A stretch of DNA of 64,000 nucleotides from Candidatus Pyrohabitans jungbluthii (lineage in GTDB: Archaea; Hydrothermarchaeota; Hydrothermarchaeia; Hydrothermarchaeales; BMS3B). This document shows positions 1 through 64,000 of this stretch, in pieces. The notes beneath the pieces were generated by a model. That model was not told the origin of the DNA, ran no database searches, and saw only the letters and a program-made list of their open reading frames with translations. The stretch is from positions 448,001 through 512,000 of the forward strand of contig MTMD02000002.1 of assembly GCA_002010065.2 (NCBI GenBank). Direction: 5' to 3'. The stretch's first letter is position 1. Each line of letters begins with the position of its first letter. Made by a program: the position numbers and the translations under genes.

Positions 1-1104
1 GTTCTTAATGCCTTTGCAGTCCTTGTCCGGGCGACAGAGCGATGGCGCCTCTCTGCGAATCTTCTCACAGTTGGGAACGAAGTACCAGGGGCTTTTTCCA
101 GAATCTTCTAGCTTAGGCTGCTCAGTGAAGCCGAAGCCTAAGTGATAGCAGATGTTGAGCTTCTCCTGGGGCTGGTCCTCAAAAAGTGGCGGGGAGCATC
201 GCTCCGCGGCTGCGTAGATTACCGGGAGAACCTCCTCTATTATTATGCTTATGTCGCTTATGAAGTCCGCTACCCTCGCGTTCTCACCTGCGTTGAAGGG
301 CGCTATCCGCGCGTAGGAGAGGAAAGATGTTAAGAGCACTGTGATGGCGTAGTTTCTTGAGCCACTTCCCACGCCTGCGAGCGTTGCCTTTATACATGGT
401 GGAAAATGCTCCTCCTTGAGCGACTTGCCCGCGTGCTTTACCAGCACCGGCATGGCTGAAAGAGCTGCGCTGCTCAACGCACTCGCGATCTCCTCCAGGC
501 GCTCATCCTTCGCTACGCTTCCCTCGAGGGAGCGCAGGAAGGCGTCGCATCTCTCAGCGATGCTCTCTGCATAGCACTCAATCGCCTGCCTCAGCGTGAG
601 CAGCGCATACCCCTGAGTAAGATAGAGCTGGGGAAGGCTCAACCTCCGACTTCGCAATACTGGCAAAAGCTCCCCCCAGGGCACAGCGTAGAGTAGGGGC
701 TCACCCTCGTGGGCTGTAAGGAGCCTTACATCACCTTCCTCCAGCTTTACCCCTGCCTGTGTGAGGGTGAGCAGCTCAAAGTCCTCTAGGAGATAAGCCA
801 GAGCCTCCGGGTTAAACCTGCTCGTGCCCCAGCCCTCGCGCTTTACCAGCGCCCACACGCGAGAAGCGATCTGCTTTTTAATAATCTCCTTCGCCGCCCT
901 CGCCTCCTTCGAGGCAAAGCCGCGGAGGGAAGCCGCACTCAGGAGGATGTAAAAGGAAAGCGCATCATCGCGGGGCTCTACATCAAGCCTAACCTCACCA
1001 GCGAGTTTTCTCTTAGCTTCTGTAAAGGCTTCCTTGGTGAACTTGCCCTCTTGAAAGTAGCGCAGCACACGCTTAGAGAAGGGGTTAACAATGGGGTGGA
1101 GCAT
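1..1104 (-). CDS. priL: DNA primase large subunit (runs off window start)
   Basis: Not in ORF track. Manual translation from ATG 1104 gives [12 protein letters not shown]...[37 protein letters not shown]...[24 protein letters not shown], the Fe-S cysteine pattern of Pyrococcus-type PriL; adjacent to PCNA. Confidence 0.93.
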
Positions 1105-1157
1105 GTATCTATCTAACTTCCATCCAACTTAAGGTTAATCCAAGCAGGGGAAAAGTG

Positions 1158-1898
1158 TCACTCACTCTCAACGCGTGGCGCTAACAGGAAGCTGAGGCTT
1201 ACCCCTGGAGCAAGAAAGTCAAGCTTCACAGGGATGTCGTTGCCCAGGTTTATCCTCACCGTCGTTGCTATGTCGCCAGCCTTAATCATGTCTTTGAGGT
1301 ACTCTATAGAGAACATGCTCCTGCAGGGTTCGCTCACCTCGAAGCTCACCGCCTCTTCCCTGCTCACCTTCACCTCCACGTTGCCCAAGTCTCCCCTCGC
1401 CGAGATGTAGAGATTCTCAGCGTCGCAGCGCAGCGTCACGTGGTCGCTGAATATCTCCGCGTCCTTAATACCCTCGCTCAGTATCTTCGGGTCTATCTCC
1501 ACCTTTGCAGGAAACTCAAGCTGGGGTACGCGAAGCTCCTCCTCGCCCACGTCTATGAGCGGCAGATCGAAGCGCCTTGTGGCGCTGTTGCGGATTGTGA
1601 TTCTCAGCGAACCTCCATCATCGCTGGTGGAGAGCTCAATCCTGTCGCTGCTCCCTGCACGCTTGAGTATGGTATTTAGCCTGTCCAAATCTATGCCTAG
1701 GGTGAGCGTCTCGTTAACATCATACTCCTCAAAGGCTTCCTTCTCCAGCTTGAAGTCCACCAGAGCAACGTGCGCCGGGTCCATGGCGCGCAGCGCTATT
1801 CCTTCCTGCGAGACGATAACGCCAGCCTCGTCTATCATGTTGGAAATCGCATCTATGCTCGACTTCAAAATTTTGGGATCTGCAAGCGTTGCTTTCAT
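1158..1898 (-). CDS. pcn: DNA polymerase sliding clamp PCNA
   Basis: RAMDPAHVALV motif, C-terminal FLLAPRVE, 246 aa. Confidence 0.98.
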   Translation of the reverse strand: MKATLADPKILKSSIDAISNMIDEAGVIVSQEGIALRAMDPAHVALVDFKLEKEAFEEYDVNETLTLGIDLDRLNTILKRAGSSDRIELSTSDDGGSLRITIRNSATRRFDLPLIDVGEEELRVPQLEFPAKVEIDPKILSEGIKDAEIFSDHVTLRCDAENLYISARGDLGNVEVKVSREEAVSFEVSEPCRSMFSIEYLKDMIKAGDIATTVRINLGNDIPVKLDFLAPGVSLSFLLAPRVESE

Positions 1899-1913
1899 CT
1901 TCTCTCCTCCTTA

Positions 1914-2249
1914 TCAACTTTTAAGCTTCTCTACTGCATACTTCACCTGCTCATAGAGGGCTATGTCCAGTTTGCTCATGTCCTGAATTACTTCAACCTC
2001 AATCTCAACCGCCTCAGCTACGCGCACCCTTCCGAGAACCCTAACTCGCCTTCCCTCCACTGCTCGGGAGAATAGCTCGGGGTCGGCAAAGAGGAGAACC
2101 GCCCTGCCTGTGCCGTCATCGATAAGCGCTGTGCCGCTGGCTTCATCCTTATCTACGATGGTGCCAAGAACGCGCACACGAAACTCCTCACCAGTTATGT
2201 TCGCTATCTCCACCTCCTTTGCAGGAAACCTGCGCTTCTCCTGTGGCAT
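1914..2249 (-). CDS. OB-fold protein, RPA small subunit (RPA3/RPA14-like)
   Basis: RRFPAKEVEIANI...VRVLGTIV...LIDDGTG...VRVLGRV...EVEVIQD resembles Thermococcales RPA14. Confidence 0.75.
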   Translation of the reverse strand: MPQEKRRFPAKEVEIANITGEEFRVRVLGTIVDKDEASGTALIDDGTGRAVLLFADPELFSRAVEGRRVRVLGRVRVAEAVEIEVEVIQDMSKLDIALYEQVKYAVEKLKS

Positions 2250-2251
2250 GC

Positions 2252-2758
2252 CTACTCCCTCAGCTTAACGCTCTTAGCTCCCCTCGCCATTATCGTCTTA
2301 CCTGTGCGCGCAATCTCCTTTATCCCATAGCTCCGCATGAGCTCGATGAAGGCTCTTATCTTGTCCTCATCGCCGGTTATCTCCACCACCATGCTCTGCT
2401 TAGCCACGTCCACGATGCGCCCGCGGAATATGTTAGCGTACTGCACCACCTCAGCGCGCGCCGCCTCGTTCTTCACGCTTACCTTTATCAGTGCCAGCTC
2501 TCGAATAACACTCTCCCGCGGGTTCAGCTCGCTAACCTTCACGACCTCGATGAGCTTATTGAGCTGCTTCATCACCTGCTCAAGGGTAACTCTGTCGCCG
2601 CGTACTGTCATGGTAATTCGTGAGATGCCAGGAATTTCAGTCTCGCCCACGGAGATACTGTCTATGTTGAAGTTGCGCTTTCTCAGCAAACCAGAGACGC
2701 GTTGCATGACGCCGGGGCGATCCTCCACGAGGGCGACGATGTAGTGGGTATCCTCCAT
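2252..2758 (-). CDS. ilvH: Acetolactate synthase small (regulatory) subunit
   Basis: ACT domain VEDRPGVMQRVSGLLRKRNFNIDSISVG, EIARTG; follows ilvB. Confidence 0.96.
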   Translation of the reverse strand: MEDTHYIVALVEDRPGVMQRVSGLLRKRNFNIDSISVGETEIPGISRITMTVRGDRVTLEQVMKQLNKLIEVVKVSELNPRESVIRELALIKVSVKNEAARAEVVQYANIFRGRIVDVAKQSMVVEITGDEDKIRAFIELMRSYGIKEIARTGKTIMARGAKSVKLRE

Positions 2759-2767
2759 TCAGACCAC

Positions 2768-4444
2768 CTACTCAATAATGTCCTTAAGGCACCTGCCAGG
2801 CGGCACCATGGGGAAGATGTTGCACTCCCTGTCTATGATGAAGTCTATCACCGCCGGCTTGCCCGCATCGAAGGCTTCGCTGAGTGCGTCGCGTATCTCC
2901 CCCGGCTTCTCCACGCGTAAGCCCAGCGCTCCGAAGGCTTCTGCAACCTTAACGAAGTCCGGCGAGCTACCAAGGTTAACCGCGGAGTAGCGGCGGTCGT
3001 AGAATAGCTCCTGCCACTGGCGCACCATTCCCAAATAGCGGTTGTCAAAGACCGCAACCACCACGTTAATGTTATTCTCAACCACAGTTGCAAGCTCCTG
3101 AATGTTCATGAGAAAGCTCCCATCGCCAGCGATGTCTATCACCTTAGCCTCAGGCCTCGCCACCTTGGCGCCCATAGCCGCAGGAAAGCCGAATCCCATT
3201 GTGCCAAGTCCACCAGAGGATATAAAGGTGCGGGGCTTCGTCCTGCCAAGGTAGTGGTGCGCCCACATCTGGCACTGCCCAACTTCGGTGGTGACGATAT
3301 CCTCTTCACCTAAGAAGTCCATTATCTCCTTTATAACGCGGTGCGGCTTCAGCGGGATGTCGTCGTAGTCCATGCGCGGATTGAACTCCTTCTTCCAGCG
3401 CTGAACTTTTTCCACCCAGGCTTTTGTTTTAGCCTGCCTCATCATCTCCCTGAGCACGCGAAGAAGCTGGCGAAGAACGCGCTTAGCATCTCCGACTACA
3501 GGAATGTCTGCGCGAACATTCTTACCTATCTCCGCTGGGTCTATGTCTATGTGGATTATCTTCGCTTCGGGGGCGAAGCAGCTCACCATGCCCGTGCTTC
3601 TGTCGCTGAATCTCGTGCCAATGGCGATGAGCAGGTCAGCATCGGTAACCGCATAGTTTGCAGCCTTGCGCCCGTGCATTCCTAGCACACCAAGAGCGAG
3701 GGGGTGCGACTCGGGAAAGCTGCCCTTGCCCATGAGCGTCGTAACCACAGGCGCCATGATTAGCTCTGCCAGCTCCATAAGCTCTGGCGAAGCACCTGAG
3801 ATTATCACACCCCCGCCAGCGAGTATAACGGGACGCTCCGCCTCGAGTATCGCCTTTGCAGCGGCTTTTATCTGCCTTGGATGCCCCTCGTAGGTGGGCT
3901 TATAGCCCACGATCTCAACCTTATCAGGGAACTCAACCTCGGCTTCACCTTCCTGCATGTCCTTGGGGAGGTCTATGAGCACAGGACCAGGTCTGCCCGT
4001 CTGCGCGATGTGGAATGCCCTTTTTATAACCTCAGGTATCTCCGCTACGCTGCGAATCTGGAAGTTGTGCTTGGTTATTGGCATAGTTATGCCTATAACG
4101 TCTGTCTCCTGAAAGGCGTCCTTGCCTATGAAGGGCGTCGCAACTTGGCCTGTGAAGGCTACCACTGGCGATGAGTCCATGTAGGCTGTGGCGATTCCCG
4201 TGGTAAGGTTTGTTGCTCCCGGTCCTGAGGTGGCGCTGCACACACCCGCTTTGCCCTGGACTCGGGCGTAGCCATCGGCAGCATGCGCTGCCCCCTGCTC
4301 ATGGCGCGTGAGTATGTGCCTTATGTTGGCGTCATAGAGTTCGTCGTAGAGCGGAATCGACGCGCCGCCAGGAATACCAAAGATAACCTCAACGCCTTCT
4401 CTTTCCAGAGCCTTGACTATCGCCTCAGCACCCTTCATCCTCAT
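2768..4444 (-). CDS. ilvB: Acetolactate synthase large subunit
   Basis: IFGIPGG, RHEQGAAHAADGYAR, GDGSFLMN..E TPP motif, GMVRQWQ; start may be 4453, 4444 or 4438. Confidence 0.97.
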   Translation of the reverse strand: MRMKGAEAIVKALEREGVEVIFGIPGGASIPLYDELYDANIRHILTRHEQGAAHAADGYARVQGKAGVCSATSGPGATNLTTGIATAYMDSSPVVAFTGQVATPFIGKDAFQETDVIGITMPITKHNFQIRSVAEIPEVIKRAFHIAQTGRPGPVLIDLPKDMQEGEAEVEFPDKVEIVGYKPTYEGHPRQIKAAAKAILEAERPVILAGGGVIISGASPELMELAELIMAPVVTTLMGKGSFPESHPLALGVLGMHGRKAANYAVTDADLLIAIGTRFSDRSTGMVSCFAPEAKIIHIDIDPAEIGKNVRADIPVVGDAKRVLRQLLRVLREMMRQAKTKAWVEKVQRWKKEFNPRMDYDDIPLKPHRVIKEIMDFLGEEDIVTTEVGQCQMWAHHYLGRTKPRTFISSGGLGTMGFGFPAAMGAKVARPEAKVIDIAGDGSFLMNIQELATVVENNINVVVAVFDNRYLGMVRQWQELFYDRRYSAVNLGSSPDFVKVAEAFGALGLRVEKPGEIRDALSEAFDAGKPAVIDFIIDRECNIFPMVPPGRCLKDIIE

Positions 4445-4542
4445 CGAAAGCACCCGCTTTCTTTCACTATTCTACATGCATCATTAAAAACCTTTTCTTC
4501 ACCTCACCCCGAAAGCCTTAACCCGAGCTTCACTGCGTGCTA

Positions 4543-5904
4543 CTACCCCAGATGCTGAAGCAACAGCGAGGCGAGTGTGAAGTAAACCACCAGCCCGGTT
4601 ATATCCTGCGTGGTAGTCATAAAGGGACCGCTGGCAATCGCCGGGTCTATCTTCAGCTTTTCAAAAATCCAGGGTATAACCACGCCCATAACGCTGGCTA
4701 AGCTCATTGCACAGAACATGGCTACGCCCACGATTAGACCTATAATAGGCTTTCCAACGAGAAGCTGTGCGAAGACCGCGACGGCAGCGCCTGCAAGCAG
4801 AGCCATGGTTATGCCTATCTTAACCTCGCGTAGAAGATAGCGCAGCCTGTCAGAAATCTCCTTCGTAGCAAGACCGCGGATGAATATCGTCGAGGTCTGC
4901 AAACCAACGTTTCCCCCCATGGTCATTATCGCGGGCACGAAGAGGGAGAGGGCAACCACTGAAGCGAGGGCCTCTTCGAAGCGCTTAAGTATACTCGCCG
5001 CCACTAGGCCATCGCCGAGGAGTGCCACCAGAAGCCAGGGCAGGCGAGCCTTTACCACCTCTATCGCCGGCGCTTCGATAAGCCTGTCCACCCCAACGCC
5101 AGTACCCGCGATCTGACCCATGTCCTCGACGATCTCCTCCTCAATAACGTCCACCACGTCGTCTACCGTTACTATGCCCACAAGTTTTCCCTCTTTGTCA
5201 ACCACTGGCACAGCGGCAAGGTCATAGTCGGCGACGATCTTGGCCACCTCTTCCTGGTCCATCTCTAAAGGCACAGAGATTACATCAGGATTCATCACCT
5301 CCCCCAGCTTCCTTTTACCCGGAGCGAGCACAAGTTCGCGGAGGGAAAGCACCCCCACGAGCTTGCCCTTCTCGTCAACCACGTAGAGGTAGTAGATGGT
5401 TTCATACTCACCCGCGTGCTGACGTATGAACCTGATCGCCTCCTCAACCGTCATATCCTTGGGCAGCGCTAGCACGCGTGTTGTCATTAGTCCGCCTGCA
5501 GAGTCGCTGGGATGGCGGAGCAGAGCTCGTGCTTCAAGGCGAAGCTTCTCTGGCATGTACTGCATTATCGCCTGCCTTACCTCCGGGCTGAGGAGCGAGA
5601 GCACATCGGCGCGCTCGTCCGGCTGGAGATGCAGCAGAAGTTCCGCTGCAGCGCGAGGCGGGAGGAGTTCTAAAAGCTCCGCCTGGATTTCATCGCGAAG
5701 CTCCGGCAGAAACTGGGCAACGAGCTTTGGAGAGAGTCGCGTCAGCACCTGCCTGCGCTGCTCGTCCTTCAGGCTCTGCACAAACTCGCTCAAATCGTGG
5801 GGGTGGAGCTTTGCTATCTCCTGCTCAAGCTCCTCCCACTCTCTCTCTTCTATGAGCCACTGCAATCGCCTTTCTGTAGCCTCGTCAACGGCTATGAAAA
5901 TCAC
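4543..5904 (-). CDS. mgtE: Magnesium transporter MgtE
   Basis: N-terminal helical domain, CBS pair, RLPWLL, GGNVGLQ, DPAIASGPFMTTTQD. Confidence 0.96.
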   Translation of the reverse strand: MIFIAVDEATERRLQWLIEEREWEELEQEIAKLHPHDLSEFVQSLKDEQRRQVLTRLSPKLVAQFLPELRDEIQAELLELLPPRAAAELLLHLQPDERADVLSLLSPEVRQAIMQYMPEKLRLEARALLRHPSDSAGGLMTTRVLALPKDMTVEEAIRFIRQHAGEYETIYYLYVVDEKGKLVGVLSLRELVLAPGKRKLGEVMNPDVISVPLEMDQEEVAKIVADYDLAAVPVVDKEGKLVGIVTVDDVVDVIEEEIVEDMGQIAGTGVGVDRLIEAPAIEVVKARLPWLLVALLGDGLVAASILKRFEEALASVVALSLFVPAIMTMGGNVGLQTSTIFIRGLATKEISDRLRYLLREVKIGITMALLAGAAVAVFAQLLVGKPIIGLIVGVAMFCAMSLASVMGVVIPWIFEKLKIDPAIASGPFMTTTQDITGLVVYFTLASLLLQHLG

Positions 5905-5998
5905 TCTCCTTTTTCTACCTTGATAATTTTGAGCGAGGCAGGAATATATAGTTGACTAATATTTAAGCTTGCTGTGGGTGCCCAAAAGAAAAGTAGCC

Positions 5999-7300
5999 TT
6001 ATCTCAGCCTCTCGGGCACCACCTGCTTTGCAGTTAAATCCTCGAAATCCTCGGCGTAGCGTATGAGCTCCGCCTTTCCATTATTCACCAGCACCTCAGC
6101 GCAGCGTGGACGGGAGTTGTACTGCGAAGCCATGACAAAGCCGTACGCGCCAGCGTCAAGAAAGGCTAAAACGTCACCCTTCTCTATCTCCGGCAGCAGC
6201 CTGTCCTTCGCAAGCAAATCGCCGCTCTCGCACAGGTTGCCGGCGATGGTGACTTCCTCGGCTGGAGCGAGAGAAGCCTTATTCGCTACAACCACATCAT
6301 GATGAGAGCCATACATCGCTGGCCTTATAAGAAGGTTGAATCCAGCGTCGCAGCCTATAAACTTCTTATATGGGGTGCGCTTTGTGGTGTAAACCCGCGC
6401 CAGCATTACTCCAGCGTCGCCCACGATGTAGCGCCCAGGCTCGAAGAGAAGCTTGGGCTTTCTTAACGAATACTCAGCCAGCTTCTCTTCAATTATGGGC
6501 AGTATCGCCTCAGCCAGCTGCGCTGGGGTAATATAGGGCTGCTCACCCGAGTAGCGGATTCCCACACCTCCGCCAAGGTCGGCGAACTCCAGCTCCAAGC
6601 CAAGCTCTCTCTTCAGCCTGCCCATGATATCAAAAAGCCTGCGCGTCGCCTCCTCGTAGGGCTCTGTCTTGGTAATCTGCGAACCTATGTGCATATGTAT
6701 TCCTACGACGTTTAAACGTGAGCAGCGCATCGCCCGCTCGTATGCTTTGAGCACAATATCTTCATGAATGCCGAACTTGCTCTCCCGTAAGCCAGTCGCA
6801 AGGTGGGGATGCGTCTCCGGCGAGACTTCGGGGTTCACCCTGAATGAGACATTAGCCTCAGCATTCTCGGCTTCCACAATATCAATCAGCCTCTCAAGCT
6901 CATGAAGCGAGTCCAAGTTAATAATCACCCCTGCCTCCACCGCCTTCTCTAACTCGCGGTCGCTCTTGTTGTTTCCCGTAAAGATAATCTTGTCTCCAGG
7001 CAAACCAACCTTGAGCGCTAGGTAGAGCTCTCCCTCACTCACTATGTCAGCACCTGCACCCTCGCTACGCAGAATGTGGAGTATCGCAAGCGAAGTGTTG
7101 GCCTTGTATGCGTAGCACACCTCCACGTCACCGTAGCCTGCGAAGGCATCGCGAAACTCGCGATAGCGCCCGCGAATGCGCTGTTCATCGTACACATAGA
7201 GAGGAGTGCCGTACTTCTCCGCAAGCTCCACCAGATCGGCGCCGCCCAGCGCGAGGTGTCCGCGCTCGTTTATGCTCAGATGGGGTCGGAAGTCGAGCAT
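5999..7300 (-). CDS. lysA: Diaminopimelate decarboxylase
   Basis: YAYKAN PLP lysine, HMHIGSQI, EPGRYIV, CESGD, YNSRPR. Confidence 0.97.
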   Translation of the reverse strand: MLDFRPHLSINERGHLALGGADLVELAEKYGTPLYVYDEQRIRGRYREFRDAFAGYGDVEVCYAYKANTSLAILHILRSEGAGADIVSEGELYLALKVGLPGDKIIFTGNNKSDRELEKAVEAGVIINLDSLHELERLIDIVEAENAEANVSFRVNPEVSPETHPHLATGLRESKFGIHEDIVLKAYERAMRCSRLNVVGIHMHIGSQITKTEPYEEATRRLFDIMGRLKRELGLELEFADLGGGVGIRYSGEQPYITPAQLAEAILPIIEEKLAEYSLRKPKLLFEPGRYIVGDAGVMLARVYTTKRTPYKKFIGCDAGFNLLIRPAMYGSHHDVVVANKASLAPAEEVTIAGNLCESGDLLAKDRLLPEIEKGDVLAFLDAGAYGFVMASQYNSRPRCAEVLVNNGKAELIRYAEDFEDLTAKQVVPERLR

Positions 7301-7351
7301 AGTGTATCACCTGGGATTATATCTTGTTATAATATAATTAAAAACTCACTT

Positions 7352-8527
7352 TTACTCCTCCTTCTCCTCCCTCCTCCCCCTCTCTGCAATCTCCCGCATG
7401 TCATCGTATATCTCCCTGGAAAGCTCGTCGAAGTCGGCTATGCGCCTGCGCAGCAGCTTGAACTTCTCAAACACCCGAGAAAAGCGTTCACTCACCTCCC
7501 CGCGGTTGCGCAGCATTCTGCCCAGCTGGTACAGGTAGCGTATCCTGTCGGAGCGGCGAATGCCTGAGTAGAGCACAGTAACCTCAAGGCTGCGCTTGTC
7601 GCTCGCTGGCAGGTCACCGCCTCTAACCTCGCCCTCAAGCTGTTTCTCAATCCATAGCCTGGAGGGTATGCTCCCCAGAAAGTCCAGGTAACGCCTTGGC
7701 CCTGAGACAACCACCAGGGCGCGCTTCGCCGCCGCCAGATCGAAGCTCACCAGCGTAGCCTGAGAAGCTTTTTTGGTCAGGTGTACCACAAGCTCGGGCT
7801 TATCCAGGTTTTCCTCCCCGCCGCCAAAGAGCGAGCCTGAGCTTCGCATCTCCTTGCCGGCTAAACCTATGCTCGAGACACCCGAAAGGGTATTTATCAC
7901 GTCGGTTGCGCCCAGCACATTGCTCCCCAGCTCTTCTGGCGCACGGTATTCGCCAACCTCGAAGAGATTGTTGAAGTACCTGAAGATCTTCTCGTTAATC
8001 ACATTGAGCTGCCCCTGGACGCGGAGCCCTTCGCTCAGCGCCTCATTGTCCACAGGAAAGACGGCATCGCTCTTGGCAACTATCGGTTTAAAACTCTCTG
8101 AGAAGTTTATAAGTGCGCGGTCAACATCCTGCTCGCTTGGTAAGATGCCCAGGTAGTACACCGGCTCTGTGTAGCTCTTCTTAAGCTCATCTATAAGCAT
8201 GTCCACGCCACCGCCTGTGCCCCCGCCGAAGGCTGAGATCACAAGCAGGCAGTCGAAGGTATCCTTCACGCGGTCTATCAGCTCGACGACGTTGTACTTC
8301 TCCTCATCCAGAATCTGCCTCCCCATCTCAATGTCGTAGTTTGTGCCGTTGCCGTCAAGCAAGCGCTCGCCAAGGAGGAGCTTGTGCTTATGCGGTAATG
8401 CAGCGAGCGTAAGGGCATCGCTGTCTAAAAGCACGCCAGTGTAGGGTACCCTGGAGCGACCTTCCTTTAGAAATACGCTTGCAATCTTACATCCAGCCCT
8501 GCCGACGCCTACAATCAGCGGCTTCAA
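7352..8527 (-). CDS. Divergent tubulin/FtsZ-family (CetZ-like) protein with C-terminal coiled coil
   Basis: IVGVGRAGCKIA, GGGTGGG signature, VDNE, T7-like NVLGATDVINTL, GEVRGGDLP; TTG start. Confidence 0.85.
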   Translation of the reverse strand: MKPLIVGVGRAGCKIASVFLKEGRSRVPYTGVLLDSDALTLAALPHKHKLLLGERLLDGNGTNYDIEMGRQILDEEKYNVVELIDRVKDTFDCLLVISAFGGGTGGGVDMLIDELKKSYTEPVYYLGILPSEQDVDRALINFSESFKPIVAKSDAVFPVDNEALSEGLRVQGQLNVINEKIFRYFNNLFEVGEYRAPEELGSNVLGATDVINTLSGVSSIGLAGKEMRSSGSLFGGGEENLDKPELVVHLTKKASQATLVSFDLAAAKRALVVVSGPRRYLDFLGSIPSRLWIEKQLEGEVRGGDLPASDKRSLEVTVLYSGIRRSDRIRYLYQLGRMLRNRGEVSERFSRVFEKFKLLRRRIADFDELSREIYDDMREIAERGRREEKEE

Positions 8528-8544
8528 TTGCTTCTCTCCCTACT

Positions 8545-9363
8545 TCAGCCCAGTTCTCCCGTTCTCTGCTTAATGAAGAACACAACCAAGGCAATTACAA
8601 TCACACCAGCTATGACAAGGAGATACTTTTTGAGGCTGGACTTCTTCTCCGCCGCCTGCGCCTTCTCTTTCGCCTCCTTTATTATATCCTCAAGCAGGGC
8701 GAGGGAACTCTCGGCATTCTGCTTTGCCAGATCCACATTACCCCTGTCGTGGAGCTTCTTAGCGGTGTTTAGGGTATCCTTCGCGGTTTCAAGGCGTTTT
8801 TTGAGGCTTTCCACATCCACTCCGCGCTTCTCAAGCTCGTTAACCAGTTCCTCAGCTTCGCTCAGCTTAACCTCTGCCCTGCTTATCTCGCTGAGCGCAG
8901 CACTTATCAATTCGTTGGTCACGTCCAAGTAAAGGGAAGTCTCCTCCTGGTAACCCTTGTTGTCCTCGTCATAGTAAACATACGTGGAGACCTTGACAAC
9001 CTGTATGCGGGTGAGCTTGCTAACAGATGGAGCGTTGCCCACAAGCTTTATTGACACGCTCTTAAGCCCCTTGGGTAGAGGAATTTCAATCTCATTGCCA
9101 TAGTAGGTGTTAGCCTCGCCTCCGTCGAAGATTACGGTGGTGGTGGGGTTGTCCAGCCCTATGGTTATATTCAGCCTTGCCTCCTGAGGCTCGGGCCCAA
9201 GCTTCTTCAGCACCACATCAACTGCAACAGGGTCGCCAATCCTCGCAACCCCAACGGGTGAAACCTTCTGTTCCTCCACTGCCAGGTAGTCGGCAGATAT
9301 CTCAGCAGCTAAGGTAATACCAACGGCAACAATCATGGCAACTACAATAGGTAGAGCTTTCAT
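8545..9363 (-). CDS. Type-I membrane protein (signal peptide, beta-rich domain, coiled coil, C-terminal TM helix)
   Basis: Hydrophobic N-terminus MKALPIVVAMIVAVGITLA, E/K/A-rich heptads, TM YLLVIAGVIVIALVVFFI, tail KQRTGELG. Confidence 0.8.
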   Translation of the reverse strand: MKALPIVVAMIVAVGITLAAEISADYLAVEEQKVSPVGVARIGDPVAVDVVLKKLGPEPQEARLNITIGLDNPTTTVIFDGGEANTYYGNEIEIPLPKGLKSVSIKLVGNAPSVSKLTRIQVVKVSTYVYYDEDNKGYQEETSLYLDVTNELISAALSEISRAEVKLSEAEELVNELEKRGVDVESLKKRLETAKDTLNTAKKLHDRGNVDLAKQNAESSLALLEDIIKEAKEKAQAAEKKSSLKKYLLVIAGVIVIALVVFFIKQRTGELG

Positions 9364-9378
9364 ACATCTTTCCTCCTG

Positions 9379-10395
9379 TTACAGAGGGCTTATGTCCTCA
9401 AGAAGGTCCTCCAACTCAGGAGAAAGCCTTTTCTCCTCCTTCTCCTCCTTGACCTCATAGCTCCTGATTATATCATCTACACCAGTAATTATCATCCCAA
9501 TATTTAAATGTTTAGACCCAAAAACCTCATGAGAGGAAAAGCTCACCTCAGCCCCAAGCTTGTTCTTAACCCACTCCACAGCGAAGCCCTCGCCGTATAC
9601 GTTGCGAACATCTCCATTTATAAGCAGGAGTATCTTCTCAGGCTTTACATCCTCAAGGTTTATGTAGATGTGGTCTCGCAGCATCCTGCTTATTATATCC
9701 TTTGCCGAGATGTGCTCAGCTTTTATCCGCATAAATCCAATCGTCGCCTTCTTGCCCTCGACCTCCTTCGCCACGAGCACGGGGTCGGCGATGCTCATGA
9801 AGTTGGTTATCGTCGCGGTTATGGTTGCGTGGCTCCTACCTAGGTCTTCGCCGCGCGATGTCAGCACATTGTTGTCCAGAAAAAGCGCACCATCAACCTT
9901 GCTCACGACCTCATGGAAATACTTGCCAACATTTTTGATGTAGTGCAGCCCCTCGCCGCGAGAAGGCAGAAGAAAGATGCCAACCACAGGTACGCGATAA
10001 TACTTCCTAAGTCGCTCTGCAATCACAGGCGCACCGCCAGTGCCGGTGCCTCCTCCTAAGCCGGCAATAACAAAGAACACCTCTGGCTTCTCTGTGTTCG
10101 CCTTCCTCACAGCGTTCATCGCAAGCTCTATCTCCTCCTCCATTATCTTCCGCCCAAGCTCGACATCAGCACCCGTGCCGTGTCCCTTAGCTCTGCTCCT
10201 CCCTATTAGCACGCGGTTTTCCACAGGCAGGTGCTTTAGTGCGGAGATCGCCTCGGAGGTGTCGATGCCAACGCCTCTGAGCTCTTCCTGCTTGGAAGGA
10301 GCAAGAAGGCTGAAAAGGCTGGAGAGAGGGTCTTTTTTGTAGAAAGCATCAACTATCCTGCAGCCAGCTCCGCCTACGCCAACTAGGGAGAACAT
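9379..10395 (-). CDS. Divergent tubulin/FtsZ-family (CetZ-like) protein lacking a recognisable T7 loop
   Basis: LVGVGGAGCRIVD, GHGTGAD, GLGGGTGTGG, LDNN. Confidence 0.85.
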   Translation of the reverse strand: MFSLVGVGGAGCRIVDAFYKKDPLSSLFSLLAPSKQEELRGVGIDTSEAISALKHLPVENRVLIGRSRAKGHGTGADVELGRKIMEEEIELAMNAVRKANTEKPEVFFVIAGLGGGTGTGGAPVIAERLRKYYRVPVVGIFLLPSRGEGLHYIKNVGKYFHEVVSKVDGALFLDNNVLTSRGEDLGRSHATITATITNFMSIADPVLVAKEVEGKKATIGFMRIKAEHISAKDIISRMLRDHIYINLEDVKPEKILLLINGDVRNVYGEGFAVEWVKNKLGAEVSFSSHEVFGSKHLNIGMIITGVDDIIRSYEVKEEKEEKRLSPELEDLLEDISPL

Positions 10396-10404
10396 CCACC
10401 CACC

Positions 10405-11550
10405 TTACAGGCCCTCAATATCTCCGAGAAGGTAGTCCAGGTCTCTCTCTTTCTGAGGCTCAGCCTCCGCGGTTACCTTCTTCTGAATCTCCCTGGCGCG
10501 CTCAAGCATGCGCTTCACTCGCGGAGCGTTGGTTATGCCGGCAAGAAGCACCACGCAGCCGACGTGGTTCTCCTTGGGCAGCGGATAATCGCCGCCTCTC
10601 ACTTCAGTGCCTGCGATGGTGCTCTCCAACCACTCTCTAGCCTTCTCTATACCCTTGCGGTCAAGCTGGTCCGGCGGCCCTGCGATAACAATAAGAGCCT
10701 TGCTGGCAGAGCGATAGTCGCAGGGTAAAAGCAGCCTTCCCTTAACGGCGCGCTTTGTAACAGAGAGGATGCGCGACGCCTTGCCTATCTCATACTCCTT
10801 CTTCTTGAAGAGCTTTGTCAGGAAGCCTTCCTTCTTAACTGCCTCCGAGGCGTAGCCTATGCTGCATATCCCGCCTGCCTTAAGAGTGTTTATAATCTCA
10901 CTCGCATCGACCACCATCTCGCCCACATGCTTGCGGTTCTTCACCTCACCCGCTCTGCAGAGAATGCCAAGGCGCTTTACTATCTCGTCGTTTATCCTGT
11001 CGTACGCCTGGCGAACACTCTCGCCGCTGCGCAGGAAAGCACCATTGTCTACCAAGATGGTCGCGTCTGCATGAGGAATCAGTGCTTTAAGGCTACGGGC
11101 GGCATTGAGGGTGTAGATATCGCCCTCATTCTCCGCGGGTAGTATTCCTATCGCATAAACAGGCTCGTCGTACACCTCCTTAAGGTGCCTGGTTACAACG
11201 CTTATGCTCCCGCTTCCTGTGCCACCTCCCAAGCCTGCTACGACGAAGAAGGCGTCAAAGGCGCTGACATTCAGCCTTGATATACGGTTGAGGATTATCT
11301 CTATCTCATCCTCGGCTATTCTCGCCGCCTTCTTATTATCTGCACCCACACCATGCCCCTTAACAACCGTCTCACCCAGAAGTATGCGGTCTTCCTGAGG
11401 TATGTATTGCAAACCCATGAGGTCAGAAACCGCCGTATTCACGGCTATTGCTTCAAAGGTGTGGGGTACGTGACTTTTTCTATCTCTCATTATGAATAAA
11501 TCAGCTATTTTACCTCCAGCCTGTCCTAAGCCGATTACCATCACTCTCAT
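10405..11550 (-). CDS. cetZ: Tubulin-like protein CetZ
   Basis: IGLGQAGGKIAD, AVNTA..DL, VKGHGVGADN, GLGGGTGSG, MVVDASEIINTL, EVRGGDYP. Confidence 0.92.
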   Translation of the reverse strand: MRVMVIGLGQAGGKIADLFIMRDRKSHVPHTFEAIAVNTAVSDLMGLQYIPQEDRILLGETVVKGHGVGADNKKAARIAEDEIEIILNRISRLNVSAFDAFFVVAGLGGGTGSGSISVVTRHLKEVYDEPVYAIGILPAENEGDIYTLNAARSLKALIPHADATILVDNGAFLRSGESVRQAYDRINDEIVKRLGILCRAGEVKNRKHVGEMVVDASEIINTLKAGGICSIGYASEAVKKEGFLTKLFKKKEYEIGKASRILSVTKRAVKGRLLLPCDYRSASKALIVIAGPPDQLDRKGIEKAREWLESTIAGTEVRGGDYPLPKENHVGCVVLLAGITNAPRVKRMLERAREIQKKVTAEAEPQKERDLDYLLGDIEGL

Positions 11551-11669
11551 CTGCTCTGCCTCCAGCTCTTCCGTTTAGAGTGTACTTTTTCCCCTTATAT
11601 ATATCTTACCTTGGAGTAACTTTTACTTACGAATAACACCTTTAGAATAACTTCCTCACTCGAACCTGA

Positions 11670-11750
11670 ATGTGATTTTGGCTGTCAAATTTTTATGCAA
11701 AACATTCGGGTATCATTAATTTGTGAAAAAAATACCGCACAAAATCACAT
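11670..11750. repeat. 11-bp perfect inverted repeat at the island's downstream boundary
   Basis: atgtgattttg (11670-11680) ... caaaatcacat (11740-11750). Confidence 0.6.
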
Positions 11751-11753
11751 GTT

Positions 11754-12410
11754 TTACGGCCAAACATTCCTTCCAAACTTGGGATGGTCAGGATTGTATT
11801 TTAAAAATGTTGTTCCACCAAAAGTTTTTGTTATAATGAAAACAGGCGGATCTTTATTTAGATTTTTTCTGAAAAAATTTGTAGGCTTTTTTAAAGATCG
11901 ATTTCCCTCCCAGAAATAGGCACCTTTTGTTATATCTGTTGGATTAAACAATGCTCTAACTGTAGCCTCAAGATCAGATAACATATATTTATTATCAAAC
12001 CAGTTTTTTAGAGGTAGATTGTTAGCTTCTCTGTATCTAGCTGAATCTCGTCCATATATTGCATGTCCTCCAATACCTCCCTCCTTATGCGAACGCCAGA
12101 AATTAGGGCTCGAATAGTCTATGCCCTTATATTCAGCCCTATTTCTGATAACGCGAGCGATACCCTCACTCTCCTTGGGGTTATGACTTGATTCGCTATA
12201 CACCGTTGCTGCAATATCGCGAAGCACCGGTTCATCAAAAATGCGTAAAACACGAAAACCTGCAATATAAGAGGGGGTGCGATTTTTAACTGCTTCTACA
12301 ACCACTTCTTGCACAAGACAACAATCTAAATTCTCAAGAATAAATACCCTGTTATCTCCATCATCGTAATAACCAGAAAATGTCCCATCATCGCTGAAGA
12401 TGTATGTCAT
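11754..12410 (-). CDS. SleB/CwlJ (Hydrolase_2)-like cell-wall hydrolase, putative toxin
   Basis: DIAATVYSES...ESEGIARVIRNR, DITKGAYFWEG and KTFGGTTFLK parallel the SleB motifs LARxIYxEA..G..AVaxVILNR, DPTxGALYF and xIGxHxF; AT-rich; no signal peptide. Confidence 0.62.
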   Translation of the reverse strand: MTYIFSDDGTFSGYYDDGDNRVFILENLDCCLVQEVVVEAVKNRTPSYIAGFRVLRIFDEPVLRDIAATVYSESSHNPKESEGIARVIRNRAEYKGIDYSSPNFWRSHKEGGIGGHAIYGRDSARYREANNLPLKNWFDNKYMLSDLEATVRALFNPTDITKGAYFWEGNRSLKKPTNFFRKNLNKDPPVFIITKTFGGTTFLKYNPDHPKFGRNVWP

Positions 12411-12770
12411 TTATTCGTCACCCTCCTCAAAAACCCTCATTTCCACCGGCGAAAATCGGATTTTCATATAACTAATGTGATGTGGTTCGAGGTCTTTCAG
12501 CGAATCTGGCGAGATTCTAATCTTGATGTCTGATATTTCACCCTCACGTGTTTTTTTAACCTCAGGTGGTCCTGCAACGGCGAATCGCAGCTCCACCTCC
12601 ACGTCGGAGATGGTAAAAGCTGGAATAGAAAATGAGGACAGGGCTTTCTGGCTTTTATACGTATCTACCAGCCTAGCGCTCTCCAAATCTCCCAAGAACT
12701 TCGCTTGTCTCAGTGCTTGCAGTATACCTCCCACCACCGTCTTTAGGCTGACCTCCGCCTGCTCTGTCAT
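12411..12770 (-). CDS. Small DUF2589-associated/related hypothetical protein
   Basis: N-terminal helix LKTVVGGILQALRQAK followed by IPAFTISDVEVELRFAV, echoing the layout of the DUF2589 neighbours; likely start ATG 12770 (track start 12815). Confidence 0.65.
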   Translation of the reverse strand: MTEQAEVSLKTVVGGILQALRQAKFLGDLESARLVDTYKSQKALSSFSIPAFTISDVEVELRFAVAGPPEVKKTREGEISDIKIRISPDSLKDLEPHHISYMKIRFSPVEMRVFEEGDE

Positions 12771-12787
12771 TAATATCCACCCCAAAC

Positions 12788-12823
12788 GGTTAAAATGGGG
12801 GATGGAGTCCCCCACTATTAACC
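12788..12823 (-). promoter_or_regulatory. Intergenic stem-loop within the DUF2589 operon
   Basis: ggttaa-aa-tggggga-tggag-tccccca-cta-ttaacc. Confidence 0.6.
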
Positions 12824-12827
12824 ACGG

Positions 12828-13475
12828 TCAGCCGCCTCCGGAGCCACCGCTACCGCCGGCGGGAACAGTTATCTTCTCTCCCTCGGAAAGGGGTACCACC
12901 TTCATCGCATCGCTGAGCATATCCAGAACCCTTGCAAGACCTTCAGGTATCTCATCCTGCACAGCATTTACTGTAATCTTCAATGTACTCCTCCTGTCGG
13001 TTTCCCTCTTGTTCGCACTCCGGTAGGTGAAAGAGCCCTTGAGCTGTACCTTGTAGAACCAGCCCCCCGCCTTTGCATTTGTGCTTATGTTCGTCTCAGT
13101 TGTGGATTCTGATGTTTCCACATCCCTTATTTGATATTCAAAGTCTATTGTCATGTCGTTGATTCGAATGAACGGTATGGGTACTATGCTCAGGAGCGGA
13201 ACCGTAAGTTTCGAAGGCACCACCTTGTGCACAGTTTCCTCTCCTTCCCTCTCCTCAATCACCCGGTCGAATTTGAACTCCACGTATCTAGCCTCGTACC
13301 CCGTTTTGTCATCTGTGGCGGTCCAGCTGGAGTCCTCCTTGAGACCCACCTCCTTTATGAAATCCACTGTGGTCTTTGCCGCCAGTGCCTGCGCCTTAAT
13401 AGCCGCCACAAGTGGCGACCCAATTACATGCTCCAATGGAAGAGCTCTCAACTCTGCCGGTATATTTGCCATCAT
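12828..13475 (-). CDS. DUF2589-family protein
   Basis: LPLEHVIGSPLVAAIKAQALAAKTTVDFIKEVG...LTVPLLSIVPIPFIRINDMTIDF...PEGLARVLDML. Confidence 0.8.
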   Translation of the reverse strand: MMANIPAELRALPLEHVIGSPLVAAIKAQALAAKTTVDFIKEVGLKEDSSWTATDDKTGYEARYVEFKFDRVIEEREGEETVHKVVPSKLTVPLLSIVPIPFIRINDMTIDFEYQIRDVETSESTTETNISTNAKAGGWFYKVQLKGSFTYRSANKRETDRRSTLKITVNAVQDEIPEGLARVLDMLSDAMKVVPLSEGEKITVPAGGSGGSGGG

Positions 13476-13484
13476 CTCACCTCC

Positions 13485-14246
13485 TTATTTTTCTCCCTCA
13501 GCGAGGAGCTTTGCCTTTTTTCTCCATCCGAGAATGCGTCTTTCCGAAACGCCAACAGTCTTCGCCAGCTCTTTAACACCTTCATTTGTCTTGGTTGCAG
13601 AAATCAGGTCCATAACGGTGGCAATTCCCTTTTTCTTGAGGAGGTCCGCTGTCTCGGCTCCAATACCACGTATTTTCTCCACAGGAAGAGAGCTTTCAGC
13701 TTGCTTCTTCTGTGCCCCTGTACTGGCTGATGGGGTCTTACCGCTCAGTAAGTCGACAAGAACATCCCCAAGTCTCGCCATTCCCTCAGGAACATCTCTG
13801 GTGATTTTCATCTTTACCCTTATTGTGGTTGGGTTGGATTTCCCCAGGGGAGAGAACAGTGCCAGGGTTGGTGCAAGAGAGGCACCCTTTAATGCCGATG
13901 ATATGACCGACGATTTTATAGGTTCTGTCCTCGGCTCCACTATTTCAACCCCAAACTCCACGTCCATCTCCTGAAGCTGCATTACCGGAGGAGGTACCAG
14001 TGCAAGCAGTGGTATGCTCAGCTCCAGAGGTTTTTCTTTGATCTCTGTTTTGGACTCACCAGTTTCAGGGTCAATTTTTCTCTCCTCTACTATCCTTTCG
14101 GCTCTCAGGCTGAAGGTTCTGGCGGAACCTTTCTCCATGCCAAACTCTTCAATGAAGGAGATTGTCTCCTGAAGGGCAAGATTCTGCGCCCTTATTGCAG
14201 CTTGGAGAGGCAGAGCGAAAAGCTGACCTAACTGGAGGAGTTTCAC
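13485..14246 (-). CDS. DUF2589-family protein with C-terminal helix-hairpin-helix (DUF4332-like) domain
   Basis: PLQAAIRAQ..., LSIPLLALVPPP..LQEMDVEFGVEI, PEGMARL; C-terminal VEKIRGIGAETADLLKKKGIATVMDL...GVSERRILGW. Confidence 0.78.
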   Translation of the reverse strand: MKLLQLGQLFALPLQAAIRAQNLALQETISFIEEFGMEKGSARTFSLRAERIVEERKIDPETGESKTEIKEKPLELSIPLLALVPPPVMQLQEMDVEFGVEIVEPRTEPIKSSVISSALKGASLAPTLALFSPLGKSNPTTIRVKMKITRDVPEGMARLGDVLVDLLSGKTPSASTGAQKKQAESSLPVEKIRGIGAETADLLKKKGIATVMDLISATKTNEGVKELAKTVGVSERRILGWRKKAKLLAEGEK

Positions 14247-14328
14247 GAAATACCCCCTGCATAACCCCCTATTTCATGGTACTATTATTTAAAATTAACG
14301 CAATGTGAGCCGTTGGCAGATTATGATG

Positions 14329-14874
14329 CTATTTTAATCTGACCTCACGCAGCATGGAATACACAGCCCCTTTCGGCGTGAGGATGCTCTTCATCAGTTT
14401 CACCTCACTGGCGAGAACTTCACCAAGCTCATCCTGTGCATGCTCGGCAATAAAGCGGGCTATCTTGTTCCTCTCCTGCATGCTCTTCACTCTCGCCAGG
14501 GTGATGTGGGGCACAAAGGCGCGTTTCTCCGGCGGAAACCCTAGCCTGAGCAGTTCCCTTTCAAGCTTTCCCTGAAGCTCTATTAGCGCGTCCTTACCCT
14601 CGGTTATCCCTGCCCATATTACGCGTGCGCTCCTCGCGCTGGGAAAGGCACCCACGCCCCTAATCGAGAATTTAAAGCTGCTGCAATCCTCAAAGGCGCG
14701 CTTCATGGCGGAGTGCACCTCTTCTACCTGCGCTTCTTCGATTTCCCCCAGAAACTTGAGGGTTATGTGCAGACTCTCTGGGGATACAGGCTTCACGCCT
14801 CTGATGCTGGATAGCTCCTCAAGCAGCTTCGGAAGCGCACTCGTATGTGCATCCACGGCGATGAAGGTGCGCAT
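14329..14874 (-). CDS. thpR: RNA 2',3'-cyclic phosphodiesterase (2H family, LigT/ThpR)
   Basis: MRTFIAV, two HxT motifs (LHITLKFLG, PHITLARV). Confidence 0.93.
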   Translation of the reverse strand: MRTFIAVDAHTSALPKLLEELSSIRGVKPVSPESLHITLKFLGEIEEAQVEEVHSAMKRAFEDCSSFKFSIRGVGAFPSARSARVIWAGITEGKDALIELQGKLERELLRLGFPPEKRAFVPHITLARVKSMQERNKIARFIAEHAQDELGEVLASEVKLMKSILTPKGAVYSMLREVRLK

Positions 14875-14968
14875 GTTATTCTCTTCCTGCGTGACCTTTA
14901 TCTTATTTGCGCAGGGTTAGGGCGCGAAGGGCAGAAAGATTTATGAAAGCGTGAGCTAAGCTGTGAGT

Positions 14969-15640
14969 ATGGAGCACCGCATACTCTACCGTCCAACCTA
15001 TAGCATAGCAGAGATAAGGCTGGCTGAGGGTGAGGCGATACAGGCGGAAGCGGGCGCAATGGTGTACATGTCCGAGAATGTAAAGCTCGAGACCAAGATA
15101 AAGGGTGGTGTACTCGGAGCTTTGAAAAGAACTCTGCTTGGCGGCGAGAGCTTTTTTGTAAATACCTACAGGGCACATGGTGGAGAGGGGACAATAGGGT
15201 TAGCGCCTCCGTATCAGGGGGATATTACCCACCACTCCCTCAGCGGCGAGCTGTTTGTGCAGAGCGGCAGCTTTCTGGCATGCTCCCCTGAGGTGGACAT
15301 AGACATAAAGTGGGGCGGCGCAAAGACCTTCTTCGGAAGGGAGGGGCTCTTCCTGCTCAAGATGAAAGGCGAGGGGAGCGTTTTCCTCTCGAGCTTCGGC
15401 GCCATCCATGAGGTTGAGTTGCGGGGCGAGAGCTTTGTGGTTGACACGGGGCATATAGTCGCCTTCACCCCAGGCGTCGACTTCTCTCTGCGCAGAGCCG
15501 GTGGGATGAAGGAGACGCTTCTCAGTGGCGAGGGTTTGGTGGCTGAATTCTCTGGTCACGGTAAGCTCTACCTCCAGACGAGAAGCGTGGATTCCTTCAT
15601 GAACTGGCTTTTACCACTGCTGCCCTCCAGGGAAGGATGA
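14969..15640 (+). CDS. TIGR00266/AIM24-family protein
   Basis: AEAGAMVYMS, GGESFFVNTY, GREGLFL, VVDTGHIVAF, LYLQTRS. Confidence 0.9.
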   Translation: MEHRILYRPTYSIAEIRLAEGEAIQAEAGAMVYMSENVKLETKIKGGVLGALKRTLLGGESFFVNTYRAHGGEGTIGLAPPYQGDITHHSLSGELFVQSGSFLACSPEVDIDIKWGGAKTFFGREGLFLLKMKGEGSVFLSSFGAIHEVELRGESFVVDTGHIVAFTPGVDFSLRRAGGMKETLLSGEGLVAEFSGHGKLYLQTRSVDSFMNWLLPLLPSREG

Positions 15641-15672
15641 GTTTTTTACTCGACCACCAGCAGTTACCATTT

Positions 15673-15699
15673 TCACTTTTCCGGTGCTCTCGGAAAAGC
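15673..15699. repeat. 27-bp palindromic repeat, copy 1
   Basis: tcacttttccggtgctctcggaaaagc; 25/27 identical to 53711-53737. Confidence 0.8.
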
Positions 15700-15733
15700 T
15701 ACATTACAGCAGGGGTTAAGCAAGATTTAAGCG

Positions 15734-16690
15734 ATGGAGTGGCTCAGGCAGGTGGAGGAGTTTAGAAAGTATGCGGAAGACAGGCTCCTCAGAGGGGAAT
15801 ACTACGAGTTGGAGAAGGTGGAAACGCCGCTGAAGCATGCGCTGCCCCCGCACATGGAGGTGCGCCTCCTGGAGATACCGGGCATCTACCGCGTGGCAGA
15901 GCGCTATGAGCCAGCCACCGGGCTGAGGTACTTTATGGATGGGGTGCAGCGCACTGTGCTGTGGCGCTATTACGATTACCACTCTGCGAAAGTGCCCCTC
16001 TTTCTGCATCTTTCGGGTGCTGTGGTGCTGGAGCGGGTTAAGCCGGGTGTTTTTGTACCCGTAGAGCAGGGGTATCACAGTGCCATACTTGTGCCGGAGT
16101 TCATCTACGAGGAGTTCGCTGACCTCGAGGGCGTGGTTTCCATCGGGGAGGTAGAGCCCTGGGATATTGCCGAAATAGCCTCACTGGCAAAGGTTAAGTC
16201 AAAGGCGCTTCGTCAGGCGCTTGAGCTTGAGGTGATGCACCGCTTCCTTGAGCGCGAGGAGGAGTATTTACTGGTGAAGGACGGCAATATCATTGACACG
16301 GGCAGGCACAACGTCGTGGGCGTGGTGAAGACCCATACTACGCTATACCTTCAACACATAAACCCTTCGCTTCAGCGCTTAGTGTGGAATATGCCCCTAT
16401 ACCACAGAAGCGCCATCTTTTCTTTACGCTTAAGCGACGGCTCCCGCGTGGAGAGCTTCTACCTAAGGATACATGAGCCCCTTGCCCCTGAGACGGGCTT
16501 GATACGCGTGGAGCATCGCCTCGCCGACTGCGAAGAGCTTGCGGCTTGGCTTATAGCTGAGAGCAGGGTTTATTCACGTGGTGAGCGCTGGCACAATATG
16601 CTCTATCCGATACAGCGCTGCGAGGACTACCTGCGCACACAGCTTCCAAGCTCAAAGAAGCTAAAGGCGCTGCTGGGGGTTGTGGCATGA
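15734..16690 (+). CDS. NurA-like nuclease (bacterial-type)
   Basis: YFMDGVQRT, LLVKDGNI, VVGVVKTH, FYLRI, RWHNMLYPIQRCEDYL; ATGA overlap with the herA-like gene. Confidence 0.75.
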   Translation: MEWLRQVEEFRKYAEDRLLRGEYYELEKVETPLKHALPPHMEVRLLEIPGIYRVAERYEPATGLRYFMDGVQRTVLWRYYDYHSAKVPLFLHLSGAVVLERVKPGVFVPVEQGYHSAILVPEFIYEEFADLEGVVSIGEVEPWDIAEIASLAKVKSKALRQALELEVMHRFLEREEEYLLVKDGNIIDTGRHNVVGVVKTHTTLYLQHINPSLQRLVWNMPLYHRSAIFSLRLSDGSRVESFYLRIHEPLAPETGLIRVEHRLADCEELAAWLIAESRVYSRGERWHNMLYPIQRCEDYLRTQLPSSKKLKALLGVVA

Positions 16691-18282
16691 GCGCTCTAGG
16701 CTATGCAATAGGCACGCGCTCCTCGCCGAATACAGCGAACGAGTTTTACTTCTGGATACCGCCTGAAGAGGCGAGCCTGCAGATAGGTTCTATAGTTAAA
16801 GTGGAGAGCCCTGAGAACAGTGTAATAGGCGTAGTAGAGGAGATGAAGAGCTACGTGGATGTGGACGACTTCCTCACGCATGCGTTACCTCGTGGTAATG
16901 ACCCTCTGCTTACCCCGGCCAACAAAGAGCAGAGCATCCTCGTGTGCAAAGCGCGGGTGCTGAAGCAGCAGGTGGAGCGCCCGATTAAGGAAGGCGTTGT
17001 GTACTACCCAACGCGTGAAGAGCTGGAAGAGGTGTTCAACGTCGAGGGTTGCAATCTTCCCTTCGGCGTATTTGTGAACACCGACGCTACGATGCTCCCG
17101 GTTAAGGTGCACGAGGAGTACGTGCTGGGCTACGAGGGGGCGCACGTGAATATCTCCGGAATGAGTGGCTTAGCCACGAAAACCTCAACATTTCTCTTCC
17201 TTCTCGCCTCAATCTTCACCCACGCAAAGAGCAGAGTCGCGTGCGTAATATTCAACAACAAGAGTGACGATTTGTTGTACATAGACCAGCCTTCAACAGA
17301 GCTGACCGAAGAGGACATGTTAATATACGAAGAGTGCGGCATCTCACCTCGGGGCTTTAACGCCCGCTTCTTTGCCCCTAGCAACTTCTACGGCAGACCC
17401 CATTCCTTAAAAGAAGATGCAGAGGTGTTCAGGTGGGGGTGGCAGGAGATAGTGGAGTACATCCCCTCACTGCTCAAGGCTGCCACGCAGGACCAGAAGG
17501 AAAAGCTGGACAACGCCTTCTATGAGCTCAAGCGCATGTCCGTAGAGCATGGTATTGACTCCCTCGCTGAACTTCTGGAGTTCATGCGCCGCGAACTTCT
17601 GCGCGAGGATAAGGGCTGGGCGGAGCTCATCCGCGGTACCTACAAAGCTACGTGGGGGAAGCTGTACAACCAGCTCCGTGGGCTGGAGACAAAGTACGAC
17701 GGGCTCATAACCAGCTACGCCGACGAAGTTGTGGACATACCCTTCAACGATATATCCGACCGTGAGGTGTGGGTGATAGACATCCAGCAGCTTGGCTTCT
17801 ACCCGCGCAAGCTGGTGTTTGAGCGCGTAATAGACGAGTTCCTCTCCCGCTTAGAGCGCCGCTCCCTGAAGGTTGACAAACTTATAATTTTCATGGACGA
17901 GCTGAACAAGTACGCCCCCACCAATGCAAGCACAGAGGTGGCATCGCTAAAGGAGAAGCTCATCGAAATCGCTGCCCGCGGTAGAAGCGTTGGAATCTCC
18001 CTCTTCGGCGCTGAGCAGTTTAAGTCAAAAATAGACCAGAACATCCTAGGCAACATATCCACAGACATCTACGGAAAAACCAAGGATGCGGAGCTTGCGG
18101 AGCCGCTGTACAAAAACTTATCCGACGAGGTGAAGGGGAGGATAAGAAGGTTCTCCCGTGGCGAGAAGCTGCTTGATCATGAGCTTTTCGAGACACCGGT
18201 TTTTATACGTGTCCCCCGCCCGCCATGTATGCTGGGCAGTGAGAGGTCCAAGCTAAAGGCGATGCAGAAGAACATAGCCTAG
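16687..18282 (+). CDS. HerA-like ATPase (HAS barrel + DUF87/FtsK-HerA domain)
   Basis: N-terminal beta barrel, variant Walker A HVNISGMSGLATKTS, Walker B IIFMDELNKYAP, RGRSVGISLFGAEQ. Confidence 0.88.
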   Translation: MSALGYAIGTRSSPNTANEFYFWIPPEEASLQIGSIVKVESPENSVIGVVEEMKSYVDVDDFLTHALPRGNDPLLTPANKEQSILVCKARVLKQQVERPIKEGVVYYPTREELEEVFNVEGCNLPFGVFVNTDATMLPVKVHEEYVLGYEGAHVNISGMSGLATKTSTFLFLLASIFTHAKSRVACVIFNNKSDDLLYIDQPSTELTEEDMLIYEECGISPRGFNARFFAPSNFYGRPHSLKEDAEVFRWGWQEIVEYIPSLLKAATQDQKEKLDNAFYELKRMSVEHGIDSLAELLEFMRRELLREDKGWAELIRGTYKATWGKLYNQLRGLETKYDGLITSYADEVVDIPFNDISDREVWVIDIQQLGFYPRKLVFERVIDEFLSRLERRSLKVDKLIIFMDELNKYAPTNASTEVASLKEKLIEIAARGRSVGISLFGAEQFKSKIDQNILGNISTDIYGKTKDAELAEPLYKNLSDEVKGRIRRFSRGEKLLDHELFETPVFIRVPRPPCMLGSERSKLKAMQKNIA

Positions 18283-18491
18283 CTGTACTCGTAGATATCC
18301 TCCCCCTCCGAGGCAAGGCTGAGCATGCTGCCCGCGATTGCGTTAAGCGCTTCTCTCAGCTCATGAAGCTCCATAAGCAGGCGCATCTGAAGCAGAAGCG
18401 ATGCATAGCTCAGGTCACGCTTCCCTGTAATCCGCTCCACCTGACTGAGAAGCTTCTCCAGCTCCTCGCTAACCTTCTGAATATCTGTCAT
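18279..18491 (-). CDS. Small hypothetical helical protein
   Basis: RBS-like GGAGG upstream of ATG 18491; fills the gap between herA and nfi. Confidence 0.55.
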   Translation of the reverse strand: MTDIQKVSEELEKLLSQVERITGKRDLSYASLLLQMRLLMELHELREALNAIAGSMLSLASEGEDIYEYS

Positions 18492-18544
18492 CTCCATGCC
18501 TCCGGCTAAGTTTAAATACACCTCCTTTTAAACCTTACCATGCC

Positions 18545-19174
18545 GTGAACCTGAGACGCTTTGCCGAGATTCAACACAAGCTTAGCCAGCGGATAACCCT
18601 GAAGGACGCCTTTACAAAAGTGGAGCGCATCGCCGGCGTGGATGCAGCGTATACCAGCGACGCATGCTTCGCTGGTGCTGTGGTGGTGAAGCTCCCCACA
18701 CTGCGCACAGTAGAGGAGAAGACGGCGATGCAGGCTTTGCATGTGCCCTACATCCCGGTCTTCTTTGCCTTCCGCGAAATGGGCGCCGTGATTAAAGCGC
18801 TGCGAAGGCTGCGCTCAAGCTACGACGTTCTTATGGTTGAGGGACATGGCATAGCTCACCCCAATGGGTGCGGCTTCGCCTCCCACCTGGGCGTACTCCT
18901 GCGCAAGCCCAGCATCGGCGTAGCCAAACGCCTGCTCTGCGGACGTGTAGAGGGCATACCCACGCCGGAGAAGCCTGCGGAGATAGTGCTTAATGACAGG
19001 GTGGTGGGCTATGCGGTGCTGAGCAATGGAAAGGTGATATACGTGAGCCCTGGCAATATGATTAGCTTAGCTACAGCGCTTGAAGTGGTTAAGAAAGCAA
19101 CCCACAGGCACACGCTGCCAGAGCCTCTGCAAAGAGCGCACGTGCTCGCGGAGCGCGCGAAGCGAGGTTACTAA
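18545..19174 (+). CDS. nfi: Endonuclease V
   Basis: IAGVDAAY, PYIPVFFAFRE, MVEGHGIAHP..CGFASHLG, SIGVAK, YVSPG, PEPLQRAH. Confidence 0.94.
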   Translation: MNLRRFAEIQHKLSQRITLKDAFTKVERIAGVDAAYTSDACFAGAVVVKLPTLRTVEEKTAMQALHVPYIPVFFAFREMGAVIKALRRLRSSYDVLMVEGHGIAHPNGCGFASHLGVLLRKPSIGVAKRLLCGRVEGIPTPEKPAEIVLNDRVVGYAVLSNGKVIYVSPGNMISLATALEVVKKATHRHTLPEPLQRAHVLAERAKRGY

Positions 19175-19244
19175 TTTTCCGTCGTTACACCTCACTGAGC
19201 AAATACCTCAAAGTTGATTAGCAACCAAAATTTGAGTAGGTACT

Positions 19245-19904
19245 ATGGAAGTCGCTGCATTAATAGCGCTGGCAAAGGCGGGTGCATATCAAGGGTACGC
19301 CTTTATATCTTCTGCCCAGCTTGCATCTCTACTAGGCGTTTCTCAGCAGACAGCTTCGCGTAGACTCAAGCTTCTGGAAGATGCGGGCTATATTGCGCGA
19401 GAGGTCTTCCCCAGAGGGCAGCGGGTTAAGCTCACAGCCCAGGGAAAGCGCGCCCTGGGCGAGCTTTATGCAGAGCTTCGCACCATTCTGGGCGACTCCG
19501 GCAAGGCGGCGCTAACGCTGTGCGGCGAGGTAACCTCAGGCTTGGGTGAGGGAAGCTACTACATGTCCCTGCCCGGCTATGTTAAGCAGTTCGAGGAAAA
19601 GCTGGGTTTTACCCCCTATCCGGGCACACTGAACCTTGCGCTCAAGACTCAGGAGGATATACGCACCAGGCAGGAGCTTGTGAACATGGGAGGCATAGCA
19701 GTCAAGGGGTTTAACCATGGCGGAAGAAGGCTGGGTGATGTAACCTGCTTCCATGCAGAGCTTCAGGGCGCGCAGGCAGCTGTAGTACTTCCCACAAGAA
19801 CCCACCACAGTCTAGCCACGCTGGAGGTAATTGCGCCCGTGAATCTGAGGCAAAAGCTCGGGCTTAAAGATGGCGACATGGTTGCTGTCAGGGTATTCGT
19901 GTAG
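19245..19904 (+). CDS. ribK: HTH-fused CTP-dependent riboflavin kinase (RbkR/RibK)
   Basis: w[12 protein letters not shown]; [30 protein letters not shown]. Confidence 0.93.
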
Positions 19905-19912
19905 GTGGTAGC

Positions 19913-20587
19913 ATGAGCGTGAAGAGAGCTATTCAGGCGCTGAAGCAGGGGGAGATGGTGCTCATCTTCGACGGCGATGGCAGAGAGGAGGAGACCGACC
20001 TCGTCATAGCCTCGCAGTTCGTAACACCAGAACACATTCGCAGGATGCGCAAGGACGGCGGCGGGCTGATATGCACCGCTCTGCATCCAGCGATAGCGAG
20101 GGAGCTTGGCTTGCCCTTTCTCAGCGATGTGCTGAGCAGTGCTGCGGAAAGATTTCCTGTGCTTAACGCCCTTGAGGCTAATGATATCCCTTACGATGAG
20201 CGCTCCTCCTTCTCCATAACAATAAACCACAGGCGTACCTTCACAGGTATAACCGACAGCGACAGGGCGCTCACTATACGCGAGCTGGCACGCTTAGCCT
20301 CGCTCAACGGCGAGAAGCGCACGCTATTTGGCAAAAACTTCCGCTCACCGGGGCATGTTATACTCCTGCGCGCCGCCGATGGTTTGCTGCACTCAAGGCG
20401 AGGGCACACTGAGTTGAGTGTCGCCCTGGCAGAGATGGCTGGCCTAACCCCAATAGCGACGATATGTGAAATGATGGGCGACAATGGCGGTGCCCTGAGC
20501 AAGCGTGAGGCAAAACGCTATGCTGAGAAGCACGGCTTGGTCTTTTTAGAAGGCGAGGAGATAATGCAGGCGTACTTGGGGGAGTAA
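19913..20587 (+). CDS. ribB: 3,4-dihydroxy-2-butanone 4-phosphate synthase
   Basis: [38 protein letters not shown]. Confidence 0.96.
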
Positions 20588-20762
20588 ATTAGCCTCATTT
20601 TACTCTCTCCCCTATCATCTAGGTAAACTTTTCCTAGTCATGAGCTGTTAACACCAGAGTACGCCTCTTTTTACAGGGATTTTGTCGGTTACTTGAGCCT
20701 CCTTAAATATAATCATAGGAACCACTGAGTTCGAAAGGAAGCACAGCGCTGAAGCTTATAAC

Positions 20763-21257
20763 TCATCTACAACCTCCAATCCAAATCTCCCAGGGATACT
20801 CTCTTTTCCAGATGAAGTATATGGCGGCGGAGTATAATAGGATTTCCAGAGATATGTATACGGCTCTAAAAGCTATAGTTGGTACATTTATATGGTACGC
20901 GAGGAGACACTCTGCCTCAGAAAATGGCCAGAGGCACCACACACCTCCCCTGAAAATTATGCCGGTGTTCAGCAGGATATCTACGAGGATGTGCAGGTAG
21001 GCGCCGAGGAGGAGCGCCAAGGGAATACGCCATGAGCGTAGCAGTGGCGAAACGGTAAGGGCAAGAAGCAGCCACAGCACCAGAGAGTGGCTGAGGGTTG
21101 CGTGGTACTTCAGAAGAAAATCCATGCCAAATATGAGGGTTACCGCGTCGATATCCGGCAGAAGAGAGGCAAGAGTAAGAGCGCGGTAAGCAGGCCTCTT
21201 CAGCTTCATCCTTCTGCCGATGAGCCATGCGAGCATGTAATGTCCTAAGGGGTCCAT
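20763..21257 (-). CDS. Membrane-bound metal-dependent hydrolase (YdjM/DUF457)
   Basis: MDPLGH, SLLPDID, HATLSHS, HILVD, LWPF. Confidence 0.85.
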   Translation of the reverse strand: MDPLGHYMLAWLIGRRMKLKRPAYRALTLASLLPDIDAVTLIFGMDFLLKYHATLSHSLVLWLLLALTVSPLLRSWRIPLALLLGAYLHILVDILLNTGIIFRGGVWCLWPFSEAECLLAYHINVPTIAFRAVYISLEILLYSAAIYFIWKREYPWEIWIGGCR

Positions 21258-21280
21258 ATCCCTAATGGGCTGTTACCATT

Positions 21281-24200
21281 TTATCCCCCAAAATCCTCAA
21301 GGCGAAGCTCGTGCACATGTCCGCGGTAGTATTCGTCCAGGTTGCGAATGCTTATCTCTCCGCTAAGCACGCTCTCTATAGCTTTGCACGCCGCCTGGGC
21401 TGCGGCGATGGTTGTGATGTAGGGTATCCCAAGGTCTACCGCGTGCCTGCGGATGTAAAAGCCGTCGGTGAAGGGCACCTTGCCAGCGGTGGGCGTGTTT
21501 ATTATTAAGTCCACTTCTTTGCGTAGCATCACGTCGAGGATATTCGGCTTAGCCTCGCTCACCTTTCTTACCAGCTTCGCGGGTATCCCTGCCTCTTCGA
21601 GGCTTGCCTTGGTACCGTCGGTGGCAAGAAGCTCAAACCCGAGCTCGTGGAGCTTCTTAGCTATAGGGATAATCGCCTGGCGGTCACGCTTGCTCACACT
21701 TATAAATATCCTCCCGCTCGTAGGGAGGCGGTTGCCTGCGGCAAGCTGCGCCTTGTAGTAGGCTTTTCCAAAGTCGAAGTCTATTCCCATGACCTCGCCC
21801 GTGGACTTCATCTCGGGTCCGAGCACCGGGTCGACGCCCGGAAGCTTCAGGAATGGGAACACTGCCTCCTTGACTGCAACGTGGCGAATCTTGCGCTCCC
21901 CCACGTAACCCAGATCGCGAAGCTTTGCGCCCAGCATCACCTTCGTGGCAAGCTTTGCTAAGGGAACACCTATCGCCTTGCTCACATATGGCACAGTGCG
22001 TGAAGCGCGGGGGTTTGCCTCCAGCACGTAAACTTTGCCGTCCTTCACCGCATACTGTATGTTCAGCAGCCCCACAACGTTGAGCTCCCTAGCGAGCCTT
22101 ATCGTATAGTCCTTAATTGTGCCAAGCACCTCCCGAGATAACGTCTGGGGTGGAAGCACACACGCGGAGTCGCCGCTGTGCACGCCCGCCTGCTCTATGT
22201 GCTCCATTATTCCGCCAATGAACACATCCTCGCCGTCGCTCACCGCATCGACGTCTACCTCCACGGCGTCTTCCAAAAACTTGTCCACAAGCACAGGATG
22301 TTCCTCGCTGACCTCAATGGCGAGAGCCATGTAGCGTTCAAGCTGAGCCTCGTCGTAAACTATCTCCATCGCCCTGCCACCCAGCACATAGCTGGGGCGA
22401 ACCAGCACCGGATAGCCTATCCTCTTAGCTATGCGCTTCGCTTCGTCAACGCTGAAGGCGGTGCCATACTCCGCTTGGGGTATCCCCAGCTTCTTAAGCA
22501 CCCGCGTGAAGAGTTCGCGATCCTCAGCCCGGTCTATGTCCTCGCTCCTCGTGCCCAGGAGCTTTACCCCCTGCTTGGCGAGGGGCACCGCAAGGTTGAG
22601 AGGCGTCTGACCGCCGAACTGTACTATAACCCCTTCCGGCTTCTCCTTCTCAATTATGTTCATTACGTCCTCCAGCGTAATCGGCTCAAAGTAGAGCTTG
22701 TCGCTGGTGTCGTAATCAGTGGAGACCGTCTCAGGGTTGTTGTTCATGAGTATCGCTTCAATGCCAGCCTCGCGAAGGGCAACCGCGGCATGGACGCAGC
22801 AGTAGTCAAACTCTATGCCCTGGGCAATGCGTATTGGCCCGCCTCCGATAACCAAAACTTTTCGCCTGTTGCTCACCTTAACCTCGTCCACGCTGTCGTA
22901 GGCGGAGTAGTAGTAGGGTGTCTTCGCCTCAAACTCCGCTGCACACGTGTCCACCATCTTATAGACAGGCTTGGCTCTGCGCTTTTTCCTCAGCGTGAGC
23001 TCCTCGCAGCCGAGAAGGTGCGCAAGCTGCCTGTCGCTGAAGCCGAGGCGCTTCGCTAAGGTGAGCTCTTCCTGCGTAACCTCCTCTATGCCCTTCCCCT
23101 CAAGGGAGCGCTCCATCTCCAGGATGTTCTTAATCTTCTCTATGAAGAAGGGCGATATGCCCGTAAGCTTGTTAATTTCAGCCACGCTCATGCCCAGGCG
23201 AAGGGCGTCGTAGATGTAGAATATGCGCTTATCCGTGGGGTTGCGCAGGTTCTCAACTATCACCTCGCGGTTGGTTTCGTACTCGCGCCCATCGCAGCAA
23301 ATGCCGAAGCGCTTTATGTCGAGGCTGCGTATCGCCTTTTGCAGAGCCTCCTCAAAGCTTCGCCCTATCGCCATGACTTCGCCTGTGCTCTTCATCTGCG
23401 TGCCTATCCTCTGCTCTGCCTCGGGAAACTTGTCAAAGGGCCAGCGTGGAATTTTCACAACCACGTAATCCAGGGTGGGCTCAAAGCTGGCTGGCGTCTC
23501 CTTCGTTACGTCGTTGGGGATTTCGTCAAGCGTTAGCCCTACGGCGATCTTCGCTGATATCTTGGCGATAGGGTAACCTGTTGCCTTGCTCGCCAGCGCA
23601 GAGCTTCTCGATACTCGGGGATTGACCTCTATCACGTAGTACTCCCAGGTTTCGGGGTTTACCGCGAACTGAATATTGCAACCGCCCTCGATGCGGAGAG
23701 CGCGGATTATCTTGAGTGCGGCGCTCCTCAGCCTCTGGTGGTCCTCATCGCTGAGCGTCTGCGCCGGCGCTACCACGATGCTCTCGCCAGTGTGTATCCC
23801 CATGGGGTCAATGTTCTCCATGTTACAGACGGTTATGCAGTTGTCCGCGGAGTCACGCATAACCTCGTACTCGTACTCATACCACCCAAGCAGAGACTTC
23901 TCTATGAGCACCTGGTGCACCATGCTGGCGCTCAAGCCGCGCTCCGCTATGCTGCGAAGCTCAGCCTCATTGTTAGCCACGCCGCCACCGGTACCGCCGA
24001 GGGTGTACGCTGGCCTAATAATCACCGGGTATCCTATCTTGTTTGCAGCCTCCACCGCCTCCTCAACACTATTAACCGCGTAGCTCTCGGGTATCGGCTC
24101 GCGGATCTCCCGCATGAGCTCCGCGAATAGCTCACGATCCTCGGCGCGCTTTATCGTCTCAACACTCGTCCCGAGAACTTCAACGTCGTACTTCTCGAAG

Positions 24201-24520
24201 ATGCCCATGTCGGCAAGCTGGGCTGTGAGATTTAAGCCGGTCTGCCCGCCCATTGTGCCTATAAAGCCGTCTGGCTTTTCCTTGGCTATAATCTTAGCCA
24301 CTATCTCGGGCACGAGGGGCTCGAGGTAGATAACGTCAGCTATCTCCTTATCTGTCTGAATCGTCGCTGGGTTTGAGTTCACCAGCACAACGCGATAACC
24401 TTCTTCGCGAAGTGCCTTGCATGCCTGCGAACCCGAATAGTCGAACTCTGCCGCCTGGCCTATTATTATCGGCCCAGAGCCTATGACTATGATTTTTTCA
24501 ATATCCTTACGCTTTGGCAC
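21281..24520 (-). CDS. carB: Carbamoyl-phosphate synthase large subunit
   Basis: [30 protein letters not shown], two ATP-grasp domains, MGS domain; true start is probably GTG 24520. Confidence 0.98.
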
Positions 24521-25592
24521 GGCGCACCATCTCCAGAAACTCGTCGAAAAGATATTCGCTGTCCTTAGGGCCCGGATTAGCCTCAGGGTGATACTGCACA
24601 CTCATTATCTCCAAGCTACGGTGGCGCATACCTTCAACGGTGGAGTCGTTCAGGTTTATCTTATCAACGCGAAACTCGTCCTCAGGCAATGAGCCAGCGT
24701 CCACTGCATAGCCGTGGTTCTGCGAGGTTATGTACACCCTCCCGGTGCGCAGGTCCTTCACCGGCTGATTTGCGCCGCGGTGACCGAATTTCAGCTTATA
24801 GGTTTCGCCCCCACTCGCCAAGGCAAGCATCTGATGCCCCAGGCAAATGCCGAACAGCGGCACTTCTCCGAGAAGCTCGCGAACGGTGCGAATCGCATAC
24901 GGCGCGCGCTTCGGATCCCCTGGCCCGGGGGATACAACCACACCATCGGGTTCTAAATTCAGAATCTCCTTCGCTGGCGTCTCCGCTGGCAGAACATAAA
25001 CCTCACACCCGCGCTTGAGGAAGTTGTCGCGAATCGACCACTTCATTCCCAGGTCAAGAATCGCAATGCGCTCCCCCTTGCCCGGGTAGTGCAGCATTTT
25101 TTCGCAGGTAACTTTGCTCACCAGGTCGAGCTCGCCTATGTCCGGCGCGGCTCTGCACTTTTCCAGCAGCGCTTCTGCGTCTATCTCCTCACGCGATGTT
25201 TTAAGCGCACCCTTCATCACGCCGTAGCTTCTGATCTTTCTGGTGAGCGCCCTGGTATCGACGCCTGCGATGCCGGGTATCCCCTCTCGCTTCAGAAACT
25301 CGTCCACCGTCGCCTCTGCGCTGCGGTGGCTCGGCTTGTCGCAGGCTTCGCGAACCACAAAACCCTCGACCTGTATCCTCGAACTCTCATAGTCCTCGCT
25401 ATTTATGCCATAATTACCAATCAGTGGGTAGGTGAGCAGGAGTATCTGCCCGGCATAGCTCGGGTCGGTAAGCGCTTCCTGGTAACCCGTCATGCTGGTG
25501 CAGAACACCACCTCTCCATAAACCTCAGCCTCTGCACCGAAGCCCTCGCCACGGACAATAGTACCATCCTCAAGAACCAGCGTCGCCTTCAT
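24507..25592 (-). CDS. carA: Carbamoyl-phosphate synthase small subunit
   Basis: [26 protein letters not shown]. Confidence 0.98.
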
Positions 25593-25684
25593 GCTATCAA
25601 AACTACTGCTATGTTTCCCCTACTTAAGGTTTATTCAACTAATGTATCAAATGGTAATAAGTTGAGCCATATGCGTCGATTGCG

Positions 25685-26332
25685 ATGAATATATCTCAGG
25701 CAACCCGCAAGGTGCTCAGGAAGTATCCCAACATAGCCGAGTATTTAAGCTATGGTGTGGTTAACTACCGCGCCCTGGCGAGGCTTATTCAGCCGGAGGT
25801 TGAGAGGCTCCTGGGCACAGGGGTAAAGCTTCAGAGCATAGTTACAGCGCTGCGCAGGAGTGGGAGCGCAAAGCTGGAGCAGGGCGAGGCGTCGCGAATC
25901 CTGGCTAAAAGCGAGGTCAGCCTTCGCTACGATTTGGGTTTGATAACAACTTCGCTCTCCAGAGAAACACCGCGCAAGGTGCTTGAGGTGCACCGCGCGC
26001 TTCGAGGTGAGACCTACGTCCTGCTCCAGGGGCTGGAGAACCTTACGATAGTAACACGGCAGGAACACATAGCTAAGCTTGAGAAGCTCTTCGGTGATGA
26101 AATGATTGAGAGCAAGCGCAGCCTCGCCGGCATCTTCGTAAAGAGCCCGCCAGAGATTGCCTCCACCAGCGGTGTTCTGGCAAGGCTGAGCGGTCTCCTC
26201 GCAGCCGAGGGGATAAATGTGGTGGAGATGATGTCCAGCCACATGGAGACAATTTTCCTGGTGGAGGAGCGTGACTGCCTTCGCGGCGTAGAGGCGATAC
26301 GGGAGGAGATTAAGCGTGCGAGGGGTGGGTGA
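25685..26332 (+). CDS. ACT-domain protein with N-terminal helical domain
   Basis: GVVNYRALARLI N-terminus; C-terminal ACT GVLARLSGLLAAEGINVVEMMS. Confidence 0.8.
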   Translation: MNISQATRKVLRKYPNIAEYLSYGVVNYRALARLIQPEVERLLGTGVKLQSIVTALRRSGSAKLEQGEASRILAKSEVSLRYDLGLITTSLSRETPRKVLEVHRALRGETYVLLQGLENLTIVTRQEHIAKLEKLFGDEMIESKRSLAGIFVKSPPEIASTSGVLARLSGLLAAEGINVVEMMSSHMETIFLVEERDCLRGVEAIREEIKRARGG

Positions 26333-26391
26333 ATAGCTCATTGGTTGGTAGAAACCTCTAAATACTCCCGCTCACAAAACTATTACTGGAG

Positions 26392-26685
26392 GTGGTTGAT
26401 TTGCCAAAGTATGTAGTAGTTTCCACTCTTACTGACGAGGGGGCTAAAACGCTGAAAAACAGACCCTCCCGCGTGAAAGAGGTCAATCAAGAGCTGGAGA
26501 ACATGGGGGTTAAAGTGCTGGAGCAGTACATGGTGCTGGGAAGCTTTGACTTTCTGAACATAGTTGAAGCAGAGGATGACGCTACAATAGCAAAGGCGAT
26601 GGTGGAGCTAGCCTCGCGAGGCACTATACGCACACAGACGATGCCCATTATTCCAGTGGATGAGTTTCTTGAAAAGCTGGGCTAA
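26392..26685 (+). CDS. GYD-domain protein
   Basis: PKYVVVSTLTDEG, LGSFDFLNIVEAED, GTIRTQTM. Confidence 0.85.
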   Translation: MVDLPKYVVVSTLTDEGAKTLKNRPSRVKEVNQELENMGVKVLEQYMVLGSFDFLNIVEAEDDATIAKAMVELASRGTIRTQTMPIIPVDEFLEKLG

Positions 26686-27446
26686 TCGCTGCTAAGGTCT
26701 TCGCCGCCGTACAGCACCTGCTGCACCTCGTTGTACAGGTCAGGAATACCCTCGCCCGTCTCTGCAGAGGTGGGTATCAGAGGCTTGTAGGCGTCCATTA
26801 TCTCCAGGGCTCGGAATAGCTCCACATTGAGGTTCGCAGTTAGCGAACCCTGAGCAATCAAGTCGTCGTACAGCACATTGGGGTCGCTGCCCCACTCCAA
26901 AATCCGCTCCATTTCTTCTCTCGCGAGAAGGTCAACCTTGCTCAGTGCCGTCACGCAGGGTAAATCAAGACGGAACTGCGCAGAGAGGCTCTGCAGCACC
27001 AGAGAGATAAAGCCTTGCGGAGTTTTCGCAAGCGCTGGGTCGAAGAGGTATGCGAGAACGGCGCTATCCTTGCCCAAGGTTTCGACGACAACGTGGCTGG
27101 AGCTTCGCAGGGTGAACAACTCCATTTGCCCGGGGGTATCTATCAGGTAGTACTCGGTTACAAACTCGTCGAGAGCTTCCTTAATCTCATTGATTTTCAA
27201 TGCCAGTAAATCGGCAGCGACGATCTGCGCGCCGTTGGGGCCCACGCCGTACTCGCGCATGACATCGTCTAGATTAATCCACTCTCTCACGTCCACGTCT
27301 GGAGCGTAGGGAAGCCACTCAACGCCCGGGTCGAGATTAACCGTAACCACGTCGTAGCCATAGGTCTGCATCCAGTTTTTAAAGGCACTCGTGAGGGCGC
27401 TCTTCCCGCAGCCTGCGTTGCCTATGAAGTAGAGGTAGGCGGGCAT
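26682..27446 (-). CDS. GPN-loop GTPase
   Basis: GNAGCGKS, VNLDPG, GPNG, IDTPGQMELF. Confidence 0.94.
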   Translation of the reverse strand: MPAYLYFIGNAGCGKSALTSAFKNWMQTYGYDVVTVNLDPGVEWLPYAPDVDVREWINLDDVMREYGVGPNGAQIVAADLLALKINEIKEALDEFVTEYYLIDTPGQMELFTLRSSSHVVVETLGKDSAVLAYLFDPALAKTPQGFISLVLQSLSAQFRLDLPCVTALSKVDLLAREEMERILEWGSDPNVLYDDLIAQGSLTANLNVELFRALEIMDAYKPLIPTSAETGEGIPDLYNEVQQVLYGGEDLSSD

Positions 27447-27521
27447 AGCTTTTAGTCTACTCCACGCCTTATGAACTTTGCTCCGGTAACCTTAAATATC
27501 ACCATTGCCATGCCTTAAGCG

Positions 27522-28946
27522 ATGAAGCGCCTGGTTATGAAGTTCGGTGGCACCAGCGTGGGCAGCGCTGAGCGCATAGCGAGAGTTGCCAAGCTGGTGA
27601 AAGAATTCGCAGCACCGGAGACGATTGTGGTGACCAGTGCAATGAGCGGCGTCACAGATCGTCTGGTGGAGATAGCCGAGAGAGTGGCTCAGGGTATAGA
27701 AGAGGAGCACATCCATGAGTTTGTCGCCTACATGCGGGAGAAGCACATAAGCACAGCACAGGAGGTAGCGAGGGAGGAAGAAATTCCGGAGCTGAAGGCG
27801 GAAATAGAGCGTCTGCTGAGCGAGCTGGAGAAGATACTTGTGGGTATCTCCTACGTGGGCGAGCTGACGCCACGCTCTCTGGATTATGTGCTCTCCTTCG
27901 GTGAGCGCCTGGCTGCGCCTCTTGTGAGTGCTGCGCTGCGTAAAGAGGGGATAAACTCGCGCTGGTACACCGGTTACGAGGCGGGAATAGTTACAGACTC
28001 CAACTTTGGTAGAGCATCGCCCATAATGGACATAACAGAAGAGCGCGTGCGAGAGGTGATAGAGCCCCGCCTGAAGGACACCATACCTGTGGTCACTGGT
28101 TTTATCGCCGGAAACGAGAAGGGTAGGATAACCACCCTTGGTAGAGGCGGCTCCGACTACACAGCGGCGATACTCGGAGCGGTGCTTGATGCAGACGAGA
28201 TATGGATCTGGACGGATGTGGACGGCATTCTTACCACTGACCCTAGGCTGGTGAAGGAGGCTCGGGTAATAGAGGTGCTCTCCTACATCGAAGCTATGGA
28301 GTTAGCGTACTTCGGCGCCAAGGTGCTGCACCCCAAAACCATTGAACCAGCGATGGAAAAGGGCATTCCGGTGCGCGTGAGGAACACCTTTAACCCGGGC
28401 TGCGAGGGTACACTGATAGTGAGTGAGCAGGAGAAGACCAGCGACATAGTTAAGGCGATAAGTGTGATGAAAAACGTAGCTCTGCTCAATATCTCTGGCG
28501 TGGGGATGATAGGCTTACCCGGCGTCGCCTCTCGAGTTTTTACAGCGCTGGCGCAGCAGAAGGTTAACATCCTCATGATCTCCCAGGGTTCAAGCGAGGC
28601 GAACATCTCAATCGTAGTGGAGAAAGGCGATGTGGAGCGTGCTGTGGATGCGCTTCGCGAGGAGTTTCTCGGCGCAAACATCGTTAAGCACGTGCAGTAC
28701 AATGAGGACGTAGCAATAATCGCCGTGGTGGGCGCAGGTATGCGCGGAACTCGAGGAGTAGCGGCGCGGGTTTTCACCGCCGTGGCAAACGCCGGCGTTA
28801 ATGTGCTCATGATAGCCCAGGGCTCAAGTGAGGTGAACATATCATTTGTCATCGCTGGCGAAGACGCTGCGAAGGCTGCAAGAGCGCTGCACGAGGAGTT
28901 CATAACTAAGCGCGGGAGTTCCCCGTCTCGCGAAGCGATAGAGTGA
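27522..28946 (+). CDS. lysC: Aspartate kinase
   Basis: MKFGGTSV, TTLGRGGSDYTA, WTDVDG, two ACT domains; C-terminal GSSPSREAIE is encoded by a palindromic element. Confidence 0.96.
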   Translation: MKRLVMKFGGTSVGSAERIARVAKLVKEFAAPETIVVTSAMSGVTDRLVEIAERVAQGIEEEHIHEFVAYMREKHISTAQEVAREEEIPELKAEIERLLSELEKILVGISYVGELTPRSLDYVLSFGERLAAPLVSAALRKEGINSRWYTGYEAGIVTDSNFGRASPIMDITEERVREVIEPRLKDTIPVVTGFIAGNEKGRITTLGRGGSDYTAAILGAVLDADEIWIWTDVDGILTTDPRLVKEARVIEVLSYIEAMELAYFGAKVLHPKTIEPAMEKGIPVRVRNTFNPGCEGTLIVSEQEKTSDIVKAISVMKNVALLNISGVGMIGLPGVASRVFTALAQQKVNILMISQGSSEANISIVVEKGDVERAVDALREEFLGANIVKHVQYNEDVAIIAVVGAGMRGTRGVAARVFTAVANAGVNVLMIAQGSSEVNISFVIAGEDAAKAARALHEEFITKRGSSPSREAIE

Positions 28947-28953
28947 CGGAAAC
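28911..28953 (+). repeat. Short copy of the palindromic element over the lysC stop codon
   Basis: cccgtctcgcgaagcgatag (28922-28941) is the exact reverse complement of 36321-36340. Confidence 0.75.
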
Positions 28954-28989
28954 CCTAAATATTATATCTGTGATTGCAAACTTTTATCC

Positions 28990-31908
28990 ATGAAGGTATC
29001 GGAGAGGGGATGGCGTGAGTTAGCTGTGGTGTGTGGAATCGTTGTGGTATTCCTTGCGATACGGCTTACCTTCTTGCGATACGGCTTTCTTTACGGCTTT
29101 GACCCCTACTACCACTACCATAACGCAAAGGCTCTGCTTGAAGAGGGCACTGTTCTTCTGCCCTTTGGCTTCTATACTCCGGCGTTACTTCTCTATACAG
29201 TCTTAAAACCCCTTGGCGTAAGCTTCTACGACGCCTTCCGCCTCACCACGCCGGTGGTTGGTGCGCTTACAATTGTGTTCTTCTACCTCCTTGCCAGGGA
29301 GCTATTCGGTGTAAGCGTTGCGAGGCTATCAGCGCTTACTCTGGCGGTGCTTCCAGGCTTCGTTACACGAGCGCTGGCAGGGAATTACCGCGGCGACCTG
29401 TATGCAATGCTCTTTTATGTGGCCGGATTCTTCCTCTTCTTTAAAGCTTTAAAGGCAGCTAACCTTGCGAGGACAGCAGGATTTTCGGTAGCGGCTGGCG
29501 CCGCCTTCGCACTCTCTGCCTTTGTGTGGAGCTCTGGCTACATCTTTGCCATGGCGGTGCTCTCGCTGTTCATACTTGCTCAGGCTTCGACCAGCTTTGC
29601 GCTTGCGGAGCGGGGTAATAAAGCCGCCCACGCCTATTTCCTCTCCTCTCTCACCGGCATCATGCTCATTCTAGCTGCGCAGAAGTTTGAGCTTGCTGTG
29701 GTAAGGGCAGTGGGATTTAAAGACTACTACACCTACATCTTCCCAGCGGTGGCGGCTTATTCTCTGCTTCTAACCTTTACTTCTGACAGGATAAAGGTGG
29801 AGAGCGCTGCTAAGCGAGCCGCCATCCCCAGCTGCATTGCTGCCATAGGTTTAATTGCAGGCTATGCCATCTTTACCACTCCCATCGAAAACCTCATGAA
29901 CATCTACGGGAAGCTCATCAACCCGCAGGTGCTGCGCCCCACGGCTGAGACTGTTAAGGTGGGCTTTCCCATGCTGTGGGAACGCTTCTCCCTGCTCCTC
30001 CTCTTTATCCCTCTGGCGTTTCTGCACATTTTAAGAAAAACTGTCAAAAAACTGCAAGACAATGCAAGCATCTTCCTCCTAGTTTGGTTTGCTGCCGGGG
30101 TATTCATAGTATACAAGGCAGGCCAGCGCGCCATCTTTACCGCCTCTCCCTCAGTTGCGCTGCTGCTGGGAGTTTTTCTTGCAAACTTAAGGACATACCT
30201 GCCCAAGAACCTCGCCCATGCAGCGGTTGCCTTTGCTGTGGGCTTCACTTCAGTCGCTGGGATAACCTTCGCCTCAGATTATGCGCCCATGATAACCCCA
30301 GAGTGGAACGAATCGCTCAGCTGGCTCAAACAGAACACTCCCAGCGACGCGAGAGTGCTCTCCTGGTGGGACTACGGATACTGGATTCTCGCCATAGGGG
30401 AGCGGAGCCCGATTCTTACGCCGAGTAGCTCTGGCAACGCGGTGAAACCTGTGGGGGAGCTTTTGCTGAGCACCAATGAGGGCAAGCTCATAGAGTACAT
30501 GAAGAAGCGGAGGGCGGAGTACCTCCTCCTTCCGACTGACATGGTGGCCCAGGTGCACAACCTGGAGGCGATTTTAAACGTCTCAGACTACCAGTACGTG
30601 TACTTCCCCTTTACGGATGCAGTGCTGCTCTTCAACTCCCCGGCAAGGCTGTACGGCAGCAACCTCTACATTTTAACCACCTCCCAGGGCAAACTGGCGC
30701 TGGTTGAACAGAGTGGTAACTTCTATGCCTTCCGCGACGTTTACTACAGGAAGAAGGGCAAGCTGGTGCACAGGCGCTACACAAGCTCAGAGATCTCCTT
30801 CACCGAGGGCGCAGTGTACATCTCTGACAACGACACAAAGCTGCCGCTGATAGAAAGCTACGAGTACGTGCTGTACATCCCGCCAAAGATGCAGAGTGCG
30901 TTGCTCAACTCTTTTATCCTCCTAGACGGCGAAGGGCTGAGCAATTTCACCCTTGTGTATTCAAACCCAGAGGTCAGGATTTACAAAGCAAGATACGAGC
31001 ACACCTTCGCCTCCATAGTGCCGGAGAGGCGTGCATACAGCGCTGGCGAAGTGGTAACGCTTCTCGCTAAGCTGCGCTCCACTAGACCATTTTCAGGCAC
31101 CATACGCGTAGGTGTGCGCAACCCTGAGGGTGCGCTGGTTTACTATGGTACAGCTAAGATAAACGACTCCACCAACGTGAGCCTTTCCTTCTTCCTGCCT
31201 GCGGATGCAAAGGAGGGGAGGTATAAAGTTTCTGCCTCCCTGCATAACCCCAAGGGCAAGCGGGTTGATTCAACCTCCACGAGCTTCATGGTTAAGGGTA
31301 GAGAAGGGAAGAGCTTCTCCGCGAGCCTTGAGGAGGGCTCCTCAACGCGCGAGCTAATCATCTCGGGCAAACTACCCTCACAGGGTGAGGTGGTGGTGGC
31401 AATTGCAGGGCAGGAGATTAAGAGAGAGTCCACCTCTAGCGACGGAAGCTTCACCGTAGCCATCGAAAAGCCGCGCCTTTTCCGGGGCAGCAATGCCATT
31501 GCACTCTTCACCCCCGACTACGGCTACAGCGCCACCGTCTATGCTGTGGTTCAGGCAGAGCTTGTGAGGGACTTTACGCTGAGCAAGAGCAGGGTCAGGC
31601 GCGGAGAAGAGGTCACAGCAAGATTCGCTGTCAAGAACACCGGCAACCTTGCACTGAAAGGCTACCTCAGCCTGAATCCAAAGGGCAACGCTCCCAAGAG
31701 AATATTCACAGAGGACTTCAACCTACCATATGAACTCAAGCCTGGTGAGGAGGCGGAGTTTACCCACACCTTTACCGTTGCGCAGGATGCTCCCACAGGA
31801 AAGTTCAGGCTCTGGAGAGAGATGCGGGAGGAGAATCTCAAGCTCTGGGTTGCGCCAATGAATAGACATGGGAAGGGGAACTCGGCTTTGCTCGAGGTAG
31901 TGGAGTAA
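28990..31908 (+). CDS. aglB: Oligosaccharyltransferase AglB/STT3 with long C-terminal Ig-like extension
   Basis: DPYYH, GNYRGD, PTAE, WWDYGYW; multi-TM N-terminal half. Confidence 0.88.
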   Translation: MKVSERGWRELAVVCGIVVVFLAIRLTFLRYGFLYGFDPYYHYHNAKALLEEGTVLLPFGFYTPALLLYTVLKPLGVSFYDAFRLTTPVVGALTIVFFYLLARELFGVSVARLSALTLAVLPGFVTRALAGNYRGDLYAMLFYVAGFFLFFKALKAANLARTAGFSVAAGAAFALSAFVWSSGYIFAMAVLSLFILAQASTSFALAERGNKAAHAYFLSSLTGIMLILAAQKFELAVVRAVGFKDYYTYIFPAVAAYSLLLTFTSDRIKVESAAKRAAIPSCIAAIGLIAGYAIFTTPIENLMNIYGKLINPQVLRPTAETVKVGFPMLWERFSLLLLFIPLAFLHILRKTVKKLQDNASIFLLVWFAAGVFIVYKAGQRAIFTASPSVALLLGVFLANLRTYLPKNLAHAAVAFAVGFTSVAGITFASDYAPMITPEWNESLSWLKQNTPSDARVLSWWDYGYWILAIGERSPILTPSSSGNAVKPVGELLLSTNEGKLIEYMKKRRAEYLLLPTDMVAQVHNLEAILNVSDYQYVYFPFTDAVLLFNSPARLYGSNLYILTTSQGKLALVEQSGNFYAFRDVYYRKKGKLVHRRYTSSEISFTEGAVYISDNDTKLPLIESYEYVLYIPPKMQSALLNSFILLDGEGLSNFTLVYSNPEVRIYKARYEHTFASIVPERRAYSAGEVVTLLAKLRSTRPFSGTIRVGVRNPEGALVYYGTAKINDSTNVSLSFFLPADAKEGRYKVSASLHNPKGKRVDSTSTSFMVKGREGKSFSASLEEGSSTRELIISGKLPSQGEVVVAIAGQEIKRESTSSDGSFTVAIEKPRLFRGSNAIALFTPDYGYSATVYAVVQAELVRDFTLSKSRVRRGEEVTARFAVKNTGNLALKGYLSLNPKGNAPKRIFTEDFNLPYELKPGEEAEFTHTFTVAQDAPTGKFRLWREMREENLKLWVAPMNRHGKGNSALLEVVE

Positions 31909-31947
31909 CTGCCCAAAACTTATTAACCCCCGTCTCCACCTTTATTT

Positions 31948-32880
31948 ATGCTTGAGGCTCTGCCCTTTGCTGCTCTCTCATTTGCAATAACTTTTCTCGC
32001 CACCCCAAAGGTTATGAGGTGGGCTAAGCGAGCGGGCTTCACCGGCGTAGACCTTCACAAGGAGGCTATGCCTGAGATACCGGAGCAGGGGGGTATCGCT
32101 GTTATTATGGGCTTTCTCACCTCCGCTCTGCTCTATGCCCTTCTCACAGACGCGAGCCCCCGCTTCTACGCCACGCTTGTTGCTGTGCTCCTAGTCGCCG
32201 CCCTGGGCTACTACGACAGGATTAGACGCCTCTCAGCAAAGGAGAAGGTGGTCTACCTGAGTTTAATAGGTGTGATTCTCTTACCCTTCGTGGGGGATAC
32301 GCGCCTCTTTGGCGTAGAGCTTGGTTTTCTCTACCTTCTGGCGGTGCCTCTCGCATTTATGTGCGCGTGCAACTTCACAAATATGCTCGCAGGCTTCAAC
32401 GGCCTGGAAATAGGCACCGGGGCGATAGCATCGCTGGGCGTAGCTGTAGTGGCTCTGCTTCAGGGAAAAGAGGAAAGCTTCGTCATTGCTATGCTCCTGT
32501 TTGCCTCTCTCATCGCCTTCCTCCACTACAACCGCTACCCGGCGAGGGTTTTCCCTGGCGACGTTGCAACTCTTGCGATTGGCGCTGCACTGCTTCCAGC
32601 ATTAATATTCGGCAAACTTGAGGTGGAAGGCGCAGTAATCTTCCTCCCCTACGTTGCGGACGCGTTGTTAAAGTTTATAAGTGCCGGTGTTATGACAAGG
32701 GAGGCGCAGAAGCCCACGCTGGTTAGGCAGGGGCTACTCTACGCGCCAGAAGGGGGAAACCTCTCACTGCCAAGGCTATTCCTGAAGCTCAAACCAATGC
32801 GCGAGCCACAGGTGGTGGCTCTCGTATGGGCGGTTGAGCTAGCGTGCGTAGCTGTAGCCATCGTCCTAGCCCTGCGGTAG
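31948..32880 (+). CDS. UDP-GlcNAc:dolichyl-phosphate GlcNAc-1-P transferase (MraY/GPT family, AglH-like)
   Basis: IPEQGG, NFTNMLAGFNGLE, YNRYPARVFPGD. Confidence 0.88.
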   Translation: MLEALPFAALSFAITFLATPKVMRWAKRAGFTGVDLHKEAMPEIPEQGGIAVIMGFLTSALLYALLTDASPRFYATLVAVLLVAALGYYDRIRRLSAKEKVVYLSLIGVILLPFVGDTRLFGVELGFLYLLAVPLAFMCACNFTNMLAGFNGLEIGTGAIASLGVAVVALLQGKEESFVIAMLLFASLIAFLHYNRYPARVFPGDVATLAIGAALLPALIFGKLEVEGAVIFLPYVADALLKFISAGVMTREAQKPTLVRQGLLYAPEGGNLSLPRLFLKLKPMREPQVVALVWAVELACVAVAIVLALR

Positions 32881-32910
32881 GTTTATATCATCGCGAAGAG
32901 AGCATGCTAC

Positions 32911-33891
32911 ATGCTCTGGGTTGACATAACCAACCTGCCCCACGTCCCCTTTTTCCAGAGGTTTATAGAGGAGAACCACTGCTTCGTCACCGCCAGGAGG
33001 CACGGCTTCCTTGAGGATATGCTCAAGGCACGCGGAATAAGCTTTGTTTCCGTAGGGGAGCACGCAGGTGATAGGAGAGAGAAGCTCATCGCCAGCGCCG
33101 AGCGGATAATAGGTTTGGCGAAAGCGCTCGAGGGCAGGCGCATCTCCGCGTGCATAGCCAAGCACAGCGTCGAAGCTGCGCGGGTTGCCTTCGGGTTGGG
33201 CATACCCTACTACCACTTCGTGGACAACGAGTATGCCGAGCATCAGAACCGCCTGACGCTGAGCCTGTGCACCCGCATCATTGCACCTGAGGCCACGGAT
33301 AAAAAACTCCTGCTCGACCAGGGAGCGCAACCACAGCGCCTGCTTACCTTTAAAGGCGTCTTAGAGGTGGTGCAGGTCAGAAACTTCATCCCCGACCCCT
33401 CCTTAATTAAGTCGCTTAAGCTTGAACGCTTTGTTCTGCTCCGCCCCCCTCCGTTGGGTGCTGCCTACTATCAGGGAAAAAAGAGAACCCAAGCCATAAT
33501 TGACAGTCTGCGCGCGCGAGGCTACAGCGTGGTGGTAATCCCACGGGGGGATGAAAGCTACCGGCGCTGCATCACACTGAAGAATGTGGACACCCTCACC
33601 CTGAGCTACTATGCAGAGGTGGTTATCAGCGAAGGCGGGACGATGAACCGGGAGGCTGCGCTCCTCGGCACGCCTGCGATTTCCCTATACCCGCAGGCTT
33701 TGCTGGGCGTTGACAGGTATCTGATAAAGCTCGGGCTTATGAAGCACGCTCGCAGCGTGGAGGAGCTTCTTGAGCTTCTGCCAGAGGATGGGGAGAAGGA
33801 AGAACTCAGGGAGCGCGCTCAGCAAAAAGTCGCAAGGATGCAGGACCCCTTTGTTGTGCTTGCCAAAGCTATGGGCGAAAGGGATATATGA
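32911..33891 (+). CDS. DUF354 family GT-B-fold protein
   Basis: WVDITNLPHVPFF, DNEYA, GGTMNREAALLGTP. Confidence 0.85.
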   Translation: MLWVDITNLPHVPFFQRFIEENHCFVTARRHGFLEDMLKARGISFVSVGEHAGDRREKLIASAERIIGLAKALEGRRISACIAKHSVEAARVAFGLGIPYYHFVDNEYAEHQNRLTLSLCTRIIAPEATDKKLLLDQGAQPQRLLTFKGVLEVVQVRNFIPDPSLIKSLKLERFVLLRPPPLGAAYYQGKKRTQAIIDSLRARGYSVVVIPRGDESYRRCITLKNVDTLTLSYYAEVVISEGGTMNREAALLGTPAISLYPQALLGVDRYLIKLGLMKHARSVEELLELLPEDGEKEELRERAQQKVARMQDPFVVLAKAMGERDI

Positions 33892-33916
33892 GCACCACCG
33901 ATATGGAAATTATCGG

Positions 33917-34408
33917 ATGCACTTCAGCAATTACATAAGCATGAGGCATGCGAAAGCGTGCGTTGAGCGGGGGGTAAGAAAGATAAGCCTCACTCCAACG
34001 GCGCTGAAGCAGACCCCAGAGAGAACCCTTGCTTTTCTTCGCGAGCGGGGCATTGAAGTGGAGGTTGTAGCCTCGCGAGGCAGACCGAGAAAGCTTCGCG
34101 AGGAAAAAGTCAAGAAGATTCTCGCCATGCGAAAAGCCGGGGTAAGCTTTTACCGCATTGCAAGCGTGCTGGGCATACCCAAGAGTACTGTCTTTGACTA
34201 CTTTCAGCGTTACTCGCATGTAGATGTGCCAGAGAGCGAGGTGGAGAGGCTGCAGATAAGCGAGGCGCGCAGAGTGCTGGAGAACATAGCAAAGGGGAAC
34301 TTCGACGCTGAGGTTAAGGAGATTGCAGAGCGTGGCTTAGCAGCCGAGAGCAGGGAGGAGCTGGAGTACTACCTCCGTGAGCTTCTGCTGTGTCTTAATG
34401 GGGAATAA
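33917..34408 (+). CDS. HTH-domain protein
   Basis: RGRPRKL...GVSFYRIASVLGIPKSTVFDY; likely start ATG 33917. Confidence 0.7.
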   Translation: MHFSNYISMRHAKACVERGVRKISLTPTALKQTPERTLAFLRERGIEVEVVASRGRPRKLREEKVKKILAMRKAGVSFYRIASVLGIPKSTVFDYFQRYSHVDVPESEVERLQISEARRVLENIAKGNFDAEVKEIAERGLAAESREELEYYLRELLLCLNGE

Positions 34409-34450
34409 TTTTTTATTGTTAGGCTGAGTGAGAATTATAGGGTGAGACGC

Positions 34451-34618
34451 ATGGTGAAGAGAAAGAAGCAGCGCGTTGCGATGCCCGCCTCTGGCGCTGG
34501 TTTAGTGCGCTACATGGACGAGGAGGGGCGTGGCATAAAGTTCAAGCCAGAGCAAATACTCTACGCCGCTTTGGGATTGATCGCCATAGAGGTTCTGGTT
34601 AAGCTGGGGTTTGTATAG
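34451..34618 (+). CDS. secG: Preprotein translocase subunit Sec61beta
   Basis: Not in ORF track (55 aa): MVKRKKQRVAMPASGAGLVRYMDEEGRGIKFKPEQILYAALGLIAIEVLVKLGFV. Confidence 0.93.
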   Translation: MVKRKKQRVAMPASGAGLVRYMDEEGRGIKFKPEQILYAALGLIAIEVLVKLGFV

Positions 34619-34622
34619 AGGC

Positions 34623-35351
34623 ATGAAGATCGCGATTACACGTCCGAAGGGTAAGGAGGGCGCCACGAAGGAGCTGGCTTCTTCTTACGGTTTTGAAGCG
34701 CTGATTGTCAATGCGGTTGAACTCGTGCCTCGAAGCGAAGATGAGGTTAAGGCTGCGGTGGGCGACATAGCGAGCTACGACTGGGTGGTTATAACCAGCG
34801 CCTTTGGCGCAAGGCTCATGCACCGCTACTTTGGCGAGGCGCTGCGCAGGGCTAAAATAGCTGTCGTGGGGGAGAAAACTCGCCAAGCACTGGAAAAGCT
34901 TGGGATAAGCGTTGCGCTAACCCCGGGAGAGTTTCGGAGCGAGGGACTCGTTGCAGCGCTGCGTGAAGCCGGCGCTGAGGGAAAGCGCATCCTCGTTGCT
35001 CGTGCCTCTGCCGGGAGAGAGCTACTCGTCAGAGAACTTGAGAAGATCGCCGAGGTGGTGGAGGTGCCCCTCTACGATTCAGTGATTCCTGAAGATAAAA
35101 GCTCAATCTTTGCCCTGCGCGAAGGCTTAGAAAAAGGAGAGATTAAAGCTGCGGTATTCACCTCCGCCAAGACGGTGGAGAACATCTTCTCTGTGGTAGG
35201 CGACAACCTTGCGGCGTTGCTCAACCGCATCGCTGTCGTCGCTATAGCACCGGAGACGAAGAAGGCGCTGAAGAGCTACGGAGTTGAGCACGTGGCTATG
35301 CCGGAACGCTATACCCTGGAGGAGTGCCTCAGGTTATTGAAGGAGAGGTGA
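34623..35351 (+). CDS. hemD: Uroporphyrinogen-III synthase
   Basis: MKIAITRP, DWVVITS, VGEKT, FTSAKTV, AIAPET. Confidence 0.92.
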   Translation: MKIAITRPKGKEGATKELASSYGFEALIVNAVELVPRSEDEVKAAVGDIASYDWVVITSAFGARLMHRYFGEALRRAKIAVVGEKTRQALEKLGISVALTPGEFRSEGLVAALREAGAEGKRILVARASAGRELLVRELEKIAEVVEVPLYDSVIPEDKSSIFALREGLEKGEIKAAVFTSAKTVENIFSVVGDNLAALLNRIAVVAIAPETKKALKSYGVEHVAMPERYTLEECLRLLKER

Positions 35352-35353
35352 TT

Positions 35354-35641
35354 ATGGAGAGGATTATGATATGGCCCCCTAACATCGACGCAAACAAGTC
35401 GCGAGCTGACGGAAGGAAGATTTCTGAGAAGCACGCCATAGCTTCGCCAACACTCAAGGAGATAGCTGAAGCGGCTGAACGCCTGGGTTTAAATCCGGAG
35501 GTGGAGCGGGAGAAGGCTTACCCGAAGGAGTGGTGGGAGGTTTCAGGGCGCGTTATAGTGGACAAGGTTAAGCCGAAGAGCATGATTCTTAAGGAGATTG
35601 CCGCTGAAATTAAAAAGATGCGCGCCTCAGCGAGCAAGTAA
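35354..35641 (+). CDS. srp19: Signal recognition particle 19 kDa protein
   Basis: IWPPNIDANKSRADGRKI, KAYPKEWW..GRV. Confidence 0.95.
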   Translation: MERIMIWPPNIDANKSRADGRKISEKHAIASPTLKEIAEAAERLGLNPEVEREKAYPKEWWEVSGRVIVDKVKPKSMILKEIAAEIKKMRASASK

Positions 35642-36442
35642 GCTTCGTATGAAGCTTACAGCCTCCCTCAGCGCTTCTTCGCCGCTGCTCCTGTATTCCA
35701 GGCAGACCTCAGCATTTAATTCCTGAGCGAAAACCTGCTCGAAGTTTATTCTCCCCTTCCCCGGGGGCAGGCTTTCGGTATCTTTGATGTGAAGCTCCGC
35801 TATCTCAGCGCCGTATTCGGCTATAACCTCTGCCACGTCTTCGCCAGCGTCGTAGAGATGCATGGTATCTGCCATCGCATAAACATTTTCTCTGTCTATA
35901 TCCCTTACCAGAGCGACAACCTCTCGCAGGCGTGGCAGGAAGGATGTTCGCTTAGGGCTAAGGGCTTCTATCGCAATACCTACGCCATAGTCAGAAGCGT
36001 AGTCTGCCAGCTCACGGAAGCTTTTCACGCAGATTTCCCTTGCGTTTGCCGCATGCGAATAGCCATAAGCGGGCACTGTAACCACGCGTTTCGCCCCTAT
36101 TCCGCTGGCAAGCTCTATCTTTTCCTTAATGTGCTCCATCGCAGCGACGCGCTCTTCTCTGCGCGAGCTCACAATGCTAAGCTCATGGAGCTTATACGCC
36201 TGCACAGAGCGCACCTCTACGCCATAGCTGCCAAGCGCTTCGAGGTTATCTTCAAACTTCGTCACCGCTTCTCGAGCGCCAGCGAGGGAAGCTGAAGCCG
36301 ATCTCGAAGAGATTGGCGAGCTATCGCTTCGCGAGACGGGTAACTTCGCCAGCTCCAGCCAGAGATCAAGCTCCTCAAAAATACTCAAAACCTCTTCGAG
36401 GGTTTCACAGTCAAGAACAAAATCCACAGCGCCGAGGGACAT
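35627..36442 (-). CDS. Sugar phosphate isomerase/epimerase TIM-barrel protein carrying a 29-aa insertion
   Basis: IAIEAL, MADTMH, LHIKD, PGKGRINF, CLEY. Confidence 0.85.
   Translation of the reverse strand: MSLGAVDFVLDCETLEEVLSIFEELDLWLELAKLPVSRSDSSPISSRSASASLAGAREAVTKFEDNLEALGSYGVEVRSVQAYKLHELSIVSSRREERVAAMEHIKEKIELASGIGAKRVVTVPAYGYSHAANAREICVKSFRELADYASDYGVGIAIEALSPKRTSFLPRLREVVALVRDIDRENVYAMADTMHLYDAGEDVAEVIAEYGAEIAELHIKDTESLPPGKGRINFEQVFAQELNAEVCLEYRSSGEEALREAVSFIRSLLAR
36255..36348 (-). mobile_element. In-frame palindromic insertion (MITE-like) flanked by 7-bp direct repeats
   Basis: aacttcg at 36255-36261 and 36342-36348 flanks an 80-bp hairpin centred on gccgatctc-gaa-gagattggc; net +87 bp = 29 codons. 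Confidence 0.7.
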
Positions 36443-36448
36443 GGCTGT

Positions 36449-36703
36449 TCAAACTTCAGCTTTGTAGATGTATGTACATCCAATAGCCTCAAAATTCTTT
36501 GTAACTCCTTCCTTAAGCTCTCTTCTGATTCTCTGAATTTTTTCATGGGTCTCTTTTGAGTAGATCCTCTCCCCGCATTTTGAACATACCCCTGCCTTAA
36601 CCCTAATAATAGCGACGTTGTTCCCGCCCTTAACCATCTTCTCTACTTCTTTTACAACCACGTCTCCACCACATATCGGGCAAACCGAAACAATCTCACT
36701 CAT
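36449..36703 (-). CDS. YgiT-type zinc finger protein (putative antitoxin)
   Basis: CPICGG...AGVCSKCGERIYS; AT-rich. Confidence 0.85.
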   Translation of the reverse strand: MSEIVSVCPICGGDVVVKEVEKMVKGGNNVAIIRVKAGVCSKCGERIYSKETHEKIQRIRRELKEGVTKNFEAIGCTYIYKAEV

Positions 36704-36729
36704 TTCTTTTTTCTCCATCTGTAATCAAT

Positions 36730-37023
36730 TCAGCGATTAGCATCGGGAATATATGCTGTAATTAGTATAGCGATATTTGATTCACTTGCATACGCCCAGA
36801 CACTATGAATAGGTCTGCCTTGTTGATCTCTTCCAAATATCAAGCAACTGGGAAATGGTAAGTCATCCGGGTACTCTTCGATTATCTCACCATGTAAAAC
36901 AGAATAGTAAAGCGATTCATTTGATATCTCATCGTTGGCAAGTTCTTCATCTGCATGTTCTGTTATATTTATCCTTCCTGATTTAATCGCATCTTTTATT
37001 CGATTTATGTCCATCCGTTGCAT
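36730..37023 (-). CDS. DUF4258 family putative toxin, apparently C-terminally truncated
   Basis: ITEHADEEL, GEIIEEYPDD..FPSCLIFG, PIHSVW, LITAYIPD. Confidence 0.82.
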   Translation of the reverse strand: MQRMDINRIKDAIKSGRINITEHADEELANDEISNESLYYSVLHGEIIEEYPDDLPFPSCLIFGRDQQGRPIHSVWAYASESNIAILITAYIPDANR

Positions 37024-37093
37024 GTTTAACTGCAGATGATATTAAGCTTTACCTATTTAACCCTTGAGAGATGTTAGCGCCAGAGCTTGAAAC

Positions 37094-37687
37094 ATGGGCA
37101 GAATAAGGATTGTGGGGGTGCACCACAGGCACCAGATGAGCATCGCCGACGTGGAGGATGCCATCGCCGAGCAGAAGCCAGACATAGTGTGCGTGGAGCT
37201 GCCCAGCGACGACTACCTGAAGTTTCTGGAGGTGCGCTCCTACCTGGAGACTGAGATGAAAATCGCCATGGTCACCGCCTGCGAAGTTGGAGCCAGGGTT
37301 TACCTGATAGACCTTAAAAAAGAGTACATCGAGAAGAGGCTGAGGGAGACACTGAGAATTTCCGATCCCCGCCTATGGGAGGAGTTTGAAAAGGGCGACA
37401 TCCCCGCGTTCTACCGCCGGCTGCTGGAGGTGACACCAGCAGCTATCAATAAGGCAAAGCAGGTGCTGCTTCTCGACAGAGAGGCAGCGATGGCGGCAAA
37501 GCTCTTATCCTTAGCTGAGAAATACCCCGAAAGTAGAATTCTTGCTGTGGTGGGCTACAGCCACAAACCCGCGATAGAGGAATTTCTGAAGGACAGGAAA
37601 AGGTTGAGTGAGACCGTCAAAAAGAGAGGAATCCTCGTAGATGAGCCCTATTTCCTCGACTGCGAGGAGATTATGATTTACAGCTAA
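37094..37687 (+). CDS. TraB/GumN-domain protein
   Basis: IVGVHH, PDIVCVEL, EM..A, LID, LLDREAAMA, LAVVGYSH. Confidence 0.8.
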   Translation: MGRIRIVGVHHRHQMSIADVEDAIAEQKPDIVCVELPSDDYLKFLEVRSYLETEMKIAMVTACEVGARVYLIDLKKEYIEKRLRETLRISDPRLWEEFEKGDIPAFYRRLLEVTPAAINKAKQVLLLDREAAMAAKLLSLAEKYPESRILAVVGYSHKPAIEEFLKDRKRLSETVKKRGILVDEPYFLDCEEIMIYS

Positions 37688-37760
37688 AGAGAGCGAAAAG
37701 CTAAAATACCACCTGCAGCAACTTACCTGCATCTGAATGAAGATGGGAGGTTAGGGATAG

Positions 37761-38453
37761 ATGGATGTTGTGGAAATTTACCGCCGTGCCTTTGAGCTTT
37801 TTAAGGTGAATTATGTAATAGCAGTGCCGTTTATTGTAGCTTATATACTAATGGATGTAGTGGCCTATCTATTTGGTGGTTTTTGGTGGGGTGGAGTAGG
37901 ATTTGGAGGAAATATGTCTCCTAGCACCTTTAGATTAGGTGCAATGCTCGGTGCAGCTCTGATTATGATGCTCCTATCCCTTGTGCTCAGTACCCTTGCG
38001 CAGGGTATGGCTATTGGAATGTGCAGAGAAGCAATTGAAGAGGGACTGGCACATCTCGAGAGCGGTTTGAAGGTGATAAGTAGCAGAATCGTAGGTCTTT
38101 TAATAGCCGCCATACTTGTTAGCATTCTTGTTGTAATGGGTTTCATATTGTTCATAATACCTGGGCTAGTAATTGGATTTTTCCTGATGTTCACGATAAT
38201 AGCGCTTGTTTTAGAGGACCTCGACGCCATCTCAGCTATGGGTAGAAGTTACAGAGTAGTTAGAGCAAACATTGGAGATGCTTTTGTTTATGCCTTAATT
38301 CTTATTGCAATACAAATAATCACATGGATATTAGGAATAATTGTGGGATTCATCCCAATCATCGGTGCTCTTGTTTCTTCAGGAGTTAGTGGCTTGACTA
38401 CTGGTTATACTACTCTTGCTGGTGTGATATTTTTCAGGGAGGCAACTACTTAG
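37761..38453 (+). CDS. Multi-pass membrane protein
   Basis: About 5 TM segments, ILFIIPG, AISAMGRSYRVV; lower GC. Confidence 0.75.
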   Translation: MDVVEIYRRAFELFKVNYVIAVPFIVAYILMDVVAYLFGGFWWGGVGFGGNMSPSTFRLGAMLGAALIMMLLSLVLSTLAQGMAIGMCREAIEEGLAHLESGLKVISSRIVGLLIAAILVSILVVMGFILFIIPGLVIGFFLMFTIIALVLEDLDAISAMGRSYRVVRANIGDAFVYALILIAIQIITWILGIIVGFIPIIGALVSSGVSGLTTGYTTLAGVIFFREATT

Positions 38454-39372
38454 AAAGCTCCAGCATGCGCTCAAGGCTGAGCAATGCTCGCTCCGCAATC
38501 TTTGGCTCGACTCTCACCACATTTTTTCTTTCCCTGAGCTGAGTCAGGAACTTTTCCCAGGTGTTCATCTTCATTGTCCTGCATACCGCCTTCTCGTAAA
38601 GAGGGTAGAATTTTTTATCCGGAAACTCCTTCTGCAGGCGGTAGATGAGGCCAACCTCCGTGCCTATTATGAACTCAGTGGCGCTGCTCTCCCTTGCTCG
38701 CTTAACCATCTGCTCAGTGCTGCATATGTAGTCCGCTAAGAGCTGAACCTCGGGAGTGCACTCCGGGTGAATGAGTACCTCCGCATCGGGATGCTCTTCC
38801 CTCGCCTTTTCCACATGCTCAGGCTTGAAGAGGAGATGGGTTATGCAGTGCCCCTTCGCAGGCACAGGGATTATCTCCTTGTCCTTAACATGGCGCTGCA
38901 CATGCCATGCCAGGTTGGCGTCTGGCCCAAAGATTATCTTTTTCTCAGGCAGAGCCTTGACTATCTTCACCGCATTTGCAGAGGTGCATATCACGTCTGC
39001 CTCCGCCCTCGCCTCAAGGCGGGTGTTGATGTACAGCACCACAGCAGCGTCTGGATGCTCCTCCCGTGCCTCGCGCACAAGCTTTGCCGGTAACTGCGCT
39101 GCCATGGGGCAGTGCGCTTCGAGATCTGGCATGAGTACTGTCTTGTCAGGGTTGAGCATCGCTGCACTCTCTGCCATGAAGTCAACACCACAGAAGAGGA
39201 TGTATGGCTTATCAACGCGCTGTGCCGCCCTGCACAAGCCAAGCGAGTCGCCAATGAAGTCTGCCACATCCTGAATCTCAGGTATCTGATAGTTGTGCGC
39301 AAGAACTATACAGTCCTTCTTAAGCTCTTCAACCTCTTTCAGAGTAGCCTCATCAATAACCACGAGAACCAC
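38446..39372 (-). CDS. nadA: Quinolinate synthase
   Basis: LAHNYQ, FCGVDFMAE, CPMA, CTSANA, HPEC, CRTMK. Confidence 0.97.
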   Translation of the reverse strand: MVLVVIDEATLKEVEELKKDCIVLAHNYQIPEIQDVADFIGDSLGLCRAAQRVDKPYILFCGVDFMAESAAMLNPDKTVLMPDLEAHCPMAAQLPAKLVREAREEHPDAAVVLYINTRLEARAEADVICTSANAVKIVKALPEKKIIFGPDANLAWHVQRHVKDKEIIPVPAKGHCITHLLFKPEHVEKAREEHPDAEVLIHPECTPEVQLLADYICSTEQMVKRARESSATEFIIGTEVGLIYRLQKEFPDKKFYPLYEKAVCRTMKMNTWEKFLTQLRERKNVVRVEPKIAERALLSLERMLELSK

Positions 39373-39461
39373 CGGGATTACAACCTGTGGAGAAGGTACT
39401 TTTTGAAAATATTGTTGAAATGCTCAACACTCTTAAAAGGCTGTAAATCAGATATAATCCC

Positions 39462-40100
39462 ATGAGGAGCATTCTGAGGAGTTTCATGATTTTTATTTAC
39501 GGCGCTCTCACAGGAGTGGCTCTTTTTCTGCTTATCAGTGTAGCTGCGCCTGAGCTCAAGTCTCTAATTCTACTCCTCCTAAAAACAAAAATTGAGGCTC
39601 AGGAAAAGCTGGTTAGGAACCCGAGCATGGCAATACTCCTCAACAATCTGATAGCCTCGCTTCTCTGCTCCTACGGAGGATTCTTAACTACGATGGCTTT
39701 TCTCAGACTGGGCGAAGTAAGCGACCCCAGTTTGAGAGTTTTAAGGAGGCTGGACAGAAGGCTTAGCCAGATTAGAGATGACAGGCTGAAGTTCTACCTC
39801 TCCCTCTTCATATTCCCTGTTTTCATCCTCTTTCTCAACGGCGCTGTTCTCGGCTTCCTATTCGGCTTCTTTCTCCACTCGCCCGCAGAGTACTTCGCGC
39901 GTCTGAACTCCCACGGGATTACTGAGCTACCGGCGATTATCCTCTCGGGAAGCATAGGATTAAAAATCGGCGAGGCTATGCTCCCTAGGTTAAACACTGA
40001 TTTCGAGGCAGAGCTAACAGAAGAGGTAAGACGGAGCCTTAAAGATTATATTCTCGTAGTCGCCCTTCTGGTGGTAAGCGCATATCTCGAAACCATGTAG
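39462..40100 (+). CDS. SpoIIM/DUF95-family membrane protein
   Basis: ILLNNL, LNGAVLG, HGITELPA, SAYLET. Confidence 0.82.
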   Translation: MRSILRSFMIFIYGALTGVALFLLISVAAPELKSLILLLLKTKIEAQEKLVRNPSMAILLNNLIASLLCSYGGFLTTMAFLRLGEVSDPSLRVLRRLDRRLSQIRDDRLKFYLSLFIFPVFILFLNGAVLGFLFGFFLHSPAEYFARLNSHGITELPAIILSGSIGLKIGEAMLPRLNTDFEAELTEEVRRSLKDYILVVALLVVSAYLETM

Positions 40101-40101
40101 C

Positions 40102-40350
40102 CTAAAGAACCACTTCCACGCTTGCCTTCTCCACGCCCTCCAGCTTCCTTATCTCCTTCTCTGCCAGCACCGCAAGCACAAAGGCATAGCCGCACACGCA
40201 GTCGCGGGGACGCTGCAGCTTTACCTTCACCTCTCCCCCAGCTATCTCCACCTGCTTCACCATGCCCGCATCTACCAGGTTGCTCCCCTGAGGAAGGCTG
40301 AAGACCTTCTTCAACGCTGAAATTACCTCATCCTCGCCTACAACGCTCAT
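40102..40350 (-). CDS. DUF59/MIP18-like Fe-S assembly protein
   Basis: VISALKKV...NLVDAGMVKQVEI...CVC. Confidence 0.7.
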   Translation of the reverse strand: MSVVGEDEVISALKKVFSLPQGSNLVDAGMVKQVEIAGGEVKVKLQRPRDCVCGYAFVLAVLAEKEIRKLEGVEKASVEVVL

Positions 40351-40859
40351 ACTATCTCTGCACCCAGCACCTCGCGCATGTGTTTAAGCGCCCACTCCTG
40401 CGTGGCTTCGTCTACGGTGGCGACGCATTCTCTGCACACCACAACGCGAAAGCCACGCATTGCAGCATCCGCCGCGGTGTGGAGCACGCATATATTGGTG
40501 AGCACGCCCACTAAGACAACTTCGGTGACGCCACGCTTCCTCAGCTCCTCCTCTAAGGGAGTGCCGAAGAAGGCTGAGAAGCGTTTCTTCTTTATTACCA
40601 CGTCATCGCTGCGCTTGTCAAGCTCATCTATCACCTCCGCTCCAGGGGTGCCCTCTACTGCATGCCTCCCCCACACCCTGAACTCCTCGTCGTCCTCGTC
40701 ATGGGAGTCGCAGATGAAGAAAACTGGCTCGCCCCTGGCGCGGAACTCGGCGATCTTGGCATTTATTGGCTCTATAAGCTTTCTCGCCCCCGGCACGGGC
40801 AGGGCTCCGTCCTCGTACACGAAGTCCTTCAGCATGTCTATTACAAGCAGAGCGCGCAT
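40347..40859 (-). CDS. pncA: Nicotinamidase (isochorismatase family)
   Basis: LLVIDM..DF, DSH, WGRH, KKRFSAF, TNICV; lies in the NAD cluster. Confidence 0.85.
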   Translation of the reverse strand: MRALLVIDMLKDFVYEDGALPVPGARKLIEPINAKIAEFRARGEPVFFICDSHDEDDEEFRVWGRHAVEGTPGAEVIDELDKRSDDVVIKKKRFSAFFGTPLEEELRKRGVTEVVLVGVLTNICVLHTAADAAMRGFRVVVCRECVATVDEATQEWALKHMREVLGAEIV

Positions 40860-40896
40860 GATATCTTTTTAAACTCCGCGAGATATAAAAATTCCC

Positions 40897-41724
40897 ATGC
40901 ACCCTCGCCTGGCTGAACTCATGCGCTTTCTCGAAGAGGATCTCGGCTATGAGGATATAACCACCAGCAGCGTATTACCCGAGGATGTGAAGGCTCTCGC
41001 CGAGATTGTGGCGAAGGCTCAGGGCGTGGTCGCGGGCGTAGAGGAGGCGAAGGCACTTCTGGAGCACTTTAATTTAAGGTGCAGGGCTCTGAAGGAGGAT
41101 GGCGAAGATATTAACCCCGGAGATGTGATTCTTGAGATTGAAGGAAGCGCTAGGGCGATACTCATGCTGGAGCGCGTGGTGCTGAACCTGCTCATGCGCA
41201 TGAGCGGCATAGCAACTGCCACAAGGCGCATGGTGGCTATAGCTCAGCGCTACGGAGTTAAAATCGCAGGCACGAGAAAAACTACGCCGGGATTCAGGTA
41301 CTTTGAGAAGCGCGCCATAGCCATAGGCGGCGGAGATATGCACCGCTTTCGCTTGGACGATGCAGTGCTTATAAAGGACAACCACCTAGTGCTAGTGGAC
41401 ATTGGCGAAGCGATTAGGCGTGCGAAGCAGGTGAATTTCACAAAGAAGGTAGAGGTAGAGGTGGGCAGCGTCGAGGAGGCAAAGGTTGCGCTAGAGGCGG
41501 GCGCGGATATAGTGATGCTGGACAACCTCAGCGTTGAGGAGGTGGAGCATGTGCTTACGCTTGTGGAGCAACGCGGCTACCAAGCGATAATAGAGGTCTC
41601 CGGCGGGATAACCCCTGATAATCTGGAGAGCTACGCCAAGCTTCGACCGCATGTAATCTCCACCGGCTATATAACCACTCGCGCAGAATGGCTGGACATG
41701 AGCCTTCGCCTGCGAAAGCGCTAG
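40897..41724 (+). CDS. nadC: Quinolinate phosphoribosyltransferase
   Basis: MSGIATAT, TRKTTPG, HRFRLDDAVLIKDNH, EVEV, MLDN, SGGI. Confidence 0.97.
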   Translation: MHPRLAELMRFLEEDLGYEDITTSSVLPEDVKALAEIVAKAQGVVAGVEEAKALLEHFNLRCRALKEDGEDINPGDVILEIEGSARAILMLERVVLNLLMRMSGIATATRRMVAIAQRYGVKIAGTRKTTPGFRYFEKRAIAIGGGDMHRFRLDDAVLIKDNHLVLVDIGEAIRRAKQVNFTKKVEVEVGSVEEAKVALEAGADIVMLDNLSVEEVEHVLTLVEQRGYQAIIEVSGGITPDNLESYAKLRPHVISTGYITTRAEWLDMSLRLRKR

Positions 41725-42536
41725 GTGCCCACCTGCAGTGACGAAGCGATCTTGCGCAGCGTGGCTATGGCTGAGAGCGCCGCGAGATAGCTTGTCTTCG
41801 GGTTCTCAGGTGAAGGCAGGTTCTCCACCCTGAAGTAGAGCTCGCCGAACTTCCCACGAGCATAAACTTCGTGCACATTCCTCTTTGCTTCGGGATCTGC
41901 GACTATCTCAACCCTCGTCCTGTCCACGCCTATGCCGGCTAAGCTCACAGCCACGGCGACGTTAATATTCGCCGGAAATCCTGCTATAGCTTCTCTCGCT
42001 GTGCCCGAGAAGACCACCTTCCTCTCCTTCAGCCCCTTGAGGGAGATGCCCCTCTCAGCCAAATAGGGTGCGCCCTCCAGAGCATGCGGCGGCTTTGTGG
42101 TGGTAATCCTCACCTCCTCCAGCCCTGCTTCCCTCGCTGACTTCAGTGCATCTAATGCTCCTACCGCGCCTGAGGGGAGGTAAACCCTTCTATGCTTCTG
42201 CGTGGCTGCCTTCTCCACTTCCTCAAGAAACCCTGCGTCTGCAAGCGCACCCACGCTTAAGAGGAGCACATCCTTTCCAGCTTTCAGCGCTGGTATGAGC
42301 AGTGCTTTAGCCGCAGCCACCGAGGCGGCTTCAATCACCAGCTCTGCCTCGCTTGAGAGCACTTCCTCGATGCTTGCCGCTACATCGGGCTTTTTCCTGA
42401 ATAGAGAGCTCAGCCGCACCGCCTTCTCCCTGTCTAGGTCAAAAATACAAACAAGCTCCGCCTCTACCCTGCCATCTGCAATAGCCTTAGCAAGGACTGT
42501 GCCTATTGCACCGCAACCTACCAGAGAAACCTTCAA
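41721..42536 (-). CDS. nadX: L-aspartate dehydrogenase
   Basis: KVSLVGCGAIG, EAAS, PSGAVGALD, FPANINVA, NPKTSYLAALS; likely TTG start 42536 after GGTGAT. Confidence 0.93.
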   Translation of the reverse strand: MKVSLVGCGAIGTVLAKAIADGRVEAELVCIFDLDREKAVRLSSLFRKKPDVAASIEEVLSSEAELVIEAASVAAAKALLIPALKAGKDVLLLSVGALADAGFLEEVEKAATQKHRRVYLPSGAVGALDALKSAREAGLEEVRITTTKPPHALEGAPYLAERGISLKGLKERKVVFSGTAREAIAGFPANINVAVAVSLAGIGVDRTRVEIVADPEAKRNVHEVYARGKFGELYFRVENLPSPENPKTSYLAALSAIATLRKIASSLQVGT

Positions 42537-42585
42537 GCCATCACCTGCAAAAAGCTTTATACCTGCGTACTTAAACTTTGATACC

Positions 42586-43749
42586 ATGTTCCATGTTGCA
42601 AGCGAAGAGGACATAAAGGCGGGGAAGACTACCGACGTGTACTTTATCAACACCAAGCGTGTGCTGGAAGAAAAGGGGATAAGCAAGCGCGTCGTCGCTG
42701 AGGTAACCGCAAGTTCATTGCCAAAGGGCTACGCCTGGGGTGTACTCGCTGGAATAGAGGAGGCGGCACGCCTTCTCGAGGGTTACAACCTCGACGTTTA
42801 TGCCATGCCAGAGGGGAGTATCTTCTATCCCCTTGAGCCGGTGATGCGCATCGAAGGCGATTACAAAGAATTTGCGGTGCTTGAAACGCCTCTTCTCGGC
42901 TTGCTCTGCCAGGCTTCTGGCATAGCCACGAAGGCAGCGCGTTTCAGGAAGCTCGCCGGGGATAAGATTCTGCTCAGCTTTGGGATTCGCAGGATGCACC
43001 CTGCCATTGCGCCCATGATAGACCGCGCCGCATACATAGGCGGGTGCGATGGCTTCTCAGGCATCGCGGCAGAGAGGATTATAGGTGAGAAGGCTCGAGG
43101 AACGATGCCACATGCTCTTATAATTACGGTGGGCGACCAGGTTAAGGCGTGGCGCTACTTCGACGAGGTCGTGGAGAAGGACGTACCTCGCATTGCGCTG
43201 GTCGATACGTACTGCGACGAGAAGCAGGAAGCGGTGCTTGCAGCGGAAGCCATAGAGAACCTCTACGGCGTGCGCCTGGATACGCCCAGCTCGAGGCGGG
43301 GCAACATGAAGAGAATACTGGAGGAGGTGCGCTGGGAGCTGGACGTTCGCGGATATAAGCATGTGAAGATATTTATCTCTGGCGGCGTTAAGGAGGAGAA
43401 CATTCGCGAACTTAGCTTGGCGGACGGCTTCGGCGTGGGCACAAGCATAAGCGCTGCCGCAACCATAGACTTTGCTCTCGATATAGTGGAAGTAGAGGGG
43501 AAGCCCGCAGCAAAGCGGGGCAAGTTCAGCATCGCCAAGGCGGTACTCCGCTGTCCCCGCTGCCTGCATAGCAAGCGCGTGCCTGCGAGGGAAGTAAAAG
43601 AACACACATGCGAGAGGTGCGGCTCTACCATGGAGAACATGCTCCGCCCGCTGATAAGGCAGGGCAAGCTGGTGGCGGAGCTTCCCCCTGCGAAGGAGAT
43701 TCGCGATTATGTGCTGCAACAGCTAGAAAAGGTGGAGGGTATTGAATGA
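42586..43749 (+). CDS. pncB: Nicotinate phosphoribosyltransferase
   Basis: [47 protein letters not shown]-terminal CxxC pairs. Confidence 0.94.
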
Positions 43750-45686
43750 GCAATGGCGAGAAAATCGAGTCTCTCATTAGATCTGTGAAAAAGTTTCCTC
43801 CCAAGAAAGAGTTCGCAGAAAAAGCTTGGGTAAATGATGAGAAGGTGTACGAAGACGCTGCGAAGGATTATGAAGCCTTCTGGGAACGTGCCGCTGAGGA
43901 GCTTCACTGGTTCAAGCGCTGGGAGCGCGTGCTGGACGAGAGCGAAGCGCCTTTCTACAAGTGGTTCGTTGGTGGAGAGATAAACATAACCTACAACTGC
44001 CTGGACAGGCACGTTGAGAGCTGGAGAAAGAACAAGGCGGCGATAATCTGGGAGGGGGAGCCAGGAGATAGGAGGGTGCTCACCTACTTTGAGCTTTTCC
44101 GTCGAGTTAACCGCTTTGCAAATGCGCTGAAAAAGCTCGGCGTTGGCAAAGGCGACAGGGTTACCATCTACATGGGCATGGTGCCCGAGCTTCCCATAGC
44201 GATGCTTGCGTGCGCTCGCATAGGCGCGGTGCACAGTGTTGTGTTTGGCGGCTTCTCCGCAAAGGCGCTCGCCGACAGGATAAACGACTGCAAGGCAAAA
44301 GTGGTTGTAACTCAGGACGGAGCGTACCGCCGGGGTAAGGTAATCCCCCTCAAGGATAATGTGGATGAAGCTCTGAAGGAAGCGCCCAGCGTTGAGAAGG
44401 TGGTGGTGCTCAAACGCGCGGGGAACGAGGTTAGCATGCGCAAGGGCAGAGACTTCTGGTGGCATGACCTTCAGTATCTGGTGGATGCAAAATGCGAGGC
44501 TGTGCCCGTTGAGAGCGAGCACCCCCTCTTCATCCTCTATACCTCCGGCACAACAGGCAAGCCCAAGGGCGTGCTTCATGTGCATGGGGGCTACAATGTG
44601 GGCACCCACTTAACAACCAAGTGGATTTTCGACCTGAAGGATGATGATATATTCTGGTGCACCGCAGACATAGGCTGGATAACAGGGCATAGCTATGTCG
44701 TCTATGGCCCGCTTTCCAACGGCGCGACGGTGGTGATGTACGAGGGCGCGCCGGACTACCCCAAGCCGGATCGCTTCTGGGAGATTATAGAGCGCTATGG
44801 CGTAACCATCTTCTACACAGCTCCGACTGCGATACGCTTCTTCATGAAGCTCGGCGAGGAGTGGGTGAAGAAGCACGATTTAAGCACACTACGCCTTCTG
44901 GGCACTGTGGGCGAGCCTATAAATCCAAGGGCGTGGCTGTGGTATTATGAGGTTATTGGTGGCAAGCGCTGCCCCATCGTCGATACCTGGTGGCAGACTG
45001 AGACGGGCATGATAATGATAACCCCACTCCCTGGAGTGAGTACGCTGAAACCGGGCTCAGCGTGCAAGCCCTTCCCGGGCGTTTTTGCTCAGGTGGTGGA
45101 CGAGAAGGGCGAAGAGGCTAAGCCCAACCAGGGAGGTTACCTGGTTATCACAAAGCCCTGGCCTGCGATGCTGCGCACCCTATGGGGCAATCCCGAGCGT
45201 TACGTGAACACTTACTTCGGAACCTACCCCAACATCTACCTCACCGGCGATGGCGCGCGCATTGACGAGGAGGGCGACTTCTGGATTATGGGCAGGATAG
45301 ACGACGTGATCAACGTCTCGGGGCACAGGCTGGGCACGGCTGAGCTTGAAAGCGCTTTGGTGAGCCACGAGAGCGTGGCAGAGGCAGCGGTAGTTGGCAA
45401 GCCCCATGAGATTAAAGGCCAGGCGATTGTGGCATTCGTGGTTCTTCGCGAAGGGATTAAGCCAACACCTGAGCTTAAGGAAGAGCTGAGAAGGCACGTG
45501 GCTACTGAAATAGGGCCAATAGCCAAGCCGGATGAAATCCACTTTGTGAGCATGCTGCCAAAGACGCGCTCTGGCAAAATAATGCGCCGCATTATGCGCG
45601 CTCTCGAAGAGGGCAAGGAGATAGGCGACATCACAACGCTGGAAGATGCGAAGGCGATAGAGGAGATTAAGAAGGCGGAGGAGTAG
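43746..45686 (+). CDS. acs: Acetyl-CoA synthetase (AMP-forming)
   Basis: [32 protein letters not shown]. Confidence 0.97.
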
Positions 45687-46253
45687 TCACCTCCCCATCC
45701 CCTTATAGTAAACTGTAGCAGGGCAGCCCAGGCACTTCCTCTCGTAAAGATAGCACTCAGGGCAGCGCTTACCGCAGGGTGCGATCTCCCTGCTTGGCGA
45801 TACCTTCACCTCCATAAAGGTGGGATACACAGGAGCCTCGCCTATTGAGACCTCCATGCTCAGTACATTCTTCAGCGGCCTTATGCTGTTCTCCACCGTC
45901 GACTCGAGCAGGGAGGTGTTCTCTGCTATTATTACCATGCTCAGGTTGTACTTGCCAGTTGTGACTGCAACAAAGGCAATTCTCGGGCAGGAGGCGAACA
46001 TGTCCGCGAGCTTCATCGCATGCTCCATGCTCTCAACTTGGAGGTTCACCACCGCTGACTTGAAGTTGAGCTCTTTTATGTTCAGCAGAGCCTTGACAGC
46101 AATCTCTCGCTTTCTGAGCAACTTGTCCAGCCTCTCCTTAACTGAGGGATGTGTTAAGCCAAGCTTACGAGCTATCTCGGTCAGCTTGGCTCTACCATTT
46201 TTTTGCAGAATCTGGTAAATCTGGAAGTCCTTCTCATCCATACTCTCCACCAC
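45687..46253 (-). CDS. Lrp/AsnC-family regulator with C-terminal cysteine cluster
   Basis: HTH LQKNGRAKLTEIARKLG; tail PCGKRCPEC...CLGCPAT. Confidence 0.88.
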   Translation of the reverse strand: MVESMDEKDFQIYQILQKNGRAKLTEIARKLGLTHPSVKERLDKLLRKREIAVKALLNIKELNFKSAVVNLQVESMEHAMKLADMFASCPRIAFVAVTTGKYNLSMVIIAENTSLLESTVENSIRPLKNVLSMEVSIGEAPVYPTFMEVKVSPSREIAPCGKRCPECYLYERKCLGCPATVYYKGMGR

Positions 46254-46277
46254 TTTTAAGAGTTATATTTTACTTTG

Positions 46278-46292
46278 CCTACAATTTGTAGG
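46278..46292. promoter_or_regulatory. Candidate operator (7-1-7 palindrome)
   Basis: CCTACAA-T-TTGTAGG between the divergent Lrp and DUF2892 genes. Confidence 0.55.
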
Positions 46293-46373
46293 TGTTTTGC
46301 TTAATTTTCATGGGAAAATAATATAAAGTTATCGAATGATATACATAAAGTTGGCTAACAGGAGGTGGTTTGC

Positions 46374-46574
46374 ATGGAAAGGAACGAGGGAACTGTGGAC
46401 AGAGCTGTTAGGCTTCTGCTCGGCATAGCACTTCTTGCCCTAGGCGGACTTGAGAAGATACCCTACCCGAAGGTTGCACTTCTCGTAGGTCTTGTGTTAC
46501 TGGTAACCGGAATCGCCGGCATATGCCCTCTCTACTCAGTGCTAAAAATAAAGACCTGCGGCGAGAAGTGCTGA
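46374..46574 (+). CDS. DUF2892 (YgaP-like) membrane protein
   Basis: MERNEGTVDRAVR...TGIAGICPLYSVLKIKTC. Confidence 0.88.
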   Translation: MERNEGTVDRAVRLLLGIALLALGGLEKIPYPKVALLVGLVLLVTGIAGICPLYSVLKIKTCGEKC

Positions 46575-46582
46575 CCTATCTT

Positions 46583-47275
46583 TTATTTTTTGCTTTTTAA
46601 CCTTCTCTGAACTGCCTCGCTGGTTAGCTCTCTTAATGCATCAGAGGCTATCCACCTGGCGCTGCGTGAGTCGATTTTTTGTATCTCTCTGGCAACTTCA
46701 ATCGCCTTGCTGTTTAGGCTTGGGCTTCGCTTTCCTATCTGCCTCAACGCCCAGTTGACAGCTTTCTTAACGTAATTTCTATTGTCTGTGGCTTCCCTCT
46801 GTATGATAGGGAAGAATCTCTCAAATTGCTCATCACCTGCCTCTTTATCGCTTACAGCAAGGCGAGCCATCAGCACAAAGCCAGCCCTCTTGACAAATTC
46901 CTCCTCCCTAGAACTCCACTCAACCGCCTTTTGATAGGCAAATCTGGTCTTTTCAAAGAGATTTGCACAGCACTGGTCGCAGATTTCCCAGTAGTCGAAC
47001 TCAGCTACCCAGCGCTCCATCTGCTCCTCAGTAACCACCTCCGGGTCGTCTATCATACTCGCAAGTATCATGGTTTCACGTATCCCCAGCGCCCAGAGTT
47101 GCTGAGCCAAGGAATGGTCTCGCCCTATCTCCTTGGCAAGCTTTCTCAGGTTCGGAATCGCCACTCCATAGGTTTTCTTAGGGGTAATCCCAAATCTTGC
47201 CATTCCTTCCGCTGCTTCAGGGTTGCTGAGACCTTCCAGCTTTTTAAGGACTGATTCAACGTCTGCTGCTCCCAT
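46583..47275 (-). CDS. DNA alkylation repair protein (AlkD-like HEAT-repeat)
   Basis: GMARFGI, YGVAIPNLR, WEICD, DNRNYVKKAVNWALRQIGKR. Confidence 0.88.
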   Translation of the reverse strand: MGAADVESVLKKLEGLSNPEAAEGMARFGITPKKTYGVAIPNLRKLAKEIGRDHSLAQQLWALGIRETMILASMIDDPEVVTEEQMERWVAEFDYWEICDQCCANLFEKTRFAYQKAVEWSSREEEFVKRAGFVLMARLAVSDKEAGDEQFERFFPIIQREATDNRNYVKKAVNWALRQIGKRSPSLNSKAIEVAREIQKIDSRSARWIASDALRELTSEAVQRRLKSKK

Positions 47276-47366
47276 CTTATCTCTCACTATCGTCTTCCAC
47301 AGCGCCTGATATATTTATTCCGCCACCTACAATAAGGTTTAAGTAGTTAAGGCATTGCTCTCTTTT

Positions 47367-47477
47367 GCCGGGGTAACTCAGCCTGGTTAGAGTGCCACGC
47401 TCATAGGGAGAGGCTCCGCCTCACGTGGGCACTCCTGGGATACGTGGAAGTCGCGGGTTCGAAGCCCGCCCCCGGCA
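47367..47477 (+). tRNA. tRNA-Met(CAT) with 36-nt intron (47406-47441)
   Basis: GCCGGGG acceptor, CCACG/CGTGG anticodon stem, TTCGAAG T-loop; canonical BHB (CTCA/TGGG helix, GGAG/CTCC). Confidence 0.95.
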
Positions 47478-47524
47478 TGCTTTATAACTTACATAATCGT
47501 TGTAACAAAGATGAGATATATTAC

Positions 47525-47833
47525 TTAATTATCAGATTTGTTTAATTTATCGAGCATTCTGGCGAGTTTTATGCATTTATCTTGTGTTTTACGTAATAGA
47601 ATTCCAAGAAGTATCGCTATAAAAAACAGAAGTATAGCAATTTCAGGATATTTTTCATTAACCCATCTTACACCCTCCTTAATTACGGTTGCTACAAAAG
47701 CTGTTAATATTACGAGATATGCCCACAATATTCTCGAAATATAAATTTTTTGGATTTCAATTATTGTTTTTATTTCTTCTTCCCCCATATCCTCGTGTCC
47801 TTTCTCCTTTTTCCCAAATATCCATAAACGCAT
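47525..47833 (-). CDS. AT-rich two-TM hypothetical protein
   Basis: ORF with two hydrophobic segments and GGAGGAGG upstream; lies next to the tRNA 3' end. Confidence 0.6.
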   Translation of the reverse strand: MRLWIFGKKEKGHEDMGEEEIKTIIEIQKIYISRILWAYLVILTAFVATVIKEGVRWVNEKYPEIAILLFFIAILLGILLRKTQDKCIKLARMLDKLNKSDN

Positions 47834-48076
47834 TATTAACCCTCCTCCACAAATATTGGCAGGTTCCTTCCTTAAAAACCTTTTCTAGTCAGATTGGAGA
47901 AAACGCTAATCATGTTGGAATCTATAAGGGCTATAGAGCATATCTTAAGCATAGAGAGAACGGCTATTGTTATCTGACCGTCTTCCAAACCGAAAACCCT
48001 CACCTAGCTTATTTTACTTTCTGCAACAACAAAGTATATCTACCCATGTGCCAACATCTTTACGGGAGATGTAAAA

Positions 48077-48262
48077 ATGAACTGTTGTGGCACGCACGAG
48101 AAGAAGGAAGGAGAAGAGGAAAAGCACGAGCATGGCAAGGAAGAGCATTCCCACACCTCCCACGCTGGATGCGGCATGCACGGCGGAGGCTGGCTCTACT
48201 GGATTCTCGTAGGGACATTCATCTATCTGGTGGTTGCCTACATATTCACCTACGTAATATAG
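48077..48262 (+). CDS. Small His/Cys-rich membrane-anchored protein
   Basis: MNCCGTHE...HEHGKEEHSHTSHAGCGMH followed by a TM helix. Confidence 0.7.
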   Translation: MNCCGTHEKKEGEEEKHEHGKEEHSHTSHAGCGMHGGGWLYWILVGTFIYLVVAYIFTYVI

Positions 48263-48291
48263 ATGTTAGCGCTCACGCCTTTGCGTAAACA

Positions 48292-49272
48292 GTGGAAGAG
48301 AGGAGAATAGCAAAGATGTGGCTTCAAATTAGGATGTACCTCCTGCTTGCGGTGATGTTCGCAATTGTATACGCGGTGATAGTTGTAGCAGCGAGTAGCC
48401 TTGGAATTCAGAGCTTTGCAGTTTACGGTGGCATCGCCGCGGTGATGCTTCTCATCCAGTACATGATTTCACCAAAAATAGTTGAGATGAGCATGGGTGT
48501 GCGCTACGTAAGTGAGGCTGAAGCGCCGAAGCTGCACAGCATCGTCGCCGAGCTTGCGAGGCGCGCGGGCATACCCAAGCCGAAGGTGGGAATCTCCCGC
48601 CTGCCCATACCCAACGCCTTCGCCTTCGGGCGCTGGAAAAGCGATGGCAGAGTGTGCGTTACTGAGCAGCTTCTGCACCTTCTAAGCGAGGAGGAGCTGC
48701 GCGCGGTGCTCGGGCACGAGATTTCCCACCTGAAGAACAGGGATGTTACGGTGATTACTGCGCTAAGCGTCGTGCCCATGGTGCTCTGGTACCTCGCCTG
48801 GAGCTTCATGTGGGGCGGTGGCAGGAACCGGGGCAACACCGTGGTTCTGGGCATCGCCGCCTTTGTGCTCTACTTCATAACCAACCTGCTGGTGCTCTAC
48901 GGCTCAAGGATTCGCGAGTACTACGCCGACGAGGGCAGCGTGAAGCTGGGCAACCCACCGCACGCCTTAGCGAGTGCGCTGTACAAGCTGGTCTACGGCA
49001 GCGCCCGTGTGGATAGGGAAACCCTGAGGCAGATGCAGGGATACAAAGCCTTCTTTGCCAACGACCCCGCGAGAGCGTACCACGAGATTCGCGAGCTGAG
49101 GCAAGTGGATGTGGACATGAACGGGAGCATCGATGCAAATGAGCTTCTTGCGCTGAGCAGCAAGCAGGTGCGCCTGAACTCTGCAGACAGGCTGATGGAG
49201 ATGTTCAGCACCCACCCGAATATGGTGGCTCGCATAAAGCGTCTCAGCCAGCTCGCCGCTCGCAGGGCGTAG
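48292..49272 (+). CDS. htpX: Zinc metalloprotease HtpX
   Basis: PNAFAFG, HEISH, SRIREYYAD, FSTHP. Confidence 0.94.
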   Translation: MEERRIAKMWLQIRMYLLLAVMFAIVYAVIVVAASSLGIQSFAVYGGIAAVMLLIQYMISPKIVEMSMGVRYVSEAEAPKLHSIVAELARRAGIPKPKVGISRLPIPNAFAFGRWKSDGRVCVTEQLLHLLSEEELRAVLGHEISHLKNRDVTVITALSVVPMVLWYLAWSFMWGGGRNRGNTVVLGIAAFVLYFITNLLVLYGSRIREYYADEGSVKLGNPPHALASALYKLVYGSARVDRETLRQMQGYKAFFANDPARAYHEIRELRQVDVDMNGSIDANELLALSSKQVRLNSADRLMEMFSTHPNMVARIKRLSQLAARRA

Positions 49273-49274
49273 CC

Positions 49275-49973
49275 TCAAATTCTCCTCATAATCTCGGCGT
49301 ACCTCTCTATCAACCCGCTGCTTTCGTACTGCACCAGCCAGGCTAAGAAGCACAGCTCTATCGCCCTGCGCTGCGTTGTCTTCGCAATCTCATGAACCTT
49401 TGCTATAAAAGTGAGGTCCTCTTCCACTTTGGCTTCGCCAGCCTCGGCGAGTATGCGATTGATAACCCGCTTCACAATCTTGTCGGGCATAGTCGTGTCT
49501 ATTCCACCCATCATGCGCAGGTACTGGAAGGTGTTTATCCCCACGCCTTTAACCCTGCCTATGGCATCGTTGCGCCACTCTTCAAGCTTCGCCTGCCTCG
49601 CCCACCTTCTTAAAGCCTGGCGGTCGTCTATATGATGCTGTTTCTTAAGCTTTGCCAGGTGGGCTGCGATACCTTGCGCAGCTTTCCAGCTTCGCCTGTT
49701 TCCCCAAATCTCAAACAGCTTCTCAAGCTTAGCCGAAGCAAGGTCCTCCACGCTTACTATTTCGCCGGTGGAAACGAATCTGCGCCTGAACTCCTCAACC
49801 CGGGGCACCACCACAGTGAAGTAATTAACCCCGGTAGAGGTGATGGCAGCATCCACGAGCATGCAAACAACGCTCCCACCCCAGCGCTCCGTGGCAAGGC
49901 AGCGTGAAGCTAACTCGCTGAGGTAGGGCACTCTTGCGATGTGGTCATCTACAATCTCCTTTAGCGTGGGCAT
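49275..49973 (-). CDS. Hypothetical protein, HhH-GPD-superfamily-like
   Basis: IGRVKGVGINTFQYLRMMGG..MPD HhH-like motif. Confidence 0.55.
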   Translation of the reverse strand: MPTLKEIVDDHIARVPYLSELASRCLATERWGGSVVCMLVDAAITSTGVNYFTVVVPRVEEFRRRFVSTGEIVSVEDLASAKLEKLFEIWGNRRSWKAAQGIAAHLAKLKKQHHIDDRQALRRWARQAKLEEWRNDAIGRVKGVGINTFQYLRMMGGIDTTMPDKIVKRVINRILAEAGEAKVEEDLTFIAKVHEIAKTTQRRAIELCFLAWLVQYESSGLIERYAEIMRRI

Positions 49974-49985
49974 TGCACTCGACCT

Positions 49986-50924
49986 CTAAATCTTAACTCT
50001 AGCGCCGCAGTTGTGGCAGTAGTTAGCGAATCTACTGCGCTGTGCACCGCACTTCTCACAGGTTTCTACCAAGCGCTGCCCGCAGTTTATACAGTATGCA
50101 TCGCCGCTCTCAAAGGGGAAGCTGCAGTAGGGGCAGCGCCTCTGAGAGAGCCTCGTCTTAGCCTGGCGCTCAGGGCTGAGGTACTCCTTCTTCAGGTAGG
50201 CGAGGGCTACGCCAGTAGCCAGAGCGCCTATAGCGGAGACACCTATTACATGGAAGGAGCGCCAGGTGAACTCAATAAGCATGTAAAACAGAAGCAGAAT
50301 GGAGAATGCCATGAATGAGTTGGCGTGTATGGCATACCTGCTACGCCTCTGCCTCGCGCGCTGCGCTGCATATATGGAGGCGATAAATAGAGGTAGAGCA
50401 AAGCCAAGTCGGAGCACAAGCACCCTGAGTTCGTAGACACGCATTGCAGCTCTGTAATCCCTACTTGCCTCTTCCCTCCGCTGAAAAAGCTCCTTTTTCA
50501 GCGCCTCAAGGCTCTGCCTCGCTGCCTCAAGCTTCTCTTTGGCGACGTCGCGATTTCTGAGCGCTGTCTCATAGCTCTGCCTCGCCTGCTCGTACTCCTG
50601 TCTTAGCTTCTCGTCGAGAGAGCCTTCCTCCATGCGAGTGCGGTACTCTTCGCGTTTAAAGAGGTACTCCTCTTTTGCCCTGAGGTGCTCCTCCTGAGCG
50701 CGGCGATATGTCTCCTCTAAGCTTTGCACCTCAATGCTGAGTTCAGATAGGTTTCGCTCAAGCTCAGGTATCCCGTAGCGTGCCTCATAAGCCCCCATTA
50801 AAGGCTTTGCGGGGATCTCTCTCAGCTCCCCGAGCACGCGCACCCCGCCTATGAGCAGGAAGAGCACAAAGGCTGCGGCAAGAATCTTCTCAGCCCTCGT
50901 TACCTCAACTTCTTCCCCCTGCAA
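49986..50924 (-). CDS. Membrane protein with coiled coil and C-terminal double zinc ribbon
   Basis: TM, long heptad region, 3 TMs, CPYC..CINCG..CEKCG..CHNCG. Confidence 0.8.
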   Translation of the reverse strand: MQGEEVEVTRAEKILAAAFVLFLLIGGVRVLGELREIPAKPLMGAYEARYGIPELERNLSELSIEVQSLEETYRRAQEEHLRAKEEYLFKREEYRTRMEEGSLDEKLRQEYEQARQSYETALRNRDVAKEKLEAARQSLEALKKELFQRREEASRDYRAAMRVYELRVLVLRLGFALPLFIASIYAAQRARQRRSRYAIHANSFMAFSILLLFYMLIEFTWRSFHVIGVSAIGALATGVALAYLKKEYLSPERQAKTRLSQRRCPYCSFPFESGDAYCINCGQRLVETCEKCGAQRSRFANYCHNCGARVKI

Positions 50925-50993
50925 GGTATCTCCCTACTGTATTAGGGTGAGGTGCTTTATATATTTTCCATAAAAGAAGGAAAAATGGGTATG

Positions 50994-51284
50994 CTAACCC
51001 ATAAAATCGCAGCTCCTGCACTTGAAGACAGGAACATTCTTCTTACCCTGCTTCTCCCAGTGGTGTATCTCAATGCTGGAGGAGCCACAGCCAGGGCAGG
51101 TAACCAGGCGAGGGTTGAGCTTCACTAAGCGTTCAAGAACGCGCATATCCTCGAGAAGCTCCGTCTCCGCCTCGCGCTTAATCTCCAGAAACTTCTGGAA
51201 GCGGCGCATGTGCTTGGGGCACAGATTGAGCCTAAACTCGGTTATTAAGCCAGCAGCCTCATTGGAGCAGAAGGTGCACTTCAT
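50994..51284 (-). CDS. Small zinc-finger protein
   Basis: CTFC..CPKH and CPGC..CRSC. Confidence 0.7.
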   Translation of the reverse strand: MKCTFCSNEAAGLITEFRLNLCPKHMRRFQKFLEIKREAETELLEDMRVLERLVKLNPRLVTCPGCGSSSIEIHHWEKQGKKNVPVFKCRSCDFMG

Positions 51285-51369
51285 GTTTAAAATCGCCTAT
51301 CTTAACGTCTTGACAGATTCATAAAAGATTTAACAAAAGAGTTAAATTTCACGGGAGCTACTTAACCCC

Positions 51370-51657
51370 ATGGAGGTCGCTGAATTCCAGTCCCTCATAC
51401 GCAGGCTCTACCTCGAAAAGGATAGAAAGCGTGGTGAAGACGCGACGCTGCTCTGGCTGGTGGAGGAGGTGGGCGAGCTTCTCGAGGCACACCGCAGGCG
51501 GGACCGCGAGGGGATAGAGGAGGAGATCGCAGACGTCATTGCATGGGTGACCAGCTACGCCAACCTCGCGGGCATCGACGTGGAGGAAGCCCTGAGAAAG
51601 AAGTATCCCGGGAAGTGTCGCTACTGCAACTCTGTGCCGTGCGAATGTGAGAAGTAG
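51370..51657 (+). CDS. MazG-like nucleotide pyrophosphohydrolase
   Basis: WLVEEVGEL...EEEIADV, KKYPGKCRYC. Confidence 0.9.
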   Translation: MEVAEFQSLIRRLYLEKDRKRGEDATLLWLVEEVGELLEAHRRRDREGIEEEIADVIAWVTSYANLAGIDVEEALRKKYPGKCRYCNSVPCECEK

Positions 51658-51670
51658 GTTAAGGGTGAAG

Positions 51671-52501
51671 ATGACGATCTACGTAACCAAAGCTTCGGGG
51701 AAGAGGGAGAAGTTTGATCCCCGCAAGATAGAGCGCACCTTAAGACGCGCTGGGGCGAGCAGAGAGGTGAGGGAGAGAATCCTCACCGAGGTGGATGCTA
51801 AGCTCTACGACGGCATCTCTACGGGTGAGATTCTGAAGATAGTAAAAAGCCTGCTCAGAAAGGAGGAGCGCAAAGCGGGCATGCGCTACGATTTGAAGCA
51901 TGCGATAATGCGTCTCGGCCCAGCGGGTTTCGCCTTTGAGACATACTTCGCGGAGATATTGGAGCACTATGGCTATGCCACAGTGGTTGGGCGAAAACTG
52001 GCCGGGAAATGTGTCAAGCATGAGATTGACATAATTGCAGAGCCGAAAAGCGGGGAAAGGAGACGTGCGCTCATAGAGTGCAAGTATCACAACGCTCCGG
52101 GGATCTACACCAATCTCAAGGCTGCGCTCTACACCTACATGCGCTACATTGATTTAGCTGAGGTGAGCCACGCTTTTGACGAGGTATGGCTGGTTACCAA
52201 CACAAAGGTCTCAAATGACGCAAAAAGGTTCGCGAAGTGCAGAGGAATGAAGCTCATCACATGGCGCTCGCCTCGTGGTAAGAGCCTCTGTGAGCTCATA
52301 GAGAAAAAGAAGCTTTACCCGGTTACATCTCTGCCCTCTGTGGACTCGCATGTGCTTCAGAAGCTGGTGAAGGCGAAGCTAATACTCGCCAAAGACCTGC
52401 TTGCAGCGGATAGGGCATACACTAGACTCGTGACAGAACTGCCCAAAAAGAAGCTTGAGAAGATAAAGAAAGAGGCAGAAGAGCTTATTAACAGGCGATA
52501 A
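51671..52501 (+). CDS. ATP-cone domain + Mrr-like PD-(D/E)XK endonuclease
   Basis: VTKASGKREKFD..KI ATP cone; GFAFE, HEIDIIA, IECKYH, WLVTNT. Confidence 0.85.
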   Translation: MTIYVTKASGKREKFDPRKIERTLRRAGASREVRERILTEVDAKLYDGISTGEILKIVKSLLRKEERKAGMRYDLKHAIMRLGPAGFAFETYFAEILEHYGYATVVGRKLAGKCVKHEIDIIAEPKSGERRRALIECKYHNAPGIYTNLKAALYTYMRYIDLAEVSHAFDEVWLVTNTKVSNDAKRFAKCRGMKLITWRSPRGKSLCELIEKKKLYPVTSLPSVDSHVLQKLVKAKLILAKDLLAADRAYTRLVTELPKKKLEKIKKEAEELINRR

Positions 52502-52532
52502 AAATTTATATCCCCTCATTTAATTTACCTGC

Positions 52533-52976
52533 ATGCTCTACCACCCGTACATCCTCGCAGTAGGAATGATCCTCTTCCTCGCAGGTGTTGTAGAGGGCTA
52601 CAGAAAGGCTAAGTCTCTGCCAAGCAGCGAGAAGTCGAGGCATTCCGTGATGGTGTATACCGCCTACTCCTTATTTTTGCTGGCTCTGGGTATCTACTAC
52701 GGGTATGAGAAAAATCTCGCCCTGGAGATCGCTGGCGGGAGAGAAGCATTCCGCGCAACAGGCCTCCTTGTGCCCCACATTATCTCAATAACCGCCTCAA
52801 CCATCCTCCTCACTCTGACGCTTGTGTATGGAATTGTTATGAGAGGGAGGATTTTCACGGAGAGGATAGGAAGGAACGAGATAGTCCACATGGTGCTGGG
52901 TAGCCTCGGCATCGCCTTCTACGTGCTCGCGGTTGTGACAGGCGCAGCGATGTACATGAAGGCGGGCGTGCTGTAG
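52533..52976 (+). CDS. Four-TM membrane protein
   Basis: Hydrophobic helices, with His residues at the starts of several. Confidence 0.7.
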   Translation: MLYHPYILAVGMILFLAGVVEGYRKAKSLPSSEKSRHSVMVYTAYSLFLLALGIYYGYEKNLALEIAGGREAFRATGLLVPHIISITASTILLTLTLVYGIVMRGRIFTERIGRNEIVHMVLGSLGIAFYVLAVVTGAAMYMKAGVL

Positions 52977-53522
52977 ATGCGTCTGTACTTCTACACCACC
53001 AATCGCTTTAAGTTCCGCATAGCTGAGAGGCTGCTGAGGCGCTACGGCATAGCTCTTGAGAGGGTTACGCCTGAGTTCAGGGAGGTGCAGGCAGAGAGCA
53101 GCGAAGCTGTGGTGGAGGACGCGCTGAAGCGAGCCAAGCTATTGCCTGCGATTGCTGAAGACTCGGGCTTAATTATTCCAGCGCTGCGCGGCTTCCCGGG
53201 CACAATCACGGGCTATGTGCAGCGCACCCTCAGCGCTGAGCATCTGCTCAGACTCCTTGAAGGCGAGGCGAGAAGAGAGGCGTGCTTCCGCTCCGTGGTG
53301 GGACTCCGCGAGGTGAGCGGGGAGATAAGGCTCTTCAAGGGTGAGGTGTGCGGGAGGATTGCAGAAAAGCAAAGGGGAAGCTCCGAGTACTGGTACGATA
53401 CCATTTTCATACCAGAAGGCGAAACGCGTACCTTTGCGGAGATGAGTTTTGAGGAAGTGCTGGCAATATCCGACTGGAAAAAGAGCTTTACGGCGCTGGG
53501 GGAATACCTCAGTAAGCAATGA
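52977..53522 (+). CDS. Divergent Ham1/RdgB-family pyrophosphatase
   Basis: TTNRFK, EVQ, EDSGL.IPALRGFPG, YDTIFIP, TFAEM; SHR replaced by SDW. Confidence 0.85.
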   Translation: MRLYFYTTNRFKFRIAERLLRRYGIALERVTPEFREVQAESSEAVVEDALKRAKLLPAIAEDSGLIIPALRGFPGTITGYVQRTLSAEHLLRLLEGEARREACFRSVVGLREVSGEIRLFKGEVCGRIAEKQRGSSEYWYDTIFIPEGETRTFAEMSFEEVLAISDWKKSFTALGEYLSKQ

Positions 53523-53524
53523 AG

Positions 53525-53660
53525 CGCCGGGGAGGGGATTTGAACCCCTGTGTTCCGCGAGGAACACGAGCTTTCCGTCGCGGGGTTTCCCATCTCGCCT
53601 TATGGCGAGGGAAACGAAGACTCCAGGCTCGCGCCGTAGTCCGGGCTTGGCTACCCCGGC
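53525..53660 (-). tRNA. tRNA-Ser(GGA) with 48-nt intron (53573-53620)
   Basis: GCCGGGG acceptor, CGAGC/GCTCG anticodon stem, long variable arm TGTTCC-TCGC-GGAACA, TTCAAAT T-loop, G discriminator; follows the S10 gene. Confidence 0.9.
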
Positions 53661-53710
53661 ACGTTGAACTCACGGGTAAGAATAACCTTGGAGAAGTATT
53701 TTGAAACACA

Positions 53711-53737
53711 TCACTTTTCCAGCGCTCTCGGAAAAGC
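53711..53737. repeat. 27-bp palindromic repeat, copy 2
   Basis: tcacttttccagcgctctcggaaaagc; 25/27 identical to 15673-15699. Confidence 0.8.
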
Positions 53738-53883
53738 CCAAAATATGCACTACCTCAAGCTAATTTGTGGTGATGGATATGATAGTGGTGTATAATGAGA
53801 ACACTGTTGTGTTCGAAGAAGAAAATTAAAACTCTCCTTTAATTTTTTAAGAAAAGAGGGGGCAAAAAAGCAGAAAATTAAAA

Positions 53884-54192
53884 CTATGTACGCAGCTCTA
53901 TCTCTATGTTGACGCCGTCCGGCACGCGCACGCGCATTATCTGTCGCATTGTGCGCTCGTCCGCCTCGATGTCAATGAGGCGCTTGTGGATGCGCATCTC
54001 CCACTTTTCCCAGGTCGCTGTGCCGTCGCCGGATGGAGACTTGCGCACTGGGACGCGGAGTCTTCGCGTTGGCAGCGGTATCGGCCCAGACATCTCTACC
54101 CCTGTCTTCAGGGCAATCTCCTTCACCTGCGCACAGACCTCCTCAAGCTTCTTGTGGTCTGTGCCACTGAGCTTTATCCTTGCACGCTGCAT
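53884..54192 (-). CDS. rpsJ: 30S ribosomal protein S10
   Basis: [31 protein letters not shown]. Confidence 0.98.
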
Positions 54193-54230
54193 AACTGCGT
54201 CACCCTATAAAATTTTAGGGGGGAGAAGGT

Positions 54231-55514
54231 TTACTTCGCCTTCTCTATATCCACCACCATGCCGGCGGCGACTGTCATACCCATATCGCGGATCGCGAAC
54301 CTACCAAGCTGGGGTATCTCCTTGACCTTCTCCACCACAAGAGGCTTGGTGGGCTGCACGCGTATTACGCCTGCCTCACCAGTCTTGAGGAACTGCGGAT
54401 TCTTCTCAAGCACGTTACCTGTACGCGGGTCGAGCTTGCTTATGAGCTCAACTATCCTGCAAGCCACCTGCGCGGTGTGGGCGTGGAACACCGGCGTGTA
54501 GCCCACGGTAATGGCACTGGGATGCTGGAGCACAATTATCTGCGCTGTGAAGCTCTTTGCAACTGTGGGCGGATTGTCGACGTGTCCGCACACGTCGCCG
54601 CGCTTTATATCGTTCTTGCCAACACCGCGCACGTTGAAGCCGATGTTATCTCCGGGCTCTGCCTTCTCTATCGCCTCATGGTGCATCTCTATGCTTTTAA
54701 CCTCACCGCTTACACCTGGAGGCTCGAATATTACCTTGTCACCAGGTTTAAGCACACCTGTCTCTACCCTGCCTACGGGCACAGTACCTATACCGGTAAT
54801 AGAGTAGACGTCCTGCACTGGAATGCGAAGCGGCAGGTCGATGGGCTTCTCAGGCACCTTCAAGCTATTGAGCGCATCCACCAGGGTGGGACCATCCCAC
54901 CAGGGCATCTTGTCGCTCTTCTTTACTATGTTCTCACCCTGAAGCGCAGAGATGGGCACGTAGGTTATCTGCTCGGGCTTATAGCCGACGATCTTGAAGA
55001 GTTTGTCCAGCTGCGCCTTGGTCTCCTCGAACTTCTTCTGGTCCCAGTTCACCGCGTCCATCTTGTTTATGGCCACGATGAACTGCTGTATACCCAGCGT
55101 TCGCGCAAGGAACACGTGCTCCTTGGTCTGGGGCATCAGGCCGCCCTTCTCATCCTTCTGGGCCACGTCTACCACGAGCACCGCTGCATCTGCCTGAGAG
55201 GCACCGGTAATCATGTTCTTTATGAAGTCGCGGTGACCGGGTGCGTCTATGATGGTGAAGTAGTACTTGTCGGTCTCCATCTTCTGGTGAGAGATATCAA
55301 TGGTCAAGCCGCGCTCGCGCTCTTCTTTAAGCCTATCCATAACCCACGCGAACTCGAAGGTAGCCTTGCCTATCTTCTGCGCCTCTTCGCGGTACTGCCT
55401 TATGATGTGCTCTCCTATGGCGCCCATCTCGAAGAGCAGCCTTCCTACTGTCGTAGACTTACCGTGGTCTACGTGTCCAATAAACACCAGATTCAGATGC
55501 GGTTTCTCTGCCAT
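54231..55514 (-). CDS. tuf: Elongation factor 1-alpha
   Basis: [30 protein letters not shown]. Confidence 0.99.
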
Positions 55515-55552
55515 GTTTTTACCTCCTTTTTTCCTTGTGTTATCTCATTACC

Positions 55553-57712
55553 CTAATTTAAACCTTTTCGTTCGCGTATCTTCTTCACAACTTCCTCCTG
55601 AAGCTCAGCTGGCAGGCGCTCGAAGCCAGCAAACTCTGTGCTCCACAGCGCTCTTCCCTCGGTAGCGCTGCGTATATCGCCAGCGAAGCCGAACATCTCG
55701 CTCACAGGGCACTTAGCCTCGACCACTATGAGGTCACCCTCCTGACGCATGTCAAGGATCTGACCCCTGCGGCGCTGAATCTCATGTGTCACTGCACCCA
55801 TGTAATCCTGGGGTACGTGGATGAACACCTTCATCTTTGGCTCGAGCAGCACAGCCTTTGCCTGGAGCATAGCTTCGCGTATCGCGTCGCGCACCGCTGG
55901 AATAACCTGCGCAGGGCCGCGGTGAACCGCATCTTCATGAAGCTTAGCATCGACAAGCTTAACCTTCACGCCCAGCACCTGCTCCTTTGCAAGCGGTCCC
56001 TCATTCATTGCCTCATGGAAGCCCTCCTGAATTAAGGGCATTGTCTCATGGAGGTACTGGATACCCTTGGTAACGTCTGTGAATATGTTGTTCTCGTACA
56101 CCTCCACTATACCACGAGCCTCGTCCTTCTTCATTCCCACGTTCTCAAAAGCCTTGCCCAGCTCCTTGCCCTTGTAACGCGAAGGCTTAATCTCGCCCTC
56201 CAGCAGGGCGCGCATCACAGGCTCCTCAATGGGCTCAACCACAAAGTAGAAGCGGTTGTGCTTGTTTGGCGATTTGCCCTCAATCACAGGTGAGGTGTCG
56301 AGCACGCTCTCGCGGTACACAACTATGGGCGGGGAAACCTCGATGTCGACGCCGCGCTCCTTTATGCGGTATGTGACTACCTCAAGGTGGAGCTCCCCCA
56401 TACCGGAGAGGAGATGCTCACCCGTCTCCTCATTTATCTCAACGCGCAGCGTCGGATCCTCGCGCGCCATTATGTTGAGCACGTCAATGAGCTTGGGCAG
56501 GTCCTTGGTGTTCTTTGCCTCCACTGCGACGGTAACCACCGGCTCAGAGTAGTGCCGAAGCTCCTCAAACGGCTCTATCGGGTTATCTGCAGAGGTCACT
56601 GTCTCGCCAGCCTGGACATTCTTCAAACCAGTGATCATGACGATATTGCCAGCCACCACATGCTCAGTGGGCATGCGCTCAGGACCAAAGTAAACACCCA
56701 CCTGCTGGGTGCGCGTCTTTGTCTTGGCGTTGCAAAGGTAAACCTCCTGGCTTCGCTTCAGCGTACCCGAGAAAATTCTCCCTGTGGCAACCTCTCCCGC
56801 CTGAGGGTCTATCCTCAGGTCGGTGATCATAATAGCGAGCTTGCCATTGGGGTCACAGTTCAGCATGGCTTTGCCGTCCTCACTCTCCACATCTCCCGGC
56901 CATATCTGGGGTATCCTGTACTTCTGCGCAACTGTCGGCGAGGGCAGGTGCTTGACCACCATGTCCAGGATAACCATGTGCGCAGGTGCGCGCTTTGCAA
57001 GCTCCCTCTGCTCACCCTTGAGGTTGTAATCTATGACATCCTTGAAGGTTATCCCCGTCTCTTTCATCAGCGGGAAGTTTATGGCCCAGTTGTGGTAGGC
57101 TGAGCCGAAGGCTACGCTTCCATCTTCCACCTTAACCTGCCACTTATCGCGAAACTCTGGCGGTGCCATGCTTTTAACAATCTTATTGAAATCAGAGATT
57201 ATCTCAATGAATCGGCGCTGCATCTCCTCAGGCGTGAGGCGCAGCTCATTAATCAGGCGATCAACCTTGTTTATGAAGAGCACAGGCTTAACGCGCTCCT
57301 TCAAAGCCTGGCGAAGCACCGTCTCAGTCTGGGGCATCGTGCCCTCGACGGCGCACACCACAACAATAACCCCATCCACGGCACGCATCGCTCTGGTCAC
57401 GTTACCGCCGAAGTCCACGTGCCCAGGGGTGTCTATCATATTTATAAGGTAGCTATCGCCCTTGTACTCGTGCACCATACTCACGTTCGCAGCGTCTATG
57501 GTTATACCACGCTGCTGCTCAAGCACGTCGCTGTCCAGCACCAGCTGCTTGCCCGCGAGGTCGAAGCTCATCATACCAGCGCCGGCGAGAAGATTGTCGC
57601 TGAGTGTGGTCTTGCCGTGGTCTATGTGGGCGACTATACCCATGTTGCGTATATACTCGGGCTTATGCATGAGCTCCTGAATCTTCTTGACCATCTCTTC
57701 GCGTCTTCCCAT
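55553..57712 (-). CDS. fusA: Elongation factor 2
   Basis: [29 protein letters not shown] diphthamide loop. Confidence 0.99.
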
Positions 57713-57716
57713 GGTT

Positions 57717-58316
57717 CTACCTCGCAGCCTTTGCTATGCGCTCTATTTCTTCCTTCTTCGAAATCGCGTAGCACTTCATGTCGTAGTTCGCAGCGGCGAT
57801 TATCTCGTCAGCAAGAGCCTCGGCAATGCTCTTCTTCGACTTGAACGCCTGTCTTGCGGCGCCTATTGCAATAAAGCGGAGCGCCATGTCGAGACGGCGT
57901 TGCGGAGCTACATCAACGCTCTGATGGTAAGCTATACCACCATACTTTAGCCTCGTGGTCTCCTCTCTGGGACCGGCGTTTATCAGCGCATCCACGAGCA
58001 CCTGTATTGGGTTCTTCTTGGTGCGCTTCTCCACTATCTGCAGAGCTTCCTTAACTATCTTCGAGGCCAGTATCTTTTTGCCGGTGTTTCTGCCTGAGGT
58101 GCGCTTGTGCTTCTTGCCCTCGTGACCGGTGACCATCATCTTATTTATAAGGCGCTCCACTATGGGCACCTCTGCCTTACCGAACTGGCGAAAATGCCTG
58201 CCCATAGTGTGGGGCACCAGCACCGGGCGGAGGTTTATGTACGCCTTTAAGCTCGGGTCGCGCACCTCAACCTCGGTAGGGTCCCATAATCCGAAGATTT
58301 TAAACATGAGCATCAC
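57717..58316 (-). CDS. rpsG: 30S ribosomal protein S7
   Basis: [37 protein letters not shown]. Confidence 0.98.
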
Positions 58317-58750
58317 CTTATTGGCTTCTCCTTGCGTCCACGCACAAGTTCGCGCAGTGATACGCCGTTTACGGCGATAACCTTGAAGCGCACGCCGGGG
58401 ATGTCACCCATACTTCCTCCCTGCCTGCCTCCTATACCCTCGATGAGCACCTCATCGTGCTCGTCTATGTAGTTGATCGCTCCATCGCCAGGGGCAAAGG
58501 CGGTGACCTGCCTCCCGCTCTTAATGAGCTGCACCTTAACGCACTTTCGTATCGCAGAATTCGGCTGCTTAGCCTCTATACCAACTTTCTCCAGCACTAT
58601 GCCTCTCGCCATCGGCGCCGCGCCAAGGGGGTTTGACTTCTCCTTAAGCTTGAGTACTCTACGCTTGTAGCTGGGATCGCTCCACCTGAACTGCTTCCTT
58701 CTCTGCCTCAGCTTGCGTGCAGTAAACTCGCCGGTCGGCTTCTTAGCCAT
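58313..58750 (-). CDS. rpsL: 30S ribosomal protein S12
   Basis: [22 protein letters not shown]. Confidence 0.98.
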
Positions 58751-58761
58751 GCATTTTCACC

Positions 58762-59193
58762 TCAGATTATAATTACCTCATCTATGCCATGATGCCTTTT
58801 GAGGATGTTCTTGATACGCGCTAGGTTCTTACCTCCCCTGCCTATGGCTTGGGGCTTGTCCTGCATATCCACCTTTACTTTTGCTACCTTCTTGTCGTCT
58901 TTCACCCCTATATCAACGCTCTTGACCTTGATGGGGTGAAGCACATTCGCAACAAACTCGGCAGGGTCATCGCTGTACTCGATAATCTCTATCTTCTTTC
59001 CCAGCGCGCGGGAAACGCGTTGCACGTTTGCACCCTTTCTGCCAATCGCAAGGCCTATATCACCCTTCTTAACTATGAAGGTTATCTTCCTGCCATCTTC
59101 GTCGATTATGCAGTCCTTCGTCACTGCACCTGTCATGCTTTCAAAAAGGGCGATATAGCGGATTTCATTGGCAGAAAGCTTCAAAGCTTCCAT
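58762..59193 (-). CDS. nusA: Archaeal NusA (two KH domains)
   Basis: LFESMTGA..KDC, AIGRKGAN, AIGRGGKN. Confidence 0.96.
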   Translation of the reverse strand: MEALKLSANEIRYIALFESMTGAVTKDCIIDEDGRKITFIVKKGDIGLAIGRKGANVQRVSRALGKKIEIIEYSDDPAEFVANVLHPIKVKSVDIGVKDDKKVAKVKVDMQDKPQAIGRGGKNLARIKNILKRHHGIDEVIII

Positions 59194-59196
59194 TAG

Positions 59197-59498
59197 TTAT
59201 TTCCTCCTACCGAGCTCAAATATATCTGAATCTCCCGCCTCGACCACACCCAGCATGCTCACAACGTAGGGCTTGCCGCAAACCGCACCAAGCTCAAGAC
59301 TTGTGCCGGGGTACTCGTAGACGGGTATTCCGGCGAGCTCGGCATATCGAAGGAGGTCGCTCTTGGCGTCGGGCGGGCAGTTGCTCGCCACCACGACAAG
59401 CTTTACCTCCTTGTTTCTGACTGCGTTTAGAGTCTCCTCCTTGCCCAGGTAAACCTTACCTGTATCAACAGCCACGCGAATAGCTCTTTCCACGTCCA

Positions 59499-59499
<1 letters not shown>
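59197..59499 (-). CDS. rpl30e: 50S ribosomal protein L30e
   Basis: AVDTGKVYLG, ASNCP, ELGAVCGKPY. Confidence 0.97.
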
Positions 59500-60671
<1,172 letters not shown>

Positions 60672-63329
60672 CTACGCCGCCTCCTTTCTCGCGTAGCGCT
60701 GAACAATCTTCTTAACATTGACCATCTGTCCCCAGTCTGTTCTGCTTGGGTCTGCGCCGTCCTCGCCGTGGCGGAACTCTACTATTACCCCGCGGGTGTC
60801 TCTGACTGTGTTGTCGTACTCCACCTTCAAATCCTGCAGCGCATTAATCAGCCTGCGCTGCATATAACCGCTCTGCGAGGTTCTCACCGCAGTGTCCACC
60901 AAACCTTCGCGACCGCCCATATTGTGGAAGAAGAACTCAAGCGGAGAAAGTCCGCGCTTATAGCTGCTGCGTACAAAGCCTTTGGCGCTGGCGGAGATGT
61001 CGCCCACCTTAAAGTGGGGCAGCGTTCGTCCTGAATAACCACGCTTTATGCGCTCGCCGCGCACCGCCTGCTGACCCACGCAGGCTGCCATCTGCGTAAG
61101 GTTGAGCAGGCTGCCGCGCGCGCCAGAGATAGCCATTATGCGCGCGCTGTTCTCGTGCTTCCTGCGCTTCTCCTCCTTCTCAAGGTACTCATTGGCAATT
61201 GCGCCTGTCTTGTCTCTCGCTTCGCTGAGCACCTGCATTATGCGCATCTCCAGCGTCTCTTCGAGGGTTCTCCCAGGTAGCTGCTCAAGAATGTTCTCAT
61301 TGTACGCGCGAATAAGCTCCTGCACCTTCCTGTCCGCTTCTTCCAGAATCTCAGCTATCCTCTCCTTAGCCTCCTCTGGCAAATCTTCGTCGTCTATACC
61401 CGTGGAGAAGCCGCGCCAGGTTATGAAGTTTATCACCAGCTTGGTAACATTGTCTAGGAATTCGCGGGCTGCGTCGGTGCCATAGTCCTTGACTATGCGG
61501 TCAAGAAGCTCGCCGGCGAAGGCACCAAAGCTCTTCTCGTCCATTACGCCATGCTCAAGCTTGCCGTTGCGGATAACCACATAGGCATCGTACTCGCACT
61601 CTTCCTCCTTGCAAACCTCGCACTTCTTGCACACCTTGGCTTTATAGGTGAGGTTCAGGTCTTCTGGAAGAAGGAGGCTGAATATCTGCTTGCCGGTGTA
61701 GTACTCCTTGCCGTCCTCCACGAAGGCTGGCTCGGGTAAGGGTTTGTTTATTCCACTCGCGTACAGCAGGTGGAAAGCCTGCTCGCGCGTAAAGCGAACC
61801 TCAGGCTGGGTGAAGAGATAAGCCCCCGAGATGTGGTCGTGGATTCCACCTATTATGGGTCCGCCGAAGCGTGGCGATAGAATCTGCTCCTGCACCCGCA
61901 TAAGTACACGAGCCTCAGCGCGAGCTTCCTGCCCCTGAATCGCGTGCAGGTTCATCTCGTCACCGTCGAAGTCCGCGTTGTACGGCGGGCACACGCACAG
62001 GTTGAGGCGGAAGGTCTTGTATGGGAGCACGCGCACTTCATGCGCCATTATGCTCATCCTGTGCAGGCTAGGTTGGCGGTTGAAGAGCACTATGTCGCCG
62101 TCGATGAGATGGCGGTGAACCTTCCATCCCGGCTCAATCTTCTCAAGGAGTTCGTCAATGTTTTTAACTCTAGCCAGGCTGAGCCTTGCCCCGTCGGGGC
62201 GCTCCACGTAGTTAGCGCCAGGATACTTGTTTGGACCATTGCGTATGAACTTCTTGATGTGCTCTATGTTCATTGGCGTTACTATCACTGGTATGGTGAG
62301 CTCCCTCGCTATTAGCTCTGGCACGCCAACCTCATTGATGCTCAGGTTGGGGTCTGGTGAGATTACAGTGCGCGCCGAATAGTTGACGCGCTTGCCCGAG
62401 AGGTTGCTCCTGAACCTGCCTTCCTTGCCCTTGAGGCGCTGGGCGAGGGTTTTCAGGGGTCTGCCGGAGCGGTGTCTCGCAGGCGGGACGCCCGCCACCT
62501 CATTGTTGAAGTAGGTGGTGACGTGGTACTGCAGAAGCTCCCACAGGTCTTCGATTATGAGCTGCGGCGCCCCGGCCTCTATGTTCTCCTCCAGGCGCTG
62601 GTTTATCCTTATTATATCCACAAGCTTGTGGGTTAAATCATCCTCACTGCGCTCACCCGACTCGAGGGTAATCGAGGGACGCACCGTAACTGGCGGCACG
62701 GGTAAGACGGTGAGCACCATCCACTCCGGGCGAGCAACCTCCACGTCGAAGCCCATAACCTCGGCATCGCTGTCAGTGATCTTCTCCAAGCGCTCACGCA
62801 CGTCGATGGGCGAGAGCCTCTGCTTGTCCTCGATGAACGTGGTGGGCTTCTCAAACTTTATGTCAAGCTGCTCCTCACCGCAGTGGGGGCACTTCTTAAC
62901 AGCGCGCGCCGCCTTGAAAAGCTCTTCCACTATAGGCTCCTCGCTCTTACCTATGCGCTTCGCCTTGCGCAGCTCCTGGCGAAACGCTTCGATTTTGTCG
63001 TCAGGAAGCAGAATGCGACCGCACGCTCTGCATATGCTTCTCAGAATTTTATTTATCAGCTTGGCATAACCAACGTGAATAACCGGACGAGCAAGCTCTA
63101 TCCTGCCGAAGTGCCCAGGGCAGTCGCCCACACGGGAGCCGCATGTTTTGCACCTCAACCCAGGGTCGACCACACCCAGGCGGGGGTCCATGAGTCCGCC
63201 CTCTATGGGGTAGCCGTCCTCGTCATAGGTGTCGGCGGTGACTATCTTCACCTCCGACATCTTGCGTATCTGCTCCGGCGAGAGCAGCCCGAACTTTATT
63301 CCCTCAACCTTTTTTGGGATTATCCTCAT
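60672..63329 (-). CDS. rpoA1: RNA polymerase subunit A' (Rpo1N)
   Basis: NADFDGDEMN catalytic motif, GHFG, GGREGLVDTAVRT. Confidence 0.99.
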   Translation of the reverse strand: MRIIPKKVEGIKFGLLSPEQIRKMSEVKIVTADTYDEDGYPIEGGLMDPRLGVVDPGLRCKTCGSRVGDCPGHFGRIELARPVIHVGYAKLINKILRSICRACGRILLPDDKIEAFRQELRKAKRIGKSEEPIVEELFKAARAVKKCPHCGEEQLDIKFEKPTTFIEDKQRLSPIDVRERLEKITDSDAEVMGFDVEVARPEWMVLTVLPVPPVTVRPSITLESGERSEDDLTHKLVDIIRINQRLEENIEAGAPQLIIEDLWELLQYHVTTYFNNEVAGVPPARHRSGRPLKTLAQRLKGKEGRFRSNLSGKRVNYSARTVISPDPNLSINEVGVPELIARELTIPVIVTPMNIEHIKKFIRNGPNKYPGANYVERPDGARLSLARVKNIDELLEKIEPGWKVHRHLIDGDIVLFNRQPSLHRMSIMAHEVRVLPYKTFRLNLCVCPPYNADFDGDEMNLHAIQGQEARAEARVLMRVQEQILSPRFGGPIIGGIHDHISGAYLFTQPEVRFTREQAFHLLYASGINKPLPEPAFVEDGKEYYTGKQIFSLLLPEDLNLTYKAKVCKKCEVCKEEECEYDAYVVIRNGKLEHGVMDEKSFGAFAGELLDRIVKDYGTDAAREFLDNVTKLVINFITWRGFSTGIDDEDLPEEAKERIAEILEEADRKVQELIRAYNENILEQLPGRTLEETLEMRIMQVLSEARDKTGAIANEYLEKEEKRRKHENSARIMAISGARGSLLNLTQMAACVGQQAVRGERIKRGYSGRTLPHFKVGDISASAKGFVRSSYKRGLSPLEFFFHNMGGREGLVDTAVRTSQSGYMQRRLINALQDLKVEYDNTVRDTRGVIVEFRHGEDGADPSRTDWGQMVNVKKIVQRYARKEAA

Positions 63330-63337
63330 TCTATCAC

Positions 63338-64000
63338 CTACGCCTTGTCTCCTAGCACCAGCCTCGGGTTTATCCCGAGGGACCTTAGCTCATCCAATAG
63401 AAGCTTGAAGGCATAGCTCACCTCAACCTCAGCAGCTTCGCTCTCCCTGCCGCAGATAGCGCAGTATATGGTGTCGCGTATCTTGTCGTACACCGCTATC
63501 GTACCACAGCGCTCGCATACGAGCATTGTATGGCGGTCGCTCTCATCGAGCAGACGCTCCTTGAGCAGCAGCGCCGCGCCGTAGCCTATCAAACAATCGC
63601 GCTCCATTTCACCAAAGCGCAGGCCACCTTCGCGCGCTCTTCCTTCTGTGGGCTGCCTCGTTAAGACCTGCACAGGTCCTCGGGAGCGCGCATGTATCTT
63701 GCCTGCGACCATGTGGTGGAGCTTCTGGTAGTAAGCCACGCCTATGAATATCTCAGCCTCAAAAATCTCGCCCGTCATGCCGTTGTACATTATCTCCCTA
63801 CCTGTGCTCTTAAAGCCGTGCCTCTTGAGCGCCTCGCGCAGGTCCTCTTCGCGCTCTCCTGAGAAGGGTGTGCCATCAACGCGGCGTCCCTCAAGGCTGG
63901 CGACTTTACCACCGAGCATCTCCAGCACTTGACCGACAGTCATTCTCGAGGGTATCGCGTGGGGGTTGATTATTAAATCAGGGATAATGCCGTCTTCGGT
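63338..64000 (-). CDS. rpoB1: RNA polymerase subunit B/B' C-terminal part (runs off window end)
   Basis: [33 protein letters not shown]-terminal Zn ribbon. Confidence 0.97.

Follow-up and report, generated by a model that had tools for sequence, protein, structure and literature searches.

A mobile four-gene cassette in the archaeon Candidatus Pyrohabitans jungbluthii couples two DUF2589 paralogues (genes A and B) and a small third gene (C) to a fourth position that holds, here and at many bacterial loci, an exchangeable gene for a predicted peptidoglycan-degrading enzyme. The genomes compared make it evident that the trio is strictly linked, that the slot varies and is rich in wall enzymes, that one slot enzyme has been exchanged for another within a genus and that the slot is mobile. 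The cassette looks like an undescribed means of lysing or attacking bacteria, and we found no published account of a DUF2589 trio associated with a wall enzyme. We tentatively read it as a pore-plus-wall-hydrolase lytic cassette that is used against bacteria in this host, a reading that we hold with somewhat less than even confidence. Throughout, the window is the whole 64,000-nucleotide stretch of DNA that was analysed; the features of the cassette are collected in Table 1.

A conserved trio with an exchangeable fourth gene

Loci were taken from a pattern scan (80 matches listed) with our own crude ORF calling, and among the matches listed 43 non-redundant loci had an assessable downstream gene. 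The three-gene core recurs in archaea and in many bacteria, with a C-family gene at 39 of these 43 loci, among the matches listed. The first co-directional downstream gene encodes a peptidoglycan enzyme or binder at 20 of the 43, again among the matches listed, compared with 1 of 150 other ORFs of at least 100 aa from the same loci, a positive outcome for the survey that an earlier suggestion, made from the window's sequence alone, had called for, of a variable toxin or hydrolase slot beside DUF2589. At loci built A-B-C like the window's the share is 14 of 17, among the matches listed. The 20 slot genes comprise nine NlpC/P60-like, four CHAP (one assigned solely via homology to another) and three SleB-like genes, and one each of Peptidase_M23 (6.8e-31), YkuD, a double PASTA and a weak M15_4. 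One counted locus has a GH46 gene in the second downstream position, and two additional loci have wall genes further downstream (Polysacc_deac_1; Muramidase PF11860 at 1.9e-66). Hydropathy shows no hydrophobic leader at the N-terminus and no transmembrane segment in any slot enzyme, and by BLASTP those of different folds share no N-terminal domain. The stop codon of C and the start codon of the enzyme gene overlap or abut in seven loci. Seven of the 43 loci, including an archaeal one, have no co-directional downstream gene, hence the trio can stand without an enzyme. Flanking genes at the surveyed loci are mostly housekeeping genes; at some loci there are defence-like neighbours (patatin, CAP12/Pycsar TIR, a PycTM-like protein, RHS and a phage integrase).

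Among the 61 genomes searched, DUF2589 occurs in seven, the window's own included, as an adjacent pair wherever the contig permits, and a third gene follows the pair in all six relatives that have the family. In three congeners (G002, G003 and G004) the fourth slot holds an NlpC/P60-like gene, E; the G002 cassette lies at the same LigT|CetZ site as the window's, and those of G003 and G004 lie at other genomic sites. Neither D nor E is found anywhere else among the 61 genomes, and their linkage to the cassette is exclusive within the genus.

Gene D has a GC content of 0.381 and a GC3 of 0.288, whereas the flanking genes have a GC3 of 0.60–0.69, and just 0.95% of 657-nt segments across the 64 kb are as AT-rich. 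Judged by its composition, D is probably a very recent arrival in this host and may not yet be under selection there; in G008, a genome from the same family, a frameshift or stop interrupts D. The AT-rich island described in the sequence-only reading is real but uneven across the four genes, as A, B and C have a GC3 of 0.49–0.58. Metagenome contigs from two runs in two studies join position 11626 to 14338 with five other letters between, at depths of 951 and 1017 versus 471 and 265 for cassette-bearing contigs. Because the shorter side of these junctions is only 30 letters long and the likeness was set to 90, they give a hint, and no firmer indication, that sibling strains without the 2.7-kb cassette exist in metagenomes. 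Flanking repeats were looked for around this unit and none were found. The region is not a bacterial chimera, given that an independent 69.9-kb contig spans it and a congener shares its flanks, which by Pfam are housekeeping genes.

Table 1 Features of the cassette in the window
Feature	Position	Strand	Description
Gene A	13485-14246	-	253 aa, GTG start; DUF2589 at residues 6-163, DUF4332/HHH tail at ~186-248
Gene B	12828-13475	-	215 aa; DUF2589: N-terminal helix, four conserved amphipathic beta-strands with the Ser/Thr-rich hairpin among them, Gly/Ser tail
Gene C	12411-12770 (ATG at 12770); 12411-12815 (GTG at 12815)	-	119 aa from ATG, 134 aa if from GTG; PF27375 family
Gene D	11754-12410	-	218 aa, leaderless; beta domain 1-55, divergent predicted SleB/CwlJ-type domain 55-204
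TATA-like TTTTAAATA	14286-14294	-	Candidate archaeal promoter, within the 82 nt that separate gene A from the LigT-like gene
AT-rich spacer 3' of gene D	11551-11753	-	T-run, then TATA-like box of the CetZ gene; GC 0.355
Whole cassette	11627-14337		2,711 bp; candidate presence/absence unit, from metagenome junction contigs

Proteins of the cassette and their host

The four ORFs are co-oriented on the minus strand exactly where the sequence-only reading had placed them, and two further points of that reading, the ATG of D directly after the TAA of C and the TATA-like element, can be read in the DNA. The element (14294-14286) lies 40–48 nt upstream of the GTG of gene A (14246), and a GGGGG run stands 8 nt ahead of this start. 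A Kyte-Doolittle hydropathy scan is in line with the absence of signal peptides, with neither an N-terminal hydrophobic signal nor a transmembrane-like segment in three of the four proteins (maxima 1.02–1.34); the peak of 1.68 in protein B falls within a Pro-rich conserved motif. An immunity gene had likewise been reported missing, and no immunity-like ORF occurs in the spacer after D, where a single frame of 74 aa runs on the plus strand and overlaps D at its end.

Proteins A and B are DUF2589 members, A with a helix-hairpin-helix tail, as had been proposed. Against a Pfam gathering cut-off of 23 bits for PF11655, A scores 60.3 bits (E 3.5e-16) and B 115.4 bits (E 3.9e-33, residues 13–188); the C-terminal tail of A matches DUF4332 (3.1e-08) and HHH_5 (2e-05) and is kept across an alignment of 13 orthologues, archaeal and bacterial loci being represented. 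A whole-genome scan for DUF2589 returned A and B only. The search with B gave 453 homologues, with identities of 64–68% in Calditrichaeota, Desulfotomaculum and Nostocaceae and 53–57% in Streptomyces and Bacteroidota. The Ser/Thr-rich alternating hairpin pointed out in B is conserved across 32 aligned homologues, in which hydrophobic and polar columns alternate over residues ~100–172, and Ser and Thr make up a fraction of 0.28 of residues 118–160 versus 0.15 overall. Protein A has a shorter small/hydrophobic segment in that place and thus largely lacks the hairpin, as was also claimed. B ends in an unstructured Pro/Gly/Ser tail, and the AF2 model of its monomer, which is poor (pLDDT 57), has no fold match (best Z 5.2).

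The earlier view that the third protein resembles DUF2589 holds weakly. Homologues of C, whose database form (P0016) has 119 aa, carry PF27375.1; the window's own C matches no Pfam family at E up to 10, and a whole-genome scan for Trypco2 (PF19631) found none at E up to 10. Five of the 52 C-family members match Trypco2 (best 3.6e-11) and three match DUF2589 (best 5e-4). The Trypco2/Pepco cut-off of 24.2 bits is passed by one member (L082, 43.6 bits); the sub-threshold matches (L088 1.2e-3, L017 1.9e-3, L067 0.015 and L025 0.02) include a 68%-identical orthologue of the window's C. The structural neighbours of C in the Atlas are a DUF2589 cluster (TM 0.77) and a Trypco2 cluster (TM 0.57), and when the C family and DUF2589 are compared profile against profile, the probability is just 10% over 31 columns. 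These results weakly suggest that C is a distant relative of both Trypco2/Pepco and DUF2589, and the link to Trypco2/Pepco, a family of beta-barrel pore toxins first reported in 2025, fits the previously voiced idea of a ring, tube or pore.

By sequence, D has no Pfam match at E up to 10 (Hydrolase_2, PF07486, has a cut-off of 27 bits), nothing SleB-like in NCBIfam or PHROGs, and no SleB hit in the PDB by sequence or profile search. Its AF2 model (pLDDT 94.5) nevertheless aligns in VIA with 4fet_A at Z 11.3 (rmsd 2.7, 118/122 residues) and 4f55_A at Z 10.9, with MltG the next fold at Z 4.1, and Foldseek places SleB at PDB ranks 1–3 (prob 1.00, E 0.024–0.047). In BFVD, 19 of the 50 rows listed are unnamed, and 21 of the 31 named ones are SleB or cell-wall-hydrolase proteins (best E 5.4e-4). 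Hence the label ‘SleB-like’ of the sequence-only reading stands for the fold of the predicted model, not for family-model or PDB sequence matches, and on that model we are confident that residues 55–204 adopt a SleB-type wall hydrolase fold. The BFVD list consists mostly of phage SleB-type lysins. Residue E73, invariant in 15 D-type sequences, is a candidate catalytic residue; taken from the aligned ranges (55..204 versus chain 133..253) it lies 18 residues in, an offset that is presumably, by SleB residue number, the one expected for the catalytic Glu of SleB. The D profile finds 124 representatives, and 8 of the 51 scanned (chosen by length) are proteins of up to 2,939 aa that bear RHS, DUF6443 or SpvB and have the D-type domain at their very C-terminus, which is the position of polymorphic-toxin domains. 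One of the 51 alone (P0174) reaches 21.4 bits (E 3.9e-4) with Hydrolase_2.

From its sequence, gene E plausibly encodes a peptidase. Its best Pfam NlpC/P60 (PF00877) score is 20.2 bits (L044) against a cut-off of 23 (L017, E 0.15), and a profile built from nine E sequences hits Spr/MepS (E 1.8e-4 and 3.4e-4) along the Cys...His stretch, where C119 and H161 are invariant. NlpC/P60-like genes are the largest slot enzyme group, and their Pfam assignment is sub-threshold. Among the three archaeal congeners the dN/dS of E is 0.075–0.21, similar to that of A, B and C, with dS saturated and with divergence inside archaea presumed, yet the G003 and G004 cassettes sit elsewhere in the genome. The host genome, 99.95% complete, lacks genes for a PBP transpeptidase, a SEDS protein and a Mur ligase, in agreement with the premise that the host has no murein; the murein-gene controls were positive in 10, 10 and 12 of 14 reference genomes.

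Readings of the cassette's function

In the preferred reading the four genes make up a single small, mobile cassette whose two halves have different functions. The conserved core consists of the DUF2589 paralogues A and B and the small Trypco2/Pepco-like C, each apparently opening with a helix at the N-terminus and continuing in strictly alternating amphipathic beta-strands. By analogy with Pepco, a 117-aa protein with a basal amphipathic helix that forms 9–10-mer SDS-resistant beta-barrels permeabilizing membranes (Evans et al., bioRxiv 10.1101/2025.11.14.688446), the trio may assemble into oligomeric beta-barrels that perforate a membrane. The fourth position is an exchangeable slot for a leaderless, predicted peptidoglycan-degrading enzyme, filled here by a divergent and, by composition, recently acquired SleB-type hydrolase. 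Once the pore module breached the producer's membrane, and possibly the target's, the signal-less enzyme could reach murein, which would be the logic of holin and endolysin. As the host has no murein, bacterial walls are the only substrate available, and for this reason we interpret the cassette as a weapon against bacteria that would depend on the trio for its release. What we infer is that the proteins oligomerize and form a pore, that the enzyme is active and exported, and that bacteria are its target.

A broader and rather doubtful extension is that DUF2589 and Trypco2-like proteins are a widespread, horizontally traded beta-barrel ‘gate’ that frees signal-less wall-degrading enzymes from the cell and serves in archaea as an anti-bacterial weapon with swappable warheads. 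If true, it would add a third route to those of Sec/Tat export and contractile injection, account for the way in which most archaeal peptidoglycan hydrolases, being leaderless, get to their targets, and assign a first function to a large DUF family.

The best-surviving rival, although we think it unlikely, is a self-lysis or abortive-infection cassette of bacterial origin, with the trio as a latent death effector like Pepco and with the wall enzyme finishing lysis of the producer in the manner of endolysin; archaea would have obtained it by transfer, the trio might kill or permeabilize the host, and the hydrolase would be a passenger without a substrate. Pepco is indeed an abortive-infection death effector (bioRxiv 10.1101/2025.11.14.688446), and the slot enzyme types, all leaderless, mirror the phage endolysin range. 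No consistent immunity gene was seen in the bacterial loci, which in bacterial hosts fits self-lysis better than a secreted weapon. Defence-like genes adjoin some loci, enzyme-free archaeal loci exist, and D is compositionally foreign here and broken in G008. However, the operons lack a sensor or an activating protease, with no arming protease of the trypsin-/caspase or cysteine type and no STAND sensor in the window or among the downstream and control ORFs of the surveyed loci, and A–D have no defence-model match in PADLOC-DB 2.0.0 at E up to 0.1, which also sets them apart from known anti-phage defence systems. D-type domains are tips of Rhs toxins, which are aimed at other cells, and DUF2589-related genes of A. 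fulgidus are reported to be up-regulated during ordinary growth on lactate (PMC3949148). Within archaea, E keeps its invariant Cys and His and the dN/dS given above (with saturated dS), and a different wall enzyme has refilled the slot in one genus, a replacement not easily accounted for if archaea had no use for the enzyme.

Two further rivals are improbable to a similar degree. The first gives the trio no part in conflict: it would form an envelope or membrane assembly, structural or related to stress, around which the wall enzymes would remodel a bacterial host's own wall, and the archaeal copies would keep the trio function only. The trio alone at several archaeal and other loci, the normal-growth expression reported in A. 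fulgidus (PMC3949148) and the mostly housekeeping flanks agree with this, but the enzymes lack an export signal, occurrence is patchy and prone to transfer (B keeps its 64–68% identity across distant phyla), the slot is swapped, presence/absence is hinted at, and D is linked to Rhs toxins. The second takes the model of the sequence-only reading strictly, with a DUF2589 ring or tube that would be physically loaded with the hydrolase and deliver it into a bacterial target, much like a secretion or injection nanomachine. Such a machine would suit the strict linkage of the trio to a variable effector slot, the abutting or overlapping C-enzyme codons in seven loci, which are consistent with translational coupling, and the D-type domains of Rhs toxins. 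There are, however, no ATPase, sheath, spike or membrane-anchor genes beside the trio, and the C protein of L003, the other D-type locus compared, does not resemble the window's C (49% identity) more than those of the E-type congeners do (65–68%). That the slot enzymes share no loading domain by BLASTP and that C does not co-vary with enzyme type argue against physical carrying, which finds no support here, and for non-specific release.

It is very unlikely that the slot ‘wall enzymes’ are activating peptidases that arm the pore by cutting a DUF2589 tail (for example, the Gly/Ser-rich end of B): an adjacent Ser/Cys protease arms Pepco by removing an unstructured C-terminal tail (bioRxiv 10.1101/2025.11.14.688446), 16 of 20 first-slot genes have peptidase-type folds and B terminates in such a tail, but the predicted fold of the window's D is of the glycan-cleaving SleB type, none of the muramidase, GH46, polysaccharide deacetylase and PASTA proteins at other loci is a peptidase, and the sole substrate common to all slot enzymes is peptidoglycan.

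Comparison with known systems

For the preferred reading, a lytic cassette used against bacteria, the nearest parallel to the trio is Trypco2/Pepco, with which C shares a length of ~117–130 aa, an N-terminal amphipathic helix, beta-strands and an unstructured tail (PMC7159879). As with Pepco, the gene for C pairs in modular fashion with an enzyme gene next to it. Unlike Pepco, it is always accompanied by two larger DUF2589 paralogues, its partner gene encodes a predicted wall-degrading enzyme and not a protease with a sensor, and the window's own C has no Trypco2 model match. With neither a family match nor an adjacent arming protease, the window's C was not counted as a Trypco2 member.

Holin-endolysin cassettes and ‘type 10’ secretion place a membrane-breaching component beside a leaderless hydrolase whose catalytic type varies freely, the types being muramidase, transglycosylase, CHAP, NlpC/P60, M23 and M15. 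A leaderless hydrolase is present here as well, and SleB-type domains are common in phage lysins. Unlike in those cassettes, A, B and C have no transmembrane helix by hydropathy, there is no phage context, PHROGs has no relevant match for the cassette proteins (none for B, C and D), and the host is an archaeon without murein; together with the housekeeping flanks, this places the cassette outside the holin-endolysin class. A search of IMG/VR found no match.

The predicted fold of D at residues 55–204 is like that of SleB/CwlJ (Hydrolase_2; 4FET and 4F55). Unlike these enzymes, D has no signal peptide or PG-binding N-domain and instead its own 55-residue beta domain, and its gene is neither in a spore-former nor beside ypeB or gerQ. 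As in Rhs/YD polymorphic toxins, where the D-type domain forms the last ~150 residues of RHS-repeat proteins, effectors are swapped at one site. In contrast to Rhs and T6SS systems, the cassette comes with no Rhs, PAAR, VgrG or T6SS genes, and its effector stands alone as a protein of 218 aa without an immunity gene. A polymorphic toxin and immunity pair was rejected, given that the slot enzymes share no N-terminal domain (BLASTP) and no ORF follows D.

Peptidoglycan hydrolases with which archaea kill bacteria have been described (Strock et al. 2025, PMC12352652), and only 32% (67/210) of the archaeal hydrolases have a known signal peptide (PMC12352652). SleB, NlpC and DUF2589 are absent from the main text of that paper (PMC12352652). 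Unlike D, its enzymes were found by Pfam models and have catalytic-plus-binding architectures (PMC12352652); D, having no Pfam match, would be missed by such a Pfam-based search. Like the enzymes of Strock et al. 2025 (PMC12352652), D would be a murein hydrolase that is encoded by an archaeon and unusable on the archaeon itself.

The cassette genes and their genomic site

The four tightly packed, co-oriented genes A-D that a sequence-only reading had described are present on the minus strand at the coordinates it gave, including the direct junction of C and D (see table). A and B are DUF2589 paralogues, which with the small protein C make up the core trio. Neither C nor D matches a family in Pfam (even at E 10), NCBIfam, PHROGs or PADLOC, and for D nothing relevant was returned by phmmer or profile searches of the PDB either. 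The cassette is flanked on one side by two CetZ tubulins and on the other by a LigT-like phosphoesterase, AIM24 and a HerA-type ATPase, which a Pfam scan places as archaeal housekeeping genes. The proposed AT-richer island holds for D, which has the window's highest AT content (GC 0.381; GC3 0.288 vs 0.60-0.69 in neighbours), but the GC of A, B and C is just mildly below that of their neighbours.

Features of the window at the cassette, in its flanks and elsewhere
Feature	Positions	Strand	Description
272-aa protein	8545-9363	minus	Hydrophobic N-terminus, coiled-coil-like middle, C-terminal hydrophobic anchor; no family
Two tandem CetZ/tubulin-family genes	9379-11550	minus	381 and 338 aa; cassette flank
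D	11754-12410	minus	218 aa; ATG abuts TAA of C
C	12411-12770	minus	119 aa; 134 aa with GTG at 12815
B	12828-13475	minus	215 aa; DUF2589 115.4 bits (cut-off 23)
A	13485-14246	minus	253 aa; DUF2589 60.3 bits (cut-off 23) and C-terminal DUF4332/helix-hairpin-helix tail
TTTTAAATA box			Candidate promoter element, 40-48 nt upstream of A start
318-aa protein and 531-aa HerA-type ATPase	15734-18282	plus	4-nt overlap; about 1.5 kb from cassette; 318-aa protein without family; ATPase with weak HAS-barrel match, PADLOC mad8 7.2e-12, HerA 1e-05
tRNA match	47367-47477	plus	111 nt for a 71-position model, hence probably intron-containing

A chimeric contig, which the sequence-only reading had considered, was rejected: an independent 69.9-kb contig covers 9400-15700 with 18 differences, and the congener genome G002 has the same flanks. 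Two metagenome runs, each from a different study, yielded contigs in which 11626 is connected to 14338 through five other letters; their depth is about 2-4 times that of the cassette-bearing contigs. These contigs hint at sibling strains without the 2,711-bp cassette, at a likeness setting of 90 and with a shorter side of 30 letters. The cassette boundaries showed no flanking or terminal repeats. The CetZ (10463-11037) and LigT (14447-14868) flanks are also covered, in the metagenome runs X5 and X6, by contigs of high depth and about 90-95% likeness, which indicates that the cassette-bearing strain lives alongside a sibling strain of higher abundance. Among the flanking genes, the 272-aa protein is kept beside the CetZ pair in G002 (81% identity), a third CetZ-like stretch lies further on in the congener locus L015 (tblastn 29% over 217 aa), and the 318-aa and 531-aa pair may be NurA/HerA-like or defence-related.

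The putative wall hydrolase and the variable slot

The family of D is rare, with 15 clusters in 5.8 billion sequences (one named as from a Hodarchaeota MAG), and an AlphaFold2 model built on the 15-cluster alignment reached a pLDDT of 94.5. In a Foldseek search of the PDB the top three matches were SleB catalytic-domain chains (prob 1.00, E 0.024-0.047; all others E >= 2), an exhaustive VIA search returned SleB at Z 11.3 (rmsd 2.7, 118/122 residues) and Z 10.9 with MltG next at Z 4.1, and phage 'cell wall hydrolase SleB' proteins dominate among the viral-model matches listed. Because of these fold matches we assign residues 55-204 to a domain of the SleB/CwlJ type, ahead of which D has its own beta domain of 55 residues; the SleB-like identity suggested earlier is thus borne out by fold in a protein that has no Pfam match. 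E73 is invariant in the family alignment and, probably lying at the offset expected for the SleB catalytic glutamate, is a candidate catalytic residue. Searching 1.84 billion representatives with the D profile gave 124 proteins, and 51 of these (the longer ones and a sample, a non-random draw) were scanned with Pfam: no family was assigned to 42, one gave a Hydrolase_2 match below threshold (21.4 bits) and eight carried RHS repeats, RHS core, DUF6443 or SpvB. In these eight the D-like domain forms the last ~150 residues, for example 2767-2931 of 2,939 and 2414-2560 of 2,566.

We surveyed the position downstream of the core (the slot) in the 80 metagenome loci listed for the B alignment, three plasmid loci and the loci of relatives, using our own ORF calling and HMMs. 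After dropping six near-duplicate loci and keeping only those with DNA beyond the core, 43 loci could be judged, and the C gene is found in 39 of the 43 (among loci listed). The first co-directional downstream gene encodes a peptidoglycan enzyme or binder in 20/43: SleB-like in three (window, L003, L043), a family of 295-383 aa here named E in nine, CHAP in four (L027 via homology to L028 alone), and in one each Peptidase_M23 (6.8e-31), YkuD, two PASTA domains with DUF4332, and M15_4 (weak match). Two further loci have a wall enzyme farther downstream (Polysacc_deac_1 in one, Muramidase PF11860 at 1.9e-66 in the other), and one E locus has an additional GH46 gene. The other 21 loci hold an unannotated slot gene (12), a housekeeping-looking one (2) or no co-directional gene (7). 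For loci of the A-B-C type, the count of peptidoglycan enzymes or binders is 14/17. As a control, 150 of the 161 other ORFs of at least 100 aa at the same loci included a single peptidoglycan-related one; chance adjacency was rejected on this count, and the variable hydrolase slot for which a survey had been proposed is found at DUF2589 loci.

E is under the cut-off in Pfam; its profile matches Spr/MepS (NlpC/P60) at E 1.8e-4 over the catalytic Cys-His stretch, in which both residues are invariant. By hydropathy no slot enzyme has a hydrophobic leader or a TM segment, and BLASTP found no N-terminal domain common to slot enzymes of different type. In five B-B-C loci (L047, L048, L054, L062, L064) the slot proteins start with a long Pro/Ala/Ser-rich low-complexity stretch in place of a signal peptide. 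Some loci have conflict-type neighbours, comprising a PycTM-like protein, an RHS-repeat protein, a CAP12/Pycsar TIR protein, patatin-like phospholipases and a phage-type integrase (L042 8313-8873 and 10154-12691; L089 815-1741; L036 3111-4973; L047 1477-3207; L027 3499-4194).

Exchange of the slot gene is seen among close relatives. G002 has the cassette at the same LigT|CetZ site as the window with E in place of D, and the congeners G003 and G004 carry A-B-C-E at other genomic sites. Within 61 genomes, E occurs in G002-G004 only and D in the window's genome and in G008 (same family) only, and both always adjoin the trio. The G008 copy of D is broken by a frameshift or stop. The split, near residue 160, is seen at L003 276-924, which by matching coordinates appears to be G008:C32, and may reflect decay or assembly error; in G008, A and the start of B are found where a separate contig ends (L020). 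Across the three congeners E has a dN/dS of 0.075-0.21, similar to A, B and C, with dS saturated and descent within archaea assumed.

The DUF2589 core and its possible link to pore proteins

DUF2589 is patchy, occurring in 7/61 genomes including the window's own (5/10 in the same family and one elsewhere among archaea), and wherever the contig permits, a pair of neighbouring DUF2589 genes precedes a C homologue in the relatives. B is 64-68% identical to proteins named Calditrichaeota, Desulfotomaculum and Nostocaceae and 53-57% identical to those of Streptomyces and Bacteroidota; judged by these sequences, it is unusually well kept across distant phyla. Three core architectures occur in the survey: A-B-C as in the window, B-B-C, and B-C-B with a long C. 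An IMG/VR scan with the DUF2589 alignment gave no relative, a phage collection contributed a single 4-kb 'Bacteriophage sp.' record without annotation, and plasmid matches were mostly unannotated or 'hypothetical'.

The helix-hairpin-helix/DUF4332 module occupies different proteins of the system: A-B-C loci have it on A, L066 on C (7441-8088; HHH_3, 4.3e-05) and L045 on a 435-aa coiled-coil slot protein with two PASTA domains (2108-3415). B forms of ~300 aa (P0090, P0112, P0117, P0118, P0122; one named Streptomyces) are extended at the C-terminus by a beta-rich domain of ~100 aa with weak TIG or Big_1-like matches alone. In five related loci (L076, L077, L078, L080, L083) a conserved ORF of 121-138 aa without a family points away from the B-B-C core on the opposite strand, 101 nt upstream of it, and is a possible regulator.

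Atlas neighbours of the C model are a DUF2589 cluster (TM 0.77) and a cluster of Trypco2 (TM 0.57). Trypco2 matches occur in 5/52 C-family members, above the cut-off in L082 (3.6e-11) and below it in L088 (1.2e-3), L017 (1.9e-3), L067 (0.015) and L025 (0.02); the L017 protein is a congener orthologue of the window's C, 68% identical. DUF2589 matches occur in 3/52 members (best 5e-4). The window's own C matches neither model, hhalign of the C family with DUF2589 gave a 31-column shared P-x-F-x-I-x-D...F motif alone (10% probability), PDB profile searches with B and with C gave chance-level rows only, and Trypco2 was absent from the 101 related genomes searched. Trypco2 is one of two domains now named Pepco. 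A 2025 preprint, the one relevant work among the papers listed for Pepco and pore formation, reports that Pepco measures 117 aa, has a basal amphipathic helix, assembles into 9-10-mer beta-barrels that resist SDS and are hydrophobic on the outside, and turns into a membrane-permeabilising toxin once a protease cuts off its tail (Evans et al., bioRxiv 10.1101/2025.11.14.688446).

Four strands (about 103-119, 128-136, 140-149 and 163-172) show a strict alternation of hydrophobic with polar columns in an alignment of 32 DUF2589 sequences, and the alternating hairpin noticed earlier in B falls within these conserved strands. The B monomer model is poor exactly there (pLDDT 31-37); a fold search with this low-confidence model was uninformative (best Z 5.2, helical proteins), and complex predictions of A(1-170) and C with B, run without controls, scored 0.11 and 0.05 vs a mark of 0.32.

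A possible two-part lytic cassette

The host genome is 99.95% complete, and searches found no PBP transpeptidase, FtsW/RodA or Mur ligase (controls positive in 10, 10 and 12 of 14 reference genomes). D therefore has no substrate in its own cell, which points to bacteria as the target. The most economical account, which we put forward tentatively, is a two-part lytic cassette aimed at bacteria and made of a pore-like trio and an interchangeable wall enzyme. A Pepco-like, beta-barrel-forming trio would breach a membrane, the leaderless enzyme would degrade murein, and its release would depend on the trio. The main rival to this anti-bacterial reading is a bacterial self-lysis or abortive-infection module whose enzyme is a passenger in archaea. 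The anti-bacterial reading is favoured by a slot that was refilled inside a single archaeal genus, by the low dN/dS of E and the conservation of its catalytic residues, and by the Rhs relatives of D. The rival, which we consider unlikely, is favoured by the interrupted copy of D in G008, the foreign composition that D has in the window's genome, loci at which no enzyme is present, and bacterial loci that lack immunity genes. The stricter model of the sequence-only reading, a DUF2589 tube physically loaded with hydrolase cargo, found no support and is very improbable, given that slot enzymes share no loading domain (BLASTP) and that C does not co-vary with enzyme type.

DUF2589 is a widespread family for which full-text searches turned up no assigned function. 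They returned two incidental mentions, namely the raised expression of AF0414-AF0417 in A. fulgidus on lactate, noted in a passage of PMC3949148, and a B. fragilis table row; for PF11655 and PF27375 they returned no mention. It is now tied to recently described beta-barrel pore toxins and to interchangeable cell-wall-cutting enzymes, both testable. Strock et al. 2025 (PMC12352652) report a known signal peptide for 67/210 archaeal hydrolases, and SleB, NlpC and DUF2589 are absent from their main text. The cassette is a concrete candidate for the question, posed in 2025, of how signal-less archaeal peptidoglycan hydrolases exit the cell and reach bacteria. If the pairing of pore and enzyme is true, a compact two-part lytic module, occurring in both Archaea and Bacteria and with parts that can be expressed and assayed by ordinary methods, would join the known means of microbial conflict. 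Archaeal wall hydrolases can escape Pfam-based screens, as D has no model match, yet a clear SleB fold and Rhs-toxin relatives. In those RHS-type proteins the D-like domain sits at the C-terminal end, the same place as the toxic tip of polymorphic toxins.
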